IMG/VR virus record: IMGVR_UViG_3300047321_000238
Coordinates: 48,297-112,296 of that record
Length of the DNA stretch: 64,000 nucleotides
Reading direction: 5' to 3' (one strand)
Source of the DNA: a virus
The notes beneath the pieces were generated by a model that saw only the letters and a list, made by a program, of their open reading frames with translations, did not search any database and had not been told where the DNA came from. A program made the translations under genes and the position numbers. This document shows positions 1-64,000 of the stretch, in pieces (position 1 is the stretch's first letter; the number at the start of each line of letters is the position of its first letter).

Positions 1-413
1 GCTTTTTCAATTCTATCTTGCATAGTTTTTTCAAACAATTCACATTTAAGTTCTGCTACTTTTAAAGCAGGTAATACAGTTGCTACGTCAAATTGAACTT
101 GAGCTTCTAATTTGCCATCACATTTGAACACTAAAGAACTAGTCTTAGTAAGTTGTACAACATTAGTAGGAGTAGCAAATTTAAATGCAATTGTATCTAC
201 GCCAACTACTCCAGTTAAAGATGCAGAGAAATCTCCACTAACGTCTTTAGTTATAAAACCTGAAAATAAACTTCCTGTATCTACTGATACTGCACCGAAA
301 TCATTTTCCAAACCAGCTTCTATAATATCGTCTGGATCATCTTGTACAAATTTTCTAACAACAGTAGAAGTAAAAGCTTTATTAGTTAAATCTCTTAATA
401 CATCAAATTTCAT
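1..413 (-). CDS. putative virion structural protein, N-terminal 137 aa (gene runs off left window edge)
   Basis: Reverse complement of 1..413 is an uninterrupted frame from ATG at 413..411 (MKFDVLRDLTNKAFTSTVVRKFVQDDPDD...) with an AAAGGA RBS about 11 nt upstream. It is missing from the ORF track because its stop lies off-window. It displaces the +strand ORF 112..531. Confidence 0.5.
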   Translation of the reverse strand, partial: MKFDVLRDLTNKAFTSTVVRKFVQDDPDDIIEAGLENDFGAVSVDTGSLFSGFITKDVSGDFSASLTGVVGVDTIAFKFATPTNVVQLTKTSSLVFKCDGKLEAQVQFDVATVLPALKVAELKCELFEKTMQDRIEK

Positions 414-527
414 TATTAGTCACGTCCTTTATATATATTTCACCATCATCAAGTGCAATCTACACATAATCATTACTTCATATTTTTCTGTTTTTAACAT
501 AGTACTGAAAACGTTAATTACTTTTTT

Positions 528-1097
528 TTAGTTATACATTATATTGTATGTCTCTATGCCTGCTAGGAAGAAATGTACATGAGTAGGAAAAGTAGAAGTT
601 ACTACATTAAGCATCTCATCATTAGTAGAATCATTTGTGTTATAATCATCAAAGAACACTTCTGGATTCATTCTAAATCCTAATAAGTTTTGTGAGTTGT
701 TATTATAGAAGTATATAATTGTACCAAAATTAAATTCGATACTATATCTATTATGTCTAACAACTTGTCCCATAAGATCTGAACGATTTAATAGTTCTAT
801 CATTGCTTCTTTCATATAACGACATTGATTATTTGTTCTACTTATAATAAGCTTAGTGTTATGTGTTTGATTTAAGAATATGCTTTGATATACTTTTAAG
901 AGCAAGGCAGTAGATGTACCACTTTGTCTTGGTTGAGCCGCATACATTGTTTGTGAATTACTAGCAGTCTCAGCTATCAAAACATCTAATTGATAATCAT
1001 TTAAATAATACCCACATAAACGTCTTAGGTTTTCCCTTCTTCTGTTATATCTATATTCCTCAGTTTGCATATCTTGTACTAATTTTAATATCTCCAT
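528..1097 (-). CDS. hypothetical protein (189 aa from second ATG; N-terminus MEILKLVQD)
   Basis: Track ORF 528..1118. The internal ATG at 1097 is preceded by GGAGGA, so it is the likelier start. Contains AAQPRQSGTST, a degenerate P-loop-like string. Confidence 0.5.
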   Translation of the reverse strand: MEILKLVQDMQTEEYRYNRRRENLRRLCGYYLNDYQLDVLIAETASNSQTMYAAQPRQSGTSTALLLKVYQSIFLNQTHNTKLIISRTNNQCRYMKEAMIELLNRSDLMGQVVRHNRYSIEFNFGTIIYFYNNNSQNLLGFRMNPEVFFDDYNTNDSTNDEMLNVVTSTFPTHVHFFLAGIETYNIMYN

Positions 1098-1133
1098 AAC
1101 GTAACATCCTCCAAACATTTAATTAATAGCTAT

Positions 1134-1961
1134 TTATTGACCATATGCTTTTTGTTGACCATATAATTCTGAGTTACTCATTTGGCCGCCTCTACCAAAC
1201 ATCGAGAATATTAATCCCCCACCAACTGCTATAGGTATAGCTTGTTTCAAGAACGAATCCATTTTACCTTGAGTCTGTTTTTGCTCTTCCTTTTTTGTAC
1301 TTTTTATTTGATTCTTTAATTGATCGTTATTTTCTGCATACATTTTTCTTAAAACTTCAGGATCTTTTATATTTACAGGACCATGATCTGGTATTTTTGG
1401 GCCAAAATGCTCTTTTGGAATTGTATTATTAAATTCATTCATAAAATTAACTCTGCCAGTTCTCATAGTGTCAGCAATATTTTCTGAAGATCTTCCATTT
1501 AAATAACTTAATGCATTACCTAATTTAGTATCAGTAGCTGCAACGTTGTTTCTTGTTTTATTAGCTCTTAACTTACTAATTTGATAATCTAAATCAGGAT
1601 CTGCCTTACTAACTTTTAAAGTTTGTCCCATATCAGCAGCTCTTTGATTCCACATTTTTTCGTTATTTATAGTTTTTTGTTTTTTCATTGCATCATCATA
1701 AAAAGCATTTGGTCCTTTTGAATTCCTAAAAATACTTAAATCAGGTTCTTCAGTAACATTATCTAGAACATTTTTAACATACTTACTTTCATTTTGTTCA
1801 AATTTTCTTCCTTGTGACATTATAGTATGTTCTAAAGAATTTGCTTCGAATTTTTTACCCTGATTAAGTATTAATTCGCGAACTGATTTTGCTGTTCCTC
1901 TTTTTAATTCAAGATTTATTCCTTTAGTTGCAAGTTGTTCTGCAATATTTCCAAAACCCAT
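1134..1961 (-). CDS. hypothetical protein, 275 aa, Gly-rich C-terminal tail
   Basis: Track ORF with AAAGGAAG RBS. Lys/Asn-rich with a GGGLIFSMFGRGG tail. Lies in the minus-strand operon. Confidence 0.55.
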   Translation of the reverse strand: MGFGNIAEQLATKGINLELKRGTAKSVRELILNQGKKFEANSLEHTIMSQGRKFEQNESKYVKNVLDNVTEEPDLSIFRNSKGPNAFYDDAMKKQKTINNEKMWNQRAADMGQTLKVSKADPDLDYQISKLRANKTRNNVAATDTKLGNALSYLNGRSSENIADTMRTGRVNFMNEFNNTIPKEHFGPKIPDHGPVNIKDPEVLRKMYAENNDQLKNQIKSTKKEEQKQTQGKMDSFLKQAIPIAVGGGLIFSMFGRGGQMSNSELYGQQKAYGQ

Positions 1962-1990
1962 TATATTTCACTTCCTTTCTTAGCTATTAA

Positions 1991-2425
1991 TTACCTATTT
2001 AAATAAGCAGCTTCATTTCCCATTAATGTTTGTTGTAAATTGTATTGACTTGCTTTAGCCATTTGCATTCCTGCTTGTCTCATTGTGAAAGCTTGATTGT
2101 AATCATTAAAGCTAGAATTAACAAAAGGAACTTGTTTTCCTTGTTGATTCATTTGTCTTGTTAATTTACCTAATGATTCATATCCTTCTACGGCCATCTT
2201 AGGAAGTGCTGGTAGTAATTGCATTGCCATCGTTGGTACAAAACCTAATGATTGATACAATGCGAAATTTCCTACACCAGCAACTGTTGCTCCTAATCTA
2301 CTTGAACCACCTTCTCTTGCAGTCTTGTAGTCAGATGCAGCAAAAGCAACGTCCATACCAACACCAATCATTGAACCAAGACCTATCTTTTCTAAAGCAC
2401 CTTTTGCAAAAGGGATCTTCGCCAT
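1991..2425 (-). CDS. hypothetical Gly/Ala/Met/Gln-rich protein, 144 aa
   Basis: Track ORF with AGGAGG RBS 8 nt upstream. Composition resembles small virion or internal proteins. Confidence 0.55.
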   Translation of the reverse strand: MAKIPFAKGALEKIGLGSMIGVGMDVAFAASDYKTAREGGSSRLGATVAGVGNFALYQSLGFVPTMAMQLLPALPKMAVEGYESLGKLTRQMNQQGKQVPFVNSSFNDYNQAFTMRQAGMQMAKASQYNLQQTLMGNEAAYLNR

Positions 2426-2436
2426 ATTATTTCCTC

Positions 2437-3066
2437 CTATCTATTTTTGAACATAGAGAATACTAAGTCTCCAGTTGCACCTGCATTGTTTGAATAACTT
2501 CCTCCACTAGATTGTTGTTGTACTGGAACTATTGGTGTAGCATTTCTTATTATTCCATCATTAGTTCCCATTCTACTTTTCTCAAAAGCACTTACTCCAT
2601 CAGCAAGACCTTTAAATGCAGATGCTCCAAGTATTAATGGAATAGCAGTTGCTTTATTTAATTTAAATTCTCCTAAGTCTCCTAAGCCAACTGGACCTTT
2701 TGGAGCTTTTATCATTCCTCTACCAACAGTGCCTAATGCGTTTACACCAATCATTGCAGCACCAGCTACACCCAAAGCAGCACCTGAAGCTACAGTTGCT
2801 CCACCAAATGCTGCAAGTCCTGCTCCCCATGCTGCTCCTCTACCAGCAGCTTTTCTTGGATCAACTTGACCATCTTGATCTGCAAGTACTGCACCAGCAG
2901 TAGCTCCAGCTAACACTGTTCCTACTACGGCAGCAGCACGATTATCAAATTGATGCATTAGAGATTTTCCTGGTACTTTAGCTATATCCATACTAATCTC
3001 TCCAACAGCACGAGCAGAACCTAAACCTAATTTACCTATACCTTTTAATATACCACCTAAGCCCAT
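2437..3066 (-). CDS. hypothetical Gly/Ala-rich protein, 209 aa
   Basis: Track ORF with AAGGAG RBS. Long Ala/Gly stretches (AVVGTVLAGATAGAVLA...GAALGVAGAAMIG), possibly membrane-active or structural. Confidence 0.55.
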   Translation of the reverse strand: MGLGGILKGIGKLGLGSARAVGEISMDIAKVPGKSLMHQFDNRAAAVVGTVLAGATAGAVLADQDGQVDPRKAAGRGAAWGAGLAAFGGATVASGAALGVAGAAMIGVNALGTVGRGMIKAPKGPVGLGDLGEFKLNKATAIPLILGASAFKGLADGVSAFEKSRMGTNDGIIRNATPIVPVQQQSSGGSYSNNAGATGDLVFSMFKNR

Positions 3067-3082
3067 AAGCTATTTCATCTCC

Positions 3083-3427
3083 TTATACAAATGGAACTCC
3101 TACTAAATTAGTACTACCGTTACCATCTTTATATATTCCACCACCAGTTAATACTCGTCCTGCGGCAGCTGCTCCTAAATAAGATCCAGCTATTTTACCA
3201 GCATCCCACTTAGTAACTTTACCTTCTGTATCGAAATTTTTACCGAAGGTCTTTGTTAATGATTCCATTCCTTCTCCTCGTAAGGCTCTGCCTGCAGCTT
3301 CTAATCCACCAAAGCCATTGTTAGCTATAGCATTAATAGCTTTATTAGATCCATTTCTTTTTGTACCATTATATGCTGCTTTAACTAGTGCGGCAGCTTC
3401 TTTAGCAGCATCATCGTATAAACCCAT
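3083..3427 (-). CDS. hypothetical Gly/Ala-rich protein, 114 aa
   Basis: Track ORF with AAGGAG RBS. Composition similar to 2437..3066. Confidence 0.55.
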   Translation of the reverse strand: MGLYDDAAKEAAALVKAAYNGTKRNGSNKAINAIANNGFGGLEAAGRALRGEGMESLTKTFGKNFDTEGKVTKWDAGKIAGSYLGAAAAGRVLTGGGIYKDGNGSTNLVGVPFV

Positions 3428-3447
3428 ATTAATTCACTCCTTCTTTA

Positions 3448-4149
3448 TTAATTTTGTTCTTTGACATCTACAAACTCTGCAGGAGCTTCATCGATTATGA
3501 ATTCTGCATTACCTGACATAACTGTATTAATCATATCAGTTAACGAATCCTTATCACTAATCTCACCTTTCTTATTCTTTCTAGTAGCAAGCATTAAATC
3601 ATATATCTCATTTCTTTTTCTTTCTGTTCTTTCTAATGCTTCCCAATGTTTTGATATCTCAGGTTTGAAATAAACCTCACCTTGTTCACTAACACCAGCA
3701 AATACATCTTCTACTAGAACGCCTGCTTTATTAAGTAAGGCTTTGCATCTCTCAATCATAATGTCGTGATTAATTAATGATATAACTAAATTCTTATCAG
3801 TGAAACTTGCATCTTCTAGATCAAAGTCATTTTCATATCCAGCATATCGTAACTCAATTTGGGCCGTCTCTACTGGACACGGTTCACCAAGTGGTGCCAA
3901 ATTATATGGAAGCAAACTACAAGTTTCTGCATACGGACATCCGTCAGCTTTACAACTAAGCGGTATTCTAGCATACATTCCCGTTTTTGTAGATAACATA
4001 CTCATAGCAGCTCTTTTAGCTTCAACTCCTACAGCAGAGTAACCCCACATATTTTCTAAGTTCTTTTCAAAGTTTTCTCTATTTATCATAGCCTCACACT
4101 GAGTATCATCTACAGCTAAATCAGATTGTAATACTTCTTCTTCATCCAT
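3448..4149 (-). CDS. hypothetical acidic protein with Cys4 cluster, 233 aa
   Basis: Track ORF. Its ATG overlaps the stop of the upstream gene (ATGA at 4149). Contains CKADGCPYAETC...CPVE, a putative Zn-binding cluster. Confidence 0.55.
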   Translation of the reverse strand: MDEEEVLQSDLAVDDTQCEAMINRENFEKNLENMWGYSAVGVEAKRAAMSMLSTKTGMYARIPLSCKADGCPYAETCSLLPYNLAPLGEPCPVETAQIELRYAGYENDFDLEDASFTDKNLVISLINHDIMIERCKALLNKAGVLVEDVFAGVSEQGEVYFKPEISKHWEALERTERKRNEIYDLMLATRKNKKGEISDKDSLTDMINTVMSGNAEFIIDEAPAEFVDVKEQN

Positions 4150-4565
4150 TATTTATCACCACCAGTCTCTTCTTCTATTTCCTCTACCTTGACCATACCC
4201 TTATACTGTGGTCCGATATCTCCCATAATAGGATGTTCATCTTTATACATTTCATCTTCGATCATTTTCATCTCAGAAGGATATAGTATAAATTTAGCAC
4301 CATCTTCTTCAATTCCTAAGATTTCTAATTTAGTACAAGTGAAATAATATCCTATATTATAATCATCACTTCCGAAACTTTCTTGATATACTTCTACTCC
4401 AGTCAATTTAAATCTCTTTGTTTGTATTGAAGTAATGTCATCAAAGTACAGATGTGTCAAAATAATACCTTGAATCTTAAATCCTGATCTATCCTCATTA
4501 GGTACTCTATCAAATGTCACTTTTCCATTTACAGAAAGATCATTGTTTATTATTATGTTTGCCAT
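4149..4565 (-). CDS. hypothetical acidic protein, 138 aa
   Basis: Track ORF with AAGGGGGA RBS. First gene of the minus-strand operon. Confidence 0.55.
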   Translation of the reverse strand: MANIIINNDLSVNGKVTFDRVPNEDRSGFKIQGIILTHLYFDDITSIQTKRFKLTGVEVYQESFGSDDYNIGYYFTCTKLEILGIEEDGAKFILYPSEMKMIEDEMYKDEHPIMGDIGPQYKGMVKVEEIEEETGGDK

Positions 4566-5098
4566 GTTAAATTCCCCCTTGTTCTTTTCTTTTCTCTATA
4601 TATTACTATCTATATCTCATATATTAATAACGTCTTGCCATATATTACTTATTCTAAATATTCTATTTAATTTCCAAATATTACCTTATATAGAGATGAA
4701 AAATTTATAAAAAATAATTTTAAAAAATAGAAAAGTTGAACTTTTAAAAAAAGCCTATAGGGAAAAACGAAAAATATAAAAAATTTCTAGGGGAAGTAGG
4801 TATATATATATATGTATATATGTTGAAAATGTAGCCCCATGGGTATCATTATCATTATCAAGTTGAACTGTTTCAGTAACCGAGTTGAATGGAATAACAT
4901 GCAACGTCATGCCACAACTCATGGAGGATCATGAAAAACTTATCTCTATCTGTCAAGATAACCTTAACTTTAAAAGACTTATTAATAACTAGTACAGTAA
5001 AGGCTTATATATGTGCATACATATATAGGTCTTATAGTGTACTAGATACACAAGCAATAGACTACATATAGTAGGTGAGCATAAGGAGGACAACTAGT
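4566..5098. promoter_or_regulatory. divergent AT-rich control region between the minus-strand and plus-strand gene blocks
   Basis: 533 bp with no ORFs. Contains ATATATTAC direct repeats and a (TA)n tract at about 4800-4830. Genes diverge from it on both strands. Confidence 0.4.
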
Positions 5099-5554
5099 AT
5101 GACAACTTTATCAATGGAGGCTTTAATGAGCTTAAGCAAAGAAGAATTAGCAAGAATGGTTATGGACTTACACAAAGACACATTAACAGGATGTTATAAA
5201 AGAGAAGTATTAGATACAGTGAAACAAGACTTATACACTGTAGCGTTTGTTGATGTTAATGGATTAAAGGCTATTAATGATACACAAGGTCATGAGTATG
5301 GAGATAAGCACATACTAAGTGTAGTAGATAGTATCAATGCTAATGTAAGGAAACAAGATACTGTAGTTAGGTATGGTGGAGATGAATTCATAATCATATT
5401 CAATGACTGTAGTATAGACAATGCTAAAGGTGCTATATCTAGGATAACATCTGCATCAGTGGGTATAGCACAACATACAGACTTAGATATGGCAATTAAA
5501 CTAGCTGATATGGACATGTATAAGAACAAAAGAAACTACTATGATGTAGTATAG
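5099..5554 (+). CDS. GGDEF-domain diguanylate cyclase-like protein (no sensor domain)
   Basis: Start taken at the ATG 9 nt after AAGGAGG. Motifs FVDVNGLKAINDTQGHEYGDKHIL and RYGGDEFIIIF match the GGDEF active-site region. Confidence 0.7.
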   Translation: MTTLSMEALMSLSKEELARMVMDLHKDTLTGCYKREVLDTVKQDLYTVAFVDVNGLKAINDTQGHEYGDKHILSVVDSINANVRKQDTVVRYGGDEFIIIFNDCSIDNAKGAISRITSASVGIAQHTDLDMAIKLADMDMYKNKRNYYDVV

Positions 5555-5582
5555 ATACTCATATACGAAAGGATGAATAAAC

Positions 5583-5840
5583 ATGAAAACAACAAAGAAT
5601 GAAGCATTACTTATACTAGCACAAAGGATAATGGATCAACGTATTAAGCCTATGATAGATAAGGCTATTAGTATGGACCATGATAGTAAGCCTATAGCAT
5701 ATAGACCTGAATTAGACAATAACGATTATGCTGAATACATAGCATCTAAGGACAAGACATTAGTACACATAAATAAACACACACGAAAGGATGATGAAAC
5801 ATGCATTACTACGAATACAACGATACAGAGGACAAGATAA
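5583..5840 (+). CDS. hypothetical protein, 85 aa
   Basis: Track ORF with AGGATG RBS-like sequence upstream. Confidence 0.4.
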   Translation: MKTTKNEALLILAQRIMDQRIKPMIDKAISMDHDSKPIAYRPELDNNDYAEYIASKDKTLVHINKHTRKDDETCITTNTTIQRTR

Positions 5841-5992
5841 TCCACTTACTAGTAGCAGCAATAGGAGAAGGCTTATATAAACAAGCTATATCAGAATGTG
5901 CTATAGAGTATGGACAAGCAACAACAGATAAAGCAGTAACAGTATTTAATGAACAATACGCTAACTTAATCAGATTAATAGGAGGAAGATAA
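5801..5992 (+). CDS. hypothetical protein, 63 aa
   Basis: Track ORF with AAAGGATGA upstream. Overlaps the previous ORF by 40 nt, so one of the two starts is probably misplaced. Confidence 0.35.
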   Translation: MHYYEYNDTEDKIIHLLVAAIGEGLYKQAISECAIEYGQATTDKAVTVFNEQYANLIRLIGGR

Positions 5993-5993
5993 C

Positions 5994-6263
5994 ATGGAAA
6001 ACAGAAGAATAGAGGCAATCATGTATATGAAATTCAACAATAACGATAAAAGAGGTGCTTTATTACAAGCTAATAAGAAAGGGGTAGTAGTAGTGGACAA
6101 GCCATTTAAAGAAGTACTAAAACAAGTAGTTATAGAAAGTGCCCATATAGTAGAGGTAGCACCTATAGTAACTCATACAGAAGAAGTAGAAATAACGTTA
6201 TTATGGCAATCTCAAATACATGCTAATTACCTAAAACAAAGAGGAGGAAAACAAAATGATTAG
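5994..6263 (+). CDS. hypothetical protein, 89 aa
   Basis: Track ORF with GGAGGAAG RBS at 5982. Confidence 0.45.
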   Translation: MENRRIEAIMYMKFNNNDKRGALLQANKKGVVVVDKPFKEVLKQVVIESAHIVEVAPIVTHTEEVEITLLWQSQIHANYLKQRGGKQND

Positions 6264-6576
6264 GAAGAGCAAAACAATATTCAAATTCTTTATGAACAAG
6301 TACAATTTAGACTTATCAACTACAAAAATCTATATAATTGATCTTGTAGGAAAGAATGGTGCTTATGATTATATAGAAGATGAAGTCTATATAGATCATA
6401 CTTTAAATGCAATAACTAGAGAACTAACATTAGTACATGAACTTACTCATAAGATTGTTTATGTACTAGAGTTAGATGTTATAGATGAAGAAGCATATTG
6501 TAAAGAAGTTACATTAGAATACGTCAAACAAGAATTTAATGAAGTAGCTGTAACTTTAGTAAAAAATGAAATATAG
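6256..6576 (+). CDS. small HExxH zinc-metallopeptidase-like protein (ImmA/IrrE-like motif)
   Basis: GAGGAGG RBS. HELTH at LTLVHELTHKIV. Confidence 0.4.
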   Translation: MIRKSKTIFKFFMNKYNLDLSTTKIYIIDLVGKNGAYDYIEDEVYIDHTLNAITRELTLVHELTHKIVYVLELDVIDEEAYCKEVTLEYVKQEFNEVAVTLVKNEI

Positions 6577-6588
6577 GAGGAATTAATA

Positions 6589-6789
6589 ATGATGAAAGTA
6601 AAAGAAATAAAAACAGAACGCGTATCAAGAGAATATGTAGTTGAACAATTTGGTGAAGAAGAAGTAGCCAGAATGGAAAGAGATTGGATGTTAGGTGTCA
6701 AAAGAAAATTAGTTAAACATTCTCTTAGCACAAGAATAAAAAGAAAAGTAGTTGATTTAATTAATAGCTTATTAAACAAATTAATTTAA
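6589..6789 (+). CDS. hypothetical protein, 66 aa
   Basis: Track ORF with AGGAGG RBS. Confidence 0.4.
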   Translation: MMKVKEIKTERVSREYVVEQFGEEEVARMERDWMLGVKRKLVKHSLSTRIKRKVVDLINSLLNKLI

Positions 6790-6892
6790 TGTAGGGAATA
6801 AGGAATATGGAGAGATCTGTATTCCTTTTATCGTGCATTAAAGCACATTGGTTAGCTGTAATCCTTAATATAGCAAGAAAAGGAGAACAATT

Positions 6893-7183
6893 ATGATAAA
6901 GTACAAGGACCTAGATTCATTGGAAGGAGTTGAACTTGAGAAGGCTATTTTTGAAGTAAATCTAAATAGCATTAATGAGTTAACTCAAGAACAAAAAGCA
7001 ATCTTGTGTAAAATCAATTACAAGAAAGCAGAAGCTCAAGAACCAGAATCAGAAGTAATGTCATTGGTTGATCTAATCAGCAGTAAGTTATTCAAAAAGA
7101 AAAAGTTCAATCAAAAGAAAACAGACCTTAAAGACAGGTTACAAGGTTGTATTAAACCAATAAAAAAAGAAGGAGAGATGTAA
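6893..7183 (+). CDS. hypothetical protein, 96 aa
   Basis: Track ORF with AAAGGAG RBS. Confidence 0.45.
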   Translation: MIKYKDLDSLEGVELEKAIFEVNLNSINELTQEQKAILCKINYKKAEAQEPESEVMSLVDLISSKLFKKKKFNQKKTDLKDRLQGCIKPIKKEGEM

Positions 7184-7184
7184 T

Positions 7185-7721
7185 ATGTCAATATTAATCG
7201 TGCTAGCTATGATATGCATTATTATGGCTACAAAAGAAATCAGGAAAGAAAAAGCTCATAATAAAAAAAGAAAGGAAATCAGAAGTAAAAAACAATTAAC
7301 TTCAGTTCCAGTAGATGCTGTAGATAAGTTAAATGCATTCTTAGAAGTAGATAAGTCTAAGGATAAAGAATTTAAATTAGCTGCACTGTTTATAGAAGAC
7401 GAATCAGGACACATATCTATTGAAGATGTAGATCTTAGAGGAGATTCAGCTGAAAACATTAAGTTATCAGATTATGCTATTAATAAAAAGAAATATATAG
7501 CTGATCAAATACTATTTAATAGTAATGCTGTTAAGTTAATAGCTAATAAAGTTAATAGTATGGTAGCTGACACTGAAAGATACTATGCATTCGAAATAAC
7601 TAAAGAGAATGTGGAAGCAGGAAGACATGGAAAAACAAAGAAGAAGATAGTAAATGATTTTGTTATGTTATTAGATTTAAATGAAAAGGAACTTAAGAGA
7701 ATTGCTAATCTAAGTTTCTAA
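7185..7721 (+). CDS. hypothetical membrane-anchored protein, 178 aa
   Basis: N-terminal hydrophobic helix ILIVLAMICIIMA. GGAGAG RBS. Confidence 0.5.
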   Translation: MSILIVLAMICIIMATKEIRKEKAHNKKRKEIRSKKQLTSVPVDAVDKLNAFLEVDKSKDKEFKLAALFIEDESGHISIEDVDLRGDSAENIKLSDYAINKKKYIADQILFNSNAVKLIANKVNSMVADTERYYAFEITKENVEAGRHGKTKKKIVNDFVMLLDLNEKELKRIANLSF

Positions 7722-7749
7722 TGTAAAAGGTGAAAGGTGGATAAACAAA

Positions 7750-8367
7750 ATGGAAAACATCAATAAGAATTTAGACTTCATGGACTTAACAGGAAACGTA
7801 AAGGATATGAGAATTATCAATAATACACAAGTTGGTATATTCTCTGTTGTGCAAAAGCATTTAACAGAATCATATTTTCACACATCAAGAGGATATATCA
7901 AAGTTGATCCTGTTGTATCTATAATATGTGTTGAACATGCTAAAGGTAAAATGGAACTATTAGCTGGAATCAAGATGTTAGAAACAGTCCAAATGATTAA
8001 CTATTTGATTGAAAAGAATTTCACAATTGCTGAACTTCCTACAGAAGTTGCAAAGATCAGAAACTACAGAGCTATTATAAGAACTGTAGAAAATAAGTTG
8101 AAGTTCGAAGCTAAACAATTATTAGTAGCTAAAGAAGCAGAGAATAAAGAAATAGAGAATAAAGAAATAGAAACTACTGTAGTTGTTGAACCAATCAAAA
8201 AACAACTTCCTAAGATGAAGACTCTTTCTGATATACCTTCATATAGAGAAGTTGCTTTAACAGTTGAAGAAAAGAAGATAATGCAAAGCATTGTTCACAC
8301 TAAAGATATAGCATCATCTTTCTTCAACAAAAGTAAAATAATCAATATCTTTAGCAAAACTAAATGA
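7750..8367 (+). CDS. hypothetical protein, 205 aa
   Basis: Track ORF with GGTGAAAGGTGG RBS. Internal ENKEIENKEIE repeat. Confidence 0.5.
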   Translation: MENINKNLDFMDLTGNVKDMRIINNTQVGIFSVVQKHLTESYFHTSRGYIKVDPVVSIICVEHAKGKMELLAGIKMLETVQMINYLIEKNFTIAELPTEVAKIRNYRAIIRTVENKLKFEAKQLLVAKEAENKEIENKEIETTVVVEPIKKQLPKMKTLSDIPSYREVALTVEEKKIMQSIVHTKDIASSFFNKSKIINIFSKTK

Positions 8368-8419
8368 TAGATTATATACGTACTAAAGACAAATAAACTC
8401 CACCAGACCTTAGCAAGCA

Positions 8420-8900
8420 AATTCGCTTGAAAGGAGGTGATGCCTGGCAAGATATACGAACTTGGGTAGGCTGCTTGAACATGTTGTGCTTTTGATGCAG
8501 CAACAGTTGGTTGGGTGGGACAGAAACACAACAATGGGGGATGAAATAAACAGATTTCACTAACGAAAGGAAGAAACAAACAGAATGATATTTTCAAAAC
8601 TAAAGACGCTAAAGGAAGACTCGGCAAATTACCAACAACTATTCAGCCTGGAGGTTGATGAATTAAATTTTCTTCAATCTCTAGAAAGGAGGTTGATAAT
8701 CTAAATTTTTATCAGCCACCGAAAAGGAGGTTGGTAAGGATTATGACGTAACTTTACACATATCATTTAAGGAGGTTGATACTCACACATGGACTAATAT
8801 TAAAGGAGATGATGCTTGGCAAGAAATAGAAATGACTATAAATATGAAAGGAGGTGATGCTAAATCTAAGACTAATAAGACTACTGAAGGATTGTTCGTA
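8420..8900 (+). repeat. cluster of seven Shine-Dalgarno-like repeats (AAAGGAGGTGATGC x3, AAGGAGGTTGAT x4) with mini-ORFs
   Basis: Direct reading: 8431, 8800 and 8845 carry the GGAGGTGATGC type. 8645, 8686, 8721 and 8768 carry the GGAGGTTGR type. No ORF longer than 30 codons on the + strand. Local GC is elevated. Confidence 0.5.
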
Positions 8901-8927
8901 ATCTTTCAATGCATGGGCCTATAGTAT

Positions 8928-11900
8928 TTGAACTTAGGCACTATGAGTGACAGGGATAATGGGGTACAAATAAAAATATATGATGAAAAGGATGGATACA
9001 AAATGATAAACACAAACACATTAACTAATGGAACTACTACAACAAACACAAATGAAGGGATGGATGTACAAATGGTAAATATCAATGTAACAAACGTAGC
9101 TAAAATAGTAGGGGTATCAAATGAAGAAGTTGTAGCATTAGCTATAAGATTAGGTTTAGAAGTTTCAACATCAGGTAAGAAAATAAACAATGTTATTTCT
9201 ACTGCAATTGTAGTTGAAGCTGTTAATGATTTAATAGCTAAAGATGAAGTTGCAGTTACAAATATAGTAAACAATAATGAAGGGATGGATGTAAAAATGG
9301 TTAACAAGATTAAAGAGGAAATAATGGAAATGGTTTATTCTGAAATGAACAAGGAAATAGCTAAACAAGAAATTAGAGACGAATACTTAAACAGAGTTGC
9401 AACTGTTGCAGCTATAGTTGATGAATCTAATAAAAAGTACAAAAGAAATACTTTAAGCAAAGTAGAATTAGTTGATTATGTAGTAGCTAACAATATCGAA
9501 GTTAATGACAAAGAATTAAGAGCACTATATTCTCAATTAAATGCTGCAAGAGATAAAGAAGCTAAATCAGAATTAGTTCACAAGATCATAGATCAAATGA
9601 ATGAAGGTAAATTCACTTATAAAATGTATGCAACTGCTAATAAGTACAAGCACCTTTTATCTGAAGATGATACAATTACTTTTGAATTAGCATTAGATGT
9701 AGCTCTTAATAAGGCTTCTATGAAGAACTACAAGAACCTATTAGCTGTTAAAAGATGGACTAAAGATATCACTGTTGCATTATTAAGAAGAGTTGTTTGC
9801 TATACTGGTAATCAATATGAAACAGAAGTAGCTCCTCAAATGTTCAGTTCTCTAATCAGAGCTTGTGATGTTACAGTTAAAGATGTTGCAGATTCTAAGA
9901 TGACTTTAAATGGATACACTACTGATGAGTTACTATTATTCTCATTCGATAAAGATGTATTAAAATTAACTGGAAATAATGACAGAGAAGTATTAGCTAA
10001 AAAAGATTACCTAGCTAAAGTATTCTATATCATTGCTGGATTATCTGAACAAAAGGTTTATATAGTTGAAAGAAAATCAGGTATTGCAGATGTTTATACT
10101 AATATCAACAAGATCAAATTAAATGAAGGTGAAGTTATAAAACAATATGAATTCTTAGGAATAACTCCATCTGGTTTAAGATCTGGAACTATGACATTAG
10201 CTATCACTAAAGAAATTCACGCTGATGGAACTGTTGTTGAAAGAGATAGAAGAGTTGAAATCATGGACAAAGCTTCTGATAATTCATTCAGCATTAACTT
10301 TATCGTAGGTGCGAATGAAAATGGACAAGCTATATTCAAAGATTGCGAATCAGTACTTGATGCATTTAAAGAAATGTCTAGAATGATGTTATGTGCTACA
10401 TCTTCAAAAGTGCTTGGTAAATTAGACTCTTATGTTGTATTAGATAATTTATCTTTTGGTGCAGGATATAATGCTAAAGATACTAACTCTCCTGCTAAAA
10501 TGGGTGAAGAAAATTTCGTAGATTGTCAAGATACTACTGATGGTTTAGGATTAATATCTAATGATATGTTAAAAGAAAATCTTCAAGCTATGAACATTCC
10601 ATGCTCAATTAAAGACTTATTAGGAATGACATTCCAAGCTAGAGGTGGCGGATTAAAGATTGCTGCAATGTCAAGATCTAAAGAAGCTATTAGACTAGAA
10701 GCAAAAGCATCATTAAGCAGAGGAGCATCTGTATTAAGAGCTGTATTCAAAGGACAAGAAGTTAAAGCTAAAGATCTAACTGATGAAATGTTAGATAACA
10801 TGCAAGGATTGTTTGATGGTAATGGTATGAAGTTAATCGATCACAATGCTGAAATCGAATTAGTAATGCTTAAGAAAGCTTATTCATCTGACTCTAAATT
10901 ATCTGATGTTGTTAATATTATAATGATGGTTAATGATGAACAAGCTACTACAGCATTATTATCTTCTAAAATAAAAAGTCAAATCTTAGACAAATTAAAA
11001 GACATTGGTATAAACGTAGATTACAATGCAGAAACTGATGAAGTTATCAGCGTAAAATGTGATCTTAAGAACTTAAAAAGAATCAACAATGACAGTCAAA
11101 CAGTTGAATGGATGTTTAGATCTCTTCCTGAAACTATGATTGCATTAGCTCCTGGTGTTCAAAAGACAAACTTTAATAGCTTATTGAAAGGTTTAGCTAA
11201 CCTAATCAACGAGCTTAATGTTGAAGTTAATTGTGAATATACTGTTGTTCAATCAGATCCAGCAGTTAGATTTGGTGTAAGAATAATAAAAGAAGATGAA
11301 GTATTCTGCCCAAGCTTAATAGAAGTAAATAAAGTATCAGGTGTTAGACATCCAGTATCAAACTTATTTGCTGTTTCTACATTCAAGACACTTACTCTAA
11401 AAACTATCTTAAAGAGAATTGATAAATTGAATGTATCTCTTGAAGTTAAAAACATGTTATTTGAATTCTACAAAGGAGTAGAAGGTTATGCTATAATACC
11501 AGCATCTCACTACTACATGGAAAAACATGATGGAATGGATTTCGATATCGATGCTATGCAATTTTTCTTAGATCAAGAAGTAGTAGCAATACTTGAAAAG
11601 ACTTCTGATATAGGAACAATAATTGATAGATCTATTGATGAAGAAATGGATTGTTCTATTAAGGAATCTAATGATGACCATGCTATCAAAGCTTTCTACA
11701 AAGATATTAACAAGAAAGATTTCCACCCTATAGCTTATGATGTAAAAGTATCTGAAGAAAAGATAGCACCAGTTAAAGCATTAAAAGGAATGGTTATGCC
11801 TAAGAAGATTAATGTTGCTTCTACTGAAGATAATCATTACAAGAAAAATGCAAATGGAAGATACTCATTAGACTTCTCTTCAGTTGCTATGATGGTATTA

Positions 11901-13946
11901 GATTATTTCTTAAACCCAATAGATTCAGTTGGTATCATGGCAACAAACTTCTATAATAATGCTAAAATACTTATGGCATTAAAATCAATTAACACTGAAA
12001 TCACTAAAGAAATGAAACAATTCATAGTTCAAGGAATGAGAACAATGTTTTCTTGTAGTGGTTTAAAGAAGTATTCTTCTCCAATCAGAAAGAACAATGA
12101 CGGAACAAAATTTAACTACAACGATAGAAATAAAGTTGTTCTATGCAAAGATGTTTGTCACAAAATAATCAAAACATTTATCAACTCTAAAGGAGATTTT
12201 GCAGATTGTATTCAATTCTTAATTGATGTATGTATTTGTAGTAGATATCCAGCTGAAACTTCTATTGATAGTGCTAAGAAAATGTATAAAGTTATAAACA
12301 TGTTTGCATTATCTGGTTGTATTAAAGCTATGGGTTGTAAAAATGCTGTTAAATTCTTAAACTTTGATCCATATATGTTAGATGACCAAGGTAACTCTAT
12401 TGAAGAAGTAGAAACTACAAAAGCATTCACTAACATTATTGACATCTTTAATGCAGCTCAACCAAAAAATGCTCTACAATATTCAACAAACAATTTCTTT
12501 GGATTAAAATTAATAAAAGAAGAAATGTCATGTGTTGGTTGGGAAGATGCTGATAAGGCTATGTTAGCTTTCAATACAGAGAAAAAAGTAGCAGGTATTA
12601 AAGATCCTACTTATCTATTAAAAGAAAGACTAATGAACTTTGCTAATTCAGTTATAGTATTTGCAGCTAAAGAATTAGAAGCATTTGTTAAATCAGATGA
12701 AGCTAATGCTATCAGAAAAGAATTCAAAGGTTTCTACAATTCAGAAGATAATTATTTCAGAGTTGATAAAGTAGTATCTAACATCGTTGGTACTTATATC
12801 ACATTAACTGAATCAATCAAAGCTTCAGAAAATGATGAAATAGATGATATAACTGCAAAGAAATATCTTAAGACAAATGCATTACAAGCTCTAATGAACA
12901 CAGCTAAACTTTCATTTAAAACAGCTAGAAAACCAGTATCTGATGAAGAAATTGGAGCAGGTGTGTTCTATTATATGATTACTTCTTTTGAAAAAGAAAA
13001 AGACAATGTATGTACTTCAGTTAACTCTAAGATTCTTGATATCTTCCAAAAAGAGATATTAGCATTCTTAAAATCTAAAGGATATGATATGCTTGCTGCT
13101 GAAGAAATATTATATGCTGTTAATCCTGTAACTAACAGACAAGTTAAATTAAATACAACAGAAGGATTAACATGTTCTGCATATAATGGTCATGGTACAA
13201 TTGAATTAGAAGATGGTTCAATCTATTTATTAACTCTAAAGAATAAGAAAGCATCTTTTGATAATGGTACTATTTCTATAGTAGATGATAAGTATGTTGT
13301 TGTTCAACAAAGAAAAACTTTAGAAGAAAATATACAATCAGGATTCTACTTTGGTGCTAAAATGGAAAAAGGAATATTCAACAAAGCTAATCTTCTAATG
13401 CAAGATATTAAAAAGACTACTGGTGATTACAATGAATACAAAGCAGCATTAGCAGAAATAAATCCTAATAACATTTTAGCTGAGACACAATATGATGAAA
13501 TTCTTTTCAGAACAAGAAGAGAAATGGACGAAAGAGGAAAATCATATACAGCTAATCTTTTAATTGGTATGAAAGATGATCAAGAATGTTTAATAGCTGA
13601 GTTATACCTTAATACAATCGTTGCTCAATTATTACAAACTGCTGAGTTATCTGAAAGCAATGTAAGATTATTCATGACTGAAAATAGTTGTACTGTTAAC
13701 ATTATTGAAGACTCTCTATTAGCTGAAGTTGAATCAGTTAGCACTCCTGACACTATAAGTGATTCATTTGGATTAGATGACTTAGAAGGATTCAGTAACT
13801 CAATAATAGATTATTCTTGTTATGATGTTACTCCAGTTCAAGAAAACTATGATGAAAAACAATTCGTTGCAATTACAACAAACTACGATATTCCTCAAGT
13901 TGACATGTGCAATGACGAAAACTATTTAAATGGTTTAACTCAATAA
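8928..13946 (+). CDS. giant protein, 1672 aa, with a DFDID (DxDxD) motif; candidate two-barrel RNA polymerase-like enzyme
   Basis: Single uninterrupted ORF, track start TTG at 8928 (alternative ATGs at 8943 and 9004). Motif HDGMDFDIDAMQ resembles the beta-prime NADFDGDQM Mg-binding loop. Direct repeat NEGMDV[QK]MVN near the N-terminus. Confidence 0.8.
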   Translation: MNLGTMSDRDNGVQIKIYDEKDGYKMINTNTLTNGTTTTNTNEGMDVQMVNINVTNVAKIVGVSNEEVVALAIRLGLEVSTSGKKINNVISTAIVVEAVNDLIAKDEVAVTNIVNNNEGMDVKMVNKIKEEIMEMVYSEMNKEIAKQEIRDEYLNRVATVAAIVDESNKKYKRNTLSKVELVDYVVANNIEVNDKELRALYSQLNAARDKEAKSELVHKIIDQMNEGKFTYKMYATANKYKHLLSEDDTITFELALDVALNKASMKNYKNLLAVKRWTKDITVALLRRVVCYTGNQYETEVAPQMFSSLIRACDVTVKDVADSKMTLNGYTTDELLLFSFDKDVLKLTGNNDREVLAKKDYLAKVFYIIAGLSEQKVYIVERKSGIADVYTNINKIKLNEGEVIKQYEFLGITPSGLRSGTMTLAITKEIHADGTVVERDRRVEIMDKASDNSFSINFIVGANENGQAIFKDCESVLDAFKEMSRMMLCATSSKVLGKLDSYVVLDNLSFGAGYNAKDTNSPAKMGEENFVDCQDTTDGLGLISNDMLKENLQAMNIPCSIKDLLGMTFQARGGGLKIAAMSRSKEAIRLEAKASLSRGASVLRAVFKGQEVKAKDLTDEMLDNMQGLFDGNGMKLIDHNAEIELVMLKKAYSSDSKLSDVVNIIMMVNDEQATTALLSSKIKSQILDKLKDIGINVDYNAETDEVISVKCDLKNLKRINNDSQTVEWMFRSLPETMIALAPGVQKTNFNSLLKGLANLINELNVEVNCEYTVVQSDPAVRFGVRIIKEDEVFCPSLIEVNKVSGVRHPVSNLFAVSTFKTLTLKTILKRIDKLNVSLEVKNMLFEFYKGVEGYAIIPASHYYMEKHDGMDFDIDAMQFFLDQEVVAILEKTSDIGTIIDRSIDEEMDCSIKESNDDHAIKAFYKDINKKDFHPIAYDVKVSEEKIAPVKALKGMVMPKKINVASTEDNHYKKNANGRYSLDFSSVAMMVLDYFLNPIDSVGIMATNFYNNAKILMALKSINTEITKEMKQFIVQGMRTMFSCSGLKKYSSPIRKNNDGTKFNYNDRNKVVLCKDVCHKIIKTFINSKGDFADCIQFLIDVCICSRYPAETSIDSAKKMYKVINMFALSGCIKAMGCKNAVKFLNFDPYMLDDQGNSIEEVETTKAFTNIIDIFNAAQPKNALQYSTNNFFGLKLIKEEMSCVGWEDADKAMLAFNTEKKVAGIKDPTYLLKERLMNFANSVIVFAAKELEAFVKSDEANAIRKEFKGFYNSEDNYFRVDKVVSNIVGTYITLTESIKASENDEIDDITAKKYLKTNALQALMNTAKLSFKTARKPVSDEEIGAGVFYYMITSFEKEKDNVCTSVNSKILDIFQKEILAFLKSKGYDMLAAEEILYAVNPVTNRQVKLNTTEGLTCSAYNGHGTIELEDGSIYLLTLKNKKASFDNGTISIVDDKYVVVQQRKTLEENIQSGFYFGAKMEKGIFNKANLLMQDIKKTTGDYNEYKAALAEINPNNILAETQYDEILFRTRREMDERGKSYTANLLIGMKDDQECLIAELYLNTIVAQLLQTAELSESNVRLFMTENSCTVNIIEDSLLAEVESVSTPDTISDSFGLDDLEGFSNSIIDYSCYDVTPVQENYDEKQFVAITTNYDIPQVDMCNDENYLNGLTQ

Positions 13947-13956
13947 TATCAACATT

Positions 13957-13993
13957 AGAGTCTCATTAATTTGAGGCTCTTTTTATTTTAAAT
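13957..13993 (+). terminator. rho-independent terminator downstream of the giant gene
   Basis: AGAGUCUCA-UUAAUU-UGAGGCUCU forms a 9-bp stem (one G-U pair) followed by UUUUUAUUUU. Confidence 0.55.
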
Positions 13994-14010
13994 TTGAAAG
14001 GATGATTATA

Positions 14011-15102
14011 ATGAAAACAATTAATAACAAACAATTAGAAACAGGAAAGAAAATAGTAAATCAATTAGGAGTTAACAAAACTGCTATAGCACTAACTCAT
14101 TATAATGTAGAAAAGAACAATATTGATATCAGAATGTTTTTGTACTCAGATGAAGACATTACAATATATACAACTGGTAGATTGTTTTTAGGAACATATA
14201 AAAAGGAAGATAAAAAGTTCTCATTCGATCCTGCTACTAAACTACCTTATGTTGTAGGATGCAATAACATTAAGACTCGTAGAGAAGTTAAGGATGCTAT
14301 TAAGAAAGTATTATCTACTCATGCAGATGTATTAAAAATGAGTAATGGATACAAAAACTTAATTAATGATGTAGAGGATGTTTTACTTTATGTTATCAAG
14401 AGTGGAATTATTAAAGGCAGCTACTTACCACTTGAGGCACAACTAAAACATAATTGGATCATGAATCCAGACACAATAATTGTAGAGGGTGAGTCAGTAG
14501 CTAAACATGAAATAGCAGTAACAACAGATACTAATACAAAAACAGAAGGAGAAGTCAAAATGAATATAATGAGTGCGGCACATAAACTAAGAAAAGAAAT
14601 GGAAATAGAAGATAAAGAATATGCATCTTACAGCTATAAACTTAAAATGAAGATTGCATTAAAGTATGCATGGGATACATGTCATATTAATAAAGTAGTA
14701 GCTATTAAAGAAGTAGCTATTACTGTAGATAAAGTGATAAACATAAATACACGTAGACCAGAGCCAACAGCTAAGGATGAAGTTATGGCAAGTAAGCTTG
14801 AACCATTAACAGCTAAGTGCGACAATGGCAAGAAAAGAATCAAAGGAGAAACTTATATTGTATCCACACCAGGACACGTTAATATAGAAGATCACATTGG
14901 AACAGTGATTAAGGCTTTTGATATATCCACTCAAATATTAGGCAGAAAAACATTAGCTGAGTTAAATGTGAAATTCACTGAAAGAAAGTTTGCAGAGAGC
15001 AGATTTTACAGAGAGAATGCACATAAGTTAATTATTGTTACTAGCCATAAAGATGAATATGAACAAATTAAAAACCCAAGAGGATTTATACTTGTTAAAT
15101 AG
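14011..15102 (+). CDS. hypothetical protein, 363 aa
   Basis: Track ORF 14002. The ATG at 14011 follows AAAGGA, so it is the likelier start. Confidence 0.55.
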   Translation: MKTINNKQLETGKKIVNQLGVNKTAIALTHYNVEKNNIDIRMFLYSDEDITIYTTGRLFLGTYKKEDKKFSFDPATKLPYVVGCNNIKTRREVKDAIKKVLSTHADVLKMSNGYKNLINDVEDVLLYVIKSGIIKGSYLPLEAQLKHNWIMNPDTIIVEGESVAKHEIAVTTDTNTKTEGEVKMNIMSAAHKLRKEMEIEDKEYASYSYKLKMKIALKYAWDTCHINKVVAIKEVAITVDKVININTRRPEPTAKDEVMASKLEPLTAKCDNGKKRIKGETYIVSTPGHVNIEDHIGTVIKAFDISTQILGRKTLAELNVKFTERKFAESRFYRENAHKLIIVTSHKDEYEQIKNPRGFILVK

Positions 15103-15104
15103 TA

Positions 15105-15190
15105 TTGCCCCCTTCGGGGATAGATCAGTGCCATTCCTTCGGATAAATATAAATAAGCTCCCTCCGCTCGCAGTCCCTTCGGGAACAAAT
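15105..15190 (+). ncRNA. three C-rich UUCG-loop mini-hairpins (CC-UUCG-GG x3) in non-coding DNA
   Basis: cccccttcgggg, tccttcgga and tcccttcggga fall within 80 nt in a 28% GC genome. No long ORF fits here. Confidence 0.25.
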
Positions 15191-15213
15191 AAACTAACTT
15201 CGTTAGTAGAAAT

Positions 15214-15240
15214 AAGCTTCGCAGACTAATCGTGCGGATT
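15214..15240 (+). promoter_or_regulatory. conserved intergenic motif copy a (AAGCTTCGCAGACTAATCGTGCGGATT)
   Basis: Member of a 5-copy motif family with core TAATCATGCG flanked by CGCA/TGCG inverted repeats. Confidence 0.35.
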
Positions 15241-15296
15241 CTATGAGAGCTATATTGAAACTAAGTTCTTATTGAACTATTTAGTTCTCATAATAA

Positions 15297-15336
15297 ATTC
15301 GCTACACTCATAGTCTTAGTCATGCGTGTTATCTGA
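15297..15336 (+). promoter_or_regulatory. conserved intergenic motif copy b (degenerate)
   Basis: CGCTACACTCATAGTCTTAGTCATGCGTGTTATCTGAG. Confidence 0.3.
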
Positions 15337-15374
15337 GATTATCCTTAATCCCAAATCTCATCTTATCCCAATAA

Positions 15375-15415
15375 ACTCACTACGTTCGTAGTTTTAATCA
15401 TGCGGATATCTTGAG
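15375..15415 (+). promoter_or_regulatory. conserved intergenic motif copy c
   Basis: CACTACGTTCGTAGTTTTAATCATGCGGATATCTTGAG. Confidence 0.35.
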
Positions 15416-15580
15416 ACATTTATATGCTTACTCATAGTTATAAACTTACTTACGAGTGACATTATAAATTCAATTAGCTATTAATTAGCTACTACATACA
15501 TACAACAAGGGGGAAATAATAGGAGACTTGCGTTTAATCCATTTCTCAGGTTAAATCTATATGCTCTGTATGTATAAAAT

Positions 15581-15620
15581 AAGCTACGCAGTTTAATCAT
15601 GCGTATTATTCGTGTAACTC
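15581..15620 (+). promoter_or_regulatory. conserved intergenic motif copy d
   Basis: AAGCTACGCAGTTTAATCATGCGTATTATTCGTGTAACTC. About 90% identical to copy e at 19029. Lies 265 bp upstream of gene 15885. Confidence 0.4.
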
Positions 15621-15884
15621 TAATGCTGAAAATAGAGTGTAGACTTAGCAGGTTCTTCTATTGCTTGCTATATGTTGAACGTATAAATGGAATCCTTATA
15701 TATTATTTATGTCTGTAATAATATAAGAAGTTAGCCCAAGACATGTTGTATATATATGAGAGTGCACGCTTATGTATATATTCCTAATTAAATTATTAAA
15801 TATGTATACATCCCTACTTACGAGTGAATGTATATATATAAGAATGATTTAAGCGAAAACGAAAAAATCAAAATTTGAAAGGAA

Positions 15885-16445
15885 ATGATTAAAATGGAAA
15901 AGAGAATATTTTTAGCAACAAAGAAAGAACACACAGTAGGAGTAGTGTTTAATGTAACAGAGAATAAATGTAACAGAATTCCTACAATCGTATATGAACA
16001 CGCTGGACAAATGAATGGCTTCAGTGACACAAGACTTAGTGCAATGAGTGCATTAATAAAAGTAATTGAAGAAAATAATAGTACTGAACTTACAAATGTA
16101 GTACCAGTATTTGTTAATGAAGCATTAGCAAAGTTTATAACTGATGAAACATATAAGTTCTGGATTAAGACTGGTGCAAAAAGTACTGGTGAAGTAATTA
16201 GTGAAAATGAAATGACAATACTAAAGAAGTTCGTAGAAGTTTGGAAAGAAAAAGGAGATGACTTTGTAATCAGAGATATATTTACTTGTCGTATTAATGA
16301 TAAAGTAAAAGCTGACCCTGCAAAGATATCTAAATTCAAACCATACAGCAGACAAAATGACGCATACTGCAGATACTGTTGGGACGAAATTGCTAAACTA
16401 TATAATGAAACAGTTGAAGCATCTATAGCATCAGTTGCAGTTTAA
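15885..16445 (+). CDS. hypothetical protein, 186 aa
   Basis: Track ORF with AAAGGAAATGA RBS-like sequence. C-terminal CRYCWDE. Confidence 0.55.
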   Translation: MIKMEKRIFLATKKEHTVGVVFNVTENKCNRIPTIVYEHAGQMNGFSDTRLSAMSALIKVIEENNSTELTNVVPVFVNEALAKFITDETYKFWIKTGAKSTGEVISENEMTILKKFVEVWKEKGDDFVIRDIFTCRINDKVKADPAKISKFKPYSRQNDAYCRYCWDEIAKLYNETVEASIASVAV

Positions 16446-16547
16446 ATAAATAGATATATGAGATTGATTACTTATCGTAGTCTTTCTCATATTTTTTATG
16501 TTATTTATGTGAAAATAATAAAACAATAAGAGGAGAGAATAAATAAA

Positions 16548-16742
16548 ATGAAAATTAATCAATCAAGAAAGTCAACACATTCAATCATGGCTCATCAAAG
16601 TTTCGAAGGAGTATTACTAATTAAAGATGGTATCAAAATGTATATACCTAAAGAATGGATTACTCAAAAAGGTAAGATAAAGAAGTATGCATTAAAAGCA
16701 TTTGATAAGTTACAAAAGGAAGAACTAAGAAAGGCAATTTAA
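16548..16742 (+). CDS. hypothetical protein, 64 aa
   Basis: Track ORF with AGAGGAGAG RBS. Confidence 0.45.
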   Translation: MKINQSRKSTHSIMAHQSFEGVLLIKDGIKMYIPKEWITQKGKIKKYALKAFDKLQKEELRKAI

Positions 16743-16906
16743 ATTATGTTCAGAATAAAATATGTAGTAAGTGGTTTGGTTAAAGAACAATTATATGAAG
16801 ACACATTCTATGCAGTCAGTTTAAGACAAGCATGGTATTACTTTGGTAAGAAGTACGGCTTCAATATTAGGGACTTTAAGAGACTGAATAGTGGGGGAAT
16901 AGCATC

Positions 16907-17389
16907 ATGAAGAAACTTAATGTGTTCATAGATGGAGCATGTAAAGATGTAAAGAACAAAGAAAAAGCAATTGGTGGTTGGGGATACATAATCACTGATG
17001 AATATTTTAATGTTATCAAACAAGATAATGGCAAAATAAGAGAAGGCATCCAAGATAGTAATCGTGCAGAACTTGAAGGACTGTATCAAGCATTACTTAA
17101 GATGAAGACGTTTAAAGGAAATAATAAGTTCCATATCTATACTGATTGTGAAAGCATAGCAGATAGTTTAAATGGATATTCAGAACGTAGAGCCAATAGA
17201 GATTATTGGGATAATATAGAACCTATATGTAAAAGGTTAGCAGGACACTTTAGAATATCTCACATCGTAAGTCATCAAGTAAATGATAACGATGATAAAT
17301 TTATTGAGTATAATAATAAAGTAGACAAGCTAGCAAGAATTGGAGCAAATAGTCTAACTAAAGCACCAGTAACAAACATAGCAATATAA
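16907..17389 (+). CDS. rnh: ribonuclease H (RNase HI-like)
   Basis: VFIDGAC...IGGWGYII...SNRAELEGLYQAL...IYTDCESIA...DYW match the RNase H catalytic D-E-D-D layout. Confidence 0.75.
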   Translation: MKKLNVFIDGACKDVKNKEKAIGGWGYIITDEYFNVIKQDNGKIREGIQDSNRAELEGLYQALLKMKTFKGNNKFHIYTDCESIADSLNGYSERRANRDYWDNIEPICKRLAGHFRISHIVSHQVNDNDDKFIEYNNKVDKLARIGANSLTKAPVTNIAI

Positions 17390-17418
17390 AAATTTATGAG
17401 ATGAAAGAGGTAATCATT

Positions 17419-17724
17419 ATGAAACTAGGATTTAAATTAGGAAATATAGAATATAACGAAATCAAATTAAGCAATGTAGAATTAAACGTACAATTCTCAG
17501 CAGAAGAATTAGTAGCAGAATATGATTTATTAAAAAGAATAGCTAAAGAACTTCCAGAGATATGTACAGATTTAGCTAATGGAGCAGTAGCATTTGCAGA
17601 AATAGATAAAGCATTTACTAAGTATACAACTGCAGTAGTAGCAGAAGATTCAACAGAAGAAACAAAAACAACTGCAATGGATCTAGTTAAGTCAGCTATT
17701 AATAAAATCAATCAAGCAGTATAA
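17419..17724 (+). CDS. hypothetical protein, 101 aa
   Basis: Track ORF 17401. The ATG at 17419 follows AAAGAGG, so it is the likelier start. Confidence 0.5.
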   Translation: MKLGFKLGNIEYNEIKLSNVELNVQFSAEELVAEYDLLKRIAKELPEICTDLANGAVAFAEIDKAFTKYTTAVVAEDSTEETKTTAMDLVKSAINKINQAV

Positions 17725-17754
17725 TTAAAACAATAAGAAGGAAGTGTAATTAAT

Positions 17755-18579
17755 ATGTCAAAAATAGATATAGATATGAATTCAACAGTAAAAATAAACG
17801 GTGGAAAGTCTTTAAATATGGCAGAGTTTGCAGATAAGTTTGGAGTAGATTTAGCTAATCCTCAATTAGTAGTATCAACAGCTAATATATTAGAGAAACA
17901 AGGCAAGTTAATAGTAGTTGAAACTAAATCTAAAGAAGAACAAATCGTAGACCAAGCAATGGGACAAGAAGTATTCCAAAGTGTTGTAGAAAATTTAGAT
18001 AATGAAGAACAAGCTTATAAAGAACAACTAAGAGAAGCTAAGAAAGCAGAATCAGATGTATTAAAAATAACATTAGCATTTATAACAACATTAGATGCAA
18101 CAAAGTTTAATATGTGGTTAACTAGCTTAGGAGTAACTGAAGTATCTCAAATAATAAAGAATGGTTGTATTAAACTATTAATAGAAGATATAACTCCGCA
18201 AGAATATACTAAGATATCAGCTAAGTATAAAGCAGAGAAAGCTATTAATGCAACAGTTAATACAACAAGTAAAGTAATGAATGGAACTACTAATGCTGTA
18301 AACTATGGTTTAAGTGAAGTAGTCGCACCTGTAGCTAAAATAGCAGGAGAAGCTGGTATGAATTTAGGTAAAGGATTATTCCATACTCTAATTAAAACAG
18401 GAGCAGGTTTAATCAATAGTGGAGCTAAAGCAGTTACAGATACTAAAATAGCTTTAATGACAGATCCTGAATGTTTAAGAGCAACTAGTCAATTAATCGA
18501 TGCAAAGAATAATATAACTAGAGGCGTTAATAAACAAATGAATAATAGAGGATTTGGATCAGGAATCGAAATACTATAA
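17755..18579 (+). CDS. hypothetical protein, 274 aa, Gly/Ala-rich C-terminal third
   Basis: Track ORF with AGAAGGAAG RBS. Confidence 0.55.
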   Translation: MSKIDIDMNSTVKINGGKSLNMAEFADKFGVDLANPQLVVSTANILEKQGKLIVVETKSKEEQIVDQAMGQEVFQSVVENLDNEEQAYKEQLREAKKAESDVLKITLAFITTLDATKFNMWLTSLGVTEVSQIIKNGCIKLLIEDITPQEYTKISAKYKAEKAINATVNTTSKVMNGTTNAVNYGLSEVVAPVAKIAGEAGMNLGKGLFHTLIKTGAGLINSGAKAVTDTKIALMTDPECLRATSQLIDAKNNITRGVNKQMNNRGFGSGIEIL

Positions 18580-18726
18580 TAGATAGGAGTTGTTGTAATG
18601 GGACAATTAATAGCTAAAGTACTATTTAATCAGAAGGTGATGAGCAGTATTGTTCCGCCTTCTCTACTTAGTAATTTAGGAAACATAATAACAAAAGCAG
18701 TATTAAAATAATAGGAGTGATATATA

Positions 18727-18963
18727 ATGTTAGAACATCAACCAATCTTGAGAGCATTAATAGAACAAGGATATAGTAGCAAGATGTTAGGTGCAGTTAT
18801 TAATGAGAAGACTCAAAGAGGAACTGCATTAATCAAACTAGACTCTATAGAAAAACCATTTAATATATACTGGAATAAACATAAATCACAATGGCAAGAC
18901 GTAAAACCAGCAGAAGAAGTATCACCTGCAATAGTAGAAAGATACTACGCATCAGCAATATAA
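18727..18963 (+). CDS. hypothetical protein, 78 aa
   Basis: Track ORF with AGGAGTGA RBS. Confidence 0.45.
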   Translation: MLEHQPILRALIEQGYSSKMLGAVINEKTQRGTALIKLDSIEKPFNIYWNKHKSQWQDVKPAEEVSPAIVERYYASAI

Positions 18964-19028
18964 GATTAAAATAGCTATTGGTAATCTACTTAATCTAATA
19001 TATAAATAATAAAATCCTATATATAAAT

Positions 19029-19065
19029 AAGCTTCGCAGTTTTAATCATGCGTATTATTTGTATA
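19029..19065 (+). promoter_or_regulatory. conserved intergenic motif copy e
   Basis: AAGCTTCGCAGTTTTAATCATGCGTATTATTTGTATA, immediately after gene 18727..18963. Confidence 0.4.
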
Positions 19066-19511
19066 TAGGTTGGACCCTTAATCCATGAAAAGACGATTGG
19101 AGCATCTACGTATGTTGGGTATCGCAAAGTTTTCATTAATCCATCCCGTTCCTTATAGTATTATGCAGGATTTAGAATTCATTCTTGCATTCCTACTATA
19201 GGGAATACCCCTAAAAAGACTCAATCTTGCAAGAAAAAGAAAACCAACTTTCAGAATTACTATTATTGTGGAATAGATTATAATATATGCAAATATATTT
19301 TTAAGCTATCTTAACACAATTATGGTTAATTTTTTTCAGAGTTGGACACTAGTGTAATATATATAACACCAATTAACAGCTAACGCAGTTATGGAAATAA
19401 CACTTTGATATAGCTTAAAGTATATTTGCTGTTAATACACAATTCGTACTTACGAGTGCCGTAGATGCATATGCGACATAAAGTTAAGATGGATTTGTGC
19501 TTCCGAGTGCG

Positions 19512-19693
19512 AGCGTTAGCGAGCACGTATAATTAAATAGCGTTAGCGTCAATTATATAATAGCGTTAGCGTCAAAATTAAATAAAGCGTTAGCGTAGAT
19601 TTATAAATAGATATAATCTTCTATAGTATACCCATACTATTATGAAGTATATCGTCCTACAATTCCATTCAGTGACAGTTATAGCGTTAGCGT
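19512..19693 (+). repeat. iteron-like array: 5 direct copies of AGCGTTAGCG(T/A) spaced 13-26 bp apart, with a more distant fifth copy
   Basis: Copies at 19512, 19539, 19562, 19586 and 19683, embedded in AT-rich DNA inside a 1.1-kb ORF-free region (18964..20055). Confidence 0.5.
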
Positions 19694-20055
19694 TTAATAA
19701 CAAGCGTAGAATCGATTGTATCATCTATTAAGAGTAGCCATGTGTATACATACTACTAAACTTTAATAGATGCAACGTTGAACACGTAGTGCGAAACACA
19801 ATAAAATTATAATAATTTCTCTATACCTACCTAGCAGAATGTAAGTGATGTGGTAGTAGAGGATTAGGAGTCATATCTCCGTTTTAAAGAAATGGCACTC
19901 GTAGACCTGAACCAAGACGGTTTTGGGACGTAATCGGTGCTTTCACGTTATAATGGATATAAGCGTAGTGAGTAGTCTAAAAACGAACGGATTACTATTA
20001 CAGTAGTATATATACTTATATACACACATGGAATAAAAATAAAGGAGATTATAAT

Positions 20056-20286
20056 ATGCCTAATTATAATAGAATAAAACAAGAATTAATTAATAAAAGA
20101 ATTGAAGAAAGATATGATGGAGTAGATATGTTAACATCACGTCTTACTAATGGAGATATAGCTATTAAATGTAATGATATAGATAATAAGTGTAACCATC
20201 CTAATGGTTGTTGTATATTAAGTTTACAAGAATTTCAAGAATGGAATTGTAAATGTGCATATCAAAATAAGTATTACTTTAGGTAA
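20056..20286 (+). CDS. small Cys-rich protein, 76 aa
   Basis: Track ORF with AAAGGAG RBS. Contains CNHPNGCC and CKC cysteine clusters. Confidence 0.5.
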   Translation: MPNYNRIKQELINKRIEERYDGVDMLTSRLTNGDIAIKCNDIDNKCNHPNGCCILSLQEFQEWNCKCAYQNKYYFR

Positions 20287-20303
20287 GAAAGGATATATAA
20301 TAG

Positions 20304-20636
20304 ATGGAAGTATTAAAGTATATTAATGATACGTTAGTATCATATACATTAGCTGAACTATATGATAATAGAATAGGAATATCTGTAAGTAACGTAGAAG
20401 AGTTTATAGACATAATCGATAAATTAGATGCAACAGGTTTAGTGTATATGCCTACCGATGTAAAACGAGATAAGGTAGCATTGTACAATAGAGGTACAAG
20501 TAAAAATAGTTGTATATTAATAGAAAGAAGACCTGACCTAGGTAAATGTGAATATATATTAAGGTATTATTCAGAAGACTATGTAACTATGTATGCTGGC
20601 ACTATAAAGAAGTATAGTGAGGTGACATTAGTATAA
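20304..20636 (+). CDS. MELLKYIN-leader family small protein (MEVLKYIND)
   Basis: Conserved N-terminus. AAAGGA RBS. Tandem with the following family members. Confidence 0.65.
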   Translation: MEVLKYINDTLVSYTLAELYDNRIGISVSNVEEFIDIIDKLDATGLVYMPTDVKRDKVALYNRGTSKNSCILIERRPDLGKCEYILRYYSEDYVTMYAGTIKKYSEVTLV

Positions 20637-20956
20637 TGGAGTTGTTAAAGCATATTAATGATATGGCAAATACGTATACTATAAGTAAGCTGTTAAATAC
20701 AAACGCTATAGTACAGTGTGATAGTAAAGAAGAGTTTATGCAGTTAATATATAAGATAAACTGTACATCGTATCTACATACAACCCTTAGTGGTAGTACA
20801 TGGGATATTTATAATAACCAGGATAGATATAATGGAAGTATGGCAATATACTTTAACAGTAGACATCTAGAGTTTTGTTACGTAGATTATTATAAAACAT
20901 ATAGACGTAAGAACCCTAAGTATAAGTATAGTGAAGTAAATATAGTAACTATATAG
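20636..20956 (+). CDS. MELLKYIN-leader family small protein (MELLKHIND)
   Basis: Conserved N-terminus. TAATG overlap with the upstream gene. Confidence 0.65.
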   Translation: MELLKHINDMANTYTISKLLNTNAIVQCDSKEEFMQLIYKINCTSYLHTTLSGSTWDIYNNQDRYNGSMAIYFNSRHLEFCYVDYYKTYRRKNPKYKYSEVNIVTI

Positions 20957-20965
20957 AGTATGCAG

Positions 20966-20996
20966 AGTTTTTCTTCTGCACGCGAACATATGTTTA
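20966..20996 (+). promoter_or_regulatory. palindrome-containing intergenic element copy 1 (GTTTTTCTTCTGCACGCGAACATATGTTTAT)
   Basis: Contains the perfect palindrome AAACATATGTTT. Repeats at 23149 and 23498. Confidence 0.4.
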
Positions 20997-21023
20997 TTAT
21001 ATGAAAGGAGATTAAGCAAGTCT

Positions 21024-21371
21024 ATGAGTATAGAGTTATTAGATTATATAAATAAGAATAGTAAAAAGTCTTATACTATACAACAGATGATAGATGATAA
21101 GATAGCAATTCAAGTATGTAGTAGAGAAGAGTTGCAAAATCTTATAGATATAAGAAGTAGTCATGGTTGTATTGGGTGTACAGTAGAATCATGGGATACG
21201 TATGTAATAAAATATAACAAAAAGAGATATAATGGTCGGATGTGTTTAGCATTTCAAAGACCAGGATTTCTTGATTTCTGTGATACAGGATATTATCTAA
21301 ACCAAGGATATACTATAGTGCCTTATACAAGTCTAGTTATAATAGATAGTGATAAGGTGGTGTTAATATAA
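21024..21371 (+). CDS. MELLKYIN-leader family small protein (MSIELLDYINK)
   Basis: Family N-terminus shifted by 2 aa. C-terminal Y-L-N-Q-G-Y-T-I motif shared with other members. Confidence 0.6.
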   Translation: MSIELLDYINKNSKKSYTIQQMIDDKIAIQVCSREELQNLIDIRSSHGCIGCTVESWDTYVIKYNKKRYNGRMCLAFQRPGFLDFCDTGYYLNQGYTIVPYTSLVIIDSDKVVLI

Positions 21372-21688
21372 TGGAAGTATTAAGTCATATTAATAATATA
21401 CAAAGGTTTAGTATGTCAGACTTTATAGATAAAGGATATGTAATAAAGGTATGTCATAGAGCTGGACTAGAAGCTATAGTAGAGTATTTAGATAATCATG
21501 GTGTAGAAGTTAACGATGATATACGTGGAGCTGATGATAGAAGATGTGAATACTTATGTTTAAGACTAGGAGGATGGACAGATAAGAGTGGTAACATAAC
21601 AGGTTATTGTGCATGGCAAGCAAACTATGAACACTATAAGAGTAGAGGATGTACTATGTACGATTATGATGAGGTGGTGTTAGTATAA
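21371..21688 (+). CDS. MELLKYIN-leader family small protein (MEVLSHINN)
   Basis: Conserved N-terminus. TAATG overlap with the upstream gene. Confidence 0.65.
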   Translation: MEVLSHINNIQRFSMSDFIDKGYVIKVCHRAGLEAIVEYLDNHGVEVNDDIRGADDRRCEYLCLRLGGWTDKSGNITGYCAWQANYEHYKSRGCTMYDYDEVVLV

Positions 21689-21689
21689 T

Positions 21690-22022
21690 ATGGAGTTATT
21701 AAAAGAAGTAAATGAATTTAATAAGTATAGAATACGAGATATAATACGTAATAGCATGGATATATTAATACATACACCTAAGGAAGAAGACTTAATTATA
21801 TTATATAACAAGTTAATTGAATTAGGATATATAATAAGTGATCACATGTTGCATATATATAGTTCGTATAAAGAAGAGACATGTATAAGATTCTATAAGT
21901 ATACTAGTCAAAGTAGTGTAGCAAATGAATTAGGAATGAGTTATGCTGATAAACCATGGTATATCGAGAATGAAAAACAAATGAAGATAATAAACATGGG
22001 GGACATAGTATGGAAGTATTAA
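21690..22022 (+). CDS. MELLKYIN-leader family small protein (MELLKEVNE)
   Basis: Conserved N-terminus. Confidence 0.6.
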   Translation: MELLKEVNEFNKYRIRDIIRNSMDILIHTPKEEDLIILYNKLIELGYIISDHMLHIYSSYKEETCIRFYKYTSQSSVANELGMSYADKPWYIENEKQMKIINMGDIVWKY

Positions 22023-22324
22023 GATATATTAATGATGTAGTATATGGTATGTATACTATAGAAGAATTAATAAATAAGAAGATAGCAGTACATGTACCTA
22101 CAAAAGAAAAATTTAATAATATGCAAGATATGCTTATATTATTATATGGCAATAAAATAAAAACATTATCTTATGATAAAATAGGTAGGTATGCAAAGTT
22201 AATGTGTATTAACGTAGAGAGTAGTACAGGACCATATCAATATGACATGGTTATAAGTTATTGCGATAAACAATGGTATCTGGATAATGGTTATACTGTT
22301 ATAAGTATGGATAGTATAAGATGA
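22010..22324 (+). CDS. MELLKYIN-leader family small protein (MEVLRYIND), CDKQWYLDNGY C-terminus
   Basis: Conserved N- and C-terminal motifs. Confidence 0.65.
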   Translation: MEVLRYINDVVYGMYTIEELINKKIAVHVPTKEKFNNMQDMLILLYGNKIKTLSYDKIGRYAKLMCINVESSTGPYQYDMVISYCDKQWYLDNGYTVISMDSIR

Positions 22325-22512
22325 GTAAAGAATTATTAAGTTATATAATAGTAATGTTTATTACGGGTTTCTTAATAGGAATAATGGGAAACCTAATGGG
22401 CTCACCAAGTAAAAATAATATATTTATAGATGCTATATTATTTGGAATATTCATGATATTTTATCCATTTTATATTATTATATATGAAATAAGAAACAAT
22501 AGAAAGAAGTGA
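22321..22512 (+). CDS. small membrane protein with related N-terminus (MSKELLSYI), 63 aa
   Basis: Two predicted TM helices. ATGA overlap with the upstream gene. Confidence 0.5.
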   Translation: MSKELLSYIIVMFITGFLIGIMGNLMGSPSKNNIFIDAILFGIFMIFYPFYIIIYEIRNNRKK

Positions 22513-22519
22513 AAATATC

Positions 22520-22831
22520 ATGGAGATATTAAGTTATATAAATGATATAGCCTTTAACACGTATACTATAAAACAGTTAATAGGTAATAAGATAGCAGTG
22601 CATGTACCCACGCTTAAAGAATTCAAAGATATGCAAGAGATAGTTAAAGCACACAATAAAGATGTATATATAATGGATGATAGTATATATAATTGTATGA
22701 AAGAGGAGACATGTCTTAATATAGAAAATTGGAGCGGAGATTGTATATGTGATATACAAATAGAATATTGCGATAAACAATGGTATATAGATAATGGTTA
22801 TAAGATTATAAGTATGGAGGATATAAGATGA
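22520..22831 (+). CDS. MELLKYIN-leader family small protein (MEILSYIND), CDKQWYIDNGY C-terminus
   Basis: Conserved N- and C-terminal motifs. Confidence 0.65.
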   Translation: MEILSYINDIAFNTYTIKQLIGNKIAVHVPTLKEFKDMQEIVKAHNKDVYIMDDSIYNCMKEETCLNIENWSGDCICDIQIEYCDKQWYIDNGYKIISMEDIR

Positions 22832-23142
22832 GTGTAGAACTATTAAATTATATAAACAAAGAAATGTTTAAGATTATAATAACAGTAGATGAACTAGTTA
22901 ATAATGGAGTAGTTATACATGTAAATAATAGAGAAGAACAGGAAGAGTTTTTCACCGCAGTATGTAATGTGGATATACATGTACCTGCTGATACTAGAAT
23001 ACATTCATATAAAACACATGGAGATAAGCTGTTACACTTAATACAAAATCATAATGGTTTATATAGAGTAATGTATGGCACTAAGATGTCATTAGGTAAG
23101 TATAGAGTATTAGAGTATAAAGATATAAGTATAGTTAAGTAA
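22828..23142 (+). CDS. MELLKYIN-leader family small protein (MSVELLNYINK)
   Basis: Family N-terminus shifted by 2 aa. ATGA overlap with the upstream gene. Confidence 0.6.
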   Translation: MSVELLNYINKEMFKIIITVDELVNNGVVIHVNNREEQEEFFTAVCNVDIHVPADTRIHSYKTHGDKLLHLIQNHNGLYRVMYGTKMSLGKYRVLEYKDISIVK

Positions 23143-23148
23143 ACAACG

Positions 23149-23170
23149 GTTTTTTCTTTGCACGCGTAAT
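23149..23170 (+). promoter_or_regulatory. intergenic element copy 2 (GTTTTTTCTTTGCACGCGTAAT)
   Basis: Shares TTTTTCTTTGCACGCG with copies 1 and 3. The palindrome half is missing. Confidence 0.35.
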
Positions 23171-23187
23171 AAGAAGGAGTGAACGTA

Positions 23188-23487
23188 GTGATTGAGTTAT
23201 TAAAGTATATTAACAATGACTTCGTAAAAGAAGAAACTGTTGAAGCTATTAATAAAAGAAATAAGTTATTCAACGAACATGTATTAACATTAAGAAAAGA
23301 TATAGAAGAACTTAATGATAGAATAGAACTAGATAATAAAAGAAAAAGTAAAGCATTATTTATTATAGTATCTTCTACTATAGTTAATCTTATAATACAA
23401 TTAATATCTATAAGTCTTTATATTAAAGTATCATCAGCTATAGTATATGTATTGCTATTACAATTAGTTATATGGAAGAAAGATTAA
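23188..23487 (+). CDS. MELLKYIN-leader family protein with membrane C-terminus (V/MIELLKYINND)
   Basis: GTG start 8 nt after AAGGAG. The track ORF starts 9 nt earlier, inside the RBS. C-terminal hydrophobic helices. Confidence 0.55.
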   Translation: MIELLKYINNDFVKEETVEAINKRNKLFNEHVLTLRKDIEELNDRIELDNKRKSKALFIIVSSTIVNLIIQLISISLYIKVSSAIVYVLLLQLVIWKKD

Positions 23488-23497
23488 GTAGAAAAAG

Positions 23498-23528
23498 GTT
23501 TTTCTTTGCACGCAAACATATGTTTATA
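23498..23528 (+). promoter_or_regulatory. palindrome-containing intergenic element copy 3 (GGTTTTTCTTTGCACGCAAACATATGTTTAT)
   Basis: Near-identical to copy 1 and includes AAACATATGTTT. Confidence 0.4.
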
Positions 23529-23548
23529 TTAAGAAGGAGTGATAAGTC

Positions 23549-24016
23549 ATGGAAGAATTGTTAGAATTATTGGGAGATAGAAGAATACCTAAGTATGAGG
23601 AGACGACAGCATTTAATAACATACCTATTACAGATGAGTATGTAAAACATCAAATTATAAGTGAAGATAAAAAAGAAGTGAAGGCAATATTAAAAAGAAT
23701 AAGGACTAGCGGATTTCATTGCAATAGTACGAACAATTTAATAACTGTCATATTAGAGAACAAAGCTCTCTTAGATAAAATTAGTTTAGTAAAGGATGGT
23801 AGTTATTTAAATACAAAGATACTTTTAAAACGTAATAGCAAACCATATATACTTATATATAGTGGAATTAAAACTGTATTAGGTGATAAAGTATTCGATT
23901 TGAAATTTGATTATAGTGAAATAGAAATGTTAAATCTTATTACTGATAGAAGTGAAAGAGTATATATTAATATAAGAGATTATATAGATAGAGATAGATA
24001 TAGATGGAACTATTAA
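23549..24016 (+). CDS. hypothetical protein, 155 aa (N-terminus MEELLELL)
   Basis: Track ORF with AAGGAGTGA RBS. Loosely related leader. Confidence 0.55.
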   Translation: MEELLELLGDRRIPKYEETTAFNNIPITDEYVKHQIISEDKKEVKAILKRIRTSGFHCNSTNNLITVILENKALLDKISLVKDGSYLNTKILLKRNSKPYILIYSGIKTVLGDKVFDLKFDYSEIEMLNLITDRSERVYINIRDYIDRDRYRWNY

Positions 24017-24333
24017 ATTATATAAACAACGTGTTAAATAAGTATAACTTTGATTATCTATATGATAATAAAGTAGCAATAAGAGTACCAACAGCAGACG
24101 ATTATTATATATTAGAGAAGATGATAAATGATTATTGTAAGAGAAAATATATATCAGTAAGATTATTACCATTCTTAAGGAATAGTAATTATATAAAAAT
24201 ACATGCTACATGTATTAATATAGGACCAGAAACTATAACAAATCATTATGATATAAATATAAACTATTGTGATCAAGAATATTATATACAACAAGGATAT
24301 ACTATAGTTAATATATCTGACTGTTGTATATAG
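24004..24333 (+). CDS. MELLKYIN-leader family small protein (MELLNYINN), CDQEYYIQQGY C-terminus
   Basis: Conserved N- and C-terminal motifs. Confidence 0.65.
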   Translation: MELLNYINNVLNKYNFDYLYDNKVAIRVPTADDYYILEKMINDYCKRKYISVRLLPFLRNSNYIKIHATCINIGPETITNHYDININYCDQEYYIQQGYTIVNISDCCI

Positions 24334-24345
24334 GAGAGTAGTATA

Positions 24346-24558
24346 ATGGAACTATTAAAGTATATAAACAATTATAAACACAAGATGATGTGTGGCAGTA
24401 CTAGTAGACAAAAAAGAGGATGTGACAATATCGATATAAAAGCATGTTGTATAACATGTAATAAGAGAGACGATTGTTACTTTGAATGTGCAGGCTCACA
24501 GACAGAAAGACATTATCGAAATATAGATGAGCCATGTGATAAAGGAGTAGTACTATGA
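24346..24558 (+). CDS. MELLKYIN-leader family, short Cys-rich form (10 Cys in 70 aa)
   Basis: MELLKYINN leader followed by a CxxxxxCC...C..C...C Cys-rich body. Confidence 0.6.
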   Translation: MELLKYINNYKHKMMCGSTSRQKRGCDNIDIKACCITCNKRDDCYFECAGSQTERHYRNIDEPCDKGVVL

Positions 24559-24686
24559 TGGAATTATTACAAGCAGTTAATAAAATGAATATGTATACTT
24601 TAACAGATGTAGTCTATGCATTTACAAGAGGAAAGAAAATAGCAATAGAAATAAAAGATATTATAATAAAGAAGGAGTATTTATGA
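24555..24686 (+). CDS. MELLKYIN-leader family mini-protein, 43 aa (MMELLQAVNK)
   Basis: Not in track (under 60 aa). ATGA overlaps on both sides. Related leader. Confidence 0.4.
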   Translation: MMELLQAVNKMNMYTLTDVVYAFTRGKKIAIEIKDIIIKKEYL

Positions 24687-25051
24687 CCGAACTATTAAGT
24701 ATGATTAATAATTATTCTATAGGATATAGTTTAAACGATTTATATAATAAACATATAATAATTAGAATATTAAACAAAAAAGATTTATGTGATTTCATTG
24801 AAATTTCTAATTATAATAATACAGTTAGAACCTTTAATGCAGAAAAAGTATGGAATAAATATGTAGAACCACTTAATAATTGTAATAAAATTATATGCAT
24901 AGAATTAGAAGTAAATGACGAAGAAGATAATTATGATTTTATGTTTACATTTGGAAGTATAAGTTATTATACTGATCCAATACTACATCGTGAAAATAAA
25001 TATGAAATAGTAGATTATCATAAAGATATAATAAATAATTGGGAGATATAA
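24683..25051 (+). CDS. MELLKYIN-leader family small protein (MTELLSMINN)
   Basis: Conserved N-terminus. Confidence 0.6.
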   Translation: MTELLSMINNYSIGYSLNDLYNKHIIIRILNKKDLCDFIEISNYNNTVRTFNAEKVWNKYVEPLNNCNKIICIELEVNDEEDNYDFMFTFGSISYYTDPILHRENKYEIVDYHKDIINNWEI

Positions 25052-25054
25052 TTT

Positions 25055-25402
25055 ATGATTGAATTATTAAGTTTTGTTAATGATGAAACAAACATAAAAG
25101 AAACAGTATATGTAGACGACATAGCTGGAAACAAAATAACATTAGAATTTTCTACTAAAGAAAGTTATATGATATTTTGTAAAGCTATGGACGAAACATA
25201 TGATACTTATACTGAATATACAAAGAATGATGCATGGGAAGACTATATAGAAGATGAAGAGCAGAACAAAGATTTTAAAGGTAAGCTTGGTTTGAATCTA
25301 CATGATAATAAAAAAGGTTGGAACTATTGTGAAATTGATTGGTATAAAGATAATGGCTATAAAGTATATAAGTACGATGATATTATATTAAAGTACAATT
25401 AA
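25055..25402 (+). CDS. MELLKYIN-leader family small protein (MIELLSFVND), CEIDWYKDNGY C-terminus
   Basis: Conserved N- and C-terminal motifs. Confidence 0.65.
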   Translation: MIELLSFVNDETNIKETVYVDDIAGNKITLEFSTKESYMIFCKAMDETYDTYTEYTKNDAWEDYIEDEEQNKDFKGKLGLNLHDNKKGWNYCEIDWYKDNGYKVYKYDDIILKYN

Positions 25403-25419
25403 AAAGGAAATGAAGAATA

Positions 25420-25746
25420 ATGAGGGAATTATTAAAACATATACAAGAGAATCAATATAAAATAGAAGATATTATAAAAGATAATGTAGCGTTGTATATT
25501 GATAATAGAAAAGATTTAGATACTATAATAGAAGTAGCAAATAGACATAATATATTTATTGGGCCATTTATAAGAACATCATTAACGGATTCATATTGTA
25601 AAAAAGGAATCTTTATAAAGATAATACACATTAAAGAAAATGATTATTATGTGAAAGGATATAAATATAGATTAGGATGGAATTTCGATGATAATGATAA
25701 ATCACTCTTAACTGTATATAGTAGAGAGGATTATATATTAGTATAA
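25420..25746 (+). CDS. MELLKYIN-leader family small protein (MRELLKHIQE)
   Basis: Conserved N-terminus. Confidence 0.6.
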   Translation: MRELLKHIQENQYKIEDIIKDNVALYIDNRKDLDTIIEVANRHNIFIGPFIRTSLTDSYCKKGIFIKIIHIKENDYYVKGYKYRLGWNFDDNDKSLLTVYSREDYILV

Positions 25747-25758
25747 GGAGAGATTAAT

Positions 25759-26070
25759 ATGGCCGAGCTATTAAAATATGTAAATGAAAATATTAAAGAC
25801 AAATATACCGTAAAGATGATTATAGACAAAAGATTAGTAGTTAATGTAAAAACTAAAGAAGCGTTTAATGATATGCAGGATAAAATATGGGATTATAATC
25901 ATAAAGTATGCTTTATAGATAATGATGTTTATTCCATACACAAATCACAAACATGCATTAAAGTAGAAAGAATAAATACATCGGAATATGATTTAAATAT
26001 AGAATTTTGTGACAAACAATGGTATATAGATGAAGGCTATCAAATAATTGATATAGGAAAAGTAATATAA
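25759..26070 (+). CDS. MELLKYIN-leader family small protein (MAELLKYVNE), CDKQWYIDEGY C-terminus
   Basis: Conserved N- and C-terminal motifs. Confidence 0.65.
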   Translation: MAELLKYVNENIKDKYTVKMIIDKRLVVNVKTKEAFNDMQDKIWDYNHKVCFIDNDVYSIHKSQTCIKVERINTSEYDLNIEFCDKQWYIDEGYQIIDIGKVI

Positions 26071-26249
26071 TGGAGCTATTAAAATACATTAATACTCACA
26101 TATATAAAAGAAAATGTAAGTATGGATGTAGATATAAAGAAGATGAAGATGAACATATATGTTGTCATGATTGTGATCGTATAGATATATGTGACGCAGT
26201 CTGTTTCTCTTTAGATGAAAAGGAATGTGACTTCACTATTAAGGAATAA
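26070..26249 (+). CDS. MELLKYIN-leader family, short Cys-rich form, 59 aa
   Basis: Not in track. TAATG overlap with the upstream gene. MELLKYINTHIYKRKCKYGCRYK...CCHDCDRIDICDAVC. Confidence 0.5.
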   Translation: MELLKYINTHIYKRKCKYGCRYKEDEDEHICCHDCDRIDICDAVCFSLDEKECDFTIKE

Positions 26250-26263
26250 GAAGGAGATGTATT

Positions 26264-26788
26264 ATGAGCGTTAAAGATGATTTACTACAAGAATTAAATA
26301 AAGTTTTAGCATTACAAGAAGAAATGGCTAAAAGAGTAGAAATAGTAAAAACTAAAATATTAGAGGAAGAAAATAAGAAAGTATTTTGGACACCAACTCA
26401 TGGGCAACAATATTACTATATAAATAACGAAGTGATCGTTCTAGGCTGTCCTTATGACAATAACTGGCGTAGTGATAAAGTAAGAATAAAAAATCTTAAC
26501 TATTACGAAACAGAAAAAAAATGTGAAAGAGCCATATTTGAACAAATTTTAAACAGAAAATTGAATAAATTTGCTCATGAAAACAATGAAGAAGAAATTG
26601 ATTGGAGTAATCCAGTGCAAGCTAAATATATGATAATATATGACAATGATTCAAAAAAGCTTGAAGCTAGTATCTATAGTCATATTCAATCTTTTGGACA
26701 AGTATATTTCACATCAAAAGAAATAGCAGAACGAGCAATTAAAAATTTTAAAGATGATTTAATAAGATCTTTTACTACTAAGGAGTAA
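26264..26788 (+). CDS. hypothetical protein, 174 aa
   Basis: Track ORF with AAGGAGATG RBS. Confidence 0.55.
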   Translation: MSVKDDLLQELNKVLALQEEMAKRVEIVKTKILEEENKKVFWTPTHGQQYYYINNEVIVLGCPYDNNWRSDKVRIKNLNYYETEKKCERAIFEQILNRKLNKFAHENNEEEIDWSNPVQAKYMIIYDNDSKKLEASIYSHIQSFGQVYFTSKEIAERAIKNFKDDLIRSFTTKE

Positions 26789-26794
26789 TAATCT

Positions 26795-27421
26795 ATGGAA
26801 ATATTAAAACATATAAATGAATTAAAAACTAAAGGAATAGCATATATATGTTACGATACTGGAGGTAGTGGAGAAGATGGTAGAAGATTATACGCACGCA
26901 ATATATATGATTATTATAAAGAATTATACTTCGATGTAGTAGTATTAAGCTATAGTACTCACGCAAAATATAATAATATAGATAATATTCTACCACAAGG
27001 AACTGGTGGCACTTATATGTCATCGCCATTAACTTTATTAATGCAAGATGCAGAGAGAGTTAAAAACGATAAAGAACTATGTCATTATGCTTACAACTTC
27101 AATCCTAATAATATAATTGTATTAGTAGGGGATGGAGATAACTGGAGTGAAGATAATGATAGATTCTGTAGATGTATAGAAGAGATAACAAAAACTAATA
27201 GTGTTGTATATCATGAAATATTAGGAGGTTCACATCATGATAATACAATGTACAAGCGGTTAAAAGCTAAAAGATATTCAAAGGTTCATCTCTATAAAGT
27301 AGAGAAAGAACAAGATATATTTGGCAATAAGAAAAAACAAATAAAAGGTGCCGATTATTATACTGCTATAACTGAAGATTTAGTAGATAGTATATTTGAT
27401 TGGGATGTATCATATGAATAA
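26795..27421 (+). CDS. MELLKYIN-leader family, long member, 208 aa (MEILKHINE)
   Basis: Conserved N-terminus on a larger body that is unrelated to the other members. Confidence 0.6.
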   Translation: MEILKHINELKTKGIAYICYDTGGSGEDGRRLYARNIYDYYKELYFDVVVLSYSTHAKYNNIDNILPQGTGGTYMSSPLTLLMQDAERVKNDKELCHYAYNFNPNNIIVLVGDGDNWSEDNDRFCRCIEEITKTNSVVYHEILGGSHHDNTMYKRLKAKRYSKVHLYKVEKEQDIFGNKKKQIKGADYYTAITEDLVDSIFDWDVSYE

Positions 27422-27454
27422 TAAAGAATAAATAATATAAAGGAGATGATTGCC

Positions 27455-27529
27455 ATGAGTATATTACCGATGATATTAGTATTAGTAATTGGTTATATTT
27501 TAGGCAAAAATAACGCACACTTAAAATAA
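27455..27529 (+). CDS. hydrophobic micro-protein, 24 aa (MSILPMILVLVIGYILGKNNAHLK)
   Basis: AAAGGAG RBS 7 nt upstream. Single TM helix. Not in track. Confidence 0.35.
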   Translation: MSILPMILVLVIGYILGKNNAHLK

Positions 27530-27554
27530 GAAAGGAGTATAAAGATTAAATGTC

Positions 27555-27731
27555 ATGAAACTCAATTTGAAAACAGACTTAATAAAAGCATTTATATTAA
27601 TAGGGATTTTTACCGCTATATATTTAGTATGGTGGTTTTTTGAATTGTTTATTAATTATAAAATAATGGAGATGGTAGTAAATGGAGGTTTAACTTATTG
27701 TATATACTACATATTAAGAAGTAATAAGTAG
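27555..27731 (+). CDS. small membrane protein, 58 aa
   Basis: AAAGGAG RBS. Two hydrophobic segments. Not in track. Confidence 0.4.
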   Translation: MKLNLKTDLIKAFILIGIFTAIYLVWWFFELFINYKIMEMVVNGGLTYCIYYILRSNK

Positions 27732-27758
27732 GAATAAGCAAGAAAGGAGTAAATTATT

Positions 27759-27950
27759 ATGGCTGATGCAACTTTAATAAATACACCACCAACAGGAACA
27801 CCACCGCCAGGACCAACAGGTATGCCACCAAATCCTGCACAAGGACTAGGAATGGGATCATGTTTAAATTCTCATATGAATGGTTATTTTATAAATTCAT
27901 TTGGCAGTGGACATAAAACTACTGCAAAGAAAAAGAAGAAGAAAAAATAA
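27759..27950 (+). CDS. hypothetical Pro/Gly-rich protein with poly-Lys tail, 63 aa
   Basis: AAAGGAG RBS. PPTGTPPPGPTGMPPNP followed by a KKKKKKK tail. Confidence 0.4.
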   Translation: MADATLINTPPTGTPPPGPTGMPPNPAQGLGMGSCLNSHMNGYFINSFGSGHKTTAKKKKKKK

Positions 27951-27962
27951 GGAGGATTTTAT

Positions 27963-28109
27963 ATGGATTCAAATATGTACAATTACTTATATGGAATTGG
28001 AGATAGAACCTCCTTATCTAGTCAAAATAAGAAAAGTACTAAAAAATCTACTAAGAAAACGGCAGTTAAAAAAACAACAGCTAAGAAGACTGCAACTAAA
28101 AAGAAATAA
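27963..28109 (+). CDS. small basic KKT-repeat protein, 48 aa (histone-H1-tail-like composition)
   Basis: AAGGAGG RBS 7 nt upstream. STKKSTKKTAVKKTTAKKTATKKK. Preferred over the track ORF 27901..28119, which is in another frame. Confidence 0.45.
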   Translation: MDSNMYNYLYGIGDRTSLSSQNKKSTKKSTKKTAVKKTTAKKTATKKK

Positions 28110-28295
28110 CATATCGTGAAAGAATGTATTTGTTTAATATAGATACATTCTTTTTTGTTATATACAAATAATAAGGAGAAATGAATATGTATATAAGCAC
28201 AGGAGCAAGTATTGCAATAATTATTTTTTTATCTACATCACTTATTTGTAATGTAGTGTCATTAATTATTCAAATAAACCAACATAATAAAGGAA

Positions 28296-28571
28296 ATGAA
28301 AATTATGATAAGAAAGAATGAGAAGAAAAAAGCTTTAAAAGTTAATTTAATCTGTATAACATATTGTATTGTAATGGGAATACCTATAGGTATTTTACTT
28401 GAACATGTTAACAATGAAAATATAGCAACTGCAATATTTATGTTTTTTAGTATTAGTGTAGTATTATTATCTATTTATTTAGACAATAAAGGCAAAACTA
28501 CTATCTATAAAAGTATTCCTTATAATGAAGAGTATGAAAAATTTATGAAACAAATAGAAATGATACATTAA
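28296..28571 (+). CDS. small membrane protein, 91 aa
   Basis: Track ORF. Two TM helices. Confidence 0.5.
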   Translation: MKIMIRKNEKKKALKVNLICITYCIVMGIPIGILLEHVNNENIATAIFMFFSISVVLLSIYLDNKGKTTIYKSIPYNEEYEKFMKQIEMIH

Positions 28572-28572
28572 T

Positions 28573-28836
28573 ATGGAGATATTAAATCATATCAATAATG
28601 CTATGAGTATAAACTTTCATGAAGATTCATTGCTTATAGCTAATATATTAGTAAACTACACGCTTGAATATCAAGATTATAGTGAGAATAAAAAAGCTGC
28701 AGACTATATGGTAAAGGGAGTAAGTTATGTTATGGGAGATAGTCATTGGTCAATCAAAAATGTATATAACTTAGCAGAAACCGTTAAAGGATTGTATGTA
28801 GCAGGAGTTCCACTACATCAATATAGGAAGGGATAA
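28573..28836 (+). CDS. MELLKYIN-leader family small protein (MEILNHINN)
   Basis: Conserved N-terminus. TAATATG junction with the upstream gene. Confidence 0.6.
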   Translation: MEILNHINNAMSINFHEDSLLIANILVNYTLEYQDYSENKKAADYMVKGVSYVMGDSHWSIKNVYNLAETVKGLYVAGVPLHQYRKG

Positions 28837-28840
28837 TTGT

Positions 28841-29338
28841 ATGGAATATCATGTATTTGGAAAAGTAGTTCAAAGAAATTATGTATTAGAAGTAGATAAC
28901 TTCTTTTTGTGTGACACAGTTAAATTACCAATAACAGTAGAGCAATATTTAAAAAAGAATTTAGCATGGGAGAAATATAATGAATCAAATGCATATATAG
29001 GCGGCAGCCATCCTAATAACAAATTCTTAAATGATTGCATATTAATACACAAAGATACTATTATTGAGCATAAAGAATTATTTGTAATAGATGTATGCAG
29101 AACGTTTATGGATGGAGATATATACGTATATAAGAATAAAGAATACAAAGCAAAATATAAATACAATGGCGATTTGAATCGACATGAATTATATATAGAC
29201 TATATATTAAAGTTACGTGAGAATGACTTGCAAAAAGCATCTAGCGAAATAATATTAAACTATATTAAGGAATACAATAAATCAATTAAGAATAAAAAAG
29301 AAACTAAAAAAAAGAAACCCTGGTATAAAATATTTTGA
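28841..29338 (+). CDS. hypothetical protein, 165 aa
   Basis: Track ORF with AGGAAGGGA RBS. Confidence 0.5.
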   Translation: MEYHVFGKVVQRNYVLEVDNFFLCDTVKLPITVEQYLKKNLAWEKYNESNAYIGGSHPNNKFLNDCILIHKDTIIEHKELFVIDVCRTFMDGDIYVYKNKEYKAKYKYNGDLNRHELYIDYILKLRENDLQKASSEIILNYIKEYNKSIKNKKETKKKKPWYKIF

Positions 29339-29368
29339 AAATAACGAACAAGGAAAGGAGATGACAAT

Positions 29369-29473
29369 ATGTTAGCAATAATTGGAGCATTTTTATTAAA
29401 AGCAATAGGTGTATTTAATATGGTATGTTCAACAGTTTCAAACTTAAGAATGATAGCATGCATAGGATACTAA
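29369..29473 (+). CDS. hydrophobic micro-protein, 34 aa
   Basis: AAGGAAAGGAG RBS. MLAIIGAFLLKAIGVFNMVCSTVSNLRMIACIGY. Not in track. Confidence 0.35.
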   Translation: MLAIIGAFLLKAIGVFNMVCSTVSNLRMIACIGY

Positions 29474-29499
29474 TATAAATAAAAAGAGAGGCAATATAT

Positions 29500-29706
29500 A
29501 TGAAAGTAACAACAGGATTAAAACCAATTATAAAAGCATTAAAACCAGTAACAAAAAATGTTACAAAAAAGGTGACAACAACTGTAACACAAATAGCTGG
29601 AACAGTTAATAAGAAATCAATAGATAGAGTAAAAGCACAAGTATCTTTAGTAGTAGCTCAAAAAGCAGTCGAAATTGCGAAAGTTGCATTAAAAGGATTT
29701 CTATAA
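29500..29706 (+). CDS. small basic protein, 68 aa
   Basis: Track ORF with AGAGAGG RBS. Lys/Val/Thr-rich. Confidence 0.45.
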   Translation: MKVTTGLKPIIKALKPVTKNVTKKVTTTVTQIAGTVNKKSIDRVKAQVSLVVAQKAVEIAKVALKGFL

Positions 29707-29729
29707 AATAATCTAAGGGGTGATTAAAT

Positions 29730-30074
29730 ATGTTAAAAAGATATTATCAAAATAAAGAAAAAAGTTTCAGAATACAAAGTGAAGAAATACATGCATTTTT
29801 AGAAGATTATCGATATATATGTAAAGGAATAAGAGAAGGCAAAAAGATTTCAAAAGCAATGGAGGAACGTATGGATAGTACATTTAAAACCATAGCTTGT
29901 AAAATAAGAAATGATGCAAAGATTAAAAACGTTATGTCGTTAATACCTATGTACAATGATATGGTATTAGTAGAAGTTTATGATTATGAATTACCAGATC
30001 CAAATTGGAATGCATTTTGCGAACCAAAATTAGATGAAGATAAAGAGTTATGGTATTTTGAAATAGAAGAGTAA
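29730..30074 (+). CDS. hypothetical protein, 114 aa
   Basis: Track ORF with AAGGGGTGA RBS. Confidence 0.5.
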   Translation: MLKRYYQNKEKSFRIQSEEIHAFLEDYRYICKGIREGKKISKAMEERMDSTFKTIACKIRNDAKIKNVMSLIPMYNDMVLVEVYDYELPDPNWNAFCEPKLDEDKELWYFEIEE

Positions 30075-30096
30075 AAATAATCTTAGGGGGATTATT

Positions 30097-30336
30097 ATGG
30101 AATACAGACGCAAAAGAGACGAAGAAACAAAGAAAATGCTTAAGAGTATAATACGTGAGATGGCTACAGTTGGAATTGTATTTATCTTATTGGGACTAAT
30201 AGGTTTTGTAGTGTTTCATTACACTGGTAAATATCTAATACATCCTGCAGTATATTTTGTAGCAGTAGCTGGAGGTACTTTTACATCATTAACAGCTGGT
30301 ATTATGTATTTAAATTTAGTAGTAAGGAAAAGGTAA
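30097..30336 (+). CDS. small membrane protein, 79 aa
   Basis: Track ORF with AGGGGGA RBS. Two TM helices. Confidence 0.5.
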   Translation: MEYRRKRDEETKKMLKSIIREMATVGIVFILLGLIGFVVFHYTGKYLIHPAVYFVAVAGGTFTSLTAGIMYLNLVVRKR

Positions 30337-30341
30337 ATAAT

Positions 30342-30536
30342 ATGAAGAAGATACAAGCTTTTAATCAAATGATAAATGGCAATAGAATTAGACACGAATA
30401 TTTCGGATCATCAGAGTATTTGTATATGGAGTATGGTATAATATATTCCGAAGAAGGATACAACTTCGAAGACGCATGGGATAATAGAAATGGCCCAGAA
30501 TGGGAAGAAGGTTGGAGCTTATATGGAGCTGCTTAG
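30342..30536 (+). CDS. hypothetical protein, 64 aa
   Basis: Track ORF. Trp-rich C-terminus. Confidence 0.4.
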   Translation: MKKIQAFNQMINGNRIRHEYFGSSEYLYMEYGIIYSEEGYNFEDAWDNRNGPEWEEGWSLYGAA

Positions 30537-30765
30537 TTTTATTAATAAATTAAGTGAAAGATATACTGAATATAGTATGGTATGTTCAAGAATAGATAAT
30601 CTTGCTGACAATAAATACTATCCATTATTATTAGTTAGTGATAAAGATAATATAAAAGAAGCAATTAAAAAATGGTTTAATATTTATTGTTATGTAGATG
30701 AAACTCAAATACTACAAGCTATAGATATTTATCTTGAAGTAAGAAAAGAAATAACAGGAGATTAA
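30523..30765 (+). CDS. MELLKYIN-leader family small protein (MELLSFINK)
   Basis: Internal ATG of track ORF 30490. Chosen because it restores the family leader. GGAG 6 nt upstream. Confidence 0.5.
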   Translation: MELLSFINKLSERYTEYSMVCSRIDNLADNKYYPLLLVSDKDNIKEAIKKWFNIYCYVDETQILQAIDIYLEVRKEITGD

Positions 30766-30787
30766 TTTTATCGGGGGATAGATATAT

Positions 30788-31222
30788 ATGAGTAAACATG
30801 AGAAAGAAATAGCAAATAAAATTGCATTATATGTTAGTTCAACATATGAAATAATAGACAAGGAAATAATGAAAATGGGCAAAGGACTTTTTAATCGAAA
30901 ATGCCACTTGAATTCAGTTCAATGTCTTAAAGATGAATATAACAATGCAACAGAGGTTTATGCTTGTATAACATTAGATGCAGGTTGTATCTCTAATCCT
31001 GTACTTCACTTCATAAATAAAACAAGTGAAGGATTCTATGTAGATAATACATTAGGATGGGAATATGCTTTATATGATTATTACATTATAAAGAAATTAA
31101 ATGAAGATGAATGTAATCATGTGTGGGATTCATTACAAAACATAAGAGACTCGTTAGTTAACTTACAATGTGGTAAGTTATATCAAAAGATATTTTGTAT
31201 CCAAAGTTATAATGTATTATAA
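30788..31222 (+). CDS. hypothetical protein, 144 aa
   Basis: Track ORF with GGGGGATAG upstream. Confidence 0.5.
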   Translation: MSKHEKEIANKIALYVSSTYEIIDKEIMKMGKGLFNRKCHLNSVQCLKDEYNNATEVYACITLDAGCISNPVLHFINKTSEGFYVDNTLGWEYALYDYYIIKKLNEDECNHVWDSLQNIRDSLVNLQCGKLYQKIFCIQSYNVL

Positions 31223-31255
31223 ATATGTACAAGCCTAAACAATGGGAGGAAAGAT

Positions 31256-31531
31256 ATGAAGACAGTATTAAAAATCGTTGCTGTATGTACTTTAGGTATG
31301 TTTGATAGTTTTTTAGCACGAACTTATGAAGCTATACAAACCTTAATTAACAGTCGTTCAGCTGTACAAGCTTTAAAGAACTCCAATGAAGGATATGTAG
31401 TAAGTCAAGTATTTCAATTTGATGGAACTGTATTCTATGGAGTAATGATATTAATAAATGTATTAATCCTTTATTTGATGTTTAGAACATCATTTAAAGT
31501 TAATAAAGATAAAAATGAAGAAACAAAATAA
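31256..31531 (+). CDS. small membrane protein, 91 aa
   Basis: Track ORF with GGGAGGAAAG RBS. Confidence 0.5.
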   Translation: MKTVLKIVAVCTLGMFDSFLARTYEAIQTLINSRSAVQALKNSNEGYVVSQVFQFDGTVFYGVMILINVLILYLMFRTSFKVNKDKNEETK

Positions 31532-31556
31532 TAAATATGATGGGGGAAAAATAATT

Positions 31557-32525
31557 ATGAAAAACGTAAATAAAAAAGTGTTAGCAGCAATCTTACTAGT
31601 AGGAATATCTTCAACAGGACTTATGGCATGTAAGCCATATAACACTCCTGAATTTGTAGATATATCACCATCTCAAACAGCATTTGCTATTCCATTAAAG
31701 GGAAATGGAGCAGATCAAGTTAAGTTAGATTCAGAAGAAGCTGTTAAAGCAAACTTAGTTACATCTAAAAGAGTACCAATCAGTAAAGAATGGTTACAAA
31801 CAGGTAGAGCATTTATATTTGAAGAAGGTAAATGGATTGCAAATGAAGTAGTTATAGTAGTTGAGCGTAAGCCAGAAACTAGAGCTTGGACAGAAGCATC
31901 AGGAACTGGAACTTCTGTAACAAATGAAGGAATAGAAGCAGAGACTAAAGGCTCAATAGCTTTTATAGCTGGCATGAATTGTACAGCTAGTATTCAAGAG
32001 TCTGATGCTGCTAAGTATTTATTTAACTATAATGAAAAACCTTTAAAAGATGTAATGGATACAGAAATTAGAGCAGCAGTAGAATCTAAGTTTGGCGAAG
32101 AAATAGCTAAACGTGATTTAGAAGTAGTTCTTGTTGAGAAAGAACAAATTATGACTGCAGTTAGAACTTATGTTGATGACATGTTTTCTAAGAAAGGAAT
32201 CACTATAAACCAATTAGGTTTAAAAGGTGAGTTCACATATAAAGATCCTAAAGTTCAAGCATCTTTAAATGCTAAATTTACAGCAGCTAAAGACCAAGAA
32301 TCTCAAACAATTGTAAATGAAACAAATAAAGCTAAAGCAATTGCTGATGCAGAAGTTATTAGAACTCAAGCATCTACAATGTCTGACACTATTAAACTTA
32401 AACAAGCAGAAGCAGCAATCATTGAAGCAAATGCTAAATTAGAAATGGCTAAATCTATAGGTAACATGAAAGATGTAAAAGTATTAGGAAACAATCCTTT
32501 GTTTGGATCAGACATGTTAAAATAA
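31557..32525 (+). CDS. lipoprotein with SPFH/band-7-like C-terminal domain
   Basis: Signal peptide with lipobox LMAC. C-terminal Ala/Glu-rich coiled region (AKAIADAEVIRTQA...AEAAIIEANAK) typical of SPFH proteins. Start taken at the ATG after GGGGGAAAA. Confidence 0.45.
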   Translation: MKNVNKKVLAAILLVGISSTGLMACKPYNTPEFVDISPSQTAFAIPLKGNGADQVKLDSEEAVKANLVTSKRVPISKEWLQTGRAFIFEEGKWIANEVVIVVERKPETRAWTEASGTGTSVTNEGIEAETKGSIAFIAGMNCTASIQESDAAKYLFNYNEKPLKDVMDTEIRAAVESKFGEEIAKRDLEVVLVEKEQIMTAVRTYVDDMFSKKGITINQLGLKGEFTYKDPKVQASLNAKFTAAKDQESQTIVNETNKAKAIADAEVIRTQASTMSDTIKLKQAEAAIIEANAKLEMAKSIGNMKDVKVLGNNPLFGSDMLK

Positions 32526-32667
32526 TAAATACATGCCAGTGTGAATACTTTTCACTCTGGTATTTTAAAACACATAAACACATAAATACAGTAAATACTT
32601 TAAGGAAACATATAGCAGCAAAATTAAGCTCAGTAAGAACTAGACGAAAGAAACGAGGTGTAGCTTA

Positions 32668-33084
32668 GTGCTTAAAAACAAAGAAAGAAGAGACTATACA
32701 AAAAAACATAATAAAGCATATACGATTGTAGAAGGAATGTTATTAGGTAAAAATACAATACATGGTCTTCTTCATGATGTAGATAAAATAATTTTATATT
32801 GTTTTTTTAATTATAAAACAGTGCATGAATTTCATAGGAAACATTCGAAGCATCATGAGAAAGCTAAGACATTTGAAGATTATTTATCAATGGTAATAGA
32901 TTGGGAATGTGCCCGATTTACTAAGCCAGATAAAGGTCTAAATGCATATGATACATTGTATAAATATTATCCAGAACTTGAAAGCAGGATCTTACCTATA
33001 TTAGACGCATTTAATTTAGCTAAGAGTGAAAGCAACTGGTTAGATCATTATAAAGACTATATAGAAGAAAGGTTGGCTGTCTAG
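32668..33084 (+). CDS. hypothetical His-rich protein, 138 aa
   Basis: GTG start (track). LLHDVDK and HRKHSKHHEK motifs suggest possible metal binding. Confidence 0.45.
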   Translation: MLKNKERRDYTKKHNKAYTIVEGMLLGKNTIHGLLHDVDKIILYCFFNYKTVHEFHRKHSKHHEKAKTFEDYLSMVIDWECARFTKPDKGLNAYDTLYKYYPELESRILPILDAFNLAKSESNWLDHYKDYIEERLAV

Positions 33085-33299
33085 TGAGATGGAAAAAGAT
33101 AATCAAGAAATTTCCTAAGATAGGAGATACAAGAGTAATTAGTTATTTCGCATTACTTTTAGTAGAAATAGATAAAGAAGTAAGATGGCTTGAAAAAGTA
33201 ACAGTAAAACAAATAAGAGCATATAAGTACTATGGTCCTTGTGGTCAATACGGTCCACATTGGAAGAATATAAAATTTATAGATGAAGAGGTGAAATAA
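33084..33299 (+). CDS. hypothetical protein, 71 aa
   Basis: Track ORF. Overlapping start and stop with neighbours. Confidence 0.45.
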   Translation: MRWKKIIKKFPKIGDTRVISYFALLLVEIDKEVRWLEKVTVKQIRAYKYYGPCGQYGPHWKNIKFIDEEVK

Positions 33300-34075
33300 T
33301 GTTAAAGTTTATTGGAAGAGGATCTTGTTTTAATTCAAAAGAAGGAAACAATTCAGCTTATATAAAAAAAGGTGAAAGTTTCTTATTAATAGATTGTGGT
33401 TGTCTAACTGCAAATAAGATAATTGAATCAAATTTATTAGATGGAGTAAAGAAAGTTCATATATTAATAACGCATTTCCACGATGATCATGTTGGTAGCT
33501 TGGGAAGCTTACTATTATATTGTCGTTATGCATTAGATATAATACCAGATATATATTTTGAAGACAAACAGTATTTAGTTGATTTCTTAGCTATGCAAGG
33601 ACTATTAGAACATGAAGTTTATACGTATATGACAAATAGATATGTTGACGATATGAAATTAACTTATTCTCCAGTTCCAACAAAACATTATGAATTTTAT
33701 AAGCCAATTCAAGAGACTGTTTATTCAAGTGAAATAACAAAGACTGTAGTCATGACAAATTACTTTAAATGCTATGGATATTATCTTGTAAAAAATAATA
33801 TTGAAAGAACAAATCAACATGCATATTATTCTGGAGACAGCAATTCAATTCCAAAAAATATGTTAGATATATTAGAATTTTATGATTCAGCAATTTTATA
33901 TCAAGATGTATGCTTATCAGATGAACATGGATATGCTCATTTACCTCTAAGTAAGTTATGTGAATTAATACCTAAAGAATTAAGACATAAAGTATATTGT
34001 ATGCATTTGAACTCAGATGAATTAATAACTAAATGTAAAGAAGAAGGATTCAACGTTGTTGAAGTGGAGGTTTAA
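33299..34075 (+). CDS. metallo-beta-lactamase-fold hydrolase
   Basis: HxHxDH motif at ITHFHDDHVGSLGS. Confidence 0.6.
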   Translation: MLKFIGRGSCFNSKEGNNSAYIKKGESFLLIDCGCLTANKIIESNLLDGVKKVHILITHFHDDHVGSLGSLLLYCRYALDIIPDIYFEDKQYLVDFLAMQGLLEHEVYTYMTNRYVDDMKLTYSPVPTKHYEFYKPIQETVYSSEITKTVVMTNYFKCYGYYLVKNNIERTNQHAYYSGDSNSIPKNMLDILEFYDSAILYQDVCLSDEHGYAHLPLSKLCELIPKELRHKVYCMHLNSDELITKCKEEGFNVVEVEV

Positions 34076-34077
34076 AA

Positions 34078-34308
34078 ATGGAACATGAACATTTATGTAC
34101 AATACAAATTGTAGAAAAATTTCAAGCACTGATTTCAGAAGTAAAAGATTTTGAATCAGCACTTAAAAGCCTTAGAGGAAACGGACCAGATTGGAACGTT
34201 GGTATAGAAAAAGACGAAAGACCAGCTGTTAAAACTTTATATTTAGCTTATAAAGAAGCAAAAGAAAGAGCTAATGATTTCAATCAAATTATTTGGAAAG
34301 AGGCGTAA
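34078..34308 (+). CDS. hypothetical protein, 76 aa
   Basis: Track ORF. Confidence 0.45.
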   Translation: MEHEHLCTIQIVEKFQALISEVKDFESALKSLRGNGPDWNVGIEKDERPAVKTLYLAYKEAKERANDFNQIIWKEA

Positions 34309-34309
34309 G

Positions 34310-35071
34310 ATGAATAAGATATTAAAAAACAGTATAGTAATTATTGTTCTTCTTATGGCATATTCTTTTATAAGTAATTTTGCAAATATAAATGCTTTGT
34401 TTATGCCAAAAGTAGATACAATATTCGAAGACTTTAAAACATTATTTGCTAATGGAATGCTAACAGAATCTATATTAAAATCATTTTTAAGGATAACAAT
34501 AGCTACAAGTATATCTTGTGCAATAAGTGTTCCTTTAGCATTACTTATATATAGTTCTAAAACATTAGATGATATTATATCACCTATAGCAAATATGTTT
34601 AGATATGTACCAATAACTGCTTTCGGCCCATTATTAATATTATGGGTTGGAATAGGCGAAGATATGAAGATAACATTCTTATTTTGTGCAACATTCTTTT
34701 ATTTCTTACCAACATTGGTAATGAACATGAAAGAAATAGACATAAGACTTATAGAAACAGGTTACACAATGGGAATGAGTAAGTTCCAAGTAATAACTAA
34801 AATTGTAGTACCTTATACGTTACCAAGTATATGCCAAAGCATTCTTATGATGTATGGAATAGGTTGGTCGTATATAGTTGTAGCAGAAGCTACAAATGCA
34901 ACAAGAGGCTTAGGGTATTTAATCAATATAGGTTCTGCAAGAGGTAGAACTGATATGGTATTTATGTCTATGATAACTATAATGGCAATAAGCTTTATAG
35001 TAGACACAATTGGTAATAAATTAATAGCTAAATGTTTTAGCTGGAAGTTTAAAAAAATAGAGGAAAATTAA
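34310..35071 (+). CDS. ABC transporter permease-like protein (NitT/TauT-type)
   Basis: Six predicted TM segments. EATNATRGLGYLIN occupies the position of the EAA loop. Start taken at the ATG after AAAGAGG. Confidence 0.5.
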   Translation: MNKILKNSIVIIVLLMAYSFISNFANINALFMPKVDTIFEDFKTLFANGMLTESILKSFLRITIATSISCAISVPLALLIYSSKTLDDIISPIANMFRYVPITAFGPLLILWVGIGEDMKITFLFCATFFYFLPTLVMNMKEIDIRLIETGYTMGMSKFQVITKIVVPYTLPSICQSILMMYGIGWSYIVVAEATNATRGLGYLINIGSARGRTDMVFMSMITIMAISFIVDTIGNKLIAKCFSWKFKKIEEN

Positions 35072-35072
35072 T

Positions 35073-35336
35073 ATGGATTCAAATAAATTTAGTAAAATAT
35101 TATTAGAAAAAAACGATAAAGATTATGGCTTATGCCCACCACCTATAAATGCTCAAGAAGGATTAAATATCTTAATTGAGCATTTTTTAGGAGAAGATTG
35201 GTTTGTAACAATGCCAATGTGTCAAGAACAGGTAAATACAGCAGCCATTTATACAATATTAAATAAATATCAAAAAAAAGAATCATTAATCGAAATCGTT
35301 AAGAACATGATAATAAGTAGAGGAAAAATGATATAA
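35073..35336 (+). CDS. hypothetical protein, 87 aa
   Basis: Track ORF. Confidence 0.45.
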   Translation: MDSNKFSKILLEKNDKDYGLCPPPINAQEGLNILIEHFLGEDWFVTMPMCQEQVNTAAIYTILNKYQKKESLIEIVKNMIISRGKMI

Positions 35337-35367
35337 TAAATAATATAATTTGAGGAGGAAATAACAA

Positions 35368-37422
35368 ATGGGATTAGCATTTAGAAATTTTAAAAAAATA
35401 TTTCAAGGAAATTTTGAGGGACTAGTAAAAGATGAAAGTAAATTATTTGAGGTAACAGTAGATAAAGATGAATTATGGTATTTATATCTTAATTCATTCC
35501 CAGCTGGCACTAATGAAATGTATAGAAACAGAAGAGAATTTGATTGTTCTTGCTGTAGACAATTCATGAGAGCTGTAGCTAGTGCCGTTACTATAAAAAA
35601 TAATAAAATAGTTACTATGTGGGACTTTGACGCACAAAGTACTACGTTCCAACCAGTAATTGATGCATTAGATGCTTATATCAAATCTAAAGCTATCAAT
35701 AGTGTTTATGTTAGTAAGCTTAAGAAAATAGGTACTGACAGCAATAGAGAATTAGTAGATGGAAATGCAAACACTTGGGAACATTTCTTTTTAGAACTTC
35801 CAGATAAGTTTGTTGATAGAAGTGATAAGTCTGAAGGAGATATCCAAGGAACTTATAGATCTACTAAAGATGTATTTAAAAGATCTTTAGAAGAATTAAC
35901 AGTAGAATCAGTTGAAACATTATTGGAATTAATTGCTTCTAATTCTTTGTATAAAGGTGAAGAATGGAAAGCTGCATTAACAGAATTCTTAAAGCTTAAA
36001 AAAGAATATGAAAAATTACCAGAAGAAGAAAAAGATTTATACGCTTGGGTTAAATCAGTTGATGTCAATATGGCTGTTGGTAGAATAAGAAATCATTCTA
36101 TCGGAGTACTTCTTGTTGATCTAAGTGAAGGTATGGATCTAGAAAAAGCTATTAATAAATATGAAACTGTAATTGTAGCACCAGAAAACTTCAAGAGAAA
36201 GAGAGTGTTATATACTTCTAGACAATTAGAAGAAGGTAAAACAAAATTAACTGAAGGAGGATATATGCCAGCACTTCCAAGAAGACATGCTAATCTTGAT
36301 GATATAAGTGTTAACAACATTTTATTTAGCAACAAAGATTCAGCTAAAAGAATGAAAGGAACTGACATATTTGATGAAATGGCAAGTGCTGTTCCAGTTA
36401 ATCCTAAGAAGTTCAATAAAGTTGAAGAAATTGCTATAGAAGACTTTGTTAAAAATGTGCTTCCATTAACAAGAGAAGTTGAAGTATATTTAGAAAATAA
36501 ACATTCTAATAACATGATGTCATTGATAACTGCACAAGATGCAGAAGCACCATCTATGTTTAAATGGAATAATCCTTTCTCATGGGCATACTCAGGTAAT
36601 ATCACTGACTCTTCTATGAAAGAAAGAGTAAAAGCAGCTGGTGGTGGTGTAGACGGTGTATTAAGATTTAGTATACAATGGAATTCAGGAACTGCCCATG
36701 ATAGAAATGATTTAGATGCACATTGTAAAGAACCAGAAAATTATGAAATTTATTTCAACAATAGACACAAGATTAGTCCAACTGGAGGAAAATTAGATGT
36801 AGATATTACTAATCCTAGAATTGGAATTCCTGCAGTAGAAAATATAACATGGGCAAATACAAGCAGTATGAAAGAAGGAACTTATAGATTCTTCGTTGAT
36901 GGTTTTGCTAATAGAGGAGGTCGTGATGGCTTTACTGCTGAAATAGAATTCAACGGTCAAATCTTCTCATTCGAATACAATAAAGAAGTAAGAGATAAAG
37001 AAAAAGTCATGGTTGCTGAAGTCACTTATAGCAAAGAAAATGGATTCAGTATTAAAGAATTATTACCATCTACTGTGTCTTCGAAAGAAGTATGGGGATT
37101 AAATACTAATCAATTTGTACCAGCAAGTGTTGTTATGTTCTCACCAAATTTTTGGGATGAACAAGAAGGAATTGGACATAAGCACTATTTCTTCATGTTG
37201 AAGAATTGCGTTAACCCAGAGAAACCAAACGGTTTCTATAACGAATTCTTAAACAATGATTTAACACCTATTGCAAGAGTTACTGAATTCTTAGGAAGTA
37301 AAATGGCTGTGCAAGATGTTAAGGATCAATTATCAGGAGTAGGATTCTCTTCTACTAAGAGGAACAATCTTATAGTAAAAGTAAAAGGTCAAACTGAAAG
37401 AGTATTAAAAATAATATTTTAA
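35368..37422 (+). CDS. large hypothetical protein, 684 aa
   Basis: Track ORF with GAGGAGGAAA RBS. N-terminal CSCC cluster. No recognised motif. Confidence 0.6.
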
Positions 37423-37443
37423 TTAAGAGAGGAAAGATGTAAA

Positions 37444-37824
37444 ATGGAAAAAAATTTATTTGAATTAGCAACAAGAATGAGATTGAGGTTCCCACACAAT
37501 GGGATTGTAGATGTTGAAGGATTGTGGCAATTACCAGTCACTAAATTAGATGCAATATACAAGGTTTTAAATTCTGAAGCAAAGCAAACAAAAGAAGAAA
37601 GTCTTCTTGATACAAAAACAGCTAAAGATGAAGAACTTGAACTTAAAATTGAAATAGTAAAACACATTGTAAAGACAAAGCAAGATGAAGCTAAAACTTT
37701 AAAAAATGCTGCGGCTAAGAAAGAAGAAAAGGAAAAGCTTCTTAGTGTATTAGATAGAAAAGAAAATGAAGCTTTAGAATCTTTATCAGCTGAAGAACTT
37801 AAGAAAAGAATAGCAGAACTATAA
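37444..37824 (+). CDS. coiled-coil protein, 126 aa
   Basis: Track ORF. Lys/Glu-rich heptad character. Confidence 0.5.
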   Translation: MEKNLFELATRMRLRFPHNGIVDVEGLWQLPVTKLDAIYKVLNSEAKQTKEESLLDTKTAKDEELELKIEIVKHIVKTKQDEAKTLKNAAAKKEEKEKLLSVLDRKENEALESLSAEELKKRIAEL

Positions 37825-37901
37825 TTTTAACGAATTCATTATTTGATATGTAATGTATTGAATAATGAATTCATATTAATGAAAACTAGGAGGAATTTAG
37901 T

Positions 37902-38084
37902 ATGAAGAAAATAGTATCAAGTGATTTAATAGTATATGATGACATGCAAGAGTTTATGGATGAATATCAAAAACTAATAGATATTAAACAACTAAATGGA
38001 GAAGAAGTCGAAACACATTATGCTCATACCCCACAAGGTAATTTCTTTTCAGCATTAGTATTAGGTAGAAAGGATAGATATTAA
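37902..38084 (+). CDS. hypothetical protein, 60 aa
   Basis: Track ORF with AGGAGGAA RBS. Confidence 0.45.
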   Translation: MKKIVSSDLIVYDDMQEFMDEYQKLIDIKQLNGEEVETHYAHTPQGNFFSALVLGRKDRY

Positions 38085-38190
38085 TATGGAACAGAGCAAA
38101 ACGTTAGACCAAATATGTACAAAAAAAGGCTTTAAGCCTAATAAAATATATCTATTCAATACTAAATTAATTAAATAGAAGGGTGATAAT

Positions 38191-38409
38191 ATGGATTTGT
38201 ATATAAACATAATAAAAGCTCAGTTAGATAACATAATACAATCTAATAAACATTATGTCGCAGCTAAGGGCGATAAAGGTAAGAAACAGTCAGCTTTAGT
38301 ACTGGCTACTAATATATGCAAACTAGAAAAAATTATAGAAGAATCATTAAAAGAGATTGAAAAAGCAGGAGTAGATGTAGATAGAGTAAGAATGAGGTTA
38401 GATTTATGA
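38191..38409 (+). CDS. hypothetical protein, 72 aa
   Basis: Track ORF with AAGGGTGA RBS. Confidence 0.45.
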   Translation: MDLYINIIKAQLDNIIQSNKHYVAAKGDKGKKQSALVLATNICKLEKIIEESLKEIEKAGVDVDRVRMRLDL

Positions 38410-39035
38410 TAGAATGTACTGGTTTATCTATGAAATATGGAAAACAAGAAATCTTTAAAAACTTTAATCATACCTTTAAAGATAACTCAATAACAGCAAT
38501 TATGGGTGAGTCAGGTAAAGGCAAGACTACATTAATTAAATGTATAGCAGGGCTTAATAAAGCTTATGAAGGACAGATTCTATATAAGAAGTCAAAGGAG
38601 GATGCCGCAGGAGATACCATCACTAAACCACATAAGGATATATTTATGATGCATCAAAGCTATACTAATTTTCCTTGGAAAAATTGTTTAGAAAATGTAT
38701 TGTTTCCATTAGAAATTAATGGTAAGATAAGTGAAGCAGATATACTAGAAGCAAAAGAGATTTTGGCTTCTGTTAATCTAAATGGATATGAAGATAAACA
38801 TCCTAGTGAATTATCTGGAGGAATGAATCAAAGGTTAGCAATGGCAAGAATGCTAATGGCCAAGCCTAGAGTTCTTTTGATGGACGAGCCTATGAGTGCG
38901 TTAGATAGCGTAACTAGAGGTAAAGTACAGGATTTATTGATGAATTTCCAAAGGAAACTAAAAAATACAATCATATTAATAACACATGATGAAAGCGAAG
39001 CTAAGAGAATATCAAGTGAGATAATAAATTTTTAG
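38406..39035 (+). CDS. ABC transporter ATP-binding protein
   Basis: Walker A GESGKGKTTL, ABC signature LSGGMNQR, Walker B VLLMDEP, H-loop ITHD. Confidence 0.8.
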   Translation: MIECTGLSMKYGKQEIFKNFNHTFKDNSITAIMGESGKGKTTLIKCIAGLNKAYEGQILYKKSKEDAAGDTITKPHKDIFMMHQSYTNFPWKNCLENVLFPLEINGKISEADILEAKEILASVNLNGYEDKHPSELSGGMNQRLAMARMLMAKPRVLLMDEPMSALDSVTRGKVQDLLMNFQRKLKNTIILITHDESEAKRISSEIINF

Positions 39036-39047
39036 GAGGAAAAAATT

Positions 39048-39584
39048 ATGGGATTTATGGACAAAATTAAAAACGCATTAATAGAAGAGGACGTTACTTC
39101 GGTAAACGTAGGGCCTGCAGGGAGAGTAAATGTAACTCCAGTAGCAACGTATGAACCAATTATAGAAGTAGATACTACAAATGTATTAAGTATTGACAAT
39201 ATCTATGAAGCTGGCTGTATTACAGACAGAGAAAGATCAATCTATAAAGTAGAAGAAATTAGAAAGATACTTCCAGATAGTCTTACAAAAGAAGCAAAGA
39301 AAGCTTCAGTTGTTGGAATGTTAAGTGTTTCAAAGATAACTGTAGAAGAAGTATGTTTAGATGCAGATAAGAGAACTGAATTGCTATTAAATACATTAGA
39401 ACAATTCACTCAAGAAACTGTAGCTATTAGACAACAAGCTCAAGTAGAAATTGATGAGTTAGAAGCTCAAGTTGAAGCAAAGAAAGCAGAAGTAACTGCA
39501 AGAAACTTAGAACAAGAAAAACAAGGTGAAATTATAACTACAGAATTAGAAGCAATTAGAACAATAAATGAATTTATTAAATAA
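39048..39584 (+). CDS. hypothetical protein with C-terminal coiled coil, 178 aa
   Basis: Track ORF with AGGAGGAAAA RBS. Confidence 0.5.
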   Translation: MGFMDKIKNALIEEDVTSVNVGPAGRVNVTPVATYEPIIEVDTTNVLSIDNIYEAGCITDRERSIYKVEEIRKILPDSLTKEAKKASVVGMLSVSKITVEEVCLDADKRTELLLNTLEQFTQETVAIRQQAQVEIDELEAQVEAKKAEVTARNLEQEKQGEIITTELEAIRTINEFIK

Positions 39585-39600
39585 GAGAGGATGATGTAAA

Positions 39601-40329
39601 ATGATAACTTTAATCGTTGGAGCATTAATTGTATTCGGAGGTATTTTAGTAGTATTTCCAAAGTCTAGAGTATTGTTAAAAGGAATGGTCAATGTCTTCA
39701 TAGAAGATGCAGCTAAAACTCCTGAAGGAGCTAAAGCAGTATATAATGAAGCTATTGATCAAAAGAAGAAAGATTATACTAGAGCAGCTGATACATTACA
39801 AAAGTTCACGGGAGCTCTTGAAACAGCTAAGAATAATCAAATTAGAGCAGAAAAAGATTTAAAGAATGCTGAACATCAATGTGATGTATTAATGAGTCAA
39901 AACAATGAAGCTGATGCACAAATCATGGTGCAAGAAGTAATGCTTCATAGAAAAGAAATCGAAACTTATTCAGCTCAAGTTGCTAAGTTAACACCAGCAG
40001 TTGAAGAAGCTAGAAATATAGCTACAACATTCCAAAAAGATGTTAAAGAACTTCAAGTCAAGAGAGAAATGAATGTTAAAGATCTTGAACTTAATATTCA
40101 AAATAAAGAGTTATATGATAGTTTAGATGAGTTAAGACATTCTAAACCAATCAATAATCTTCTTAAATCAGTTGAAGAAGGTATTGTTGAAAAGAGAGAA
40201 ATAGCTGTTGGAGCTAGAGAAGTTCATGAAAACAAACTTACAACAAAGATCGATAGAATTAACACTAAAGTAGCTGATGTCGAAAGTGATAATTATTTAG
40301 CTAGTTTAAGAGATAAATATAAGAAATAA
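39601..40329 (+). CDS. PspA/IM30 (ESCRT-III-like)-family-like coiled-coil protein with N-terminal TM helix
   Basis: After the TM helix, MVNVFIEDAAKTPEGAKAVYNEAIDQ resembles the PspA N-terminal helix (LLDKAEDPEKMLRQ...). The rest is a long coiled coil. Confidence 0.35.
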   Translation: MITLIVGALIVFGGILVVFPKSRVLLKGMVNVFIEDAAKTPEGAKAVYNEAIDQKKKDYTRAADTLQKFTGALETAKNNQIRAEKDLKNAEHQCDVLMSQNNEADAQIMVQEVMLHRKEIETYSAQVAKLTPAVEEARNIATTFQKDVKELQVKREMNVKDLELNIQNKELYDSLDELRHSKPINNLLKSVEEGIVEKREIAVGAREVHENKLTTKIDRINTKVADVESDNYLASLRDKYKK

Positions 40330-40359
40330 TTGTAACAAATATGAGGAGGATGTAATAAA

Positions 40360-41928
40360 ATGAAAAGATTTAAATTTACAAAAACAGCGAGGATTTTATT
40401 AGTAATACTAGCTTTAGCTATAATAGGTGTGTTAGGTTGGAAAACTGGAGCAGCTAAAAAAGTAGTAACATTTGCAAAGAACGATGTATCTTCAGTATTT
40501 AGTAAAAATGATAGTACTGATGAAATGTATGCAAAAGCAGAAGCAATTAAAAAAGAAGATGGAGCTATTAATATATCATTAGATGAATGGGTTGGTTGGA
40601 AACCTATTATAGATGCTAACGGTGGTTTACAAACTGCTAAAGGAAGTATCTTAGATAAAAAAGGAATTAAATTAAACATTTCAGTAATTAATGATTATAC
40701 TCAATCAAGTAATGCTTTAATCAAAGGTGATCTTAATGCCGCTGGTTATACAGTAAATAGATATGCTTTTCTTTATGACAAATTTAAATCAGCTAATGTT
40801 GAAACTAATATGGGTATCATAATTGATAACTCCAATGGTGGTAACGGAATTATAGCTAAAAAAGGTATTAATAGTTTAAGAGATTTAATAGGTAAGAAGA
40901 TTGGTATTCCAAGATTCTCTGAATGTCAAGCAATGGTAGAATTCTTAATCCAAAAATCAGATTTAACAGCTGATGAAGCTACAAAATTAAGAGCAGGATT
41001 CGTTCCATTTGACTCTCCAGATGATACAGCTAAAGCATTCTATGCTGGAGAATTAGATGCAGCATCAACTTGGCAACCATATCTAACACAAGCAACATCT
41101 ACAGTAGATGCACATATATTGTTCTCTACAAAAGATGCTCCAAACTTAATTATGGATGGTCTTGTGTTTAGAAAAGATTTCGCAGATAAGAATAAAGAAA
41201 CTATCGAAAAATTATTAGAAGGTATTTTAGAAGCACAAGCAATATATTCTACAGATGCAAAAGCTATATCTCAATCTTTCCCAATGTTTGCAACTCAAAC
41301 AGATAAAGAAACTTTAGATATGACTGGTGATTCACAACCAACTAATAGTGCAAGTATGTTAAATTATATGGATAAAAACGGAGCTGCTGTCAACTTATTC
41401 AGAGATATGGCTAACATATGGTCTGGATTAGGAGAAAAATCAGATCCAGCAAATGCAGCAGTTGCATTTGATAACACTTATATTAAAGATGTTGCACCTA
41501 AATATACTGATGCTAAGGTAGCAAAGCCAACATTTACTGCAGAACAAAAACAAACTGCACAATCTCAAGATAATAAACAAGCTTTATTAAGTCAAAAATT
41601 ATCTATTAGTTTTGATGTTGGTAGTGCAAGTATATCTTCAGATAGTTATGCATCATTAAAAGAATTCTTTAACACAGCGAATATATTAAACGGTACTGTT
41701 ATCCAAATTGAGGGTAACACAGATAATACTGGAGATGCAACAGCTAACCAAGCATTATCTGAAAAGAGAGCACAAAGTATTGCAAAATACTTACAAGCTC
41801 AAGGTTTAGATGCAAGTAGATTCGTAGTTATTGGTAATGGACCTAATAAACCAGTTGCAGATAATAATTCTGCCGAAGGTCAAGCTGCTAATAGAAGAAC
41901 AGATATGTACTTCAAAGTAGTTAAATAA
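40360..41928 (+). CDS. membrane-anchored substrate-binding-like protein with C-terminal OmpA/MotB peptidoglycan-binding domain
   Basis: N-terminal TM or signal segment. C-terminal GNTDNTGDATANQALSEKRAQSIAKYL...GNGPNKPVADNNSAEGQAANRRTDM matches the OmpA-C pattern. Confidence 0.6.
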   Translation: MKRFKFTKTARILLVILALAIIGVLGWKTGAAKKVVTFAKNDVSSVFSKNDSTDEMYAKAEAIKKEDGAINISLDEWVGWKPIIDANGGLQTAKGSILDKKGIKLNISVINDYTQSSNALIKGDLNAAGYTVNRYAFLYDKFKSANVETNMGIIIDNSNGGNGIIAKKGINSLRDLIGKKIGIPRFSECQAMVEFLIQKSDLTADEATKLRAGFVPFDSPDDTAKAFYAGELDAASTWQPYLTQATSTVDAHILFSTKDAPNLIMDGLVFRKDFADKNKETIEKLLEGILEAQAIYSTDAKAISQSFPMFATQTDKETLDMTGDSQPTNSASMLNYMDKNGAAVNLFRDMANIWSGLGEKSDPANAAVAFDNTYIKDVAPKYTDAKVAKPTFTAEQKQTAQSQDNKQALLSQKLSISFDVGSASISSDSYASLKEFFNTANILNGTVIQIEGNTDNTGDATANQALSEKRAQSIAKYLQAQGLDASRFVVIGNGPNKPVADNNSAEGQAANRRTDMYFKVVK

Positions 41929-41940
41929 TAAAGATAATTG

Positions 41941-41975
41941 GGCTCATATAAATGGGCCCTTTGTTTTATTAATAT
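41941..41975 (+). terminator. rho-independent terminator
   Basis: GGGCUCAUAUAAAUGGGCCC stem-loop followed by UUUGUUUUAUU. Confidence 0.5.
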
Positions 41976-42029
41976 ATGTATTCAGTAATATGAATATAAA
42001 TATTAGTAAAAATAAAAGGAGTTATTATT

Positions 42030-42293
42030 ATGATATTGTTAAATATTTTTATCACTTTTTGCGTTTGGGCAATTGGTTGTTATGTTGTTCAAGAATATGA
42101 GTTTTTTAATGAATTTGCTGAAAAATTTCCAAGACCGATAGAATTATTCATTAAAATTTTGTATATGACTCCCTATGTAGGTCTTATAATAGTTGTTACT
42201 ACTATTTGTCTTTTGTTATGTGGATGTATAATTGGAATAATTATATTATATCCTATAAGTTGTATTACAAGTATATTTGAAAAAGATAAATAA
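42030..42293 (+). CDS. small membrane protein, 87 aa
   Basis: Track ORF with AAAGGAG RBS. Cys-rich TM segments. Confidence 0.5.
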   Translation: MILLNIFITFCVWAIGCYVVQEYEFFNEFAEKFPRPIELFIKILYMTPYVGLIIVVTTICLLLCGCIIGIIILYPISCITSIFEKDK

Positions 42294-42308
42294 TAAGGTG
42301 GATGATAG

Positions 42309-42650
42309 ATGGAATTATTAAAGTATATCAATAATCTAAATAACATTAGTAAACCTCGAACAGTTATAAAAATTAAAAGAGGAGTAATAAATAACTTACC
42401 TAATAGATTAGAACCAAATGAAATATTTTATGTAACAGATGCCCATATATTAGGAGTAGCTGATAGCACAGGAAATCCTAATTTATTAGTAGCAGTCGAA
42501 GAACTACCTTATATAGAAGATTTTCCTGTATATCCCGATAGAAATAAATTATACTATTCAATATTGAATGAGCAAGTATATTATTATGATTATCAGACTC
42601 AGAGATATGAACCTGTTAGATTAAATACATTTAATTTAGATATTAGATAA
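42309..42650 (+). CDS. MELLKYIN-leader family small protein (MELLKYINNL), isolated copy
   Basis: Perfect family N-terminus 16 kb away from the main array. Confidence 0.6.
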   Translation: MELLKYINNLNNISKPRTVIKIKRGVINNLPNRLEPNEIFYVTDAHILGVADSTGNPNLLVAVEELPYIEDFPVYPDRNKLYYSILNEQVYYYDYQTQRYEPVRLNTFNLDIR

Positions 42651-42661
42651 GGAGGAGTATT

Positions 42662-42871
42662 ATGGTAGAAAAGAAAATAGTTAATGTAAATTACTATAGA
42701 AGTTGGTTTGGTATAATTCATAAATGCACAATCATAGGACATGAAACCTTTTATCCTATAATATGTGATACGTATACAAGATATCTTATAAAAATAGAAA
42801 GTAACGGCAAATTAAAATATGTTCATGAGAAAAGAATAGTCAGTGGAAAGGAAGAAGTTTATGATATCTAA
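42662..42871 (+). CDS. hypothetical protein, 69 aa
   Basis: Track ORF with AAGGAGGAG RBS. Confidence 0.45.
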   Translation: MVEKKIVNVNYYRSWFGIIHKCTIIGHETFYPIICDTYTRYLIKIESNGKLKYVHEKRIVSGKEEVYDI

Positions 42872-43176
42872 ATTGATATAGCAACTTCTCCAGTTCCTAC
42901 TATTACAATTGTATCACCAACATGAATAATCCCTAAATTTATAACTTCATCTTTATTATCAAATTTTTTTTGTACCCTTTCATTTCCATTAGAATCAAAT
43001 ATTGATAAATACATAGTATTTGAAGACATTAGTTTGGCGGTAGCATTATATTCTTTTACAGCATCTATAGTATAGATGCCTTGTTTATATGTATTTGATA
43101 TAAAAACTGCTTTTGCAGGACAAGCTAAAAAGAATACTGATAATGTAAGAATTATTAAAGGAATTTTAAATTTCAT
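42868..43176 (-). CDS. secreted small protein (signal peptide), lone minus-strand gene
   Basis: Start at MKFKIPLIILTLSVFFLACPAKA after a GAGGTG RBS. The track ORF is 3 codons longer. Confidence 0.5.
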   Translation of the reverse strand: MKFKIPLIILTLSVFFLACPAKAVFISNTYKQGIYTIDAVKEYNATAKLMSSNTMYLSIFDSNGNERVQKKFDNKDEVINLGIIHVGDTIVIVGTGEVAISI

Positions 43177-43261
43177 AGTATGCACCTCATTTCATTATAT
43201 TTTGTTTAATTTTAATAAGATGTATACATTTAAAATTATATGAGTTAAGGAGAAACAACTT

Positions 43262-43417
43262 ATGAATAAATTTAAAGAAGGATCTATTAAAACATATGGG
43301 TGGGAATTATCTTACTCTAATGAACTAGGTAAGAATAAATTACCTAAAGACGAAAAGAAATATATTAGAAGATTATCAAGAAATAAATTGAAAAGAATTA
43401 AAAATGAGGAGGAATAA
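43262..43417 (+). CDS. small basic protein, 51 aa
   Basis: AAGGAGAAA RBS. Not in track. Confidence 0.35.
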   Translation: MNKFKEGSIKTYGWELSYSNELGKNKLPKDEKKYIRRLSRNKLKRIKNEEE

Positions 43418-43420
43418 ATC

Positions 43421-43831
43421 ATGGCCATTAAAAAAGATTACTATTGTAAAGACTGCGGACATAACAATAATGGATGGTGTCCTAAGAAAAAGAAGAATGG
43501 ATTAAAAGACATTACAGCAAAAGATTGTAATGAAAAGACATTAGAGAAGAACATAGACGGAATAGAAATAGAAATAGAAGTAGAAGACGACATATTAAGT
43601 AAAGCAAATAAAGAAATGGCTTGTACTAAACAATCTCTTTGTGATGACATAGACAAAGTAAACGATGTAGCTCAATCATTAAAAAATAAAGAGATGCTTG
43701 ATTTCTTAAAAGAACATTTACGTTTAGACAGCGATACTAGATCAGGATTAATTCCAGGAAGTAAAATAGTAACGGTCACTTTAATGATTGACGATGAGCC
43801 AATCAGTGATATAGATTTTTTAACAAGATAA
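43421..43831 (+). CDS. hypothetical protein with N-terminal CxxC...C Zn-ribbon-like motif, 136 aa
   Basis: Track ORF with GAGGAGGAA RBS. Confidence 0.5.
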   Translation: MAIKKDYYCKDCGHNNNGWCPKKKKNGLKDITAKDCNEKTLEKNIDGIEIEIEVEDDILSKANKEMACTKQSLCDDIDKVNDVAQSLKNKEMLDFLKEHLRLDSDTRSGLIPGSKIVTVTLMIDDEPISDIDFLTR

Positions 43832-43875
43832 TACGTAATATGTAGATATGGCGACTTAACTAAAAGGGGAATATC

Positions 43876-44133
43876 GTGATGAAAATTAACACAATAGCAG
43901 AGATTGTCTTAAAATACAAAGAAAAGGAATATAAATTTAATTTTGATTTTGGGAGTTATATTCCAAGTGAAAATGCAGAATATTTGTTTGAAGATGGTAA
44001 TTATGCTTGTGATTGTAATAGGTCAATGTTTATAAAGAAATATTGTAATAAGGATTTTTTGGAATTACAATGCGGTGGAGATGAAATAGATTTAATAAGC
44101 TTCACAATAATACAAGAGGGGCAAAAAGAATAA
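43876..44133 (+). CDS. hypothetical protein, 85 aa
   Basis: Track ORF with AAAGGGGAA RBS. Confidence 0.45.
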   Translation: MMKINTIAEIVLKYKEKEYKFNFDFGSYIPSENAEYLFEDGNYACDCNRSMFIKKYCNKDFLELQCGGDEIDLISFTIIQEGQKE

Positions 44134-44186
44134 TGAGACGCAATACTAAAATATTACGCATAAAAAATAAGGAGGAAATTATTATG

Positions 44187-44861
44187 AAAATTATCGCATT
44201 TATAGGGCCTACAGGCACAGGAAAGAGTTCTATACAAAAAGGAGTACAAGAATACTACAGAGATAGAGCAAGCTATACAAATGACAGCATGAATGACTAC
44301 TTGCGAGTTAAAACAGTTGTTACAACTACAGACAGAGCAATAAGACATGGAGAAAAGAATGGAAAGGATTATCACTTCGTTATACCTGAAACATTTAAAA
44401 CTGGAGTAGTCAATGACCACTTTATTGAAGTAAAGACAGTTAAAGATTATGAAGAGAAAGAAATTCATTATGGATTAAAAAAAGATGCTTTAGGTATCTT
44501 AAGTAATAATAATGACATATTATTGTTATCACTAGATATTGGTGGATTAATTAATCTACAACAGTATCTACAAGAACAAGAATTAGATTCAAATGAAATA
44601 TTATTCCCAATCTTCATTGAAACATCTGCTGAAAGAAGAATGAGAAGATGTATGATTAGAGCTACAGGAGATACTGGACAAGGGCCTCATATAAAATGTC
44701 CAGATGAAACTGTATATAAGATTTGTGAAAGAATGATTCATGATGCAGAAGAAAACGAAGAAGCTAAAGATTATTGTATTTTAACAATTAAAAATGAAAT
44801 GGATTGTGATAAGCAAGAATGTGTTAGCTTTGTTATTAAGTTAATTCAAGGCATGCTTTAA
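44187..44861 (+). CDS. guanylate kinase-like P-loop nucleotide kinase
   Basis: Start after AAGGAGG. Walker A IGPTGTGKSS. TTTDRAIRHGEKNGKDYHFV matches the guanylate kinase TTRxxRxGExxGxDYxFV motif. Confidence 0.6.
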   Translation, partial: KIIAFIGPTGTGKSSIQKGVQEYYRDRASYTNDSMNDYLRVKTVVTTTDRAIRHGEKNGKDYHFVIPETFKTGVVNDHFIEVKTVKDYEEKEIHYGLKKDALGILSNNNDILLLSLDIGGLINLQQYLQEQELDSNEILFPIFIETSAERRMRRCMIRATGDTGQGPHIKCPDETVYKICERMIHDAEENEEAKDYCILTIKNEMDCDKQECVSFVIKLIQGML

Positions 44862-44868
44862 TTAGGAG

Positions 44869-45081
44869 GTGCAAACCATGAAAAAAATAACAGAAGAACA
44901 GTTAACAGAAATATCAGCACAAATATGCGACATATTTGAAGATGTTCTTGAAGAAAATGATGTTACTATTCCAGATGATGAAAGAGATGATAATCAAGAA
45001 GATCAAGCAAGATTATTTGGAGCTACTTATTATGAAGTAGAAGACAAAGTAAAAGAAATATTAAGAAAATTAGGGGAGTAA
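44869..45081 (+). CDS. hypothetical acidic protein, 70 aa
   Basis: Track ORF with AGGAGGTG RBS. Confidence 0.45.
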   Translation: MQTMKKITEEQLTEISAQICDIFEDVLEENDVTIPDDERDDNQEDQARLFGATYYEVEDKVKEILRKLGE

Positions 45082-45084
45082 ACT

Positions 45085-45726
45085 ATGAAAAAATTTAAAA
45101 GTTCACTACTTATAGCTATAGTATTATGTTTTTTAATGTCAATGCCAGCGATTAGTGCACAAGCAGTAGGCACTTCGGTAGGAAGTAGTAGCAAGACTAC
45201 AACAACTACTAAGACACCTACAACAACGACTAAGACGCCACAAACAAGTACAAACAGTACAGGATTTAAAAGTGGTAGTTATTCAGGTACAGGTAGTCAG
45301 ACTCAAACAAGTAAAACTGCTCCTGCACCAACTACACCTAAAACACAAACAGGTAGTACAGGAAGTACATCTACTAAAACACAAACAAGTGGAACTAGTG
45401 GTACTCAAACAGGAAGTGTTAGTAAGAAGTCAATAGACACTAGCAGTCCTGCTTTAAAGAGTATTCCTTCAGATTATAGTGGTCATTCTACAAGCAACAA
45501 TTATTATTATCATGATAGCAGTAGTGGCTTTTATAATGCAATGAGTAGCTATTATTTCTGGAGAGCATTACATCCACAAGATAGAGTATATTATGTAGAT
45601 GGACATGAGCAAATTGCACCAGCTAGCACTGGAGTAAGATCTATGTTTGCTGATATCTTTACGCTTATATTTTTAATAGCTTTAGGTTATGGAATATATT
45701 ATTTTGGATTTAAAAAAAGGAGGTAA
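45085..45726 (+). CDS. secreted Thr/Ser-rich (mucin-like) protein with C-terminal membrane anchor
   Basis: Signal peptide. Long T/S/K/Q low-complexity region. C-terminal hydrophobic helix followed by basic residues. Confidence 0.55.
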   Translation: MKKFKSSLLIAIVLCFLMSMPAISAQAVGTSVGSSSKTTTTTKTPTTTTKTPQTSTNSTGFKSGSYSGTGSQTQTSKTAPAPTTPKTQTGSTGSTSTKTQTSGTSGTQTGSVSKKSIDTSSPALKSIPSDYSGHSTSNNYYYHDSSSGFYNAMSSYYFWRALHPQDRVYYVDGHEQIAPASTGVRSMFADIFTLIFLIALGYGIYYFGFKKRR

Positions 45727-45728
45727 TT

Positions 45729-45893
45729 ATGAAAAGATTAATTGATTTTTTTGTTGGAGCAGGTATCCTGTTTATGATTAGTTATTCTGCATTTGAATGG
45801 AAGAGTCCAATATTAGTAATGGCTTTCTCATTAATCTTTGGAGTAAGAGGTTATTGGGAAGGATATTCAAAAGGAATGAATAATAGAAAATGA
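45729..45893 (+). CDS. small membrane protein, 54 aa
   Basis: AGGAGG RBS. Not in track. ATGA overlap with the next gene. Confidence 0.4.
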   Translation: MKRLIDFFVGAGILFMISYSAFEWKSPILVMAFSLIFGVRGYWEGYSKGMNNRK

Positions 45894-46312
45894 ATTTAGA
45901 ATGTAGTTCTAAGGGTGATACTGATTATTCCGCTCTATTTGCAAAAGTAGACGGGGTATCCATTGAACATAGATATCAGTTATCTAAACGATTTCTATTT
46001 AATCAATGCATAGTTCACCCTGAGACATATAAACAAGCAAAGTATTGGCAAAGAAGAAATGAGTACTTCTTATTAGATTTTGTAGTAGACTCACATATAT
46101 ACTCATTAGAATACCTTAGTATGTTTTATAACAGTCTATGGTATAAATACTTAATCAAGAATTCTAAGCTTATAAAGAACTTAGAGAAGTATGACACATT
46201 CACTGACTGCTTTAAAAACAGTAACACAATCAATAGTCAATGTGATATAATTGCTTTAGTAGCAAACAAAGGCATTGATGAATTAAAAAGACAAAGTGGA
46301 ATATTTATATAA
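45890..46312 (+). CDS. hypothetical protein, 140 aa
   Basis: Track ORF. Confidence 0.5.
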   Translation: MNLECSSKGDTDYSALFAKVDGVSIEHRYQLSKRFLFNQCIVHPETYKQAKYWQRRNEYFLLDFVVDSHIYSLEYLSMFYNSLWYKYLIKNSKLIKNLEKYDTFTDCFKNSNTINSQCDIIALVANKGIDELKRQSGIFI

Positions 46313-46323
46313 GGAGGAATCAC

Positions 46324-46785
46324 ATGGTAAAACAAGTTGAATCTAAATCAATGATTGATGCAATAGCAGCTGTTAAAGATGATGAAATAACTTTTGCTAA
46401 ATTGAATAACTTCATAATTAAAAAGAATTCAAGTGGCGAAGTTAGAATATATCATGGAAAGCCAGCTCCAGTATCATTTCCTGTAGATCATGACTTTGCA
46501 TGTTTTATTGAAACATTTGAAAAGAGTGATTTAAAAACAGGAATGATTGTTAGAACTAGAGATGGTTACAAATATATAGTTATAGATAATCGTTTAATGC
46601 ATGATACTGAAAATTTAGACTTAAGATATTATAAAGATGATTTAACTCATTCAGATATCAATAATAAAAAGATGGATATTATTAAAATATATAAATCAAA
46701 GCCAGACGAAGTGGAAGGTTTGGATGATTATTTTGATACTAAAAATCTTAATATTATAGCTTCAATAAATGTAATTAAAGACTAA
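46324..46785 (+). CDS. hypothetical protein, 153 aa
   Basis: Track ORF with AGGAGGAA RBS. Confidence 0.5.
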   Translation: MVKQVESKSMIDAIAAVKDDEITFAKLNNFIIKKNSSGEVRIYHGKPAPVSFPVDHDFACFIETFEKSDLKTGMIVRTRDGYKYIVIDNRLMHDTENLDLRYYKDDLTHSDINNKKMDIIKIYKSKPDEVEGLDDYFDTKNLNIIASINVIKD

Positions 46786-46806
46786 ACACTAAAGGTGGGA
46801 AGAGAG

Positions 46807-47787
46807 ATGAACTTAAAAAATATACTGGATAAGTATACGAAAGCAAGCTTAGTTGAGGCTTTTTTACACTTGTATCCACATCAGAAAACTTCAATATCTG
46901 GTTACGAATATATAATAGATGAATTAAAAGATAAAGTTCAAGAAGAAACTGATACTATACTTCATATAGATATGTATATGAAAGATGGTAAAGATTCTTA
47001 TGAAGTTTATGGACTTAACCAGAATAAAAGAATAGATCTTTCTTTTATGCCATGGAATAAATGGGTAACCATGGAGATAGATCCCGAAATACTTGAATAT
47101 ATAGATGAGAAGGTTATATTTGGACATGCTCTATATGAAATATCATTTAATAGTTGCACCGAAGATATGGTACATGGATTAGGAATAGATATATCAGATG
47201 TAATTGAAACTTTATTATCTAATCCTAACACTAAAGTTACTGCAGTTTCTTCTATGGAAGACTTATTTAAAGAAATGGATAAGTGGAAAGAAGAGTTAAT
47301 GAATAGCTTTACAATAGAAGAGCTAGGAACTTTTGAACTTCAATCTGATGAATTAGTATTAAGTGATGCAAATTGTTTTGATGATAAAATAATATTAGGC
47401 AATATGAAACAAGGGACCTGGCATGCTTCTGTAGTTAATTGTAGTGCAAGTGATGAAATAGAAAATGATTATATTGAATTGGCAATTAAACATGAAGATA
47501 TAAAAGATGTTGATATCTATGATTTATATTATACTGGACCTGTAGATCTGCATGAAGATAAATTAATTACAGACAATAAAAAAATTGTAGTTATGGATGC
47601 AAGCAAGTTGGATGAGAATAAAACGTTTAACATAGAAGACTTTGAGCCTTGTATATTAGAAAGTGGAGTTCTAGCAATTGCTGGCGTAGAGGAAGGGCCT
47701 TATGAAATCTATTTATTTAAAGATGAAGAAGGTAAAATAGTAGGCTTAAGAATAGCATTCATGCAAGAAGAAGATGATGAATATTAG
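46807..47787 (+). CDS. hypothetical acidic protein, 326 aa
   Basis: Start taken at the ATG after AAAGGTGGGAAGAGAG. Track start is 46795. Confidence 0.55.
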   Translation: MNLKNILDKYTKASLVEAFLHLYPHQKTSISGYEYIIDELKDKVQEETDTILHIDMYMKDGKDSYEVYGLNQNKRIDLSFMPWNKWVTMEIDPEILEYIDEKVIFGHALYEISFNSCTEDMVHGLGIDISDVIETLLSNPNTKVTAVSSMEDLFKEMDKWKEELMNSFTIEELGTFELQSDELVLSDANCFDDKIILGNMKQGTWHASVVNCSASDEIENDYIELAIKHEDIKDVDIYDLYYTGPVDLHEDKLITDNKKIVVMDASKLDENKTFNIEDFEPCILESGVLAIAGVEEGPYEIYLFKDEEGKIVGLRIAFMQEEDDEY

Positions 47788-48134
47788 AAATAATATAGCT
47801 TTGAGAATTTATTTTTCAAGGCTTCATTTTTGTATGGACAAGTACTAAATATTATTGTAAAATGTAAACAAGCATTAAATTTATACTGCATTGAGAAGTG
47901 CTCAATATGGAGCATTGTTGTACAGGTACGAAGTGAGAAGAGAAGAATATACAGCAGTATTAAGATTAGTGCTTTTTTGACCAAAAAATTAAATATATTA
48001 ATATAAGAGTTGACATGGACAATCTCTATAAAATAACCTGTCGTAAAAGGCGTACCTCCCCACGTATTGAAAAAAGTATACAAAGGGCTAGGGATTATTC
48101 TATACTTTTTGACTATATCCAAGAAGTATAAACC

Positions 48135-48171
48135 CCTCGTGTGAATAGTAGGGTGAGACTCCCAGACGAGG
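48135..48171 (+). other. nested GC-rich hairpin in a 760-bp ORF-free region (47790..48549)
   Basis: CCTCGT...ACGAGG outer stem enclosing an inner GGG-TGAGACT-CCC hairpin. No U-tract follows. Confidence 0.25.
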
Positions 48172-48549
48172 TTAAATAATAATATTAGGCGATAAGAACT
48201 GACGAACTTATCAATTGGATGTCCTAGTGATTGATTTCACGGCATTGTTATAGTAATACATTTATGTAGTTGTTTTAGGGTTAGGAATGGAACAATTAAA
48301 GCTATAATGCTGATATAGATATGAAGACACAATTCAGAATATACTTAGCGTATATTTCATATGAAAACCTTTTTTGCTGATTATGCATTAAGGGTTTTTA
48401 TATTCATCTGTGTCCACAGGAATTCCTTAGCATATATTCTGAAGAGCAACACGCAAGCAATATGACTTATAAATTTAGATATAAGCTATTAAATAAACGT
48501 TTAATGGTTGATATGTAAATTTTATATTTTATAAGGGAGGATTATTAAG

Positions 48550-48828
48550 ATGAGTAATAATAACAGTAGTAGTTCCAGTTCTTCTGGACTAGGTTTCTTA
48601 GGAGCGTTAACATTACTATTCGTAGGGCTAAAGCTAACACACTTCATTGATTGGAGCTGGTGGTGGATAACTGTACCTATATGGGGACCAGTATTAGCAG
48701 TTATAGCTTTCCTAGTTATAACATTCGTTTGTGCAATTCTTAAGAGCATGTATGATGATCATCGTCATGAAAAAAGAATGAAGATACTAAAAGAACAAAT
48801 GGAAAAGTTAAAAGAAAAGACAAGATAG
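48550..48828 (+). CDS. membrane protein with poly-Ser N-terminus and Trp-rich TM helices, 92 aa (holin-like topology)
   Basis: Track ORF with GGGAGGA RBS. Two TM helices and a charged C-terminal tail. Confidence 0.5.
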   Translation: MSNNNSSSSSSSGLGFLGALTLLFVGLKLTHFIDWSWWWITVPIWGPVLAVIAFLVITFVCAILKSMYDDHRHEKRMKILKEQMEKLKEKTR

Positions 48829-48841
48829 GGGAAACATACGA

Positions 48842-48997
48842 ATGACAAATTACAGAGTAATGAAAGTAAAAGTAAAATGTTCTTGTTGTGAAACACCAAC
48901 GATATTATATCATTATTTAGATAAAGTAAGAAAGAAAGAACCATTAAAGCCTATGTACTGTTTTGTATGTAGAAAAAAGAAAGTATATATTTACTAA
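48842..48997 (+). CDS. Zn-ribbon-like small protein, 51 aa
   Basis: CSCC...CFVC. Not in track. Confidence 0.35.
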   Translation: MTNYRVMKVKVKCSCCETPTILYHYLDKVRKKEPLKPMYCFVCRKKKVYIY

Positions 48998-49020
48998 AAC
49001 ATAATAAGGAGGAATATGGC

Positions 49021-49521
49021 ATGAGAACATATGATAGATTTATAAAGGACGAGAAAGATATACACGTACAATGTTATGATGATTTCGGAGGTTCCATGTC
49101 ATCATTCAAAATAGGAGAAAAAGTACCACAAGCTAAAATGAATAATGACTTTCAAATTTCAGCAACTTACGGTGAACATTATAATATATTTGACTACATG
49201 ACATCAGATACCATAATCTTAATTAGATATGGTATTTTTGTTGGCCTAAAATCGACTAAAACCATTGTAGAAACTGAAGTTAAAGATATTTTATGTATTG
49301 ATAAATATGGTAGTGAATTAGAATTAAATACCCAATCCGAGTATATTGAATTTAGAAATGAACAAAATTTAGAGCAACATATAAGAGTAGACTTTTATAA
49401 AAGAATATGTGATAATTTTGATTCATCTGTAGACAAACCAAATACAAAACTTAATCGCCAAGGCATCTTAGATAGTATCGTAGCTAAACTTAGTGGTTTT
49501 AAGCATGGGAGGACTAAATAG
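49021..49521 (+). CDS. hypothetical protein, 166 aa
   Basis: Track ORF with AAGGAGGAA RBS. Confidence 0.5.
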   Translation: MRTYDRFIKDEKDIHVQCYDDFGGSMSSFKIGEKVPQAKMNNDFQISATYGEHYNIFDYMTSDTIILIRYGIFVGLKSTKTIVETEVKDILCIDKYGSELELNTQSEYIEFRNEQNLEQHIRVDFYKRICDNFDSSVDKPNTKLNRQGILDSIVAKLSGFKHGRTK

Positions 49522-49539
49522 TAAAAGAAGGTGATAATA

Positions 49540-49758
49540 ATGGAAGAATTCAAACAAGAATTAAAAAATGCTTTAAAAATTAATAGTTCAGACAGTGTAG
49601 ATGTTATAATAGATACTGAAAAGAAAACTGTATATGGAAGTTTTCATAGCAGGCATGATTCACATCCAGTTACAGAAACTTATACATTAACTGAAGAAGA
49701 ATTAGAAGAATTAATTAGTTATTGCGAAACAAATGACATATGCTATTGTGAAGATTAA
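49540..49758 (+). CDS. hypothetical acidic protein, about 72 aa
   Basis: Track ORF 49531 (GTG). ATG at 49540 after AAGGTGA. Confidence 0.45.
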   Translation: MEEFKQELKNALKINSSDSVDVIIDTEKKTVYGSFHSRHDSHPVTETYTLTEEELEELISYCETNDICYCED

Positions 49759-49783
49759 ATAAATAAATAAATAAATAAATAAA
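49756..49783 (+). repeat. (TAAA)7 microsatellite
   Basis: Seven perfect tandem TAAA units. The first unit contains the stop of the upstream gene. Confidence 0.9.
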
Positions 49784-49797
49784 AAGGTGGAGATATT

Positions 49798-51228
49798 ATG
49801 TTAAAAGATATTAGAAAAAATCCAATTAAGTTAACTGATTGCTATAACTTATCACATGAGGAATTAAAATGTAATACAGACTTTGAAGTTTCTCATATGT
49901 ATAATAGAGCAGACGGAATGTTATTATATGGCTTTAAAGAAATTGCATTAGGTATTCTTAGTATAAAGATTACAGAAGAAATGGTTGAAGATGCAGCAGT
50001 TGATGCTGAAGAATTAAACTTAACTTTCCCTAAAGATTTATGGATGAGAGTAGTTACAGAATGTAGAGGATATGTTCCATTAGAAGTTCAATCAGTTCCA
50101 GAAGGAACATGGTGCCCTAAAGGAACTCCATTTGCTCAAGTAAGAAATACCGTAGAAGGTTTCGGAGAAATGGTTACATGGTTTGAAGGCGTGTTTATGA
50201 TGGCGTATTTCCCATCTACATGTGCAACTAGAGCATTTGAAATGAGAAACTATTTAGAAGAAAAGAAAGAACAATACGGATACGATGATAGCTTTCTATG
50301 GAGATTTCATAGTTTTGGATTCAGAGGACATAAAAGCTTGGAAGATGCGTACTTCGCAGGAACTGCATGGTCAACATTCTTATTAGGAACAGATGATTTC
50401 CATATAAGACAACACATGTCAGAAGATACTGTTATGGGAAGTATTGCAGCGTTAGCTCATAAAGTTACGCAACAATATGATAATGAATATGATTGTTTCA
50501 TTCGTTCAATAGATTATGCAGCTGCAAGCGGTAAGAATATCGTAGCTTTAGTTATAGATACTTACAATGCATATAGAGTTATTCAAGAATATGTGTTAAA
50601 ATTAGCTGAGTATGCTAAAGGAAAAGGAGTTCATATTGTATTTAGACCAGATAGTGGAGACATTTTTGGACAAGCAATGGCTATATATACAAGAGTTTCA
50701 ACTGCAGGTTATAAAAATGTAAGTGTAATAATTGGAGAAGGTATGAGTTTTAATAATGCTAAATCAATGGATAAAAAATTTGAGTTAATGGGAGTGCCAT
50801 TAACATTTATTGCTTATGGTATAGGAGCAGGATTCTATAAAGATATAGAAAGAGATACTTTAGGATGGGCAATGAAGACTGGTTATTCTAATGGAGCTCC
50901 AAGAATGAAAGTAGTTAAGTCGGATCCATTTAAGCAATCAATACCTGGGATTGTAGATTTAATGTACGATGAAGATGATTTAATGACAGTATATATAGAA
51001 AAAGAAGATAATGCTGCTGATTCAATATATGAATGTATATATAGATATGATCTTGATCAAAATACAACACCTTCTATGAAAGACTTATCTTATATTCCTG
51101 CACAAGCTATTAAGGATAGAGCATACAATACTACAGGATATAGAGTTGGAGAAAAAATACAAGAAAGAATAATCATATCTAATGAAATTAAAGAACTTAT
51201 AAATGTAATAACAAAAAAATATGAATAA
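49798..51228 (+). CDS. nadV: nicotinamide phosphoribosyltransferase (NadV/NAMPT family)
   Basis: Blocks EVQSVPEGTWCPKGTPF, FHSFGFRGHKS...GTDDFH, FRPDSGD, IIGEGM, IAYGIGAG align with the NAMPT conserved regions (EIKAVPEG, HDFGYRG, RPDSG, IQGDG, IAFGSGGG). Confidence 0.8.
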   Translation: MLKDIRKNPIKLTDCYNLSHEELKCNTDFEVSHMYNRADGMLLYGFKEIALGILSIKITEEMVEDAAVDAEELNLTFPKDLWMRVVTECRGYVPLEVQSVPEGTWCPKGTPFAQVRNTVEGFGEMVTWFEGVFMMAYFPSTCATRAFEMRNYLEEKKEQYGYDDSFLWRFHSFGFRGHKSLEDAYFAGTAWSTFLLGTDDFHIRQHMSEDTVMGSIAALAHKVTQQYDNEYDCFIRSIDYAAASGKNIVALVIDTYNAYRVIQEYVLKLAEYAKGKGVHIVFRPDSGDIFGQAMAIYTRVSTAGYKNVSVIIGEGMSFNNAKSMDKKFELMGVPLTFIAYGIGAGFYKDIERDTLGWAMKTGYSNGAPRMKVVKSDPFKQSIPGIVDLMYDEDDLMTVYIEKEDNAADSIYECIYRYDLDQNTTPSMKDLSYIPAQAIKDRAYNTTGYRVGEKIQERIIISNEIKELINVITKKYE

Positions 51229-51949
51229 AACAGGAGATAAAACAATGGACATATATTTAATCTGTGAAAATAACAAAGACGTTGAAGATTACTTAACGGT
51301 TGGTAAAGAATATAAAGTAATAAGCATGTTTCCTAAAACTGGACTAATTCTAGTAAAAAGCGATACAGGATTAGTTGAACATGTAAAAGAAAGTAGATTC
51401 AAAGTAAGAAAGGATGATAGTATGAAAACATGTTATAAACCATTTATTATCGAGATAAACGTAGAAGGTAAAGAAGCTTCAGGACATATATCATATGTAG
51501 ATGAAAATTTACCAACAATGGATTCAATGAATGAATTCTTAAATATACCATCACCATTTGGAATAGATTTAAAATTAACAAAAACAGGTAGAGGTACTAG
51601 AGTATTCTTCTTTGATAAAGATGGATCAGATAAAGCTTTAGCTAACAATATGGAAGCTTTAGAGTTTGCTTATTTAATTAAGAAGACAATAGTATTGTAT
51701 AATATATTGCTACAAAACAAAGAATATGTAGTAAAGACAGTTTATGATGTACAATTTCAACCTGAAGGAAAACTATATACATTCAGAAGTACTGATAGCC
51801 CAATAATTGGACAACTTGTAGTATGCAATAGTTGTAATGGTAAAGATTATGGTATGGTAGTAGCAATTAAAGAAGAATCAGAACATGAATATAATTCAAG
51901 AGCATATTGTACAACATCTAATATTCTGTCACGAAGAGCACCATTTTAA
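51221..51949 (+). CDS. hypothetical protein, 242 aa
   Basis: Track ORF. Confidence 0.5.
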   Translation: MNKTGDKTMDIYLICENNKDVEDYLTVGKEYKVISMFPKTGLILVKSDTGLVEHVKESRFKVRKDDSMKTCYKPFIIEINVEGKEASGHISYVDENLPTMDSMNEFLNIPSPFGIDLKLTKTGRGTRVFFFDKDGSDKALANNMEALEFAYLIKKTIVLYNILLQNKEYVVKTVYDVQFQPEGKLYTFRSTDSPIIGQLVVCNSCNGKDYGMVVAIKEESEHEYNSRAYCTTSNILSRRAPF

Positions 51950-51964
51950 TTTAAATAGAATAGC

Positions 51965-51995
51965 TGGAGACTTAAAACCTCTGGCTTTTTTATAA
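51965..51995 (+). terminator. putative rho-independent terminator
   Basis: GCUGGAGACUUAAAACCUCUGGC (7-bp stem with G-U pairs) followed by UUUUUUAU. Confidence 0.4.
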
Positions 51996-52025
51996 AATAA
52001 ATAGATGAATAGGAGTGAATGTAAA

Positions 52026-52328
52026 ATGAATAAAAAGAAAAAATTTAGAGAAAACATAATAGTAAGAGCACAGGATTGTGGCAAACATATAACAGAGACA
52101 GGCGATACTTTAAGAACAACAGCGAAATTATTTGGTTGTTCAAAATCAACAGTACACAAAGACATAAATGATAGATTATTATTCATCAATAAAAGATTGT
52201 ATAATAAAGCTAGAAAGGTACTAGAAAAGAATTTAGCTGAGAGAAATTTAAGAGGAGGATTAGCTACTAAGAATAAATATGCTAATTCAGGCAAAGACAA
52301 TAACATATTAGATAAAAGCAAAAGCTAA
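52026..52328 (+). CDS. spoIIID: SpoIIID-like sporulation transcriptional regulator
   Basis: AKLFGCSKSTVHKDINDRL and RNLRGGLATKNKY match B. subtilis SpoIIID (AKEFGVSKSTVHKDLTERL...RHLRGGEATKLKY) along the whole length. Start after AGGAGTG. Confidence 0.75.
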   Translation: MNKKKKFRENIIVRAQDCGKHITETGDTLRTTAKLFGCSKSTVHKDINDRLLFINKRLYNKARKVLEKNLAERNLRGGLATKNKYANSGKDNNILDKSKS

Positions 52329-52654
52329 TGGAACTATTGGCATACGTAAGGAAAATTTGGTTAAGAAAACATTCTAAAGGAAAGTGGGAGACTAAAGATG
52401 GATCAGAACAGTATGTTGAAGAACTTACTGATGACCATCTAATGAGGATCCCACATTTCATTTGGAAACAATATCGTAGCTATTCAAAAACAATGATTTC
52501 AGATGTGATCAAAGAAGAAATAGAAGAAAGAAATATGTATATTGACTATGATAACGAATGTAAAGTAAGACGTAATCATCCAGCTCTTAAAGCAATTTCC
52601 TCTAAATCTAATGTCGCTAAAAAGAAAACACATAATAAAATATTTTATAAATAA
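52328..52654 (+). CDS. hypothetical protein, 108 aa
   Basis: Track ORF. TAATG overlap with the upstream gene. Confidence 0.5.
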   Translation: MELLAYVRKIWLRKHSKGKWETKDGSEQYVEELTDDHLMRIPHFIWKQYRSYSKTMISDVIKEEIEERNMYIDYDNECKVRRNHPALKAISSKSNVAKKKTHNKIFYK

Positions 52655-52675
52655 GAAATTAAATGAGGAAGCAAT

Positions 52676-53224
52676 ATGACAAAAGAAGAGTTTAAAGCGA
52701 TGATAATAGAAAACTATATAAAAGGGAAAAAAATAGTTTTTGTTAACATTGGAACAGAAAAATATATAGGAGATAGTTTTGCACCATTATTAGGTTCTAT
52801 GCTACAATGTAAACTAGATATTATTAAGATATATGGAACATTAGATGAAACAATTAATGGCAGAAACATGATAGAAGAATTAGAACATATTAATAAGAAA
52901 TATAAGAATGATTTTATAATAGGAGTTGACGCAGCGTTTTCTGATGATTACGATAATTGTAATGAAGATTTTATAATACGTAAAGAATCTTTTAAGCCAG
53001 GCGAAGGAGTTGGTAAAAACCATCTACCACACATTGGAAATGCATGTATTAAATTTTGTATCAGAAATGACGAAGAAGATCATTTTGATTCATTAAAAAA
53101 ACCAAACATCAAAGAAATATATAATAGAACAAAGAAAGCAGCAGACTTCATATTTGAAATAGATGAAGAACTAAAAGCGTTGGAGGTGCAATATGAAGAC
53201 AGAGATAGTCATTACACTGAGTAA
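52676..53224 (+). CDS. YyaC-like putative sporulation protease (DUF1256/GPR-like)
   Basis: VFVNIGTEKYIGDSFAPLLGSML parallels the YyaC signature CIGTDRSTGDSLGPLVG. Confidence 0.55.
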   Translation: MTKEEFKAMIIENYIKGKKIVFVNIGTEKYIGDSFAPLLGSMLQCKLDIIKIYGTLDETINGRNMIEELEHINKKYKNDFIIGVDAAFSDDYDNCNEDFIIRKESFKPGEGVGKNHLPHIGNACIKFCIRNDEEDHFDSLKKPNIKEIYNRTKKAADFIFEIDEELKALEVQYEDRDSHYTE

Positions 53225-53396
53225 AGATGAATATGATCAAAAAATAGCAGAGCTTGAAGCATTAATAGCTGATCTTGATGTGCAGTATAATTTTATATTA
53301 AATCACACAAACGATAGTGAAATCATACATGCTTTAATAAATATCAAGAAGGCTTTTATTAAGATGCGTGAAGAATTAATTATTTATGAAATTTAA
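53193..53396 (+). CDS. hypothetical protein, 67 aa
   Basis: Track ORF. Overlaps the previous gene by 32 nt. Confidence 0.4.
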   Translation: MKTEIVITLSKDEYDQKIAELEALIADLDVQYNFILNHTNDSEIIHALINIKKAFIKMREELIIYEI

Positions 53397-53763
53397 AGTA
53401 ATAGTAGCTGGAGGTAGACTTTTTGATGACTATGAGCTATTAAAAGAATGTTTGGACATGTTACTTACTTTATACGTAATGTACGGGTATGAAATAGTTA
53501 TAGTATCTGGCACAGCAAAAGGTGCAGATACACTAGGTGAAAGATATGCTAAAGAAAGAGGCTACGAAATTATACGAATGCCTGCAGACTGGAGTATCGG
53601 TAAAAGTGCTGGTTATAGACGCAATGCGGATATGGCTGACATAGCTGATGCTTCAGTTTGTTTTTGGTCAGGTTCTAAAGGAACGGGCCATATGATAGAT
53701 TTATCAAAAAGTAAAGGATTAGATTATAGAATAATAGAGTACGAGGAGGAAGAGTATGAATAG
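53386..53763 (+). CDS. SLOG/DUF2493 (DprA-like Rossmann) family protein
   Basis: IVSGTAKGADTLGERYA...ADWSIGKSAGYRRNADMADIADASVCFWSGSKGTGHMI fits the SLOG nucleotide-binding pattern. Confidence 0.5.
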   Translation: MKFKVIVAGGRLFDDYELLKECLDMLLTLYVMYGYEIVIVSGTAKGADTLGERYAKERGYEIIRMPADWSIGKSAGYRRNADMADIADASVCFWSGSKGTGHMIDLSKSKGLDYRIIEYEEEEYE

Positions 53764-53974
53764 CATGGATATATATAGCGAAGAAGGAACTAAAGTAAGA
53801 TTTAGAAATAAAGGTGGATATGATAGTGAACCAAAAAATGCAGTTAAAGCAAGATTAGTTGAAGGAGAAATATATACTGTAAATTTTACTAATGTTGGTG
53901 GTTGGTCAAGTGACGTTATATTAAAAGAATTTCCAGGTAGAAGATTTAATACTGTAATGTTTGAGGAGGTATAA
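53756..53974 (+). CDS. hypothetical protein, 72 aa
   Basis: Track ORF. Confidence 0.45.
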   Translation: MNSMDIYSEEGTKVRFRNKGGYDSEPKNAVKARLVEGEIYTVNFTNVGGWSSDVILKEFPGRRFNTVMFEEV

Positions 53975-53975
53975 T

Positions 53976-54266
53976 ATGCAATATGAATTATCTGATGAAG
54001 AAAAACTAGAAGTAGTAAAAAAAAGATTAAATGCTCTTAATTTAAATGTAACCAGAAGTGGATCTAATTTAACTTTATTTAACATGGACAATGGAGAAAT
54101 CAATCTAAGTATCTTTGATGAAGTAAACGATAGAGCTTATGCTATGTCATTAAATGATGAAGCTTTAGATGAAATGTATAAATATTTAAAACAAAGACAT
54201 GAATTAAAAAAAGAATTAGATTACTTAGAAAAACCTAGAGTAACAAGAAAAAGAGGACCTTTTTAA
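53976..54266 (+). CDS. hypothetical protein, 96 aa
   Basis: ATG after GAGGAGG. Track start is 53961. Confidence 0.5.
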   Translation: MQYELSDEEKLEVVKKRLNALNLNVTRSGSNLTLFNMDNGEINLSIFDEVNDRAYAMSLNDEALDEMYKYLKQRHELKKELDYLEKPRVTRKRGPF

Positions 54267-54292
54267 ATAAAATAATTATGGGGGAAAATAAA

Positions 54293-54760
54293 ATGAATCA
54301 CTTGATTGTATATTTAGATGAAAACAAAAATATGATAAATGAGATACATGATAGTGCAGCAATAAGCCTATCAATAATACACGCAAATCTAATAGCATAT
54401 AGGAATAATAGACAAGTCTTAAATGTTAAGATGTTTAATGCAAAAGAACTTATACTTAAAGCAATTAAAGAAGAAAAAATAGATACTGTAATAAACACGA
54501 TTATAGCGTATAATGAAGATAATAAGTATATATTAAACAAGGTAGCAGATTTAGCTGTTAATGATGGAATAATATTTAAACAAGAAGAATTCGAAAATAG
54601 CGTGATACAATTTTTAGAACTTGATGAGTATCTTATAGCTTTGTATGGAATATATAATGCGTATGGAATTATTGATTTCAAAAGTATCCATGTTAAGAAT
54701 AAAAATTTAGTAATAATAATGGACAAGGAGATAGATAATGGAGAGAAAAGAGCTGTTTAG
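54293..54760 (+). CDS. hypothetical protein, 155 aa
   Basis: ATG after GGGGGAAAA. Track start is 54278. Confidence 0.5.
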   Translation: MNHLIVYLDENKNMINEIHDSAAISLSIIHANLIAYRNNRQVLNVKMFNAKELILKAIKEEKIDTVINTIIAYNEDNKYILNKVADLAVNDGIIFKQEEFENSVIQFLELDEYLIALYGIYNAYGIIDFKSIHVKNKNLVIIMDKEIDNGEKRAV

Positions 54761-55499
54761 AGCATTGTTTGGTTCAGATAATTATGATCTTTCAATGAAA
54801 GCAAATGAAAAGTTAAAGATACCAGCTAGCGATAAAGACTATAAGGTATTCTTAGTGCCATCATTTGATGACCTATATACAAAAAAGGAATATTCTTTTG
54901 ATGAAATTACCGAGACTGTAGATCTTGTATATAGTGATATAAGAAAGTTAGAAAGAGTTTCTACAAATCTTAATTGGTTAGAAATATTCTTTAGTAAAGA
55001 GATAATATATAATCCAACTTTATCTATAAGAGAAAGACAATTATTAAATTTAATATTTAATATGAGACATGATATAGTACGTATGAATTTAGCATATTTC
55101 TTTGATTCATGTATGGGAATGCATATAGAACGTGTAAAAAGATTACACAAATATTCTGCTTCATGTTTATATATGAAAGACTTATACGGATATAATATCA
55201 AAGAAGCATTACATGCTTATAGGGTGCCAGATACTGCAATTAGATTTGCAGATGGTGGATTTAAAGATTTAGGTGCTGCGTTGAGATATGAAGGTGAATC
55301 AAAAGACTTTATGATGAAGATCAGACACGGAGAGATATCTGAAGAAGTAATGATTAAAACATTAGATGGTATAAAAAATTATGCTAATGAAAAATATCAA
55401 GAAGCATATCATGCATTTGCTAAAAATGAAGAAGTTGAAGTAAAATTAAAAGCAATAATATATGAGTTAGTTAAAATAAATGTAGTTAAGGGGGAATAA
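54738..55499 (+). CDS. hypothetical protein, 253 aa
   Basis: Track ORF. Confidence 0.55.
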   Translation: MERKELFRALFGSDNYDLSMKANEKLKIPASDKDYKVFLVPSFDDLYTKKEYSFDEITETVDLVYSDIRKLERVSTNLNWLEIFFSKEIIYNPTLSIRERQLLNLIFNMRHDIVRMNLAYFFDSCMGMHIERVKRLHKYSASCLYMKDLYGYNIKEALHAYRVPDTAIRFADGGFKDLGAALRYEGESKDFMMKIRHGEISEEVMIKTLDGIKNYANEKYQEAYHAFAKNEEVEVKLKAIIYELVKINVVKGE

Positions 55500-55501
55500 C
55501 A

Positions 55502-56068
55502 TTGAGAGAATGTAATATATGCAAAAAGGAATTAAAAGAATCAGAGTACCAATTATGTGAAGGTTGTAAGACTGTTGGCAATGAATTTTTTAAAGTAAAA
55601 GGATCTGTAAGTAAACCTACAAAGAAATTAAATAGAGAAGAATATTACTTAGGAATAGCTAAAGCTGTTTCAGTAGGTGGTACATGCCTTAGACGTAACT
55701 ATGGTGCCATTATAGTAAACAACGATGAGATTATATCTACTGGTTATACAGGAGCTCCTAGAGGTAACGCTAACTGTTGTGACTTAGGAGTTTGTGAAAG
55801 GCAAAGATTAAAGATTGCTCCTGGAGAAAGATATGAATTATGCAAATCAGTTCATGCTGAACAAAATGCAATAATATCAGCATCTAGACAAGAAATGCTT
55901 GGAGCTACATTATATCTATATGGATATGATAAAGAAAAGGATTGTGAAATACTTGTAGCTCAACCGTGTGATTTATGTAGTAGAATGATTATAAATGCTG
56001 GAATATCTAAAGTAGTAGCAGCAAATTATATATGGTATCCATCAGCTAATAGAAAGTATATAGAATAG
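55502..56068 (+). CDS. dCMP/cytidine deaminase-family protein with N-terminal Zn-ribbon
   Basis: TTG start after AAGGGGGAA. HAEQNAI and PCDLC zinc-ligand motifs. Confidence 0.75.
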   Translation: MRECNICKKELKESEYQLCEGCKTVGNEFFKVKGSVSKPTKKLNREEYYLGIAKAVSVGGTCLRRNYGAIIVNNDEIISTGYTGAPRGNANCCDLGVCERQRLKIAPGERYELCKSVHAEQNAIISASRQEMLGATLYLYGYDKEKDCEILVAQPCDLCSRMIINAGISKVVAANYIWYPSANRKYIE

Positions 56069-56078
56069 AGGTGATTGC

Positions 56079-56327
56079 ATGGATATAGAAATGAGAAGTC
56101 CTTATCTTGAAGTAATTGAAATTAAAAGAAAGATTACTGCAGAATTATTTAAAGATTTAAAAGTCGGACATAAAATTAGATTATCTCAAATAATCGAAAA
56201 AGGAAGATCAGGATATGTAGCAAAAATAACAGTTACTAACGATGAAAACGGTAAAAAAATAACTAAAACTATGCATGAATTGTGCAATATTTTAGATAGT
56301 TTTAGATTAGTATCAGTAAATAGATAG
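56079..56327 (+). CDS. hypothetical protein, 82 aa
   Basis: Track ORF with GAGGTGA RBS. Confidence 0.45.
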   Translation: MDIEMRSPYLEVIEIKRKITAELFKDLKVGHKIRLSQIIEKGRSGYVAKITVTNDENGKKITKTMHELCNILDSFRLVSVNR

Positions 56328-56339
56328 GAGATGTTTATA

Positions 56340-56510
56340 ATGAGTAATAAATTTCAAAGAGCTGTGAGTAAAGAAGTATTAAGAAGAGTGAGTAAAGAAC
56401 TTGATGTTGAAGGTTATGGTGTTAATAAGATTAGATCAATAATTAATCTTGATATTGGAAAAATTCAAAGAGAAGTTCGTAAAGAAATTAGAAAAGGTCC
56501 AAGGTTATAA
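56340..56510 (+). CDS. small basic protein, 56 aa (MSNKFQR N-terminus)
   Basis: AGGAGATG upstream. Shares its N-terminus with 58180..58368. Not in track. Confidence 0.4.
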   Translation: MSNKFQRAVSKEVLRRVSKELDVEGYGVNKIRSIINLDIGKIQREVRKEIRKGPRL

Positions 56511-56530
56511 AATATTAGGGGGAAATAATA

Positions 56531-56824
56531 TTGAACAAATATCAAAATAATATTAAGAAATTAACATTAAAAAAAATGGCAGATATATATAAAAATTTTA
56601 TTAAAGAGCATGGAACTTATAGAGAAATGTTAAATAGTGTTACTACTGAAAAAGAATATGTATTTCATATTGATATGAAAAATCCAGTAGTAAGTAAATA
56701 TTGTGACGCTGCTGATATTGCATTTAAATCTTTTGAAGTAACAAGAAAAGAAGTTCGTAAAGGTCTAAAAGATAACAAAAAGGCATTAAATTTATTAAAA
56801 AAAATGGAGCCTGTAAATTATTAA
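56531..56824 (+). CDS. hypothetical basic protein, 97 aa
   Basis: TTG start after GGGGGAAA. EVRKGLKDN motif related to 56340..56510. Confidence 0.45.
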   Translation: MNKYQNNIKKLTLKKMADIYKNFIKEHGTYREMLNSVTTEKEYVFHIDMKNPVVSKYCDAADIAFKSFEVTRKEVRKGLKDNKKALNLLKKMEPVNY

Positions 56825-56845
56825 TAAATAAGACATTAGGGGGAA

Positions 56846-57535
56846 ATGATATTGAATAAAATAAATGATTTTTTTAAAGGATGGACAAAGCTAGATTTTG
56901 CTTGGCTATTAATAGCTAATGCAATCATGTTAGGATTATCTATCAGAAATGGTGATACAGTAGTATCTATGATATGTGCTGTAACAGGAATAGTTAGTGT
57001 TATATTTGCAAGTAAGCAAATGACAGCTAATTATGTAGTAGGACTTATAAATGTAGCGTTATATGCTTATCTTTCATATCAAGCCAAATTATATGGAGAT
57101 TTTCAATTAAATGCTTTCTTCTATGTACCAATGCAATTCATAGGATATTATATGTGGAATAAAGCTAAAAACAAATCATCAGAACATAAAGTTGAAGCTA
57201 AAAGACTAACTGGAGAGCAAGCTATATTTATATCAGTAGGAACAATAGGAACTATATTGGTATACGCTAAAATATTAGATATGCTTAGAGGAAATATAAC
57301 TTTAATCGATTCAGCCTCTACAGTACTATCAGTGATAGCTATGATATTAATGGTTAAACAATATACTGAACAATGGTATATGTGGGTTCTTGTTAATATA
57401 GTATCTATAGTAATGTGGGTAGTATCTTTATCACAAGGCACAGGAGATTTGGCTACATTATTAATGTGGGTAGTTTTCTTAATTAATTCTATATTTGGAT
57501 TAGTTAATTGGAGAAAGGCTAGTAAGAAGGCTTAA
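56846..57535 (+). CDS. pnuC: nicotinamide riboside transporter PnuC
   Basis: Seven TM helices. LSVIAMILMVKQYTEQWYMWVLVNIVSIV aligns closely with PnuC (LSIVAMILMTRKYVENWLLWVIINVISVV). GLINVALYAYL matches GLINVTLFG. Confidence 0.8.
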   Translation: MILNKINDFFKGWTKLDFAWLLIANAIMLGLSIRNGDTVVSMICAVTGIVSVIFASKQMTANYVVGLINVALYAYLSYQAKLYGDFQLNAFFYVPMQFIGYYMWNKAKNKSSEHKVEAKRLTGEQAIFISVGTIGTILVYAKILDMLRGNITLIDSASTVLSVIAMILMVKQYTEQWYMWVLVNIVSIVMWVVSLSQGTGDLATLLMWVVFLINSIFGLVNWRKASKKA

Positions 57536-57782
57536 ATGATAATTATTAAGATTATAGTAGCTGTCTTTATTGTTTCTTGGATATTAGCTAAGGATTCTGT
57601 AGAGAAATAGGAAGAAGGTTAAATTATGATCAAATTAATAATTGTAATATTTATTGTATTGTATGTAGTAAGTATTATGAATGAATAAGATGGAGCTCTA
57701 ATAGGCTCCTACTTTATATGAGCTATTAATAATATAATGGTTGATATAAAGTATTACGTAATAAAGAAAGGGTGGAGTAATT

Positions 57783-57863
57783 ATGGCATATGAAATTAAG
57801 TGTCTTCATTGTGGACAGGAATATGATGGCCTGGATTATGTTGAAACAGGAGGTATGATATGA
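57783..57863 (+). CDS. micro-ORF, 26 aa, CxxC-containing
   Basis: GGTGGAG RBS. MAYEIKCLHCGQEYDGLDYVETGGMI. Confidence 0.3.
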   Translation: MAYEIKCLHCGQEYDGLDYVETGGMI

Positions 57864-58036
57864 ATAATAAAAATGAGATATATGTTTGTAATGCTAATTG
57901 TCCCGAATTAGATAGTGATAATAGTAAGCACTGTACCTGTACCGTTAAAAATGAAGAAGATAAGTTTAATATGTTAAATAATGAATGTCCATGTGGAAAT
58001 AATTCAAAATGGGCATTAAAAGAAAAGTTACAATAA
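57860..58036 (+). CDS. small Cys-rich protein, 58 aa (8 Cys)
   Basis: AGGAGG RBS. CNANCP, CTC and CPCG motifs. Not in track. Confidence 0.4.
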   Translation: MNNKNEIYVCNANCPELDSDNSKHCTCTVKNEEDKFNMLNNECPCGNNSKWALKEKLQ

Positions 58037-58054
58037 ACATGGAGGAATAAAATT

Positions 58055-58168
58055 ATGAAGCTTGAATTAGCAATATGTAAAGAATGTAAACACAAATCCT
58101 TCTGTAAAAAGAAAAAAGTTCAATGTGAAGAGTATTCAATTTTAATAAGAGCATTAGAAAGCAAATAA
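58055..58168 (+). CDS. small Cys-rich protein, 37 aa
   Basis: GGAGGAATAA RBS. CKECKHKSFC...C. Confidence 0.35.
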   Translation: MKLELAICKECKHKSFCKKKKVQCEEYSILIRALESK

Positions 58169-58179
58169 GGAGGTTTAAT

Positions 58180-58368
58180 ATGTCAAATAAATTTCAAAGA
58201 TTAGCTATTCAAGTGGCTAAAGATGATTCTAAAAAGGAGTATTATATAAATAGAAAGTTTAATATTAGAGAAACTAAGTCTTTAGTATTGGCAGGATTTA
58301 GAGAAGAACTAAGAACATATGAAGATGCAAGAAGATATAAAAATTGGAATAAAAATATAGAATTTTAA
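58180..58368 (+). CDS. small basic protein, 62 aa (MSNKFQR N-terminus)
   Basis: Track ORF with AAGGAGG RBS. Confidence 0.5.
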   Translation: MSNKFQRLAIQVAKDDSKKEYYINRKFNIRETKSLVLAGFREELRTYEDARRYKNWNKNIEF

Positions 58369-58379
58369 GGAGGATTAAT

Positions 58380-58646
58380 ATGGACGAAGATAATAGAGTT
58401 TATTACAAGATTTTTAAGTCTCCAGGGATAAACAATAAATTAACTATTATTACTATGCAATGGTTTGACGAAAATCAATATGAACAAAAGAGATTTTTTA
58501 AAGATAAGCAAGGAAATCAATTAGAATTCGAAGACAAAGAGAAAGCAGTTGAATGGTTATTAGACAATATTAAAGAAGAACTTATAGATGAAGAGTATCT
58601 AAAATGCAAAATAATGAAAGACGAAGATTATTTATTAAGTAAATAA
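58380..58646 (+). CDS. hypothetical protein, 88 aa
   Basis: Track ORF with AAGGAGGA RBS. Confidence 0.5.
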   Translation: MDEDNRVYYKIFKSPGINNKLTIITMQWFDENQYEQKRFFKDKQGNQLEFEDKEKAVEWLLDNIKEELIDEEYLKCKIMKDEDYLLSK

Positions 58647-58673
58647 ATTATATTAAAGATGGGGGAATAAGAA

Positions 58674-59552
58674 ATGAAAGTTCAAAGTTTAAGTATTAGT
58701 GTACCAGCAAAGTGTACAAATAATTGCTATTTTTGTGTAGCACACATGCACAGGGAGGACTATTGTAATCAAATAGAAAACAATACAAGATTTATCGATT
58801 TATATACTAAGGATTATAAAAAGAGATTAATGTTTGCAAGAGACAATGGATGCAATACAGTTATGTTAACTGGAAATGGTGAACCATTATTAAATAAAAG
58901 ATTCTTAGAAAGATTTGCATTATGGAATGAATCATTGCCAAAGCCTTTTGTATGGATTGAAATTCAAACTTCAGGAACATTGTTAGATGATGAATATCTA
59001 AGATACTTAAGAAATACAGTAGGAGTTAATACTATTAGTTTATCATTATCGAATATTTTTGATTCAGATAAAAATGCAGAATATAATAGAACTCAAGCAG
59101 GAGTTAAAATTGATATCGATAAATTATGTGATGAAATAAAGAAATATGATTTCAATTTAAGATTATCACTTAATATGACAGACTATTATAATGACACTGA
59201 AATTAAGAGTATTTTTGAAAGAGCAAAACAATTAGGAGCAGATCAAATCACATTTAGAAAGCTATATACTAGTAGTATAAATGGAGAGAATGAACAAAAT
59301 AAGTGGATTGAAAAGCATGCTTGTGCGTCTTCTAAGTATGAAGAATTAACACAGTATGTTAAAAAGAATAGTACACCTTTAGAAGTATTACCTTTTGGAG
59401 CAATCAAGTATTCATTAGGCTCTTTTGCAGTAGTAGTTGATGATGATTCAATGAGTACTCAAATAAAAGATGATACAGTTAAATATTTAATACTTAGAGA
59501 AAATTGCAAATTATATTCAAAATGGGAAGATAAAAATTCATTAATATTCTAG
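58674..59552 (+). CDS. radical SAM superfamily enzyme
   Basis: CTNNCYFC (CxxxCxxC) cluster at residues 14-21. GNGEPLL glycine-rich SAM-binding motif. No SPASM-type C-terminal Cys cluster. Confidence 0.65.
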   Translation: MKVQSLSISVPAKCTNNCYFCVAHMHREDYCNQIENNTRFIDLYTKDYKKRLMFARDNGCNTVMLTGNGEPLLNKRFLERFALWNESLPKPFVWIEIQTSGTLLDDEYLRYLRNTVGVNTISLSLSNIFDSDKNAEYNRTQAGVKIDIDKLCDEIKKYDFNLRLSLNMTDYYNDTEIKSIFERAKQLGADQITFRKLYTSSINGENEQNKWIEKHACASSKYEELTQYVKKNSTPLEVLPFGAIKYSLGSFAVVVDDDSMSTQIKDDTVKYLILRENCKLYSKWEDKNSLIF

Positions 59553-59564
59553 GAGGAATAATAA

Positions 59565-60005
59565 ATGAAAAGAGTACAATTTCTAAAAACAGAAGAAGAT
59601 TTTAAGACATTAAAAATTGGAGATAATATCTTATTAAAATATAAAGATGGAAAGATATTTATGTTAAAAATAACTAAAATAGAGGAAAATCAATTAATTG
59701 TAAAAGAAGATGTTAGTTTTCTTCAAGAAACATACATAAATATTTCTTCTGTGATTAATAACGGATTAAATAAATATTTAGAATACATCATTGTAGAAAG
59801 AAATATAAAAAGTCCATATAGTACTCAACTTGATGGACTTATAAAGAGTATGAAAGAGCTTAGAGTAAGGTTAATGAAAGCTTATTATAGTAAGCAATTT
59901 TGTGATAATAAAACAATATTACTTGATTTAAAGGCGATGTCAAAAGGAATTGCAACAATGATGAATGATAAGCTATTATATAACATATTAAAAGGAGCTA
60001 AATGA
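59565..60005 (+). CDS. hypothetical protein, 146 aa
   Basis: Track ORF with AGGAGGAA RBS. Confidence 0.5.
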   Translation: MKRVQFLKTEEDFKTLKIGDNILLKYKDGKIFMLKITKIEENQLIVKEDVSFLQETYINISSVINNGLNKYLEYIIVERNIKSPYSTQLDGLIKSMKELRVRLMKAYYSKQFCDNKTILLDLKAMSKGIATMMNDKLLYNILKGAK

Positions 60006-60006
60006 T

Positions 60007-60177
60007 ATGGTAGATAATAAAAAAGATAATGCATTTATTGAAAAAATTGCTAAAGAAATTGATGAAAATAAAATACACATAGGAATTGAAAATATATTAG
60101 AACTAGTTTATGATATGGGAGTTAAAGAAGGAAAAGCATTGGTAGTAAAAAATGCTGTTGAATTCATAAGTAAGTAA
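60007..60177 (+). CDS. hypothetical protein, 56 aa
   Basis: Not in track. Starts 1 nt after the upstream stop. Confidence 0.3.
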   Translation: MVDNKKDNAFIEKIAKEIDENKIHIGIENILELVYDMGVKEGKALVVKNAVEFISK

Positions 60178-60198
60178 ATAATCTTGAGGGGGATTAAA

Positions 60199-61257
60199 AT
60201 GAATAAAATATCAGACATGCCAAAGAAAGGTGTATGGTTTGCTAAAGCATTACCACCACATAGAGGTCATTTAAGTACAATATTACAAGCTGCTACACAA
60301 GTACAACAATTAGATGTAATTGTATCAGAGCATGAAGAAGGAAATGGTAAACTGTGTAGAAATGTCGGAATACCATATATGCCAGGAGCAAAAAGAGTAC
60401 AATGGCTTAGTCAGGAATTAATGGACATGCCTCATATTACCGTTAAGTTACTTAATGAAAATAATATGCCTGTATATCCTAATGGATGGGATATGTGGAC
60501 TCAAGAATTACAAAAAGTTGCAGGAGAAAAAATAGATATGTTTTTCTGCGGTAAAAAAGATATAGATGTATATGGACCAAAATTAAAGAGTTATTTTCCA
60601 GGAGTTAAAGTTACAGCGTATGATACAGATACTTGTTACTTTAATATATCAGCTACAGAGATCAGAAGTAATCCAATTAAGCATTGGGACTATATATTAG
60701 GACCAGCAAGACCATTCTTTGCTAAGAAAATATTAATAGCTGGAACTGAAAGCACAGGTAAGACTACTTTAACTAAAACTTTAGCTAAGATGTATCATAC
60801 ATCATGGAGTGAAGAAGTAGGAAGATATTATGCAACGCAATATCTAGGAGGTAATGAAAATTACTTTACTGATGAAGACTTTACAAGAATAGCTCATTTG
60901 CAAGTTGAACAAGATCATCAAGCATTAAGAAACTGTAATAGAGTTTGTTTCTTTGATACAGACGCTACAGCAACAGATTACTTCAGTCAATTATATATGG
61001 GACATAGCAATAGCATAGTTAGAAGCTATATAGATCCTGATAAGTATGACATAGTGTTCATGTTGAAGCCTGATGTTGAATGGGTAGATGATGGCATGAG
61101 ATTAAATGGATCACAAGAGCAAAGAATTAAACTTCATAATAAATTAAAAGATATGTATGATAATTTAGGATTTAAAGTAGTTGAAGTAGGTGGAACATAC
61201 CAAGAAAGACTTAAATTTATATTATCAAAAATAGATGAAATGATTGGGGGAAAATAA
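60199..61257 (+). CDS. nadR: NadR-like bifunctional NMN adenylyltransferase / ribosylnicotinamide kinase (no HTH domain)
   Basis: HxGH-type motif PPHRGH in the N-terminal nucleotidyltransferase half. Walker A GTESTGKTTL in the C-terminal kinase half, as in NadR GGESSGKS. Start after GAGGGGGA. Confidence 0.75.
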   Translation: MNKISDMPKKGVWFAKALPPHRGHLSTILQAATQVQQLDVIVSEHEEGNGKLCRNVGIPYMPGAKRVQWLSQELMDMPHITVKLLNENNMPVYPNGWDMWTQELQKVAGEKIDMFFCGKKDIDVYGPKLKSYFPGVKVTAYDTDTCYFNISATEIRSNPIKHWDYILGPARPFFAKKILIAGTESTGKTTLTKTLAKMYHTSWSEEVGRYYATQYLGGNENYFTDEDFTRIAHLQVEQDHQALRNCNRVCFFDTDATATDYFSQLYMGHSNSIVRSYIDPDKYDIVFMLKPDVEWVDDGMRLNGSQEQRIKLHNKLKDMYDNLGFKVVEVGGTYQERLKFILSKIDEMIGGK

Positions 61258-61836
61258 ATGAGAAAGCTATTAAGCGTAGATAAACAAACGGATAATAAAT
61301 TCTTAAACATGTTTGTAGCAAACTATGAAGAAGACGGTGAAGAGTCTAAATACTTTATTGCATCAAGAAAAAAGAATGCAGAAGATTTAGATTGTATGAC
61401 TGGTAAGATGGTAGCTGATGCAGTAATAATCGTTCCTGTATATACTAATGGAGATATATTATTTATTAAGCAATTTAGAAAACCTATAAATGATTATATA
61501 TATGAATTTCCAGCAGGATTAATCGATGCAGGTGAAACTAGTAAACAAGCTGCAATAAGAGAGCTTCATGAAGAAACTGGATTAAGTGTAGTAAGTGCTA
61601 GAGAATTAATCAAGCCTACGTATACATCAGTTGGAATGTCAGATGAAGCTGTAGGAATATATATAGCTGAAGTTCAAGGAGAACTATCTCAAGAATATCA
61701 AGAAAAAAGCGAGGATATAAATTTTGAAATAGTAAAAATAGATGACTTAGCAAAGTTCATTAAAGAAAACAAAGTAGCAATGCAAGCATCAATACTTTCT
61801 TTATTCTTATATAGCATAGAAAAAGGAGAATATTAA
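61258..61836 (+). CDS. Nudix hydrolase (ADP-ribose pyrophosphatase-like)
   Basis: Nudix box GLIDAGETSKQAAIRELHEETGL. Start overlaps the NadR stop (TAAATG). Confidence 0.75.
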   Translation: MRKLLSVDKQTDNKFLNMFVANYEEDGEESKYFIASRKKNAEDLDCMTGKMVADAVIIVPVYTNGDILFIKQFRKPINDYIYEFPAGLIDAGETSKQAAIRELHEETGLSVVSARELIKPTYTSVGMSDEAVGIYIAEVQGELSQEYQEKSEDINFEIVKIDDLAKFIKENKVAMQASILSLFLYSIEKGEY

Positions 61837-62042
61837 TGGATATAGAAAATATTCCTGATGATATTTTTTATACTGAATATGAGAGAAGAAAATCAGAAAG
61901 AAAATCAAACCAAGAAGCCAAAGAAAAACAAGAAGAGCGACAAAGAATTAGATGGTTAGAATCTAATGGAGGAACGTGTGGTAATGATCAATGTGCTACA
62001 TCTTATTGTAGAATAAATTGTTATGGTTGTGATGGTTTTTAA
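61836..62042 (+). CDS. small protein with C-terminal Cys cluster, 68 aa
   Basis: Track ORF. CGNDQC...CRINCYGC. Confidence 0.45.
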   Translation: MDIENIPDDIFYTEYERRKSERKSNQEAKEKQEERQRIRWLESNGGTCGNDQCATSYCRINCYGCDGF

Positions 62043-62060
62043 TTTAAGGAGTGATATACA

Positions 62061-62366
62061 ATGTCATCTAATGTAATAAAATTTAATTTAAAAAAAGAAG
62101 TAGAATTGGATAAAGAATTTCAACCAATAAATGAAGAAAAAATATCTCTTTATGCTAATTGTGATGCAGTATCTTCATGGGTAGCCTATGTTGAAAATTA
62201 TGAACAAGCAAAAGAACTTATTTTACCAGAAAATATAGATGATTTATTTAATAGTTCATTAAGTTGTGATGAATTAGAAATATTTGTTGCAGTTTTAAAT
62301 AATCATTCAGAATATTATTTTTTTAATGAAGTATTTGATTATGAAGATTACAAAAATAAGGAGTGA
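62061..62366 (+). CDS. hypothetical acidic protein, 101 aa
   Basis: Track ORF with AAGGAGTGA RBS. Confidence 0.5.
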   Translation: MSSNVIKFNLKKEVELDKEFQPINEEKISLYANCDAVSSWVAYVENYEQAKELILPENIDDLFNSSLSCDELEIFVAVLNNHSEYYFFNEVFDYEDYKNKE

Positions 62367-62371
62367 TGTAA

Positions 62372-62824
62372 ATGGAAATAAAAGAAGTGAAAGGCAATTT
62401 ATTAGAAGCAAGTGAAGATCTAATATGTCATCAAGTAAACTGCCAAGGTAGAATGGGTAGTGGAGTAGCTTTAGCTATTAAAGAAAAGTATCCACAAGTA
62501 TATAAGCAATATAAAACTATGTGTAAATTAACGAATCCTTTAGGAGAAGCACAAGCAATCCAAGTATCAGAAAAACAAATAGTAATTAATATGTATGCAC
62601 AAGAATTCTATGGATATGATAAAAAGCAATATACTAGTTACGAAGCGTTTGAGAAGTGTTGTAAGAAGATTCGAGATATTGCAATTCAATTTAACTTAAG
62701 TGTAGCAATGCCATATAAGATTGGTAGTGTACGCGGAGGAGCTGAATGGGACGAGATATACAAGATATTAGTAAAGTATTTTGGACCACTAAGTAAAGTA
62801 AATTTAACGCTGTATAAATTATAA
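62372..62824 (+). CDS. macrodomain protein (DarG/TARG1-like)
   Basis: ICHQVNCQGRMGSGVALAIKEKYP parallels DarG VNTVNCVGVMGKGIALQFKRRYP and TARG1 CISEDCRMGAGIA. Confidence 0.65.
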   Translation: MEIKEVKGNLLEASEDLICHQVNCQGRMGSGVALAIKEKYPQVYKQYKTMCKLTNPLGEAQAIQVSEKQIVINMYAQEFYGYDKKQYTSYEAFEKCCKKIRDIAIQFNLSVAMPYKIGSVRGGAEWDEIYKILVKYFGPLSKVNLTLYKL

Positions 62825-62866
62825 AAGAATGAGTTAAGAGAGGAGCATTATATAAACTTAAATAAT

Positions 62867-63154
62867 ATGGATGTATTAAAGCATATAAATCGAATTAGTA
62901 GTAAAAAAATTGCTGTAGTAATGTTCAGTCGTGGTACTATGTGTTATTTTAAAACTACATTAGATGATCTAGAAGAAAATGATATGGTCTTAGTTCACAC
63001 TAAGCAGGGATATGAAATAGCACATTTTTATGAATATACAACCTATGAATTTGATGTTGAAAAAGCTATTCATTGGATAGTACAAAAAATAGATACAACA
63101 GAATATGAAGAAAATAAAAAATTATTTGAGGAGGATAACAATGTTAATAACTAG
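62867..63154 (+). CDS. MELLKYIN-leader family small protein (MDVLKHINR), distal copy
   Basis: Family N-terminus. About 36 kb from the main array. Confidence 0.5.
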   Translation: MDVLKHINRISSKKIAVVMFSRGTMCYFKTTLDDLEENDMVLVHTKQGYEIAHFYEYTTYEFDVEKAIHWIVQKIDTTEYEENKKLFEEDNNVNN

Positions 63155-63404
63155 AATAGGAAATGAAGATATAACAGTTGAAATAACAAACTCTAGCTAT
63201 TGTTCTATACCAAAATATACGATTGCATTAGGAGAAGCTGATGATTTAAGTGCAGTTCCTGAAATTAAATATGAAGATATAGATAAAACTGTAGCTATAA
63301 TGCTAGAAGCTAAAAAAATGATAGAAGATGAAATGGAATTAGACGCTAAAAATAAAGCTGAAGCAGAAAAAGCTAAGGAATTAGCAAACAAAACAATAGA
63401 TTAG
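63141..63404 (+). CDS. hypothetical protein, 87 aa
   Basis: ATG after GAGGAGGA. Track start is 63105. Confidence 0.5.
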   Translation: MLITRIGNEDITVEITNSSYCSIPKYTIALGEADDLSAVPEIKYEDIDKTVAIMLEAKKMIEDEMELDAKNKAEAEKAKELANKTID

Positions 63405-63413
63405 GGGGAATAC

Positions 63414-63908
63414 ATGTTAATAGAAATCGTACAAGCATTCATGACAAAAATTATGGATAATGGCTTAGGGACGTTTAAAAGTATTTATATTAATAAAGAA
63501 CAATACGTTAGAGGATCCTTATTTGCATCAGCTTCTACATTCTTTTATCTTGTAGGAGTCAAACAGGTTGCTACAAGTGGTTGGTTAGTCATTGGAGTAA
63601 TGACATTTGCCACTTTTATAGGGACATTGTTCCCTGGAATTTTCATGAAGAAAATAGAAAAAGATAAAACATGGACTTTTAATGTAATGGCAACATCTTT
63701 TGAAGAAGGTATTGAATTTGCAGATAAAATAAGAGAGCTTGATAATAGTTACAATATAGATATTAATACAACTATAAGTTATGATATTAATTTAAATAAA
63801 GTAGTTAGTTGTTCAATAGATTGTCCAACGAAAGAATCAAGTAAAATAGTATTAAATTTATTACCAGAAGATTTCAGTAAAAAGGTTAATATACCATTAG
63901 AAATATAA
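63414..63908 (+). CDS. membrane protein, 164 aa
   Basis: Track ORF with GGGGGAA RBS. Several hydrophobic segments. Confidence 0.55.
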   Translation: MLIEIVQAFMTKIMDNGLGTFKSIYINKEQYVRGSLFASASTFFYLVGVKQVATSGWLVIGVMTFATFIGTLFPGIFMKKIEKDKTWTFNVMATSFEEGIEFADKIRELDNSYNIDINTTISYDINLNKVVSCSIDCPTKESSKIVLNLLPEDFSKKVNIPLEI

Positions 63909-63922
63909 CAGGAGGAATGTTT

Positions 63923-64000
63923 ATGGGAATTATACACGGAATATATACAAAGTTTATGGATTTATATTGGTGGCAAATGTTATTGTGTGGAGCATATTTT
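63923..64000 (+). CDS. hypothetical protein, N-terminal fragment (runs off right window edge)
   Basis: ATG 8 nt after AGGAGG. Open to the end of the window. Confidence 0.4.
   Translation, partial: MGIIHGIYTKFMDLYWWQMLLCGAYF

Follow-up and report, generated by a model that had tools for sequence, protein, structure and literature searches.

The 64,000-nucleotide stretch of phage DNA analysed here (the window) carries a repeated element in the non-coding DNA that follows the gene of a giant protein, and the locus raises the question of what this element does and what reads it. The scan covered these 64 kb, i.e., about half of a phage genome of at least 122 kb. Exactly five copies were found in the window, all of them on the + strand and within two ORF-free gaps (15103-15884 and 18964-20055), at the positions already reported in a preliminary description of this DNA. 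The core, which had been given as T(A/T)AT C(A/G)TGCG, reads instead TA(A/G)TC(A/G)TGCG, and starts at 15227, 15317, 15395, 15594 and 19043; a looser version, (A/G)TC(A/G)TGCG, has no further occurrence on either strand of the window. When each copy was left out in turn from a position-weight matrix, the omitted copy ranked 5th of ~128,000 positions, just behind the other four, and the full matrix gave 30-32 bits for the five copies versus 10 bits for the next best site. These ranks and this score gap indicate that the set of five is non-random and complete for this window.

The motif units are asymmetric and 35-50 nt in length, longer than the ~30 nt first assigned to them, since they reach further 5', to a AATAAGCT/AATAAACT box that forms their 5' boundary. 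Copy a (15210-15248) reads AAATAAGCTTCGCAGACTAATCGTGCGGATTCTAT-G-AGA, with its invariant G, the proposed +1, at 15245. Copies b (15290-15338) and c (15370-15416) are long forms, the former with an 8-nt insert and its invariant G at 15335, the latter with CTACGTTCGTAG and its invariant G at 15413; they are the counterparts of copies 4 and 3, respectively, of the related locus L005. Copy d (15577-15615, invariant G at 15612) is the final one ahead of a 186-aa gene, and copy e (19025-19064) has its invariant G at 19061, 7 nt 5' of a structured non-coding block. The high identity of copies d and e (about 90%) holds over ~40 nt, with one indel. The CGCA...TGCG inverted repeat that had been attributed to all the copies is intact in a, d and e, but it reads CGTA in c, and in b the CGCA arm has decayed to CATA; likewise, copies a, b and c end with TATGAG, TCTGAG and CTTGAG, respectively, and not with CT(A/T/C)TGAG. 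Two partial units on the + strand (15148-15209) lack the 3' half: they show the AATAAGCT/AATAAACT box, an N8 stretch and (T)CGCAG/TAG, and then a UNCG hairpin that replaces the 3' core. Their equivalents in L005 are at 14480-14555.

The giant protein (1647 aa, encoded on the + strand at 9003-13946), which we propose as the reader of the motif, is, according to a confident structural model, a single-subunit two-barrel RNA polymerase of a new kind. It has an invariant DFDID, the catalytic motif that is also present in gp66 of the crAss phage phi14:2, and its invariant stretch reads VSxxRHPxS...HDGMDFDIDAMQ; the sequence likeness to gp66 is confined to the motif itself (hhalign probability 0.8%). 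The polymerase family comprises ~36 clusters at 50% identity and has no Pfam or PHROG model. The same genome thus encodes its own RNA polymerase, as a phage-polymerase promoter requires, and a Pfam scan of the 94 ORFs of the window detected no sigma-factor or second polymerase domain. Directly 3' of the polymerase gene, and syntenic in all loci, is the gene of a partner protein of 363-366 aa (14002-15102, + strand), closed by a GC-rich hairpin of the UUCG type (15107-15121). At 17-44% identity, the partner protein is a fast-evolving one; it has no match in Pfam or PHROG, and is a possible cofactor of the polymerase.

Eight related loci, all retrieved via the polymerase, were compared with the window, to give nine loci and seven lineages in which the polymerases are 27-76% identical. 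In all eight, the syntenic gap that follows the partner gene contains arrays of this kind of element. These are tandem arrays of three to eight copies in non-coding DNA, and the final copy is always found 34-273 nt 5' of a conserved gene of ~180 aa. When the orientation of the strict copies and their position relative to genes were checked over the nine loci, 35 of 35 were on the gene strand and 34 of 35 were outside ORFs, which account for ~80% of the DNA. In L017, isolated copies are located directly 5' of single genes, far from the array, and in an extra copy G(+1)AGG is itself the ribosome-binding site, with the ATG 9 nt further on. Similarly, copy 3 of L007 ends 31 nt ahead of an ATG, with only a ribosome-binding site in between. 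The sites are few (5-7 per 150-250 kb) and close to the polymerase gene. Throughout all IMG/VR searched, the L011-type pattern was found only in the 247-kb contig of that phage, five times and on one strand, and clusters of the L012-type pattern were confined to the 154-kb contig of L012 itself; the extra copies in these two whole contigs are likewise intergenic and co-oriented with the downstream genes.

An alignment of the 35 copies anchored on the invariant G revealed a 3' core common to all lineages, G(-9)RRTTTTRT-G(+1)-W-R. G(+1), W(+2) and R(-7) are present in 35/35 copies, T(-1) in 33/35 and G(-9) in 30/35, and conservation stops beyond +3; such a sharp 3' edge is typical of promoters. 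Given that positions -2 to +1 are ATG, GTG or TTG in ~32 of the 35 copies, and that a purine-rich triplet lies 6-8 nt 5' of this NTG, the core could also be viewed as the ribosome-binding site and start codon (GRR, 5-6 nt, NTG) of tiny leader peptides. This is very improbable indeed: a stop codon comes straight after the NTG in 8 of the 35 copies (ATG TAG, ATG TAA, GTG TAA, TTG TAG), the other frames run for 3-60 codons and are unconserved, and copies b (CTG) and d (TCG) have no standard start codon; moreover, GRR is much weaker than the AAGGAGG found ahead of real genes here, and 25-40 nt of upstream conservation would be left unexplained.

The 5' half of the unit, on the other hand, differs between lineages. 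The motifs of the window and L005, whose polymerases are 58% identical, are similar; those of L006 and L011 (76%) are the same, and pairs of polymerases at ~30% identity go with unrelated motifs. The 5' half thus follows polymerase identity, although motif divergence follows overall genome divergence as well, and the divergence of polymerase and of genome are inseparable in these data. The ACGAGTG hairpins, the AGCGTTAGCG repeats and the RNA of the second gap (gap-2 RNA) are kept in the same genomes despite the change of the 5' half; such variation, confined to one half of the motif amid stable non-coding elements, suggests that the reader is encoded by the phage and evolves fast.

These observations bear on the proposal that it is the host RNA polymerase, redirected by a sigma-like or appropriator factor of the phage, that uses the motif as a promoter, while the giant polymerase transcribes something else. 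Factors of this type are known, i.e., SPO1 gp28/gp34, as well as T4 MotA/AsiA and gp55. A motif of two parts, the upstream one variable and the downstream one T-rich, recalls the promoters of alternative sigma factors, TATTAT is present in copies d and e, and the search for a factor covered about half of the genome. Nevertheless, we regard this proposal as quite improbable: the 5' half diverges fully between lineages while host-type elements, e.g., the ribosome-binding sites and the TATATACACA block, stay conserved, the Pfam scan of the 94 ORFs revealed no sigma or other factor domain, a conserved -10-like hexamer downstream of the core is absent in every lineage, and the regulon is tiny and adjoins the polymerase gene. 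A sigma-70-type scan detected no -35/-10 pair at any copy, in agreement with the earlier statement that none resembles a sigma-A promoter. An ordinary host sigma-70/sigma-A promoter (TTGACA/TATAAT-like hexamers 16-18 bp apart) was also considered and rejected, no motif copy having been recovered in the scan; promoter-like matches in the region number 27 versus 33.6 in shuffles, i.e., they are not commoner.

The inverted repeat and the T-rich run suggest a different function, that of a sequence-specific signal for termination, pausing or RNA processing, placed between genes and where the polymerase operon ends. Such a signal, a weak hairpin with a U-tract behind it, would have either the transcript or the phage polymerase as its target. 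RRTTTTRT comes directly after the 3' arm of the repeat, the last base of which is G(-9), and compensatory changes of the arms are seen in L012 (CTAAGA/TCTTAG versus CAAAGA/TCTTTG) and L016 (ACC/GGT versus GCC/GGC). It also fits this function that arrays start shortly past a stop codon, as in L006 (copy at 17090) and L011 (copy at 16001), where the copies begin 13-20 nt after the end of a gene, and that the Thermus phage P23-45 shows a sequence motif at mapped termination sites. However, the stems of the window have 4 bp with loops of 9-11 nt, are broken in b, and reach only -2.0 to -5.9 kcal/mol; compared with shuffled sequences, the z values of the folds are -0.6 (a), +0.3 (b), -0.05 (c), -2.6 (d) and -1.4 (e), so that only d beats the shuffles and e is borderline. 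Across loci the stems have 3-7 bp and -0.3 to -5.9 kcal/mol, no stem is supported in L006 or L011, and the bases of the loop and flanks are as conserved as those of the stems. As intrinsic terminators, defined by a GC-rich stem of at least 5 bp with the U-tract straight behind it, these would be poor, since the stems are weak and AT-rich and two purines separate them from the T-run; no terminator-like sites were detected in 14800-20400, and a row of three to six terminators would be superfluous. In addition, termination is ruled out at those sites where copies of some relatives lie 9-34 nt 5' of the next start codon, since it would silence conserved genes; a further promoter could not be fitted in between motif and gene at copy 3 of L007, where 31 nt separate it from the ATG, or at the L017 copy, which contains the ribosome-binding site and has the ATG 9 nt away. 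A signal of this kind is therefore unlikely, and the CGCA/TGCG hairpin of the preliminary description, taken as a terminator or processing site, is poorly supported, being weak, not general and unaccompanied by any terminator-like site.

The sites could also be bound by another DNA-binding protein of the phage, either the 363-aa partner or the 186-aa product, and form a regulatory or sequestering array instead of the promoter itself. They are clustered and unevenly spaced in non-coding DNA beside two conserved genes of unknown function, their number is above the need of one operon, and both the partner protein (17-44% identity) and the 5' half of the motif evolve fast. Most operators and partition sites are short and symmetric, or can lie in either orientation; this motif, in contrast, is asymmetric, 35-50 nt long and one-directional in 35 of 35 copies. 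Its T-G-W-R edge is invariant and sets a purine at a constant place, which gives it the look of an initiation site, the isolated copies of L017 are placed directly 5' of single genes away from the array, and Pfam and PHROG searches of the two neighbouring proteins revealed no DNA-binding domain. An array of this nature is hence improbable.

From the sequence evidence as a whole, we consider it likely, with a chance somewhat better than even, that the motif copies are promoters of the phage's own two-barrel RNA polymerase, encoded just upstream at 9003-13946. The presence of the polymerase gene together with a long, asymmetric, non-sigma-70 motif, intergenic and co-oriented with the genes, gives strong circumstantial support to the promoter half of the earlier reading, whereas its hairpin half did not fare well. 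The promoter would consist of two parts: a lineage-specific recognition block from about -35 to -10, which in this phage reads AATAAGCT..(T)CGCAG..TTTAATCATGCG, and an initiation block shared by the whole family, G(-9) R R T T T T R T(-1) G(+1) W R. The DNA would open at the T-rich stretch and RNA would start at or next to the invariant G, following the pattern of T7 and N4 (+1 G) and of phiKZ (T-3 ATG+1). The start sites are inferred, as are the binding partner and the timing of use. The proposed +1 positions are 15245, 15335, 15413, 15612 and 19061. As an observation that counts against promoters, the three to eight tandem copies exceed what one operon needs.

Copies a to c may launch short non-coding transcripts, or may simply be a series of promoters in tandem. 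The operon that begins with the conserved 186-aa gene (MEKRIFLA..., 15885-16445, + strand, ATG at 15885) would be transcribed from copy d; since, in every lineage, no other protein gene comes sooner after the array, this gene is proposed as the first target transcript of copy d. The structured non-coding RNA directly 3' of copy e (19068-19262, + strand) would be transcribed from that copy. This block has ~78% nucleotide identity to that of L005, whose polymerase is ~58% identical as protein, and its consensus fold shows 7 compensatory pairs among three lineages. No Rfam match was obtained in the window at the gathering score (at E<=5, 15000-20200 gave one spurious lncRNA match), and a tRNA search of the window found none. 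The layouts of motif and RNA in four relatives count against the promoter reading: L005 conserves the gap-2 RNA with no motif copy upstream, and in L006, L007 and L011 the gap-2 copy is downstream of the RNA. The TATATACACA block 5' of the gene at 20056 is also conserved, as are the ribosome-binding sites.

Promoters of single-subunit two-barrel polymerases have been described for P23-45, in which those of both enzymes are conserved motifs 5' of mapped starts, AT-rich for the virion enzyme gp96 and GC-rich for the non-virion enzyme gp64 (bioRxiv 10.1101/2022.12.01.518664). Neither the enzymes nor the motifs of P23-45 have a detectable sequence relation to those reported here, and the start sites were mapped in that phage, whereas here they are deduced from sequence. 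Unlike in P23-45, the enzyme is free-standing (1647 aa), not fused to the tape-measure protein, and the sites form tandem arrays in long non-coding gaps by the polymerase gene. Among phage enzymes that have the same DFDID and a characterised structure, the virion RNA polymerase gp66 of the crAss-like phage phi14:2 is the closest; its gene is among structural genes, while the polymerase gene studied here, on the + strand, is among small genes of unknown function. No motif common to the sequences upstream of the early transcripts of phi14:2 was found, in contrast with the strong consensus found here, so that a long consensus is not a given for this clade.

The arrangement also resembles the promoters of right-hand, Pol-I-like polymerases in its long asymmetric consensus, intergenic and co-oriented, and in its enzyme-dependent specificity block, more conserved initiation block and sharp end past the +1 G; however, the fold of the enzyme is unrelated, and the motif is unrelated, longer (35-50 nt), and present at far fewer, clustered sites. 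The late promoters of the non-virion polymerase of phiKZ, read by a two-barrel phage enzyme, are (T)RTG with the G as the start, and the core described here ends with RTG and an invariant G, but the enzyme of phiKZ consists of several subunits and reads a promoter that lacks an upstream consensus. The promoter of the N4 virion polymerase is a short hairpin, followed on the template strand by four A's, which act as a ruler, and by C at +1; likewise, the short inverted repeat seen here extends to G(-9) and is followed by a non-template TTTT and then G. The N4 enzyme is nevertheless T7-like and needs a stable hairpin (5-7 bp stem, 3-nt loop), which is lacking in the window and in L006/L011. An N4-type DNA-hairpin promoter was accordingly rejected, such a stem and loop not being found in every copy; the only ones near to it are copy 1 of L007, with 7 bp and a 3-nt loop, and the copies of L012, with 7 bp.

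A more speculative scheme, which we hold to be doubtful, is that an undescribed family of giant single-subunit two-barrel polymerases of large, AT-rich, probably Firmicutes phages is delivered with the virion, recognises partly single-stranded DNA and uses a bipartite promoter. The upstream half of this promoter could extrude to form a small hairpin, and the T-rich/G(+1) half would act as a ruler and mark the start. The strategy would have become N4-like by convergence on an unrelated fold, and the arrays would fire abundant early non-coding RNAs, including 19068-19262, more than mRNAs.

Very few of the two-barrel RNA polymerases of phages have known promoter rules, and for gp66 of phi14:2, the best-studied giant enzyme of this clade, the search for a promoter motif gave none. 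An uncharacterised family is paired here with a sharply defined candidate promoter that has a family-wide core and lineage-specific blocks. Promoter recognition by this class of enzymes is thereby open to direct test with recombinant protein and short templates, and the lineages are natural specificity-swap variants already in hand. If the promoter reading is true, it would identify the regulon that a group of large, uncultured phages uses first, with early non-coding RNAs as major products, and it could provide orthogonal transcription parts for AT-rich hosts.

All five copies of the motif that the preliminary description had located on the + strand, in ORF-free DNA, were recovered at the same positions. 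Their core, TA[AG]TC[AG]TGCG, begins at 15227, 15317, 15395, 15594 and 19043, on the + strand each time, and a looser core, [AG]TC[AG]TGCG, gave no further match on either strand of the window, which has a G+C content of 29%. The copies are housed by gap 1 (15103–15884) and gap 2 (18964–20055), the sole long ORF-free stretches in that part of the window. When a position-weight matrix was made from any four copies, the fifth ranked directly behind them among approx. 128,000 positions, and with the matrix of all five the copies scored 30–32 bits versus 10 bits for the next best site in the window; the set of five is non-random and complete within the 64 kb. The units are longer than the approx. 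30 nt initially described, since they span from a AATAAGCT/AATAAACT box to an end of the form ...T-G-A/T-R (a, 15210–15248; b, 15290–15338; c, 15370–15416; d, 15577–15615; e, 19025–19064; all on the + strand), and two partial units without the 3' half lie at 15148–15209. The CGCA/TGCG inverted repeat is intact in copies a, d and e, and not in b and c.

A search of IMG/VR with the exact motif, TTAATCATGCGTATTAT, returned only four chance matches with unrelated flanks, and in the search for known equivalents no tRNA or tmRNA genes and no Rfam match were found. GenBank phages contain neither a similar nucleotide sequence for the region nor relatives of the giant protein (9003–13946, +) or of the 186-aa product of the first gene downstream of the array (15885–16445), for which an exact-protein lookup gave no record. 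Related loci sought through the 366-aa partner protein, encoded between the giant protein gene and the array (14002–15102), were not found either. Loci L005, L006, L007, L011, L012, L013, L015 and L016 were fetched as carriers of relatives of the giant protein, a polymerase by its fold, with identities to that of the window from 58% down to about 28%. Their conserved gene order comprises the polymerase, a fast-evolving gene of 285–457 aa, a non-coding gap, a conserved gene of approx. 180 aa, a run of small genes, a gene of approx. 270 aa and a second long gap; RNase H is among the conserved small genes in the window, L005 and L007. The first gap of every locus contains an array of 3–6 copies of a long motif, the last of them always 34–273 nt upstream of the ~180-aa gene, and single copies are usually present further on. 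Strict lineage-specific searches gave 35 copies, all of them on the gene strand (35/35) and 34 outside ORFs of at least 60 aa, which make up approx. 80% of the DNA. The genome-wide check of orientation that had been proposed was run on the relatives, and the L011-type copies are on one strand in 5/5 cases; across IMG/VR, matches to this pattern are confined to the 247-kb contig of that phage, with five exact copies. Matches to a looser L012-type pattern are clustered in the 154-kb contig of that phage alone, and are scattered single sites in other records.

The 35 copies were aligned using the invariant G as the anchor. The 3' core, shared by all the lineages, is formed by G(-9), R(-8), R(-7), T(-6), T, T, T(-3), R, T(-1), G(+1), W(+2) and R(+3); its most invariant positions are R(-7), G(+1) and W(+2), each in 35/35 copies, together with T(-1) in 33/35, T(-6) in 32/35, and G(-9) and T(-3) in 30/35 each. 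Downstream of +3 the alignment shows no conservation. Upstream of -10 the sequence is strongly conserved within a genome and different between lineages, i.e., TTTAATCATGCG in the window, TCTTATNTTGCG in L005, CAAAACYAYGTCNNNTCTTTG in L006 and L011, ATATCTAATATCGTG in L007, AAATCTAAGACNTGTTCTTAG in L012 and AGTTAGARCCTACGGYCATAWWTGG in L016. The similarity of these 5' halves tracks polymerase identity, while the ACTTACGAGTG hairpins, the AGCGTTAGCG repeats and the gap-2 RNA are nearly unchanged in the same genomes. The fact that the 5' half diverges while the other non-coding elements stay argues that it would be read by a fast-evolving phage factor, and not by the host machinery or as a deeply conserved RNA fold. 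That the motif is a binding array for a phage protein other than the polymerase is a reading we consider unlikely. As the preliminary description held, the motif is unlike a host sigma promoter, given that no sigma-70-type promoter coincides with any copy; that it is a site for the host polymerase, with its specificity altered by a phage factor that escaped detection, is, in our judgement, slightly less likely still. A scan of 94 ORFs of the window revealed neither a sigma factor nor any other polymerase domain.

The giant protein, of 1647 aa counted from the ATG at 9003 and encoded upstream of the array, has no match in Pfam or PHROG and no sequence match in PDB. A VSxxRHPxS...EKHDGMDFDIDAMQ stretch is invariant among its five closest homologues. 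In the crAss-like phage phi14:2, the catalytic motif that was mutated in the virion polymerase, gp66, is likewise DFDID, and when the profiles of the giant protein and gp66 were compared with hhalign, the DFDID stretch alone was aligned, with a probability of 0.8%. Among 1.8 billion representative proteins, a profile search revealed approx. 36 full-length family members and approx. 150 remote matches limited to the barrel region, one of which scores above the Pfam cut-off of the eukaryotic-type RdRP family. The AlphaFold model of residues 402–1284, obtained with 35 sequences, is confident (pLDDT 84, pTM 0.83), and Foldseek against PDB retrieved QDE-1 (E 1e-9), RDR2 and phi14:2 gp66 (2.5e-5), as well as the P23-45-type gp64/gp62 enzymes. 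There is no sequence-level link to solved structures, and fold comparison was needed to reveal this relationship. The DFDID motif, the profile search, the model and the Foldseek matches identify the giant protein as a two-barrel RNA polymerase of the single-subunit type, whose family is not represented by any database model.

The possibility that the CGCA/TGCG stem forms an RNA hairpin, also raised in the preliminary description, fared poorly, and this stem in particular is weak. The folding energies of units a–e as single-stranded DNA reach only -2.0 to -5.9 kcal/mol, and the respective z-scores are -0.6, +0.3, -0.05, -2.6 and -1.4. The units of L006 and L016 fold no better than shuffled sequences, and among those of the relatives only L012 and copy 1 of L007 reach a z-score of about -2. 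A hairpin is therefore not a general requirement; as a general feature it was rejected for the window and L006/L011, and in the L012 and L007 units it is possible. Several lineages have a short inverted repeat whose 3' arm terminates at G(-9), with compensatory changes between copies in L012 and L016. For gap 1 as a whole, the structure z-scores of the + strand (-3.5) and the - strand (-2.4) are not discriminating, and its minimum-free-energy fold makes no use of the CGCA/TGCG pairing.

A sequence-specific termination, pause or processing signal is another reading to which we assign a low probability. The scan of 14800–20400 supported neither a sigma-70 promoter nor an intrinsic terminator as the identity of the motif, and no terminator-like sites were found in this region. 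In L007, one copy ends 31 nt before an ATG with only a ribosome-binding site in between, and in the extra copy, from L017, the invariant G opens the GAGG that constitutes the ribosome-binding site, with the ATG 9 nt later. A terminator at these copies would shut off conserved genes, as the space left is too small for another promoter; a promoter fits. It is very improbable that the core provides the start sites of leader peptides (mini-ORFs): its NTG is a start codon in about 32/35 copies, but a stop codon follows immediately in 8 copies, and the frames are not conserved.

Other non-coding elements accompany the motif. The invariant G of copy e is located 7 nt upstream of a structured block (19068–19262; L005, 18135–18345; L007, 13434–13625; L006, about 19126–19210; L011, about 18025–18110) that is ~78% identical in DNA to that of L005, whose polymerase is ~58% identical in protein; its position relative to the motif varies across lineages. 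It reads GGTTGGACCCTTAATCCATGAAAAGACGATTGGAGCAT...TGGGTATCGCAA, followed by a long CTATAG/TGCAAG hairpin. Its fold shows seven compensatory pairs across three lineages and Rfam contains no match, so that the block probably represents a phage non-coding RNA of a new type. The near-palindromic ATAGATTATAATATATGCAAATATATTTTTAAGCTATCT (19273–19311) is kept almost base-for-base in L005 and L007, and in the latter a motif copy lies directly upstream. The ACTTACGAGTG element (15448–15458, 15816–15826 and 19448–19458; also in L005, L006, L007, L011, L012 and L016) consists of a very short (C)ACT/AGTG stem and a UACG-type tetraloop, is nearly exact in all lineages and often precedes a ribosome-binding site by 15–70 nt; it may stabilise the 5'-UTR or be a site of processing. 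In gap 2 this element recurs as a run of ACGAGTG-like repeats ahead of the iteron-like AGCGTTAGCG repeats, which lie in an AT-rich setting with five copies of GCGTTAGCG at 19513–19692 and an inverted GCTAACGC near 19379; kept in L005, L007, L011/L015 and L012, and as AGCGTCAGCG in L006, this array resembles a replication origin or some other set of protein-binding sites. Where the partner gene ends, a GC-rich UUCG hairpin always precedes the motif array. In the window, such hairpins, without a U-tract, lie just past the stop codon (15107–15121, conserved in position in all lineages, 15134–15144 and 15172–15184) and may serve the polymerase operon as 3'-end or stability elements. The palindrome TTAGCTATTAATTAGCTA (15474–15491), between copies c and d, recurs in L005 (gap 1) and in L007 (the gap that precedes the Macro gene), and looks like an operator. 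The block ...ACGGATTACTATTACAGTAGTAT..TATATACACA (19987–20055), conserved in all lineages, lies immediately before the gene that follows gap 2; distinct from the motif, it may be a host-type (extended -10-like) promoter of the long operon beyond it. A type III hammerhead ribozyme in L012 (8056–8114) scores exactly at the Rfam gathering threshold; gap-2 copies with CUGUC...CUGAUGA...GAAACAG, below that threshold, were recognised by eye at approximately 18930–18985 in L006, 17830–17890 in L011, 17480–17540 in L012, 8290–8345 in L013 and 17835–17895 in L015, and none was found in the window.

Regarding the wider genome, auxiliary and counter-defence genes abound in 20000–64000 of the window (for example 33299–34075, 34274–35071, 38406–39035, 40360–41928, 49798–51228, 56846–57535 and 60184–61257). 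This part includes genes for NAD salvage (NAMPT-like, NadR-like and a PnuC transporter) and transport (ABC transporter parts and an OmpA-domain lipoprotein), as well as an Apyc1-like metallo-beta-lactamase, Tad8, NADAR, Macro, NUDIX, GGDEF and DUF1256. The DUF1256 gene, and one relative binned with a Lachnospiraceae MAG, hint at a Firmicutes host. The idea that contig ends in gap 2 are genome termini was dropped: L012 and the window continue through gap 2, and the end of L013 (8866–8906) is an artefact, since it consists of Nextera adapter sequence (CTGTCTCTTATACACATCT). A 108-kb Logan contig with an identical polymerase (L009) ends at about window position 49,783; therefore, the assembly from which the window derives is larger, and the genome measures 122 kb or more.

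Of the interpretations in the preliminary description, the promoter gains support and the hairpin does not. We consider it rather probable that the phage's own polymerase uses the motif as its promoter. The enzyme would recognise the lineage-specific block from -35 to -10, the T-rich stretch would allow DNA opening, and the invariant G would be the RNA start or lie next to it; the binder, the start position and the timing of use are what we infer from the anatomy, distribution and conservation of a real motif and from the polymerase fold. Parallels to this arrangement are the +1 G in T7 and N4 promoters and the T-3 ATG+1 of the phiKZ two-barrel enzyme. In P23-45, the promoters of the single-subunit two-barrel polymerases are defined by motifs (bioRxiv 10.1101/2022.12.01.518664), which is a precedent for motif-defined promoters of this type of phage enzyme. 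In contrast to the strong motif array described here, phi14:2 gp66 showed no such common promoter motif, yet the early intergenic regions are highly transcribed. The motif is a candidate case of promoters specific to a phage polymerase, a known kind, for a polymerase family that had not been described.

What the first reader, a model, noticed from the sequence alone, without database searches (positions are those of the whole stretch)
18964..20055. 1.1-kb ORF-free region with an AGCGTTAGCGT iteron array: candidate replication origin or master regulatory locus
This is the longest non-coding stretch in the window. Five direct repeats of AGCGTTAGCG(T/A) lie at 19512, 19539, 19562, 19586 and 19683. 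They are spaced 13-26 bp apart in AT-rich context, a classic iteron architecture. The region also contains one copy of the conserved intergenic motif (19029) and one copy of TACTTACGAGTG (19447; other copies at 15449 and 15816). It directly precedes the MELLKYIN array.
Basis: seen in the sequence. Interest (0 to 1): 0.55.

Follow-up and report, generated by a model that had tools for sequence, protein, structure and literature searches.

The report
Strand-specific mini-hairpin array, not classical iterons
The five "iterons" in this gene-free kilobase of an uncultivated ~250-kb phage are copies of GCGTTAGC, an unusually stable single-strand mini-hairpin known from primase-dependent phage origins, and they sit in a block of conserved folded structure, so the region is real and interesting but is not a classical iteron origin.

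Summary
AGCGTTAGCG occurs five times, all on the + strand (19512, 19539, 19562, 19586, 19683), in the longest ORF-free stretch of the window (18964-20055), far above chance.

The window comes from a 247.9-kb uncultivated AT-rich phage. About 20 related loci keep the same gene order and a 1.0-1.9 kb gene-free gap.

The repeats do not look like double-strand protein-binding iterons.
- Copy 1 caps a hairpin whose stem covaries in every relative: stem, tandem G·A, GC, GTTA loop, GC, tandem G·A, stem.
- The free copies vary from 0 to 4 per relative.
- The core, GCGTTAGC, GCGTCAGC or GCGAAGC, matches the published "mini-hairpin DNA" consensus GCGNNAGC/GCGNAGC. d(GCGTTAGC) melts at 69.5 °C and caps hairpin I of the primase-dependent origins of microviruses St-1 and α3.
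- The 16-mer GCGAGCGTYAGCGAGC is enriched in non-coding DNA of many unrelated viral contigs compared with a reversed-sequence control.

The same gap also holds well-supported folded elements on the sense strand, including a new three-way-junction motif at 19064-19135.

Best reading, about 0.4: strand-specific single-strand initiation signals in a transcribed, structured zone. Main rival, about 0.35: the same hairpins act in the RNA. Neither skew, DnaA boxes nor an initiator gene supports a classical origin.

The parts
18964..20055 (.). ORF-free region. It is conserved in position, after the 274-aa, 38-aa and ~78-aa genes and before the array of ~100-aa paralogues, in about 20 related loci.
19016..19069 (+). 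P0: 15-bp hairpin directly 5' of GGTTGG, preceded by AAAATCC.
   Evidence: I6, 93% complementary; an 8-15 bp hairpin at the same place in 14 of 14 loci, with unrelated stem sequences.
19031..19037 (-). GCGAAGC, the GCGNAGC mini-hairpin consensus, read on the minus strand inside the 32-nt 'intergenic motif' (19028-19059). Sister copies lie at 15216 and 15583.
19064..19135 (+). Block A: three-way junction (P1 ACCC/GGGT, P2 TCCA/TGGA with conserved loop TGAAAAGACGAT, P3 variable hairpin) and a conserved ATCGCA tail that may pair with the CGAT of the loop.
   Evidence: 12 of 12 pairs show compensatory change, 92% of cells paired, 0 of 500 shuffles reach this; model R1 scores 86.5 bits, with one copy per locus. 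G·U 8 against A·C 1; also present in unrelated contigs L056 and L057.
19148..19206 (+). Hairpin B: about 25 bp. The outer stem TTCCTTATAGT/ACTATAGGGAA covaries. The apical stem is ATGCAGGA/TCTTGCAT.
   Evidence: (I24)
19225..19234 (.). 10-bp palindrome TCTTGCAAGA, conserved in relatives. It could be an RNA element or an operator.
19289..19429 (+). Long-range helix, GCAAATATATTTTTAAGCTATC (19289-19314) with GATATAGCTTAAAGTATATTTGC (19405-19429). It encloses the TTAACAGC/GCTGTTAA hairpin and an inverted GCGTTAGC copy at 19379-19386 (minus strand).
   Evidence: (I15, I19). G·U pairs on + become C·A on -.
19447..19509 (+). Two TAC(T)TACGAGTG-type motifs (19447-19458 and 19498-19509), with a covarying hairpin between them (about 19455-19478). 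The second motif abuts the capped hairpin.
19507..19526 (+). Capped hairpin holding repeat copy 1: GTGC-GA-GC-GTTA-GC-GA-GCAC. The 16-mer GCGAGCGTTAGCGAGC is 19509-19524.
   Evidence: 20 hairpins, 6 of 7 stem pairs with changes on both sides, 0 of 500 shuffles reach this; present in every relative; the 16-mer is enriched in viral non-coding DNA against a control.
19539..19549 (+). Free mini-hairpin unit 2, A-GCGTTAGC-GT.
19562..19572 (+). Free mini-hairpin unit 3.
19586..19596 (+). Free mini-hairpin unit 4. It is the only copy followed by a GATAT element, 16 nt after CGTTAG.
19683..19693 (+). Free mini-hairpin unit 5. L041, L043 and L044 carry a second capped-hairpin-plus-free-copy pair about 240-270 nt downstream of the first hairpin.
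19778..19835 (+). Conserved sigma-70/sigma-A-like promoter block: TTG(A/C)AA-type -35 in relatives, an ATAAT(A)AT -10, then conserved TACCTAG.
   Evidence: Inferred from consensus only.
19856..19876 (+). Short covarying hairpin (GGAG/CTCC here; GAAG/CTTC and GAAA/TTTC in relatives) followed by the invariant CGTTTTA. Possibly a weak terminator or attenuator.
   Evidence: alignment columns 2090-2110. Inferred.
19985..20055 (+). Conserved block GGATTA(C/T)TATTAC..TAG ... TATATACACA, then the ribosome-binding site and the start of the first downstream gene. The motif is unique in the window.

Best explanation
The repeats are strand-specific single-strand mini-hairpin units, not sites read on duplex DNA.

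Each unit is GC-G(T)NA-GC: two G-C pairs closed by a sheared G·A pair. In copy 1 the unit is lengthened by a tandem G·A step and a covarying Watson-Crick stem. The sequence matches the 'extraordinarily stable mini-hairpin DNA' consensus GCGNNAGC/GCGNAGC.

Proposed mechanism: when the sense (+) strand of this zone becomes single-stranded, the units fold into hairpins that bind SSB poorly. That strand could be exposed as the strand displaced by rightward transcription (an R-loop), or as the lagging-strand template of a rightward fork. The hairpins would then mark entry or priming sites for a primase or primosome. This is the role proposed for hairpin I of G4, St-1 and α3, and for the ssi signals of RSF1010. 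On this view the locus is a replication-initiation or priming zone inside a transcribed, highly structured leader.

Shown here: the motif identity, its strand specificity, hairpin covariation, conservation across the phage family, and enrichment of the capped hairpin in non-coding DNA of other viruses.

Inferred, not shown: that the strand is ever single-stranded as DNA, that a primase recognises the hairpins, and that replication starts here.
For: 1. Core identity. GCGTTAGC is one of the measured mini-hairpin DNAs (Tm 69.5 °C), whereas r(GCGAAAGC) melts at 39 °C. The same 8-mer caps hairpin I of the primase-dependent origins of St-1 and α3. Related caps occur in G4 ori, RSF1010 ssiA and N4 hairpin promoters, and mini-hairpins bind SSB poorly (PMC13037366).
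2. All variants in the family stay within that DNA rule. The loops are GTTA, GTCA or GAA, and none of the 52 is a GNRA loop, the stable class in RNA.
3. Of the 52 copies, the pair next to the GC stem is A·G in 46 and a Watson-Crick pair in the other 6.
4. The stem of copy 1 covaries: 6 of 7 pairs, 29 cells with changes on both sides, 0 of 500 shuffles reach this.
5. Free copies have only two G-C pairs. They would be autonomous structures as DNA but marginal as RNA (review Tm table).
6. Strand polarity. Across 12 loci (11 relatives plus the window), this gap holds 45 cores on + and 4 on -. The upstream gene-free gap holds 12 on - and 2 on +, and 7 of the 12 have at least 3 flanking Watson-Crick pairs. 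The same cap is therefore used on either strand, which argues for a DNA-level entity.
7. The 16-mer GCGAGCGTYAGCGAGC gives at least 120 stretches (93 distinct contexts) in IMG/VR, against 55 stretches (39 contexts) for the reversed control. Contigs of GC 0.45 or less: 25 against 1. Flanking arms of 4 bp or more: 9 against 0. Outside ORFs of 100 aa or more: 46 of 93 against 3 of 39.
Against: - No independent sign of an origin. There is no skew inflection, AT-rich unwinding element or DnaA box here, and no initiator, primase or helicase gene among the ten neighbours scanned.
- Known mini-hairpin origins are in ssDNA phages and plasmids. I know of no dsDNA jumbo-phage precedent.
- The + strand is also the sense strand, so covariation cannot separate RNA from displaced DNA.
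- Neighbouring elements look like RNA. Block A recurs 25-35 nt upstream of start codons in unrelated phages.
- In CRESS-like contig L127 the capped hairpin lies on the strand complementary to the TAGTATTAC (virion) strand but is sense to Rep. That fits an RNA role better. In L114 it is on the virion strand.
- The 54 minus-strand C-GNA-G hairpins in the upstream gap are the exact complement of sense-strand C(UNCG)G RNA tetraloops, so they do not discriminate.
- Nearest-neighbour DNA folding shows no + over - advantage, but those parameters do not model mini-hairpins.
Confidence: 0.4

Rival explanations
1. RNA-level hairpin array. The whole 19016-19700 block is a multi-domain structured non-coding RNA or leader transcribed rightwards. 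The GCGUUAGC hairpins are repeated binding sites for an RNA-binding protein (an MS2-operator, boxB or sponge-like logic), or contacts within or between RNA molecules.
For: - Strong sense-strand covariation in neighbouring elements: Block A 12 of 12 pairs, P0 in 14 of 14 loci, hairpin B.
- G·U 8 against A·C 1.
- RNAalifold gives -56.3 kcal/mol for + and -40.4 for -.
- Block A sits in 5'-UTR-like positions in unrelated phages.
- A hammerhead-like element lies in the same gap in relatives.
- 52 of 55 repeat cores are on the sense strand.
- In both CRESS-like contigs the hairpin is sense to Rep.
- Tandem G·A in a C-GA-G context is also stable in RNA (established knowledge).
Against: - The loops are GUUA, GUCA or GAA and never GNRA or UNCG.
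- Free copies would have only 2 bp as RNA.
- The same cap occurs on the minus strand in the upstream gap, where no minus-strand gene exists.
- Iteron-iteron pairing is supported by flank extension only in L040, L041, L043 and L044, and it is broken by variants in L031 and L054.
- No Rfam family matches, and no transcript data are available.
Confidence: 0.35
2. N4-type hairpin promoters. The mini-hairpins extrude from supercoiled DNA and are recognised on the template strand by a phage, possibly virion, single-subunit RNA polymerase.
For: - N4 virion RNA polymerase promoters are template-strand mini-hairpins, GCGGAGC or with GAA loops (PMC13037366).
- Minus-strand GCG(A/T)AGC caps at 15216, 15583 and 19031 lie upstream of rightward genes or elements, inside a 32-nt conserved motif.
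- An unannotated 1672-aa protein is encoded just upstream.
Against: - The five + strand copies would drive leftward, antisense transcription with no genes to express.
- N4 stems are 5-7 bp with 3-nt loops, whereas most units here have 2 G-C pairs and 4-nt loops.
- The 1672-aa protein matches no RNA polymerase family in Pfam, PHROGs or NCBIfam.
Confidence: 0.08
3. Classical double-strand iterons or operators bound by a replication initiator or transcription factor.
For: - Direct repeats with a 23-24 bp period in AT-rich spacers resemble plasmid iterons.
- 11-13 nt are invariant across relatives whose flanking protein is only 42-84% identical.
- The nearby palindrome TCTTGCAAGA and related half-sites could be operators.
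Against: - Copy number is not conserved, ranging from 1 to 5, and three relatives keep only hairpin copies.
- The arms around copy 1 covary.
- Variants keep hairpin pairing rather than a fixed sequence.
- No initiator gene, DnaA boxes, unwinding element or skew signal was found.
Confidence: 0.07
4. Genome terminus, packaging (pac) site or terminal-repeat boundary.
For: Many related contigs end within 0.1-2.4 kb downstream of the gap: L030, L040, L043, L044, L047, L052.
Against: - The breaks fall just inside the first genes of the paralogue array. That is where repeated N-terminal coding sequence would break assemblies.
- L035 ends in Nextera adapter sequence.
- Four contigs of 137-259 kb run straight through the gap: L037, L041, L045, L053.
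Confidence: 0.04

Closest known systems
Mini-hairpin DNA, d(GCGNNAGC)/d(GCGNAGC) (Hirao), as found in hairpin I of the primase-dependent complementary-strand origins of microviruses G4 (GCGAAAGC) and St-1/α3 (GCGTTAGC)
   Same: The 8-mer core GCGTTAGC is identical. Family variants (GTCA, GAA) stay within the consensus. The motif is strand-specific, caps a longer Watson-Crick stem in copy 1, and lies in non-coding DNA of a phage.
   Different: The host genome is a ~250-kb dsDNA phage, not ssDNA. There are up to five copies in an array. Copy 1 carries an extra tandem G·A step (GCGAGC...GCGAGC). No priming data exist, and no CTG-type start site has been identified.
Single-strand initiation signals ssiA and ssiB of RSF1010 oriV (RepB' primase)
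   Same: Hairpins with a mini-hairpin cap (CCGAAGG) that work only as single strands. In RSF1010 they lie on opposite strands. Here the caps are minus-strand in the upstream gap and plus-strand in this gap.
   Different: RSF1010 has adjacent 20-bp iterons bound by RepC and its own primase and helicase genes. No such genes or duplex iterons were found here.
Bacteriophage N4 virion RNA polymerase hairpin promoters
   Same: This is the one precedent in a dsDNA phage. A hairpin stable on one strand only, thanks to a GNA cap, is extruded from duplex DNA.
   Different: N4 has 3-nt loops on 5-7 bp stems on the template strand. The + strand copies here would point away from all genes.
C(UUCG)G and related intergenic RNA hairpins of T4-type phages; large structured phage-associated RNAs (GOLLD, ROOL)
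   Same: Dense arrays of very stable hairpins on the sense strand between genes of a large phage. The 0.7-kb block has many covarying helices. GOLLD, ROOL and OLE are large ornate RNAs that form homo-oligomers (PMC12286853).
   Different: No match to the GOLLD or ROOL Rfam models, or to any other Rfam model, even at E up to 10. The loops are not GNRA or UNCG.
Iteron origins (lambda ori, P1 oriR, plasmid oriV, T4 oriE)
   Same: Direct repeats at a 23-24 bp period with AT-rich spacers in a non-coding region.
   Different: The conserved unit is a hairpin and copy number is not conserved. There is no initiator gene, DnaA box, unwinding element or skew signal.

Membership tests
Mini-hairpin DNA motif (GCGNNAGC / GCGNAGC) | Sequence consensus: GC stem, loop beginning with G and ending with A, GC stem | tested here: met
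   All 5 window copies are GCGTTAGC. All 52 family copies are GCGT(T/C)AGC. GCGAAGC variants occur in L046, L053 and L065. The consensus and the GCGTTAGC Tm of 69.5 °C come from PMC13037366.
Mini-hairpin DNA motif (GCGNNAGC / GCGNAGC) | Actually folds as an unusually stable hairpin in DNA (melting, gel mobility, exonuclease resistance) | not testable with these tools
   Nearest-neighbour DNA parameters do not model it. It needs UV melting of d- and r-oligonucleotides covering 19507-19526 and the free units.
Primase-dependent single-strand origin (G4/St-1/α3 ori(-), ssi signals) | The hairpin lies on a strand that is single-stranded in vivo, and primer synthesis starts next to it | not testable with these tools
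   No replication or priming data. Only the cap sequence is shared.
Primase-dependent single-strand origin (G4/St-1/α3 ori(-), ssi signals) | Function depends on strand and orientation | tested here: met
   52 of 55 cores lie on + in this gap across 15 loci. Across 12 loci, 45 on + and 4 on - here, and 2 on + and 12 on - in the upstream gap.
Iteron-type replication origin | An array of at least 3 direct repeats, conserved as an array among relatives | tested here: not met
   Copies per relative range from 1 to 5. L046, L050 and L053 keep only hairpin copies or degenerate ones.
Iteron-type replication origin | Adjacent cognate initiator (Rep) gene | tested here: not met
   No Rep, helicase or primase family among the neighbouring proteins in Pfam, PHROGs, NCBIfam or PADLOC. 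Only an RNase H was found, at 16907-17389. Most neighbours have no annotation, so this is weak negative evidence.
Iteron-type replication origin | AT-rich unwinding element, DnaA boxes and a skew inflection | tested here: not met
   The region is 32% GC against about 28% in the flanks. No DnaA box with up to 1 mismatch lies in 18964-20055. The cumulative GC-skew minimum is at about 5 kb.
Rfam RNA families (GOLLD, ROOL, hammerhead, riboswitches and others) | Covariance-model score at or above the gathering threshold | tested here: not met
   Zero hits at gathering score in 64 kb. Only two chance-level lncRNA hits at E up to 10 in 14900-20200.
Hammerhead ribozyme type III (relatives L030, L031, L035, L036 only) | CUGAUGA and GAAA cores, GUC cleavage site, three helices | tested here: inconclusive
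   The core, the site and the three helices are present by eye, and the minimum-free-energy fold is the three-way junction. There is an extra U after CUGAUGA, and Rfam reports nothing even at E up to 10. The element is absent from the window.
SPO1-type late promoter (CGTTAGA-N17-19-GATATT) | A -35-like CGTTAG with a GATAT partner at the right spacing, recurring upstream of genes | tested here: not met
   Only copy 4 has a GATAT partner, at N16. It is the single match in 64 kb. Consensus taken from PMC3601020.
Type III toxin-antitoxin antitoxin repeats (ToxI-like) | Tandem RNA repeats of about 34-36 nt next to a ToxN-type endoribonuclease gene | tested here: not met
   The period is 23-24 nt with variable copy number. 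No PADLOC hit among ten neighbours apart from one chance-level match.

The most novel reading that the evidence does not exclude
A 'G·A-zippered' mini-hairpin, GCGAGC-GTYA-GCGAGC, is a widespread and so far undescribed single-strand signal. It would be used by very different viruses, from AT-rich jumbo phages and T4-like phages to CRESS-type ssDNA viruses, spanning 28-70% GC. In this jumbo-phage family, arrays of such caps lie on opposite strands in two gene-free zones (15.1-15.9 kb on the minus strand, 19.0-19.7 kb on the plus strand). They would bracket a transcription-primed replication origin that also encodes a new three-way-junction RNA, Block A.
Probability: 0.2. Interest if true: 0.8.

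Novelty: new variant of a known kind. Interest (0 to 1): 0.6.

Why it matters
Origins and early control regions of uncultivated jumbo phages are essentially unknown.

If these hairpins are priming or entry signals, they extend a mechanism known from ssDNA phages, RSF1010 and N4 to large dsDNA phages. They would also give a simple sequence tag, GCGAGC-GTYA-GCGAGC, for finding such sites in metagenomes. If they act in RNA, they define a new repeated hairpin module.

In either case the work yields two concrete, testable motif families.
- The capped hairpin is enriched in viral non-coding DNA compared with a control.
- The Block A three-way junction has compensatory changes in all 12 pairs and also occurs in unrelated phages.

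The case also shows that short 'direct repeats' in AT-rich phage DNA can be single-strand structural units rather than protein-binding iterons.

Tried and rejected
- **Known RNA genes.** Rfam at gathering score and at E up to 10, and ARAGORN on the window and 12 loci, found nothing.
- **Known phages.** No DNA match in GenBank phages in near or distant mode. No relatives in GTDB genomes.
- **Iteron-pair scan of IMG/VR.** The matches examined were 18-nt or 6-nt coding tandem repeats in unrelated contigs, apart from L001.
- **SPO1-type late promoter.** Only one copy fits, and at the wrong spacing.
- **DnaA boxes, AT-rich element, skew.** All negative.
- **Iteron-iteron pairing.** GCGUUAGCGU is a G·U wobble palindrome, and minimum-free-energy folds do pair neighbouring copies. 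Flank extension is significant only in L040, L041, L043 and L044 and absent in the window's own clade. Variants in L031 and L054 break it while keeping the mini-hairpin. It was demoted.
- **Small ORF MKRRLE... at 19085.** Not conserved as a reading frame.
- **Contig ends as genome termini.** Better explained by the repeated paralogue array and, for L035, by adapter sequence.
- **UUCG-hairpin count in the window.** With 3 pairs required it is not above shuffles.
- **TATATACACA and GATTATWATTAC blocks.** Not general promoter motifs in the window.
- **DNA-parameter folding of + against -.** Uninformative.
- **Neighbour proteins.** Pfam, PHROGs, NCBIfam and PADLOC found no initiator, primase, toxin or RNA-binding family.
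- **Literature searches by sequence string.** Only primers or nothing.
Full report
**1. Observation**

AGCGTTAGCG occurs exactly five times, at 19512, 19539, 19562, 19586 and 19683, always on the + strand. One 1-mismatch copy lies elsewhere, at 50448. Shuffles give 0.43 matches on average, and none of 100 reaches six. Start-to-start spacing is 27, 23, 24 and 97 nt.

Region 18964-20055 has no ORF above 45 aa. It is the longest gap between ORFs of at least 70 aa in the window. There is no tRNA and no Rfam family, even at E up to 10.

**2. Source and relatives**

The window is 29% GC and has no DNA match in GenBank phages. One 684-aa protein is about 60% identical to proteins of Bacillus Herelleviridae. 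The 274-aa protein at 17755-18579 is found on a 247,883-bp JGI contig and has 72 homologues.

I fetched about 20 related loci, including contigs of 249-259 kb. All keep the same gene order:
- the 274-aa gene and small genes;
- a 1.0-1.9 kb gap with no called gene;
- an array of ~100-aa paralogues.

No relatives exist in GTDB genomes.

**3. The gap is full of conserved single-strand structure on the + strand**

Alignment of 13 gaps shows many conserved blocks.

- **P0.** An 8-15 bp hairpin lies directly 5' of GGTTGG in 14 of 14 loci, with unrelated stem sequences.
- **Block A, 19064-19135.** A three-way junction in which all 12 pairs show compensatory change. 92% of cells are paired and 0 of 500 shuffles reach this. 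G·U pairs outnumber A·C pairs 8 to 1. Covariance model R1 finds one copy per locus, and it also finds a copy in L053 that was not in the seed.
- **Hairpin B, 19148-19206.** About 25 bp, with a covarying outer stem.
- **Long helix.** 19289-19314 pairs with 19405-19429.
- **Strand comparison.** The consensus fold is better on + (-56.3 kcal/mol, 67 pairs) than on - (-40.4 kcal/mol, 56 pairs).

A degenerate pattern scan then found Block A in two unrelated viral contigs of higher GC, L056 and L057, scoring 47 and 52 bits with new compensatory pairs. In each it follows a GC-rich hairpin and sits 25-35 nt upstream of a start codon. Block A is therefore an independent, previously unmodelled motif, and it looks like RNA.

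**4. What the 'iterons' are**

Every relative has at least one copy. 52 of 55 cores are on the + strand, and all lie inside the gap.

The first copy is always the cap of a hairpin: stem, GA, GC, GT(T/C)A, GC, GA, stem. Its stem covaries as GTGC/GCAC, GAGC/GCTC, GGGC/GCCC, AGCC/GGCT, ATGC/GCAT and others. Six of 7 pairs change on both sides, and 0 of 500 shuffles reach this.

Free copies number 0 to 4. Variant copies keep the hairpin rather than the sequence. The A·G pair next to the GC stem is replaced only by U-A, A-U or G-C (6 of 6 departures).

The conserved entity is therefore a small hairpin, not a duplex binding site. The array itself is not conserved.

**5. Identity with a known motif**

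The core GCGTTAGC, GCGTCAGC or GCGAAGC matches the 'mini-hairpin DNA' consensus GCGNNAGC/GCGNAGC of Kimoto and Hirao (PMC13037366). That review reports the following:
- d(GCGTTAGC) melts at 69.5 °C, whereas r(GCGAAAGC) melts at 39 °C.
- G4 hairpin I carries GCGAAAGC, and St-1 and α3 carry GCGTTAGC.
- RSF1010 ssiA has CCGAAGG.
- N4 virion RNA polymerase promoters are GCGGAGC or GAA-loop hairpins.
- Mini-hairpins bind SSB poorly.

None of the 52 loops in the family is GNRA. The free units have only two G-C pairs, so they are autonomous structures as DNA but marginal as RNA.

**6. Polarity**

In the window, GCGN(N)AGC is concentrated in this gap, with 5 hits on + and 1 on -.

Across 12 loci:
- This gap has 45 cores on + and 4 on -.
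- The upstream gene-free gap (window 15103-15884) has 2 on + and 12 on -. Seven of those 12 have at least 3 flanking Watson-Crick pairs, with loops GTTA, GTAA, GTGA and GAA.

The same cap on opposite strands argues for a DNA-level entity.

There is a caveat. The 54 minus-strand C-GNA-G hairpins of the upstream gap are the exact complement of sense-strand C(UNCG)G RNA tetraloops, of the kind known from T4 (my knowledge). They do not discriminate between the two readings.

**7. Distribution beyond the family**

The reversed-sequence control hits 55 stretches in 39 contexts.

| Measure | Real 16-mer | Control |
|---|---|---|
| Contigs with GC 0.45 or less | 25 | 1 |
| Flanking arms of 4 bp or more | 9 | 0 |
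| Outside ORFs of 100 aa or more | 46 of 93 | 3 of 39 |

Many copies cap longer hairpins, sometimes with further G·A steps. Contexts include:
- the region downstream of SegE-like GIY-YIG homing endonuclease genes (L059, L075);
- two CRESS-like circular contigs.

In L127 the hairpin is on the strand complementary to TAGTATTAC. In L114 it is on the nonanucleotide strand. In both it is sense to Rep. Block A does not co-occur with these hairpins.

**8. Origin tests**

- Cumulative GC skew has its minimum at about 5 kb, where transcription changes strand. It rises monotonically through 19-20 kb.
- The gap is not AT-richer than its flanks.
- No DnaA box lies in it.
- Ten neighbouring proteins match no initiator, primase, helicase, toxin or RNA-binding family. 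Only an RNase H, at 16907-17389, lies nearby.
- Contig ends cluster just inside the paralogue array and, for L035, in adapter sequence. They reflect assembly breaks, not genome termini.

**9. Verdict**

The repeats are real, strongly conserved and non-random. They are strand-specific mini-hairpin units, not classical iterons.

I favour, at about 0.4, a DNA-level role as single-strand initiation or priming signals. They would be exposed on the displaced or lagging + strand of a transcribed, structured zone. This reading rests on four points:
- the exact match to the measured DNA motif;
- its link to phage initiation sites;
- the loop spectrum;
- the use of the cap on either strand.

The main rival, at about 0.35, is that the hairpins act in the sense RNA, next to elements that clearly look like RNA. 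Covariation cannot separate the two because the + strand is also the sense strand.

Classical iterons, N4-type promoters and a packaging site are minor options.

The 3' 270 nt of the gap (about 19780-20055) carries conserved promoter-like blocks and a short hairpin followed by CGTTTTA. I infer that these drive or attenuate the downstream array.

Noticed in passing
window 15103-15884: A second gene-free stretch shares motifs with the finding: four copies of the 'intergenic motif', two exact TACTTACGAGTG copies, and several C-TTCG-G type hairpins. In 12 loci (11 relatives plus the window), this gap holds 54 minus-strand C-GN(N)A-G-capped hairpins and none on the plus strand. On the plus strand these read as C(UNCG)G RNA tetraloops. 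It also holds minus-strand GCGTTAGC, GCGTAAGC and GCGTGAGC hairpins.
   Followed up: partly
L030 about 8925-8985; L031 about 8955-9015; also L035 and L036: A hammerhead-like element lies at the start of the gene-free gap in some relatives. It has a GUC site, a stem I hairpin, CUGAUGA followed by an extra U, a stem II GACUA/UAGUC, GAAAC, and a 6-7 bp stem III. The minimum-free-energy fold is the three-way junction, but Rfam does not report it, and it is absent from the window.
   Followed up: partly
L056 9824-9894; L057 3695-3765: The Block A three-way-junction motif occurs in two unrelated viral contigs of higher GC. In each it is preceded by AAAATC and a GC-rich hairpin and followed 25-35 nt later by a start codon. 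It is a candidate new cis-acting RNA motif, or possibly a ribozyme. It has conserved junction and loop bases and a possible CGAT/ATCG pseudoknot with one compensatory case, in L046.
   Followed up: partly
L127 1130-1145; L114 3168-3183: The 16-mer capped hairpin occurs in two small circular CRESS-like genomes encoding Rep and an S3 helicase. In L114 the stem continues through several further G·A steps.
   Followed up: partly
window 15452, 15820, 19452 (+), 19896 (-); relatives: ACGAGTG(A/C)C recurs on the sense strand in both gene-free gaps, and 35-65 nt upstream of several start codons in relatives. It may be a promoter or processing signal. The copy at 19498-19509 abuts the capped hairpin.
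   Followed up: partly
L037 about 7290-7800; L038 about 1530-2060: The two closest relatives carry about 500 nt of extra sequence at the 5' end of the gap. It contains a tRNA-like T-arm (GGTTCAAATCC) and an acceptor-like stem, but ARAGORN calls no tRNA.
   Followed up: no
window 20304-26070 and related loci: A tandem array of about 15 paralogous ~105-aa genes (MEVLKYIN/MELLKHIN...) has no Pfam or PADLOC match. Many related contigs break just inside this array, which fits repeat-induced assembly breaks.
   Followed up: partly
window 8928-13946: A 1672-aa protein has no Pfam or PHROGs match and only a chance-level NCBIfam hit. It is conserved upstream in relatives and is worth a fold search for a polymerase or primase.
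   Followed up: no
L001 5050-5081: An unrelated 41-kb contig of 35% GC has two 22-nt-spaced copies of TATTAAAGCGTTAGCGTTTCTA, just upstream of a divergent gene start.
   Followed up: no
protein P0020 (homologue of window 17755-18579): One source names a 54%-identical homologue of the 274-aa protein 'ribosomal protein S13'. Pfam gives no such match for the window protein.
   Followed up: no

Follow-up and report, generated by a model that had tools for sequence, protein, structure and literature searches.

In an uncultured jumbo phage, an eight-residue N-terminal peptide common to about 25 small genes is probably a protein-level recognition tag

In a window of 64,000 nucleotides from an uncultured jumbo phage, the whole stretch of DNA that was analysed, about 25 small genes were found to share one 8-residue N-terminal peptide (M-E-L-L-K-Y-I-N). 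These genes belong to at least eight unrelated protein families, and the peptide lies outside the folded domain. We consider it quite likely that the peptide is a recognition tag, acting at the protein level and read by one common partner. Our favoured version, a docking helix that one shared partner reads in the cytoplasm of the infected cell, is put forward tentatively and is weighed against its rivals below.

Genes headed by the tag

The consensus M(x0-4)-E-[LIV]-L-x-[YHF]-[IV]-[NQR] heads 24-26 genes of the window. Using the regular expression [ED][LVI]L..[IV][NQ] on the six-frame translation, 25 matches were found, 23 of them at gene starts, defined as at most 4 residues from the start codon of an open reading frame with 41 aa or more; the other two matches, at 13104 and 38757, were internal. 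The DNA pattern ATGGARNTNTTAARNYAYATHAAY matched 11 times, compared to 0.00 expected from 100 dinucleotide shuffles. At a score of 10 bits or more, a PSSM trained solely on leaders from other phages yielded 25 sites, of which 22 were at gene starts, and it added one member (52328..52654) that an initial annotation had missed. The reading frames listed in that annotation were recovered in place, including 17 strict tag members in a tandem block (20304..26249), plus the looser 22321, and the copies at 26795, 28573, 30523, 42309 and 62867. Of the neighbours thought to carry looser leaders, 22321 and the minus-strand 528..1097 were retained, while 23549 (MEELLELLG) failed the pattern. The tagged bodies comprised 14 family A paralogues, 2 Cys-rich proteins, 2 membrane proteins, 1 DUF444/vWA protein, 1 terminase-ATPase-like protein and 5 orphans. 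Unrelated bodies thus do exist behind the tag, as had been claimed, but 14 members are paralogues with one alpha/beta domain. The common C-terminal YCDKQWYIDNGY motif, two Cys-rich forms, membrane tails and a 208-aa member described before were all seen.

With the leader removed, 13 full-length array members and a 43-aa fragment were grouped by blastp and alignment as paralogues of one domain family, family A. All array genes lie on the plus strand. The first two have orthologues in L153: 20304..20636 (MEVLKYIN, 110 aa; L153:7650-7991, 58% identity) and 20636..20956 (MELLKHIN, 106 aa; L153:8607-8933, 55% identity). Nine others were assigned by blastp and alignment, namely 21024..21371 (MSIELLDYIN, 115 aa), 21371..21688 (MEVLSHIN, 105 aa), 21690..22022 (MELLKEVN, 110 aa), 22010..22324 (MEVLRYIN, 104 aa, C-terminus YCDKQWYLDNGYTVISMDSIR), 24004..24333 (MELLNYIN, 109 aa), 24683..25051 (MTELLSMIN, 122 aa), 25055..25402 (MIELLSFVN, 115 aa), 25420..25746 (MRELLKHIQ, 108 aa) and 25759..26070 (MAELLKYVN, 103 aa). 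The gene at 22520..22831 (MEILSYIN, 103 aa) is the modelled member, and the divergent 22828..23142 (MSVELLNYIN, 104 aa) was placed by alignment and P0024. The fragment, 24555..24686 (MMELLQAVN), has the appearance of a truncated family A N-terminus. Between these genes stand two of the Cys-rich family B (CCxxCxxxDxCxxxC), both headed by MELLKYIN: 24346..24558 (70 aa; leaderless orthologue L155:13209-13430) and 26070..26249 (59 aa; orthologue L153:9805-9993). The 63-aa protein of 22321..22512 (looser leader MSKELLSYII, PSSM 12.0 bits) has two hydrophobic segments, read straight from the sequence. In 23179..23487, which the gene caller starts at 23188 (GTG), a coiled-coil-like stretch comes after the leader (M)IELLKYIN (PSSM 22.3 bits), and the C-terminal tail is hydrophobic.

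Outside the array, also on the plus strand, 26795..27421 encodes a 208-aa DUF444/vWA-like protein (Pfam PF04285, 35.7 bits at a cut-off of 27 bits), whose leader MEILKHIN stands directly before the first strand of the domain. Orphan proteins are encoded by 28573..28836 (87 aa, MEILNHIN; leader-bearing orthologues in L153 and L156), 30523..30765 (80 aa, MELLSFIN; leader-bearing orthologues in L153 and L155), 42309..42650 (113 aa, MELLKYIN; regular expression at the gene start and PSSM; no homologue found in phages or PDB), 52328..52654 (108 aa, MELLAYVR; PSSM 11.0 bits) and 62867..63154 (95 aa, MDVLKHIN; regular expression at the gene start). On the minus strand, 528..1097 (189 aa, MEILKLVQ; phrog_5989, E 1e-4) adjoins the packaging/head module, and its product may weakly resemble a terminase-large-subunit ATPase.

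The plus-strand tagged genes belong to a co-directional accessory-gene block, which runs opposite to the head module, includes Apyc1-like, NAD-salvage, Macro and NUDIX genes, and holds about 75 other genes without the tag. Tagged genes are tightly packed, with TAATG stop-start overlaps at many junctions. Directly upstream of the array, a conserved non-coding region (18964..20055, plus strand, no gene called) with five AGCGTTAGCG boxes (6 occurrences versus 0.43 expected) shares about 90% identity with L153 and is also conserved in L155; it is likely the control region of the array operon. A conserved SPFH/Band_7 gene (31515-32525) lies just downstream. Syntenic tagged arrays were found in at least three related jumbo phages. 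The rapid diversification proposed earlier was borne out, as the main array, family A, turns over faster than its flanks.

Selection on the peptide and its independence of the body

Alignment of the leaders places the conservation at the protein level, and by this comparison the tag is held by purifying selection on amino acids. Third codon positions vary (GAA/GAG 13:9, ATT/ATA/ATC 10:11:2), and all four bases occur at the first position of codon 2 (L, V or I). Between orthologues, 1-4 of 7 leader codons differ synonymously while the peptide is retained; for 26070 and L153:9805-9993, 4 of 7 codons differ with zero amino-acid change. Alignment of the leader regions revealed nothing conserved upstream beyond a Shine-Dalgarno site. 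Codon choice is, nevertheless, not fully neutral, since TTA encodes L4 in 22 of 23 genes (66% genome-wide) and GAG is used in 9 of 22 (41% versus 15% genome-wide). A nucleotide-level effect or shared ancestry may contribute to this choice. A classical secretion signal, considered earlier, was rejected, since a hydrophobic core is absent from the tag.

The family A body is a widespread uncharacterised small alpha/beta domain (consensus KIAVHCxTxEE...Y.E.TCY). A profile search found 181 cluster representatives at E<=1e-3, many in other lineages, where the domain stands alone, in tandem or within multidomain proteins. For this domain, no Pfam model and no solved structure were found, and the AF2 model of 22520 gave no fold relative. 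Among 31 family A proteins the body shows 21% pairwise identity, while leader columns average 57% and only E2 and L4 are invariant. In the 22520 model, the leader helix (residues 2-12) reached pLDDT 59 compared to 88 overall, consistent with a helix not packed against its domain.

Sequence comparison further indicates that the tag is gained or lost independently of the body, which agrees with its proposed separability: tagless family A homologues exist, and L155:13209, orthologue of the Cys-rich 24346, has no tag. Of 150 family A homologues listed from an exhaustive profile search, more than 90 have no tag and begin at the domain's first helix. P0005 and P0006, homologues of 26795, have an N-terminal domain of about 100 aa where 26795 has the tag; in P0006 a family A-like domain is fused to the vWA domain. 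In four phages, at least five body families retain the tag, and, compared across three to four phages, it is the best-conserved segment of the Cys-rich, 87-aa and 80-aa families too.

Possible roles of the tag

We favour a portable docking tag that this jumbo-phage lineage carries on many small accessory proteins unrelated to one another. At the N-terminus the tag would make up the core of a short amphipathic helix, with a variable spacer of 3-8 residues next to it. A putative partner would read this helix mainly via E2 and L4, both invariant, and via position 7, where a hydrophobic residue is conserved. With one partner reading the helix, all tagged proteins would be brought to a single site or machine within the infected cell. 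The genomic context favours a cytoplasmic hub serving early or accessory (host-takeover, anti-defence) proteins, with early expression inferred from gene order and orientation only. Membrane-tailed members (22321, 23179) are predicted to keep the tag on the cytoplasmic side, and tail-anchored tagged proteins would give the hub a tether at the membrane. One candidate receptor is the family A domain, whose own first helix the tag resembles. Among tagless homologues 31% have a leader-like first helix, versus 5% of background 7-mers, a modest likeness with a mean score 1.3 sd above background. The docking tag agrees with the N-terminal specificity, the excess over chance, the synonymous change, the add-on behaviour and the position in the accessory block; the modest first-helix likeness, the codon skew and the place of 528..1097 beside packaging genes count against it. 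We know of no precedent for such a docking hub in phages.

Rather unlikely, in our view, is a capsid-targeting sequence as in IPI-III and Alt of T4, where the tag would bind the prohead scaffold or core and the proteins would be packaged and co-injected as a ready-made anti-defence arsenal. T4 provides the sole known phage precedent of the same architecture (PMC9026906 section 2.6; PMC3012670). Targeting there is carried by residues 4 and 7, and here L4 is invariant and position 7 is I/V. The fast turnover of the array is expected of arms-race genes, a jumbo capsid has room for cargo, and the tagged 528..1097 adjoins terminase, portal and protease genes. However, of 26 proteins only 4 have a T4-type L/I-x-E site behind the tag, and the 26 share no other conserved site there. 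The proteins are acidic to neutral (median pI 5.7), while T4 internal proteins are described as basic (PMC9026906), and two tagged proteins have transmembrane segments. In the head module T4 gp21/gp22 remained unmatched, and the candidate protease-scaffold protein is HK97-like, as judged by eye only. Moreover, the genes lie in the accessory block, oriented opposite to the late structural genes.

We hold it unlikely that the tag is a degron or timer, an exposed helix that a protease or adaptor of the ClpXP, ClpCP or FtsH type, from host or phage, would recognise, so that all accessory proteins are removed together at a set stage of infection. The helix appears exposed in the low-confidence part of the model, and such a signal would apply to soluble and membrane-anchored proteins alike. 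E-L-L-K-Y may loosely match the polar-hydrophobic-hydrophobic-basic-hydrophobic N-terminal ClpX motif, and the SPFH/Band_7 gene is close by. Nevertheless, K occupies position 5 in under half of the members, strict E2/L4 invariance over long divergence is unusual for degrons, and no protease or adaptor gene was identified nearby.

The tight packing, the TAATG junctions and the skewed TTA and GAG use would suit a start cassette for long translationally coupled operons, in which the first eight codons or the nascent peptide aid initiation or early elongation and are carried along as new genes are built. This is improbable in view of codons that change while amino acids stay, the untagged genes of the same block, and the one to four extra residues that may precede the tag, so that its distance to the start codon is not fixed.

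A functionless remnant is quite improbable; in that case the helix would belong to the family A fold, and tagged genes of other families would be chimeras retaining the 5' end of a family A gene. Family A does supply 14 of about 25 tagged members, the tag resembles the domain's first helix, and the fusion in P0006 means that 26795 could be a deletion derivative. Yet, the conservation of the tag in the Cys-rich, 87-aa and 80-aa families is unexpected if it is functionless, and the fold does not require the tag, given the tagless homologues that stand as single-domain proteins of their own.

A DNA or RNA element at gene starts (recombination cassette, promoter or T4 PeSL/RegA-type regulator site), suggested by the initial annotation and by short nucleotide repeats at gene starts (families D3, D6, D8, D13), was rejected as highly improbable, as information content tracks codon positions, synonymous sites vary, also between orthologues, and upstream conservation is limited to the ribosome-binding site.

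Comparison with known systems

The T4 capsid-targeting sequence is an N-terminal peptide of 10-19 residues on otherwise unrelated small proteins from hypervariable loci (PMC9026906 section 2.6; PMC3012670). Both systems combine a short N-terminal peptide, portable between bodies and with key hydrophobics at positions 4 and 7, with accessory proteins that are small, fast-evolving and otherwise unrelated, in a large phage of the myovirus type (PMC9026906, PMC3012670, PMC7411985). They differ in the tag sequence itself, the L/I-x-E site not conserved here, the undetected T4-type core genes, the charge of the proteins (acidic here, basic in T4) and the number of members, about 25 including membrane proteins versus four. 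The propeptides of SPN3US gp53, gp54 and gp47 and of phiKZ inner-body proteins likewise are N-terminal regions of paralogous families in jumbo phages, proposed there to target proteins into the prohead (PMC7411985). They comprise 111-130 residues, belong to large proteins and have a defined cleavage motif at their end, whereas the tag has an 8-residue conserved core on proteins of 6-24 kDa.

In dockerin-cohesin systems and encapsulin cargo loading, one short module on many cargoes is read by one receptor; the conserved short module on many proteins is common to our case, where the receptor is putative. Dockerins are domains of about 70 residues, and encapsulin loading peptides are usually C-terminal. 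RiPP precursors such as prochlorosins combine a conserved leader with a hypervariable core in many copies per genome. The conserved N-terminal leader and diversified C-terminal parts are similar here, and two Cys-rich members are superficially precursor-like, but the leader has 8-12 residues instead of 20-80 and the bodies are mostly folded domains of 100-200 aa. No maturase gene adjoins the tagged genes; the only radical SAM gene, MoaA-like and well under all family cut-offs, lies 32 kb away. The family A bodies, finally, belong to a widespread alpha/beta domain family, most members of which occur elsewhere without the tag.

Position of the tag and level of its conservation

The open reading frames (ORFs) listed in the initial annotation as starting with the peptide MELLKYIN or a close variant (the tag, or leader) were all confirmed at their positions. 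Using the expression [ED][LVI]L..[IV][NQ] on the six-frame translation of the window, 25 matches were obtained, 23 of them located at most 4 residues from a start codon that opens a credible ORF; just two matches, at 13104 and 38757, were internal. The degenerate DNA pattern ATGGARNTNTTAARNYAYATHAAY was found 11 times in the window versus 0.00 times expected from 100 shuffles. A position-specific scoring matrix trained on the leaders of other phages only, with a threshold of at least 10 bits, yielded 25 sites in the window, including 22 gene starts, and added a tagged gene overlooked before (52328..52654, MELLAYVR). Looser versions of the tag had also been proposed for 22321, which fits the pattern loosely, and for 23549 (MEELLELLG), which lies outside it. 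Several tagged genes have a stop codon directly before the ATG, so that the N-terminal placement of the peptide is certain. A Shine-Dalgarno site is found 6-10 nt 5' of most tagged genes.

Aligning the leaders at the protein and at the DNA level, as had been advised, located the conservation at the protein level. With the leaders aligned on the Glu codon, the information content per position tracked codon structure. The tag Glu is encoded by GAA and GAG in a ratio of 13:9, the Ile by ATT, ATA and ATC in a ratio of 10:11:2, and all four bases occur at the first position of the second codon, resulting in Leu, Val or Ile. Upstream of the start codons, a purine-rich ribosome-binding site was the sole conserved feature. 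Orthologues in the closest relative retain the peptide with changed codons; for 26070 and the gene at 9805 of L153, a related uncultured phage locus, both encoding ELLKYIN, 4 of the 7 codons differ. A certain codon bias was observed, with TTA at the Leu of position 4 (L4) in 22 of 23 genes versus 66% genome-wide, and GAG at the tag Glu in 9 of 22 versus 15% genome-wide. Shared descent can explain this bias, and some room is left for a minor nucleotide-level effect behind it. Codon-structured conservation, synonymous changes between orthologues and a ribosome-binding site as the only upstream feature led us to reject the conserved nucleotide element at gene starts that the initial annotation had considered. 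A DNA shuffling or regulatory cassette of the kind of T4 PeSL or RegA-type operators was likewise rejected, as codon-independent conservation was absent and none extended upstream of the start codon. By these sequence comparisons, the peptide was shown to be under selection at the protein level.

Tagged proteins and the family A domain

The proteins behind the tag had been described as differing in their bodies. This holds for several of them, which have no detectable relation to family A, a small alpha/beta domain; however, 14 members of the array (20304..26249, plus strand) form one diverged paralogous family. Following leader removal, 12 proteins of about 105 aa were interlinked by blastp, 22828 was added by alignment, and inclusion of the 43-aa fragment 24555 completed family A. 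No relation to it was detectable for the Cys-rich pair 24346 and 26070 with the common motif CCxxCxxxDxCxxxC, for the membrane-type pair 22321 and 23179 with hydrophobic segments, and for the orphans 28573, 30523, 42309, 52328 and 62867. The tagged protein 26795, equally without a detectable relation to family A, was assigned to the DUF444 (YeaH/YhbH) vWA-like proteins on the basis of a score above the Pfam gathering cutoff (PF04285, 35.7 bits, cutoff 27, residues 47-177) and of the MIDAS-like DxGGS and GDGDNWSEDN motifs visible in the alignment with its homologues P0004-P0006; its AlphaFold2 model (pLDDT 47) was too poor for use. A further such protein of 189 aa, encoded on the minus strand at 528-1097 beside the packaging genes, shows weak similarity to terminase ATPases. 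It carries a degenerate Walker A-like motif (PRQSGTST), and its gene adjoins that of the true 583-aa terminase. Searches of Pfam, PHROGs and NCBIfam provided a function for no tagged protein but 26795, and PDB sequence searches gave no match.

An exhaustive search of 1.84 billion cluster representatives with the family A profile identified 181 proteins at E<=1e-3, 24 of them at E<=1e-10. Among the 150 matches listed of these 181, about 50 possess the tag, and their alignment begins at profile position 1; in over 90 it begins only at position 10-15 or so, and the protein opens with the first helix of the domain, for which the tagless homologues give the consensus x-I-E-D-I-V-N-K-K-IAVHC. Many of these tagless homologues are tandem or multidomain proteins. 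By whole-domain profile similarity, the family A bodies belong to an uncharacterised KIAVHC...TCY alpha/beta domain, a widespread small domain defined here with 181 cluster representatives and lacking a Pfam model. Four homologues from other sources (P0070, P0072, P0093, P0108) start with MDI[VI][ED][GR][LF], possibly a form of the tag that has diverged, or arisen in parallel, in a different phage lineage.

In the AlphaFold2 model of the family A protein 22520 (pLDDT 88, pTM 0.79), the tag is predicted as a helix of residues 2-12 (pLDDT 59) preceding the domain. Comparing 31 diverged tagged family A proteins, the Glu at position 2 (E2) and L4 were the sole invariant columns, and mean pairwise identity was 57% in the leader columns versus 21% elsewhere. 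In 26795 the tag stands immediately before the first strand of the vWA domain, a place occupied in P0005 and P0006 by an additional domain of about 100 aa, and the orthologue of the Cys-rich 24346 in the related locus L155 is without tag. From the conservation concentrated in the leader in family A, from 26795 and from this tagless orthologue it follows that tag and body are separable. The tag is N-terminal, lies outside the fold and is portable between bodies, and unrelated bodies have kept it for a long time. P0006 (327 aa) itself is a fusion in which a family A-like domain without tag (residues 16-73) is followed by a DUF444/vWA domain, which suggests that 26795 may have originated by loss of the family A domain.

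Relatives and genomic surroundings of the array

The window is part of a 247,883-bp JGI contig of about 29% G+C, about 84 kb of which were read, also present in Logan SRR26076558 (108 kb). Three further uncultured phages have the gene order RNase H, 273-aa gene, non-coding stretch of about 1 kb and array in common with it, at L153 (ENA ERZ15232962, 137-kb contig), L155 (ERZ18242522, 259 kb), and L156 and L157 (JGI samples 3300038985 and 3300038998). All relatives contain tagged arrays of varying copy number (for the parts read, about 10, 11 and 6 tagged genes), and in each of them family A, the Cys-rich family and the orphans of 87 and 80 aa bear the tag. Comparing the window with L153, identity was 75-94% for flanking genes and only 55-58% for the closest family A orthologues, and the majority of array genes lacked an orthologue; turnover is therefore faster in the array than around it. 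The lineage was not found in GenBank phages, IMG/VR or GTDB genomes. Megablast and tblastn against GenBank phages gave no match for the region, 22520, 26795, 42309 or a 1672-aa protein encoded upstream of the array, of which IMG/VR held no relative either. The leader DNA pattern had only 28 matches across IMG/VR, all single and chance-like, and only single ones among the matches listed for one metagenome. GTDB genomes contained neither a relative of the neighbouring 274-aa gene nor a two-leader array, and no prophage or host was found.

A packaging and head module lies left of the window on the opposite strand (L151), comprising large terminase, a Cpn10 (GroES-like) co-chaperonin homologue (L151 15323-15625), portal and a 439-aa protein. 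Read by eye, the latter is a candidate HK97-type protease fused to a coiled-coil scaffold. Its N-terminus MAIELQEYVG lacks the invariant L4, and the similarity to the tag was taken as coincidence. No match to the Pfam or PHROG families of gp21 (protease) or gp22 (scaffold), which with gp67 and gp68 belong to the T4 prohead core, was found in this module. The array itself is located among many small and accessory genes that run in one direction as a long block, including those for an Apyc1-like hydrolase, an ABC transporter, NAD salvage, NUDIX and Macro domain proteins, and this placement and orientation suggest expression at an early or middle stage. A scan for promoters and terminators gave results like those for shuffled sequence (132 promoter sites versus 138 expected), and Rfam gave no match.

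Accessory genes are found at 33299-34075, 49798-51228, 56846-57535, 60184-61257, 61258-61836 and 62372-62824. They include an Apyc1-like MBL hydrolase (phrog_392, with Pfam Anti-Pycsar_Apyc1 on orthologues), a NAPRTase-family enzyme, a PnuC-like NMN transporter, a NadR-like AAA_28 protein, NUDIX and Macro domain. These genes may counter host defence, and together they could form a NAD-salvage set. The phage ABC transporter set at 38406-41928 consists of a 209-aa ATPase, a permease encoded close by, and a 522-aa protein in which an NMT1-type substrate-binding domain is fused to an OmpA-like domain. A 684-aa protein (35368-37422; phrog_1735, E 4e-258) shares about 60% identity with proteins of Bacillus Herelleviridae phages and occurs in 497 phage records from many hosts. 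Two overlapping frames at 27759-28109 would, if expressed, encode Lys-rich low-complexity tails (…KKKKKKK and TKKSTKKTAVKKTTAKKTATKKK), and a GGDEF-domain protein is encoded at 5099-5554.

Directly 5' of the array, about 1.1 kb is non-coding (window 18964-20055, L153 6180-7300, L155 8541-9700). It shares about 90% identity with L153 and is evidently conserved also in L155, the more distant relative. This exceeds the conservation of the neighbouring proteins, and the sole ORF in the stretch is broken by a 1-nt indel. Five AGCGTTAGCG boxes occur in this stretch, the window total being 6 versus 0.43 expected. The block 19066-19262 has a consensus fold with 5 compensatory pairs among 3 sequences and no Rfam match. 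The 1.1-kb stretch may be regulatory, consist of clustered iterons or encode a new ncRNA. The 1672-aa protein (8928-13946) is conserved in the relatives, with 35% identity to L155, and has no Pfam, PHROG or PDB match; its GMDFDIDAMQ motif bears a possible resemblance to the metal-binding DxDxD of RNA polymerases of the two-barrel class (YonO or crAss-type). As it has no internal repeats, it was rejected as an obvious multi-site scaffold.

Possible roles of the tag and comparison with known systems

The simplest mechanism that fits would be a docking helix recognised by one common partner. A role in cytoplasmic docking or recruitment is ranked first, at less than even confidence. It stands above T4-like capsid targeting, proposed in the initial annotation, because testable features do not fit the T4 capsid targeting sequence (CTS). 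The architecture of the tag does match the T4 precedent (PMC9026906, PMC3012670, PMC7411985), in which a short N-terminal peptide (10-19 aa) is likewise carried by unrelated small proteins. In T4, the internal proteins are produced late, during prohead assembly, and are ejected from the virion into the host. However, L/I-x-E follows within 9 residues of the tag in only 4 of 26 cases, this being the prohead-protease site at which the T4 peptide ends and is cut off, from which that of the present phage may differ; directly behind the tag stands D, N, K or E without pattern, and no other conserved site was seen. Furthermore, T4 internal proteins are basic and travel with the DNA, whereas the tagged proteins have a median pI of 5.7 and a negative or zero net charge in 17 of 25 cases, include two membrane proteins and are encoded outside the late block. 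Assignment of the tag to the T4 CTS family proper is not supported, and capsid targeting, ranked second, is possible rather than probable. Signal peptides (Sec, Tat, lipoprotein) have a positively charged n-region and then an h-region of 10-20 hydrophobic residues, with a twin-arginine motif in the case of Tat. The alternative of a secretion signal, also raised before, disagrees with an 8-residue tag that contains E, K/S/N and N, and neither a hydrophobic run nor RR. RiPP precursors were rejected as well, since they combine a leader of 20-80 aa and a short core with a neighbouring maturase; here the leader has 8-12 aa, the mostly folded bodies have 43-208 aa, and no maturase adjoins the tagged genes.

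A degron is improbable, and a cassette acting at the level of translation equally so. The tag resembles the first helix of the family A domain itself: P0153 starts with MELSKIINKKIAIHC, and in tagless homologues 31% of the first helices exceed the 95th percentile of the background in tag likeness. A mere remnant of the family A fold is considered still less likely, and a DNA-level element very unlikely indeed. Returning to docking, the resemblance led us to speculate that the family A domain might be the receptor of the tag.

Tentatively, the tag could belong to a new phage sorting system, in which an 8-residue address helix and a dedicated receptor would assemble more than 25 accessory proteins into one intracellular structure; as stated, this is one possibility among several. 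The receptor would possibly be the family A domain, to which the tag would donate a copy of the domain's first helix, and membrane-anchored tagged proteins would be gathered too during infection. The tag offers a simple experimental handle to locate the receptor and hence the role of fast-evolving, uncharacterised small phage proteins. With the prohead as receptor, it would provide a jumbo capsid with a ready-made signal for cargo loading; with a cytoplasmic hub, it would reveal a new level of host-takeover organisation. In the literature, no description of such a tag outside T4-type phages was found. If a single partner does receive two dozen unrelated proteins through one short peptide, the system would be only the second of its kind known in phages, after the T4 CTS. 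It would also be the first from a lineage that has ribosome-binding sites of SD type, about 29% G+C and no cultured relative. A proposed family A receptor binding the tag would in turn be reminiscent of cohesin and dockerin.
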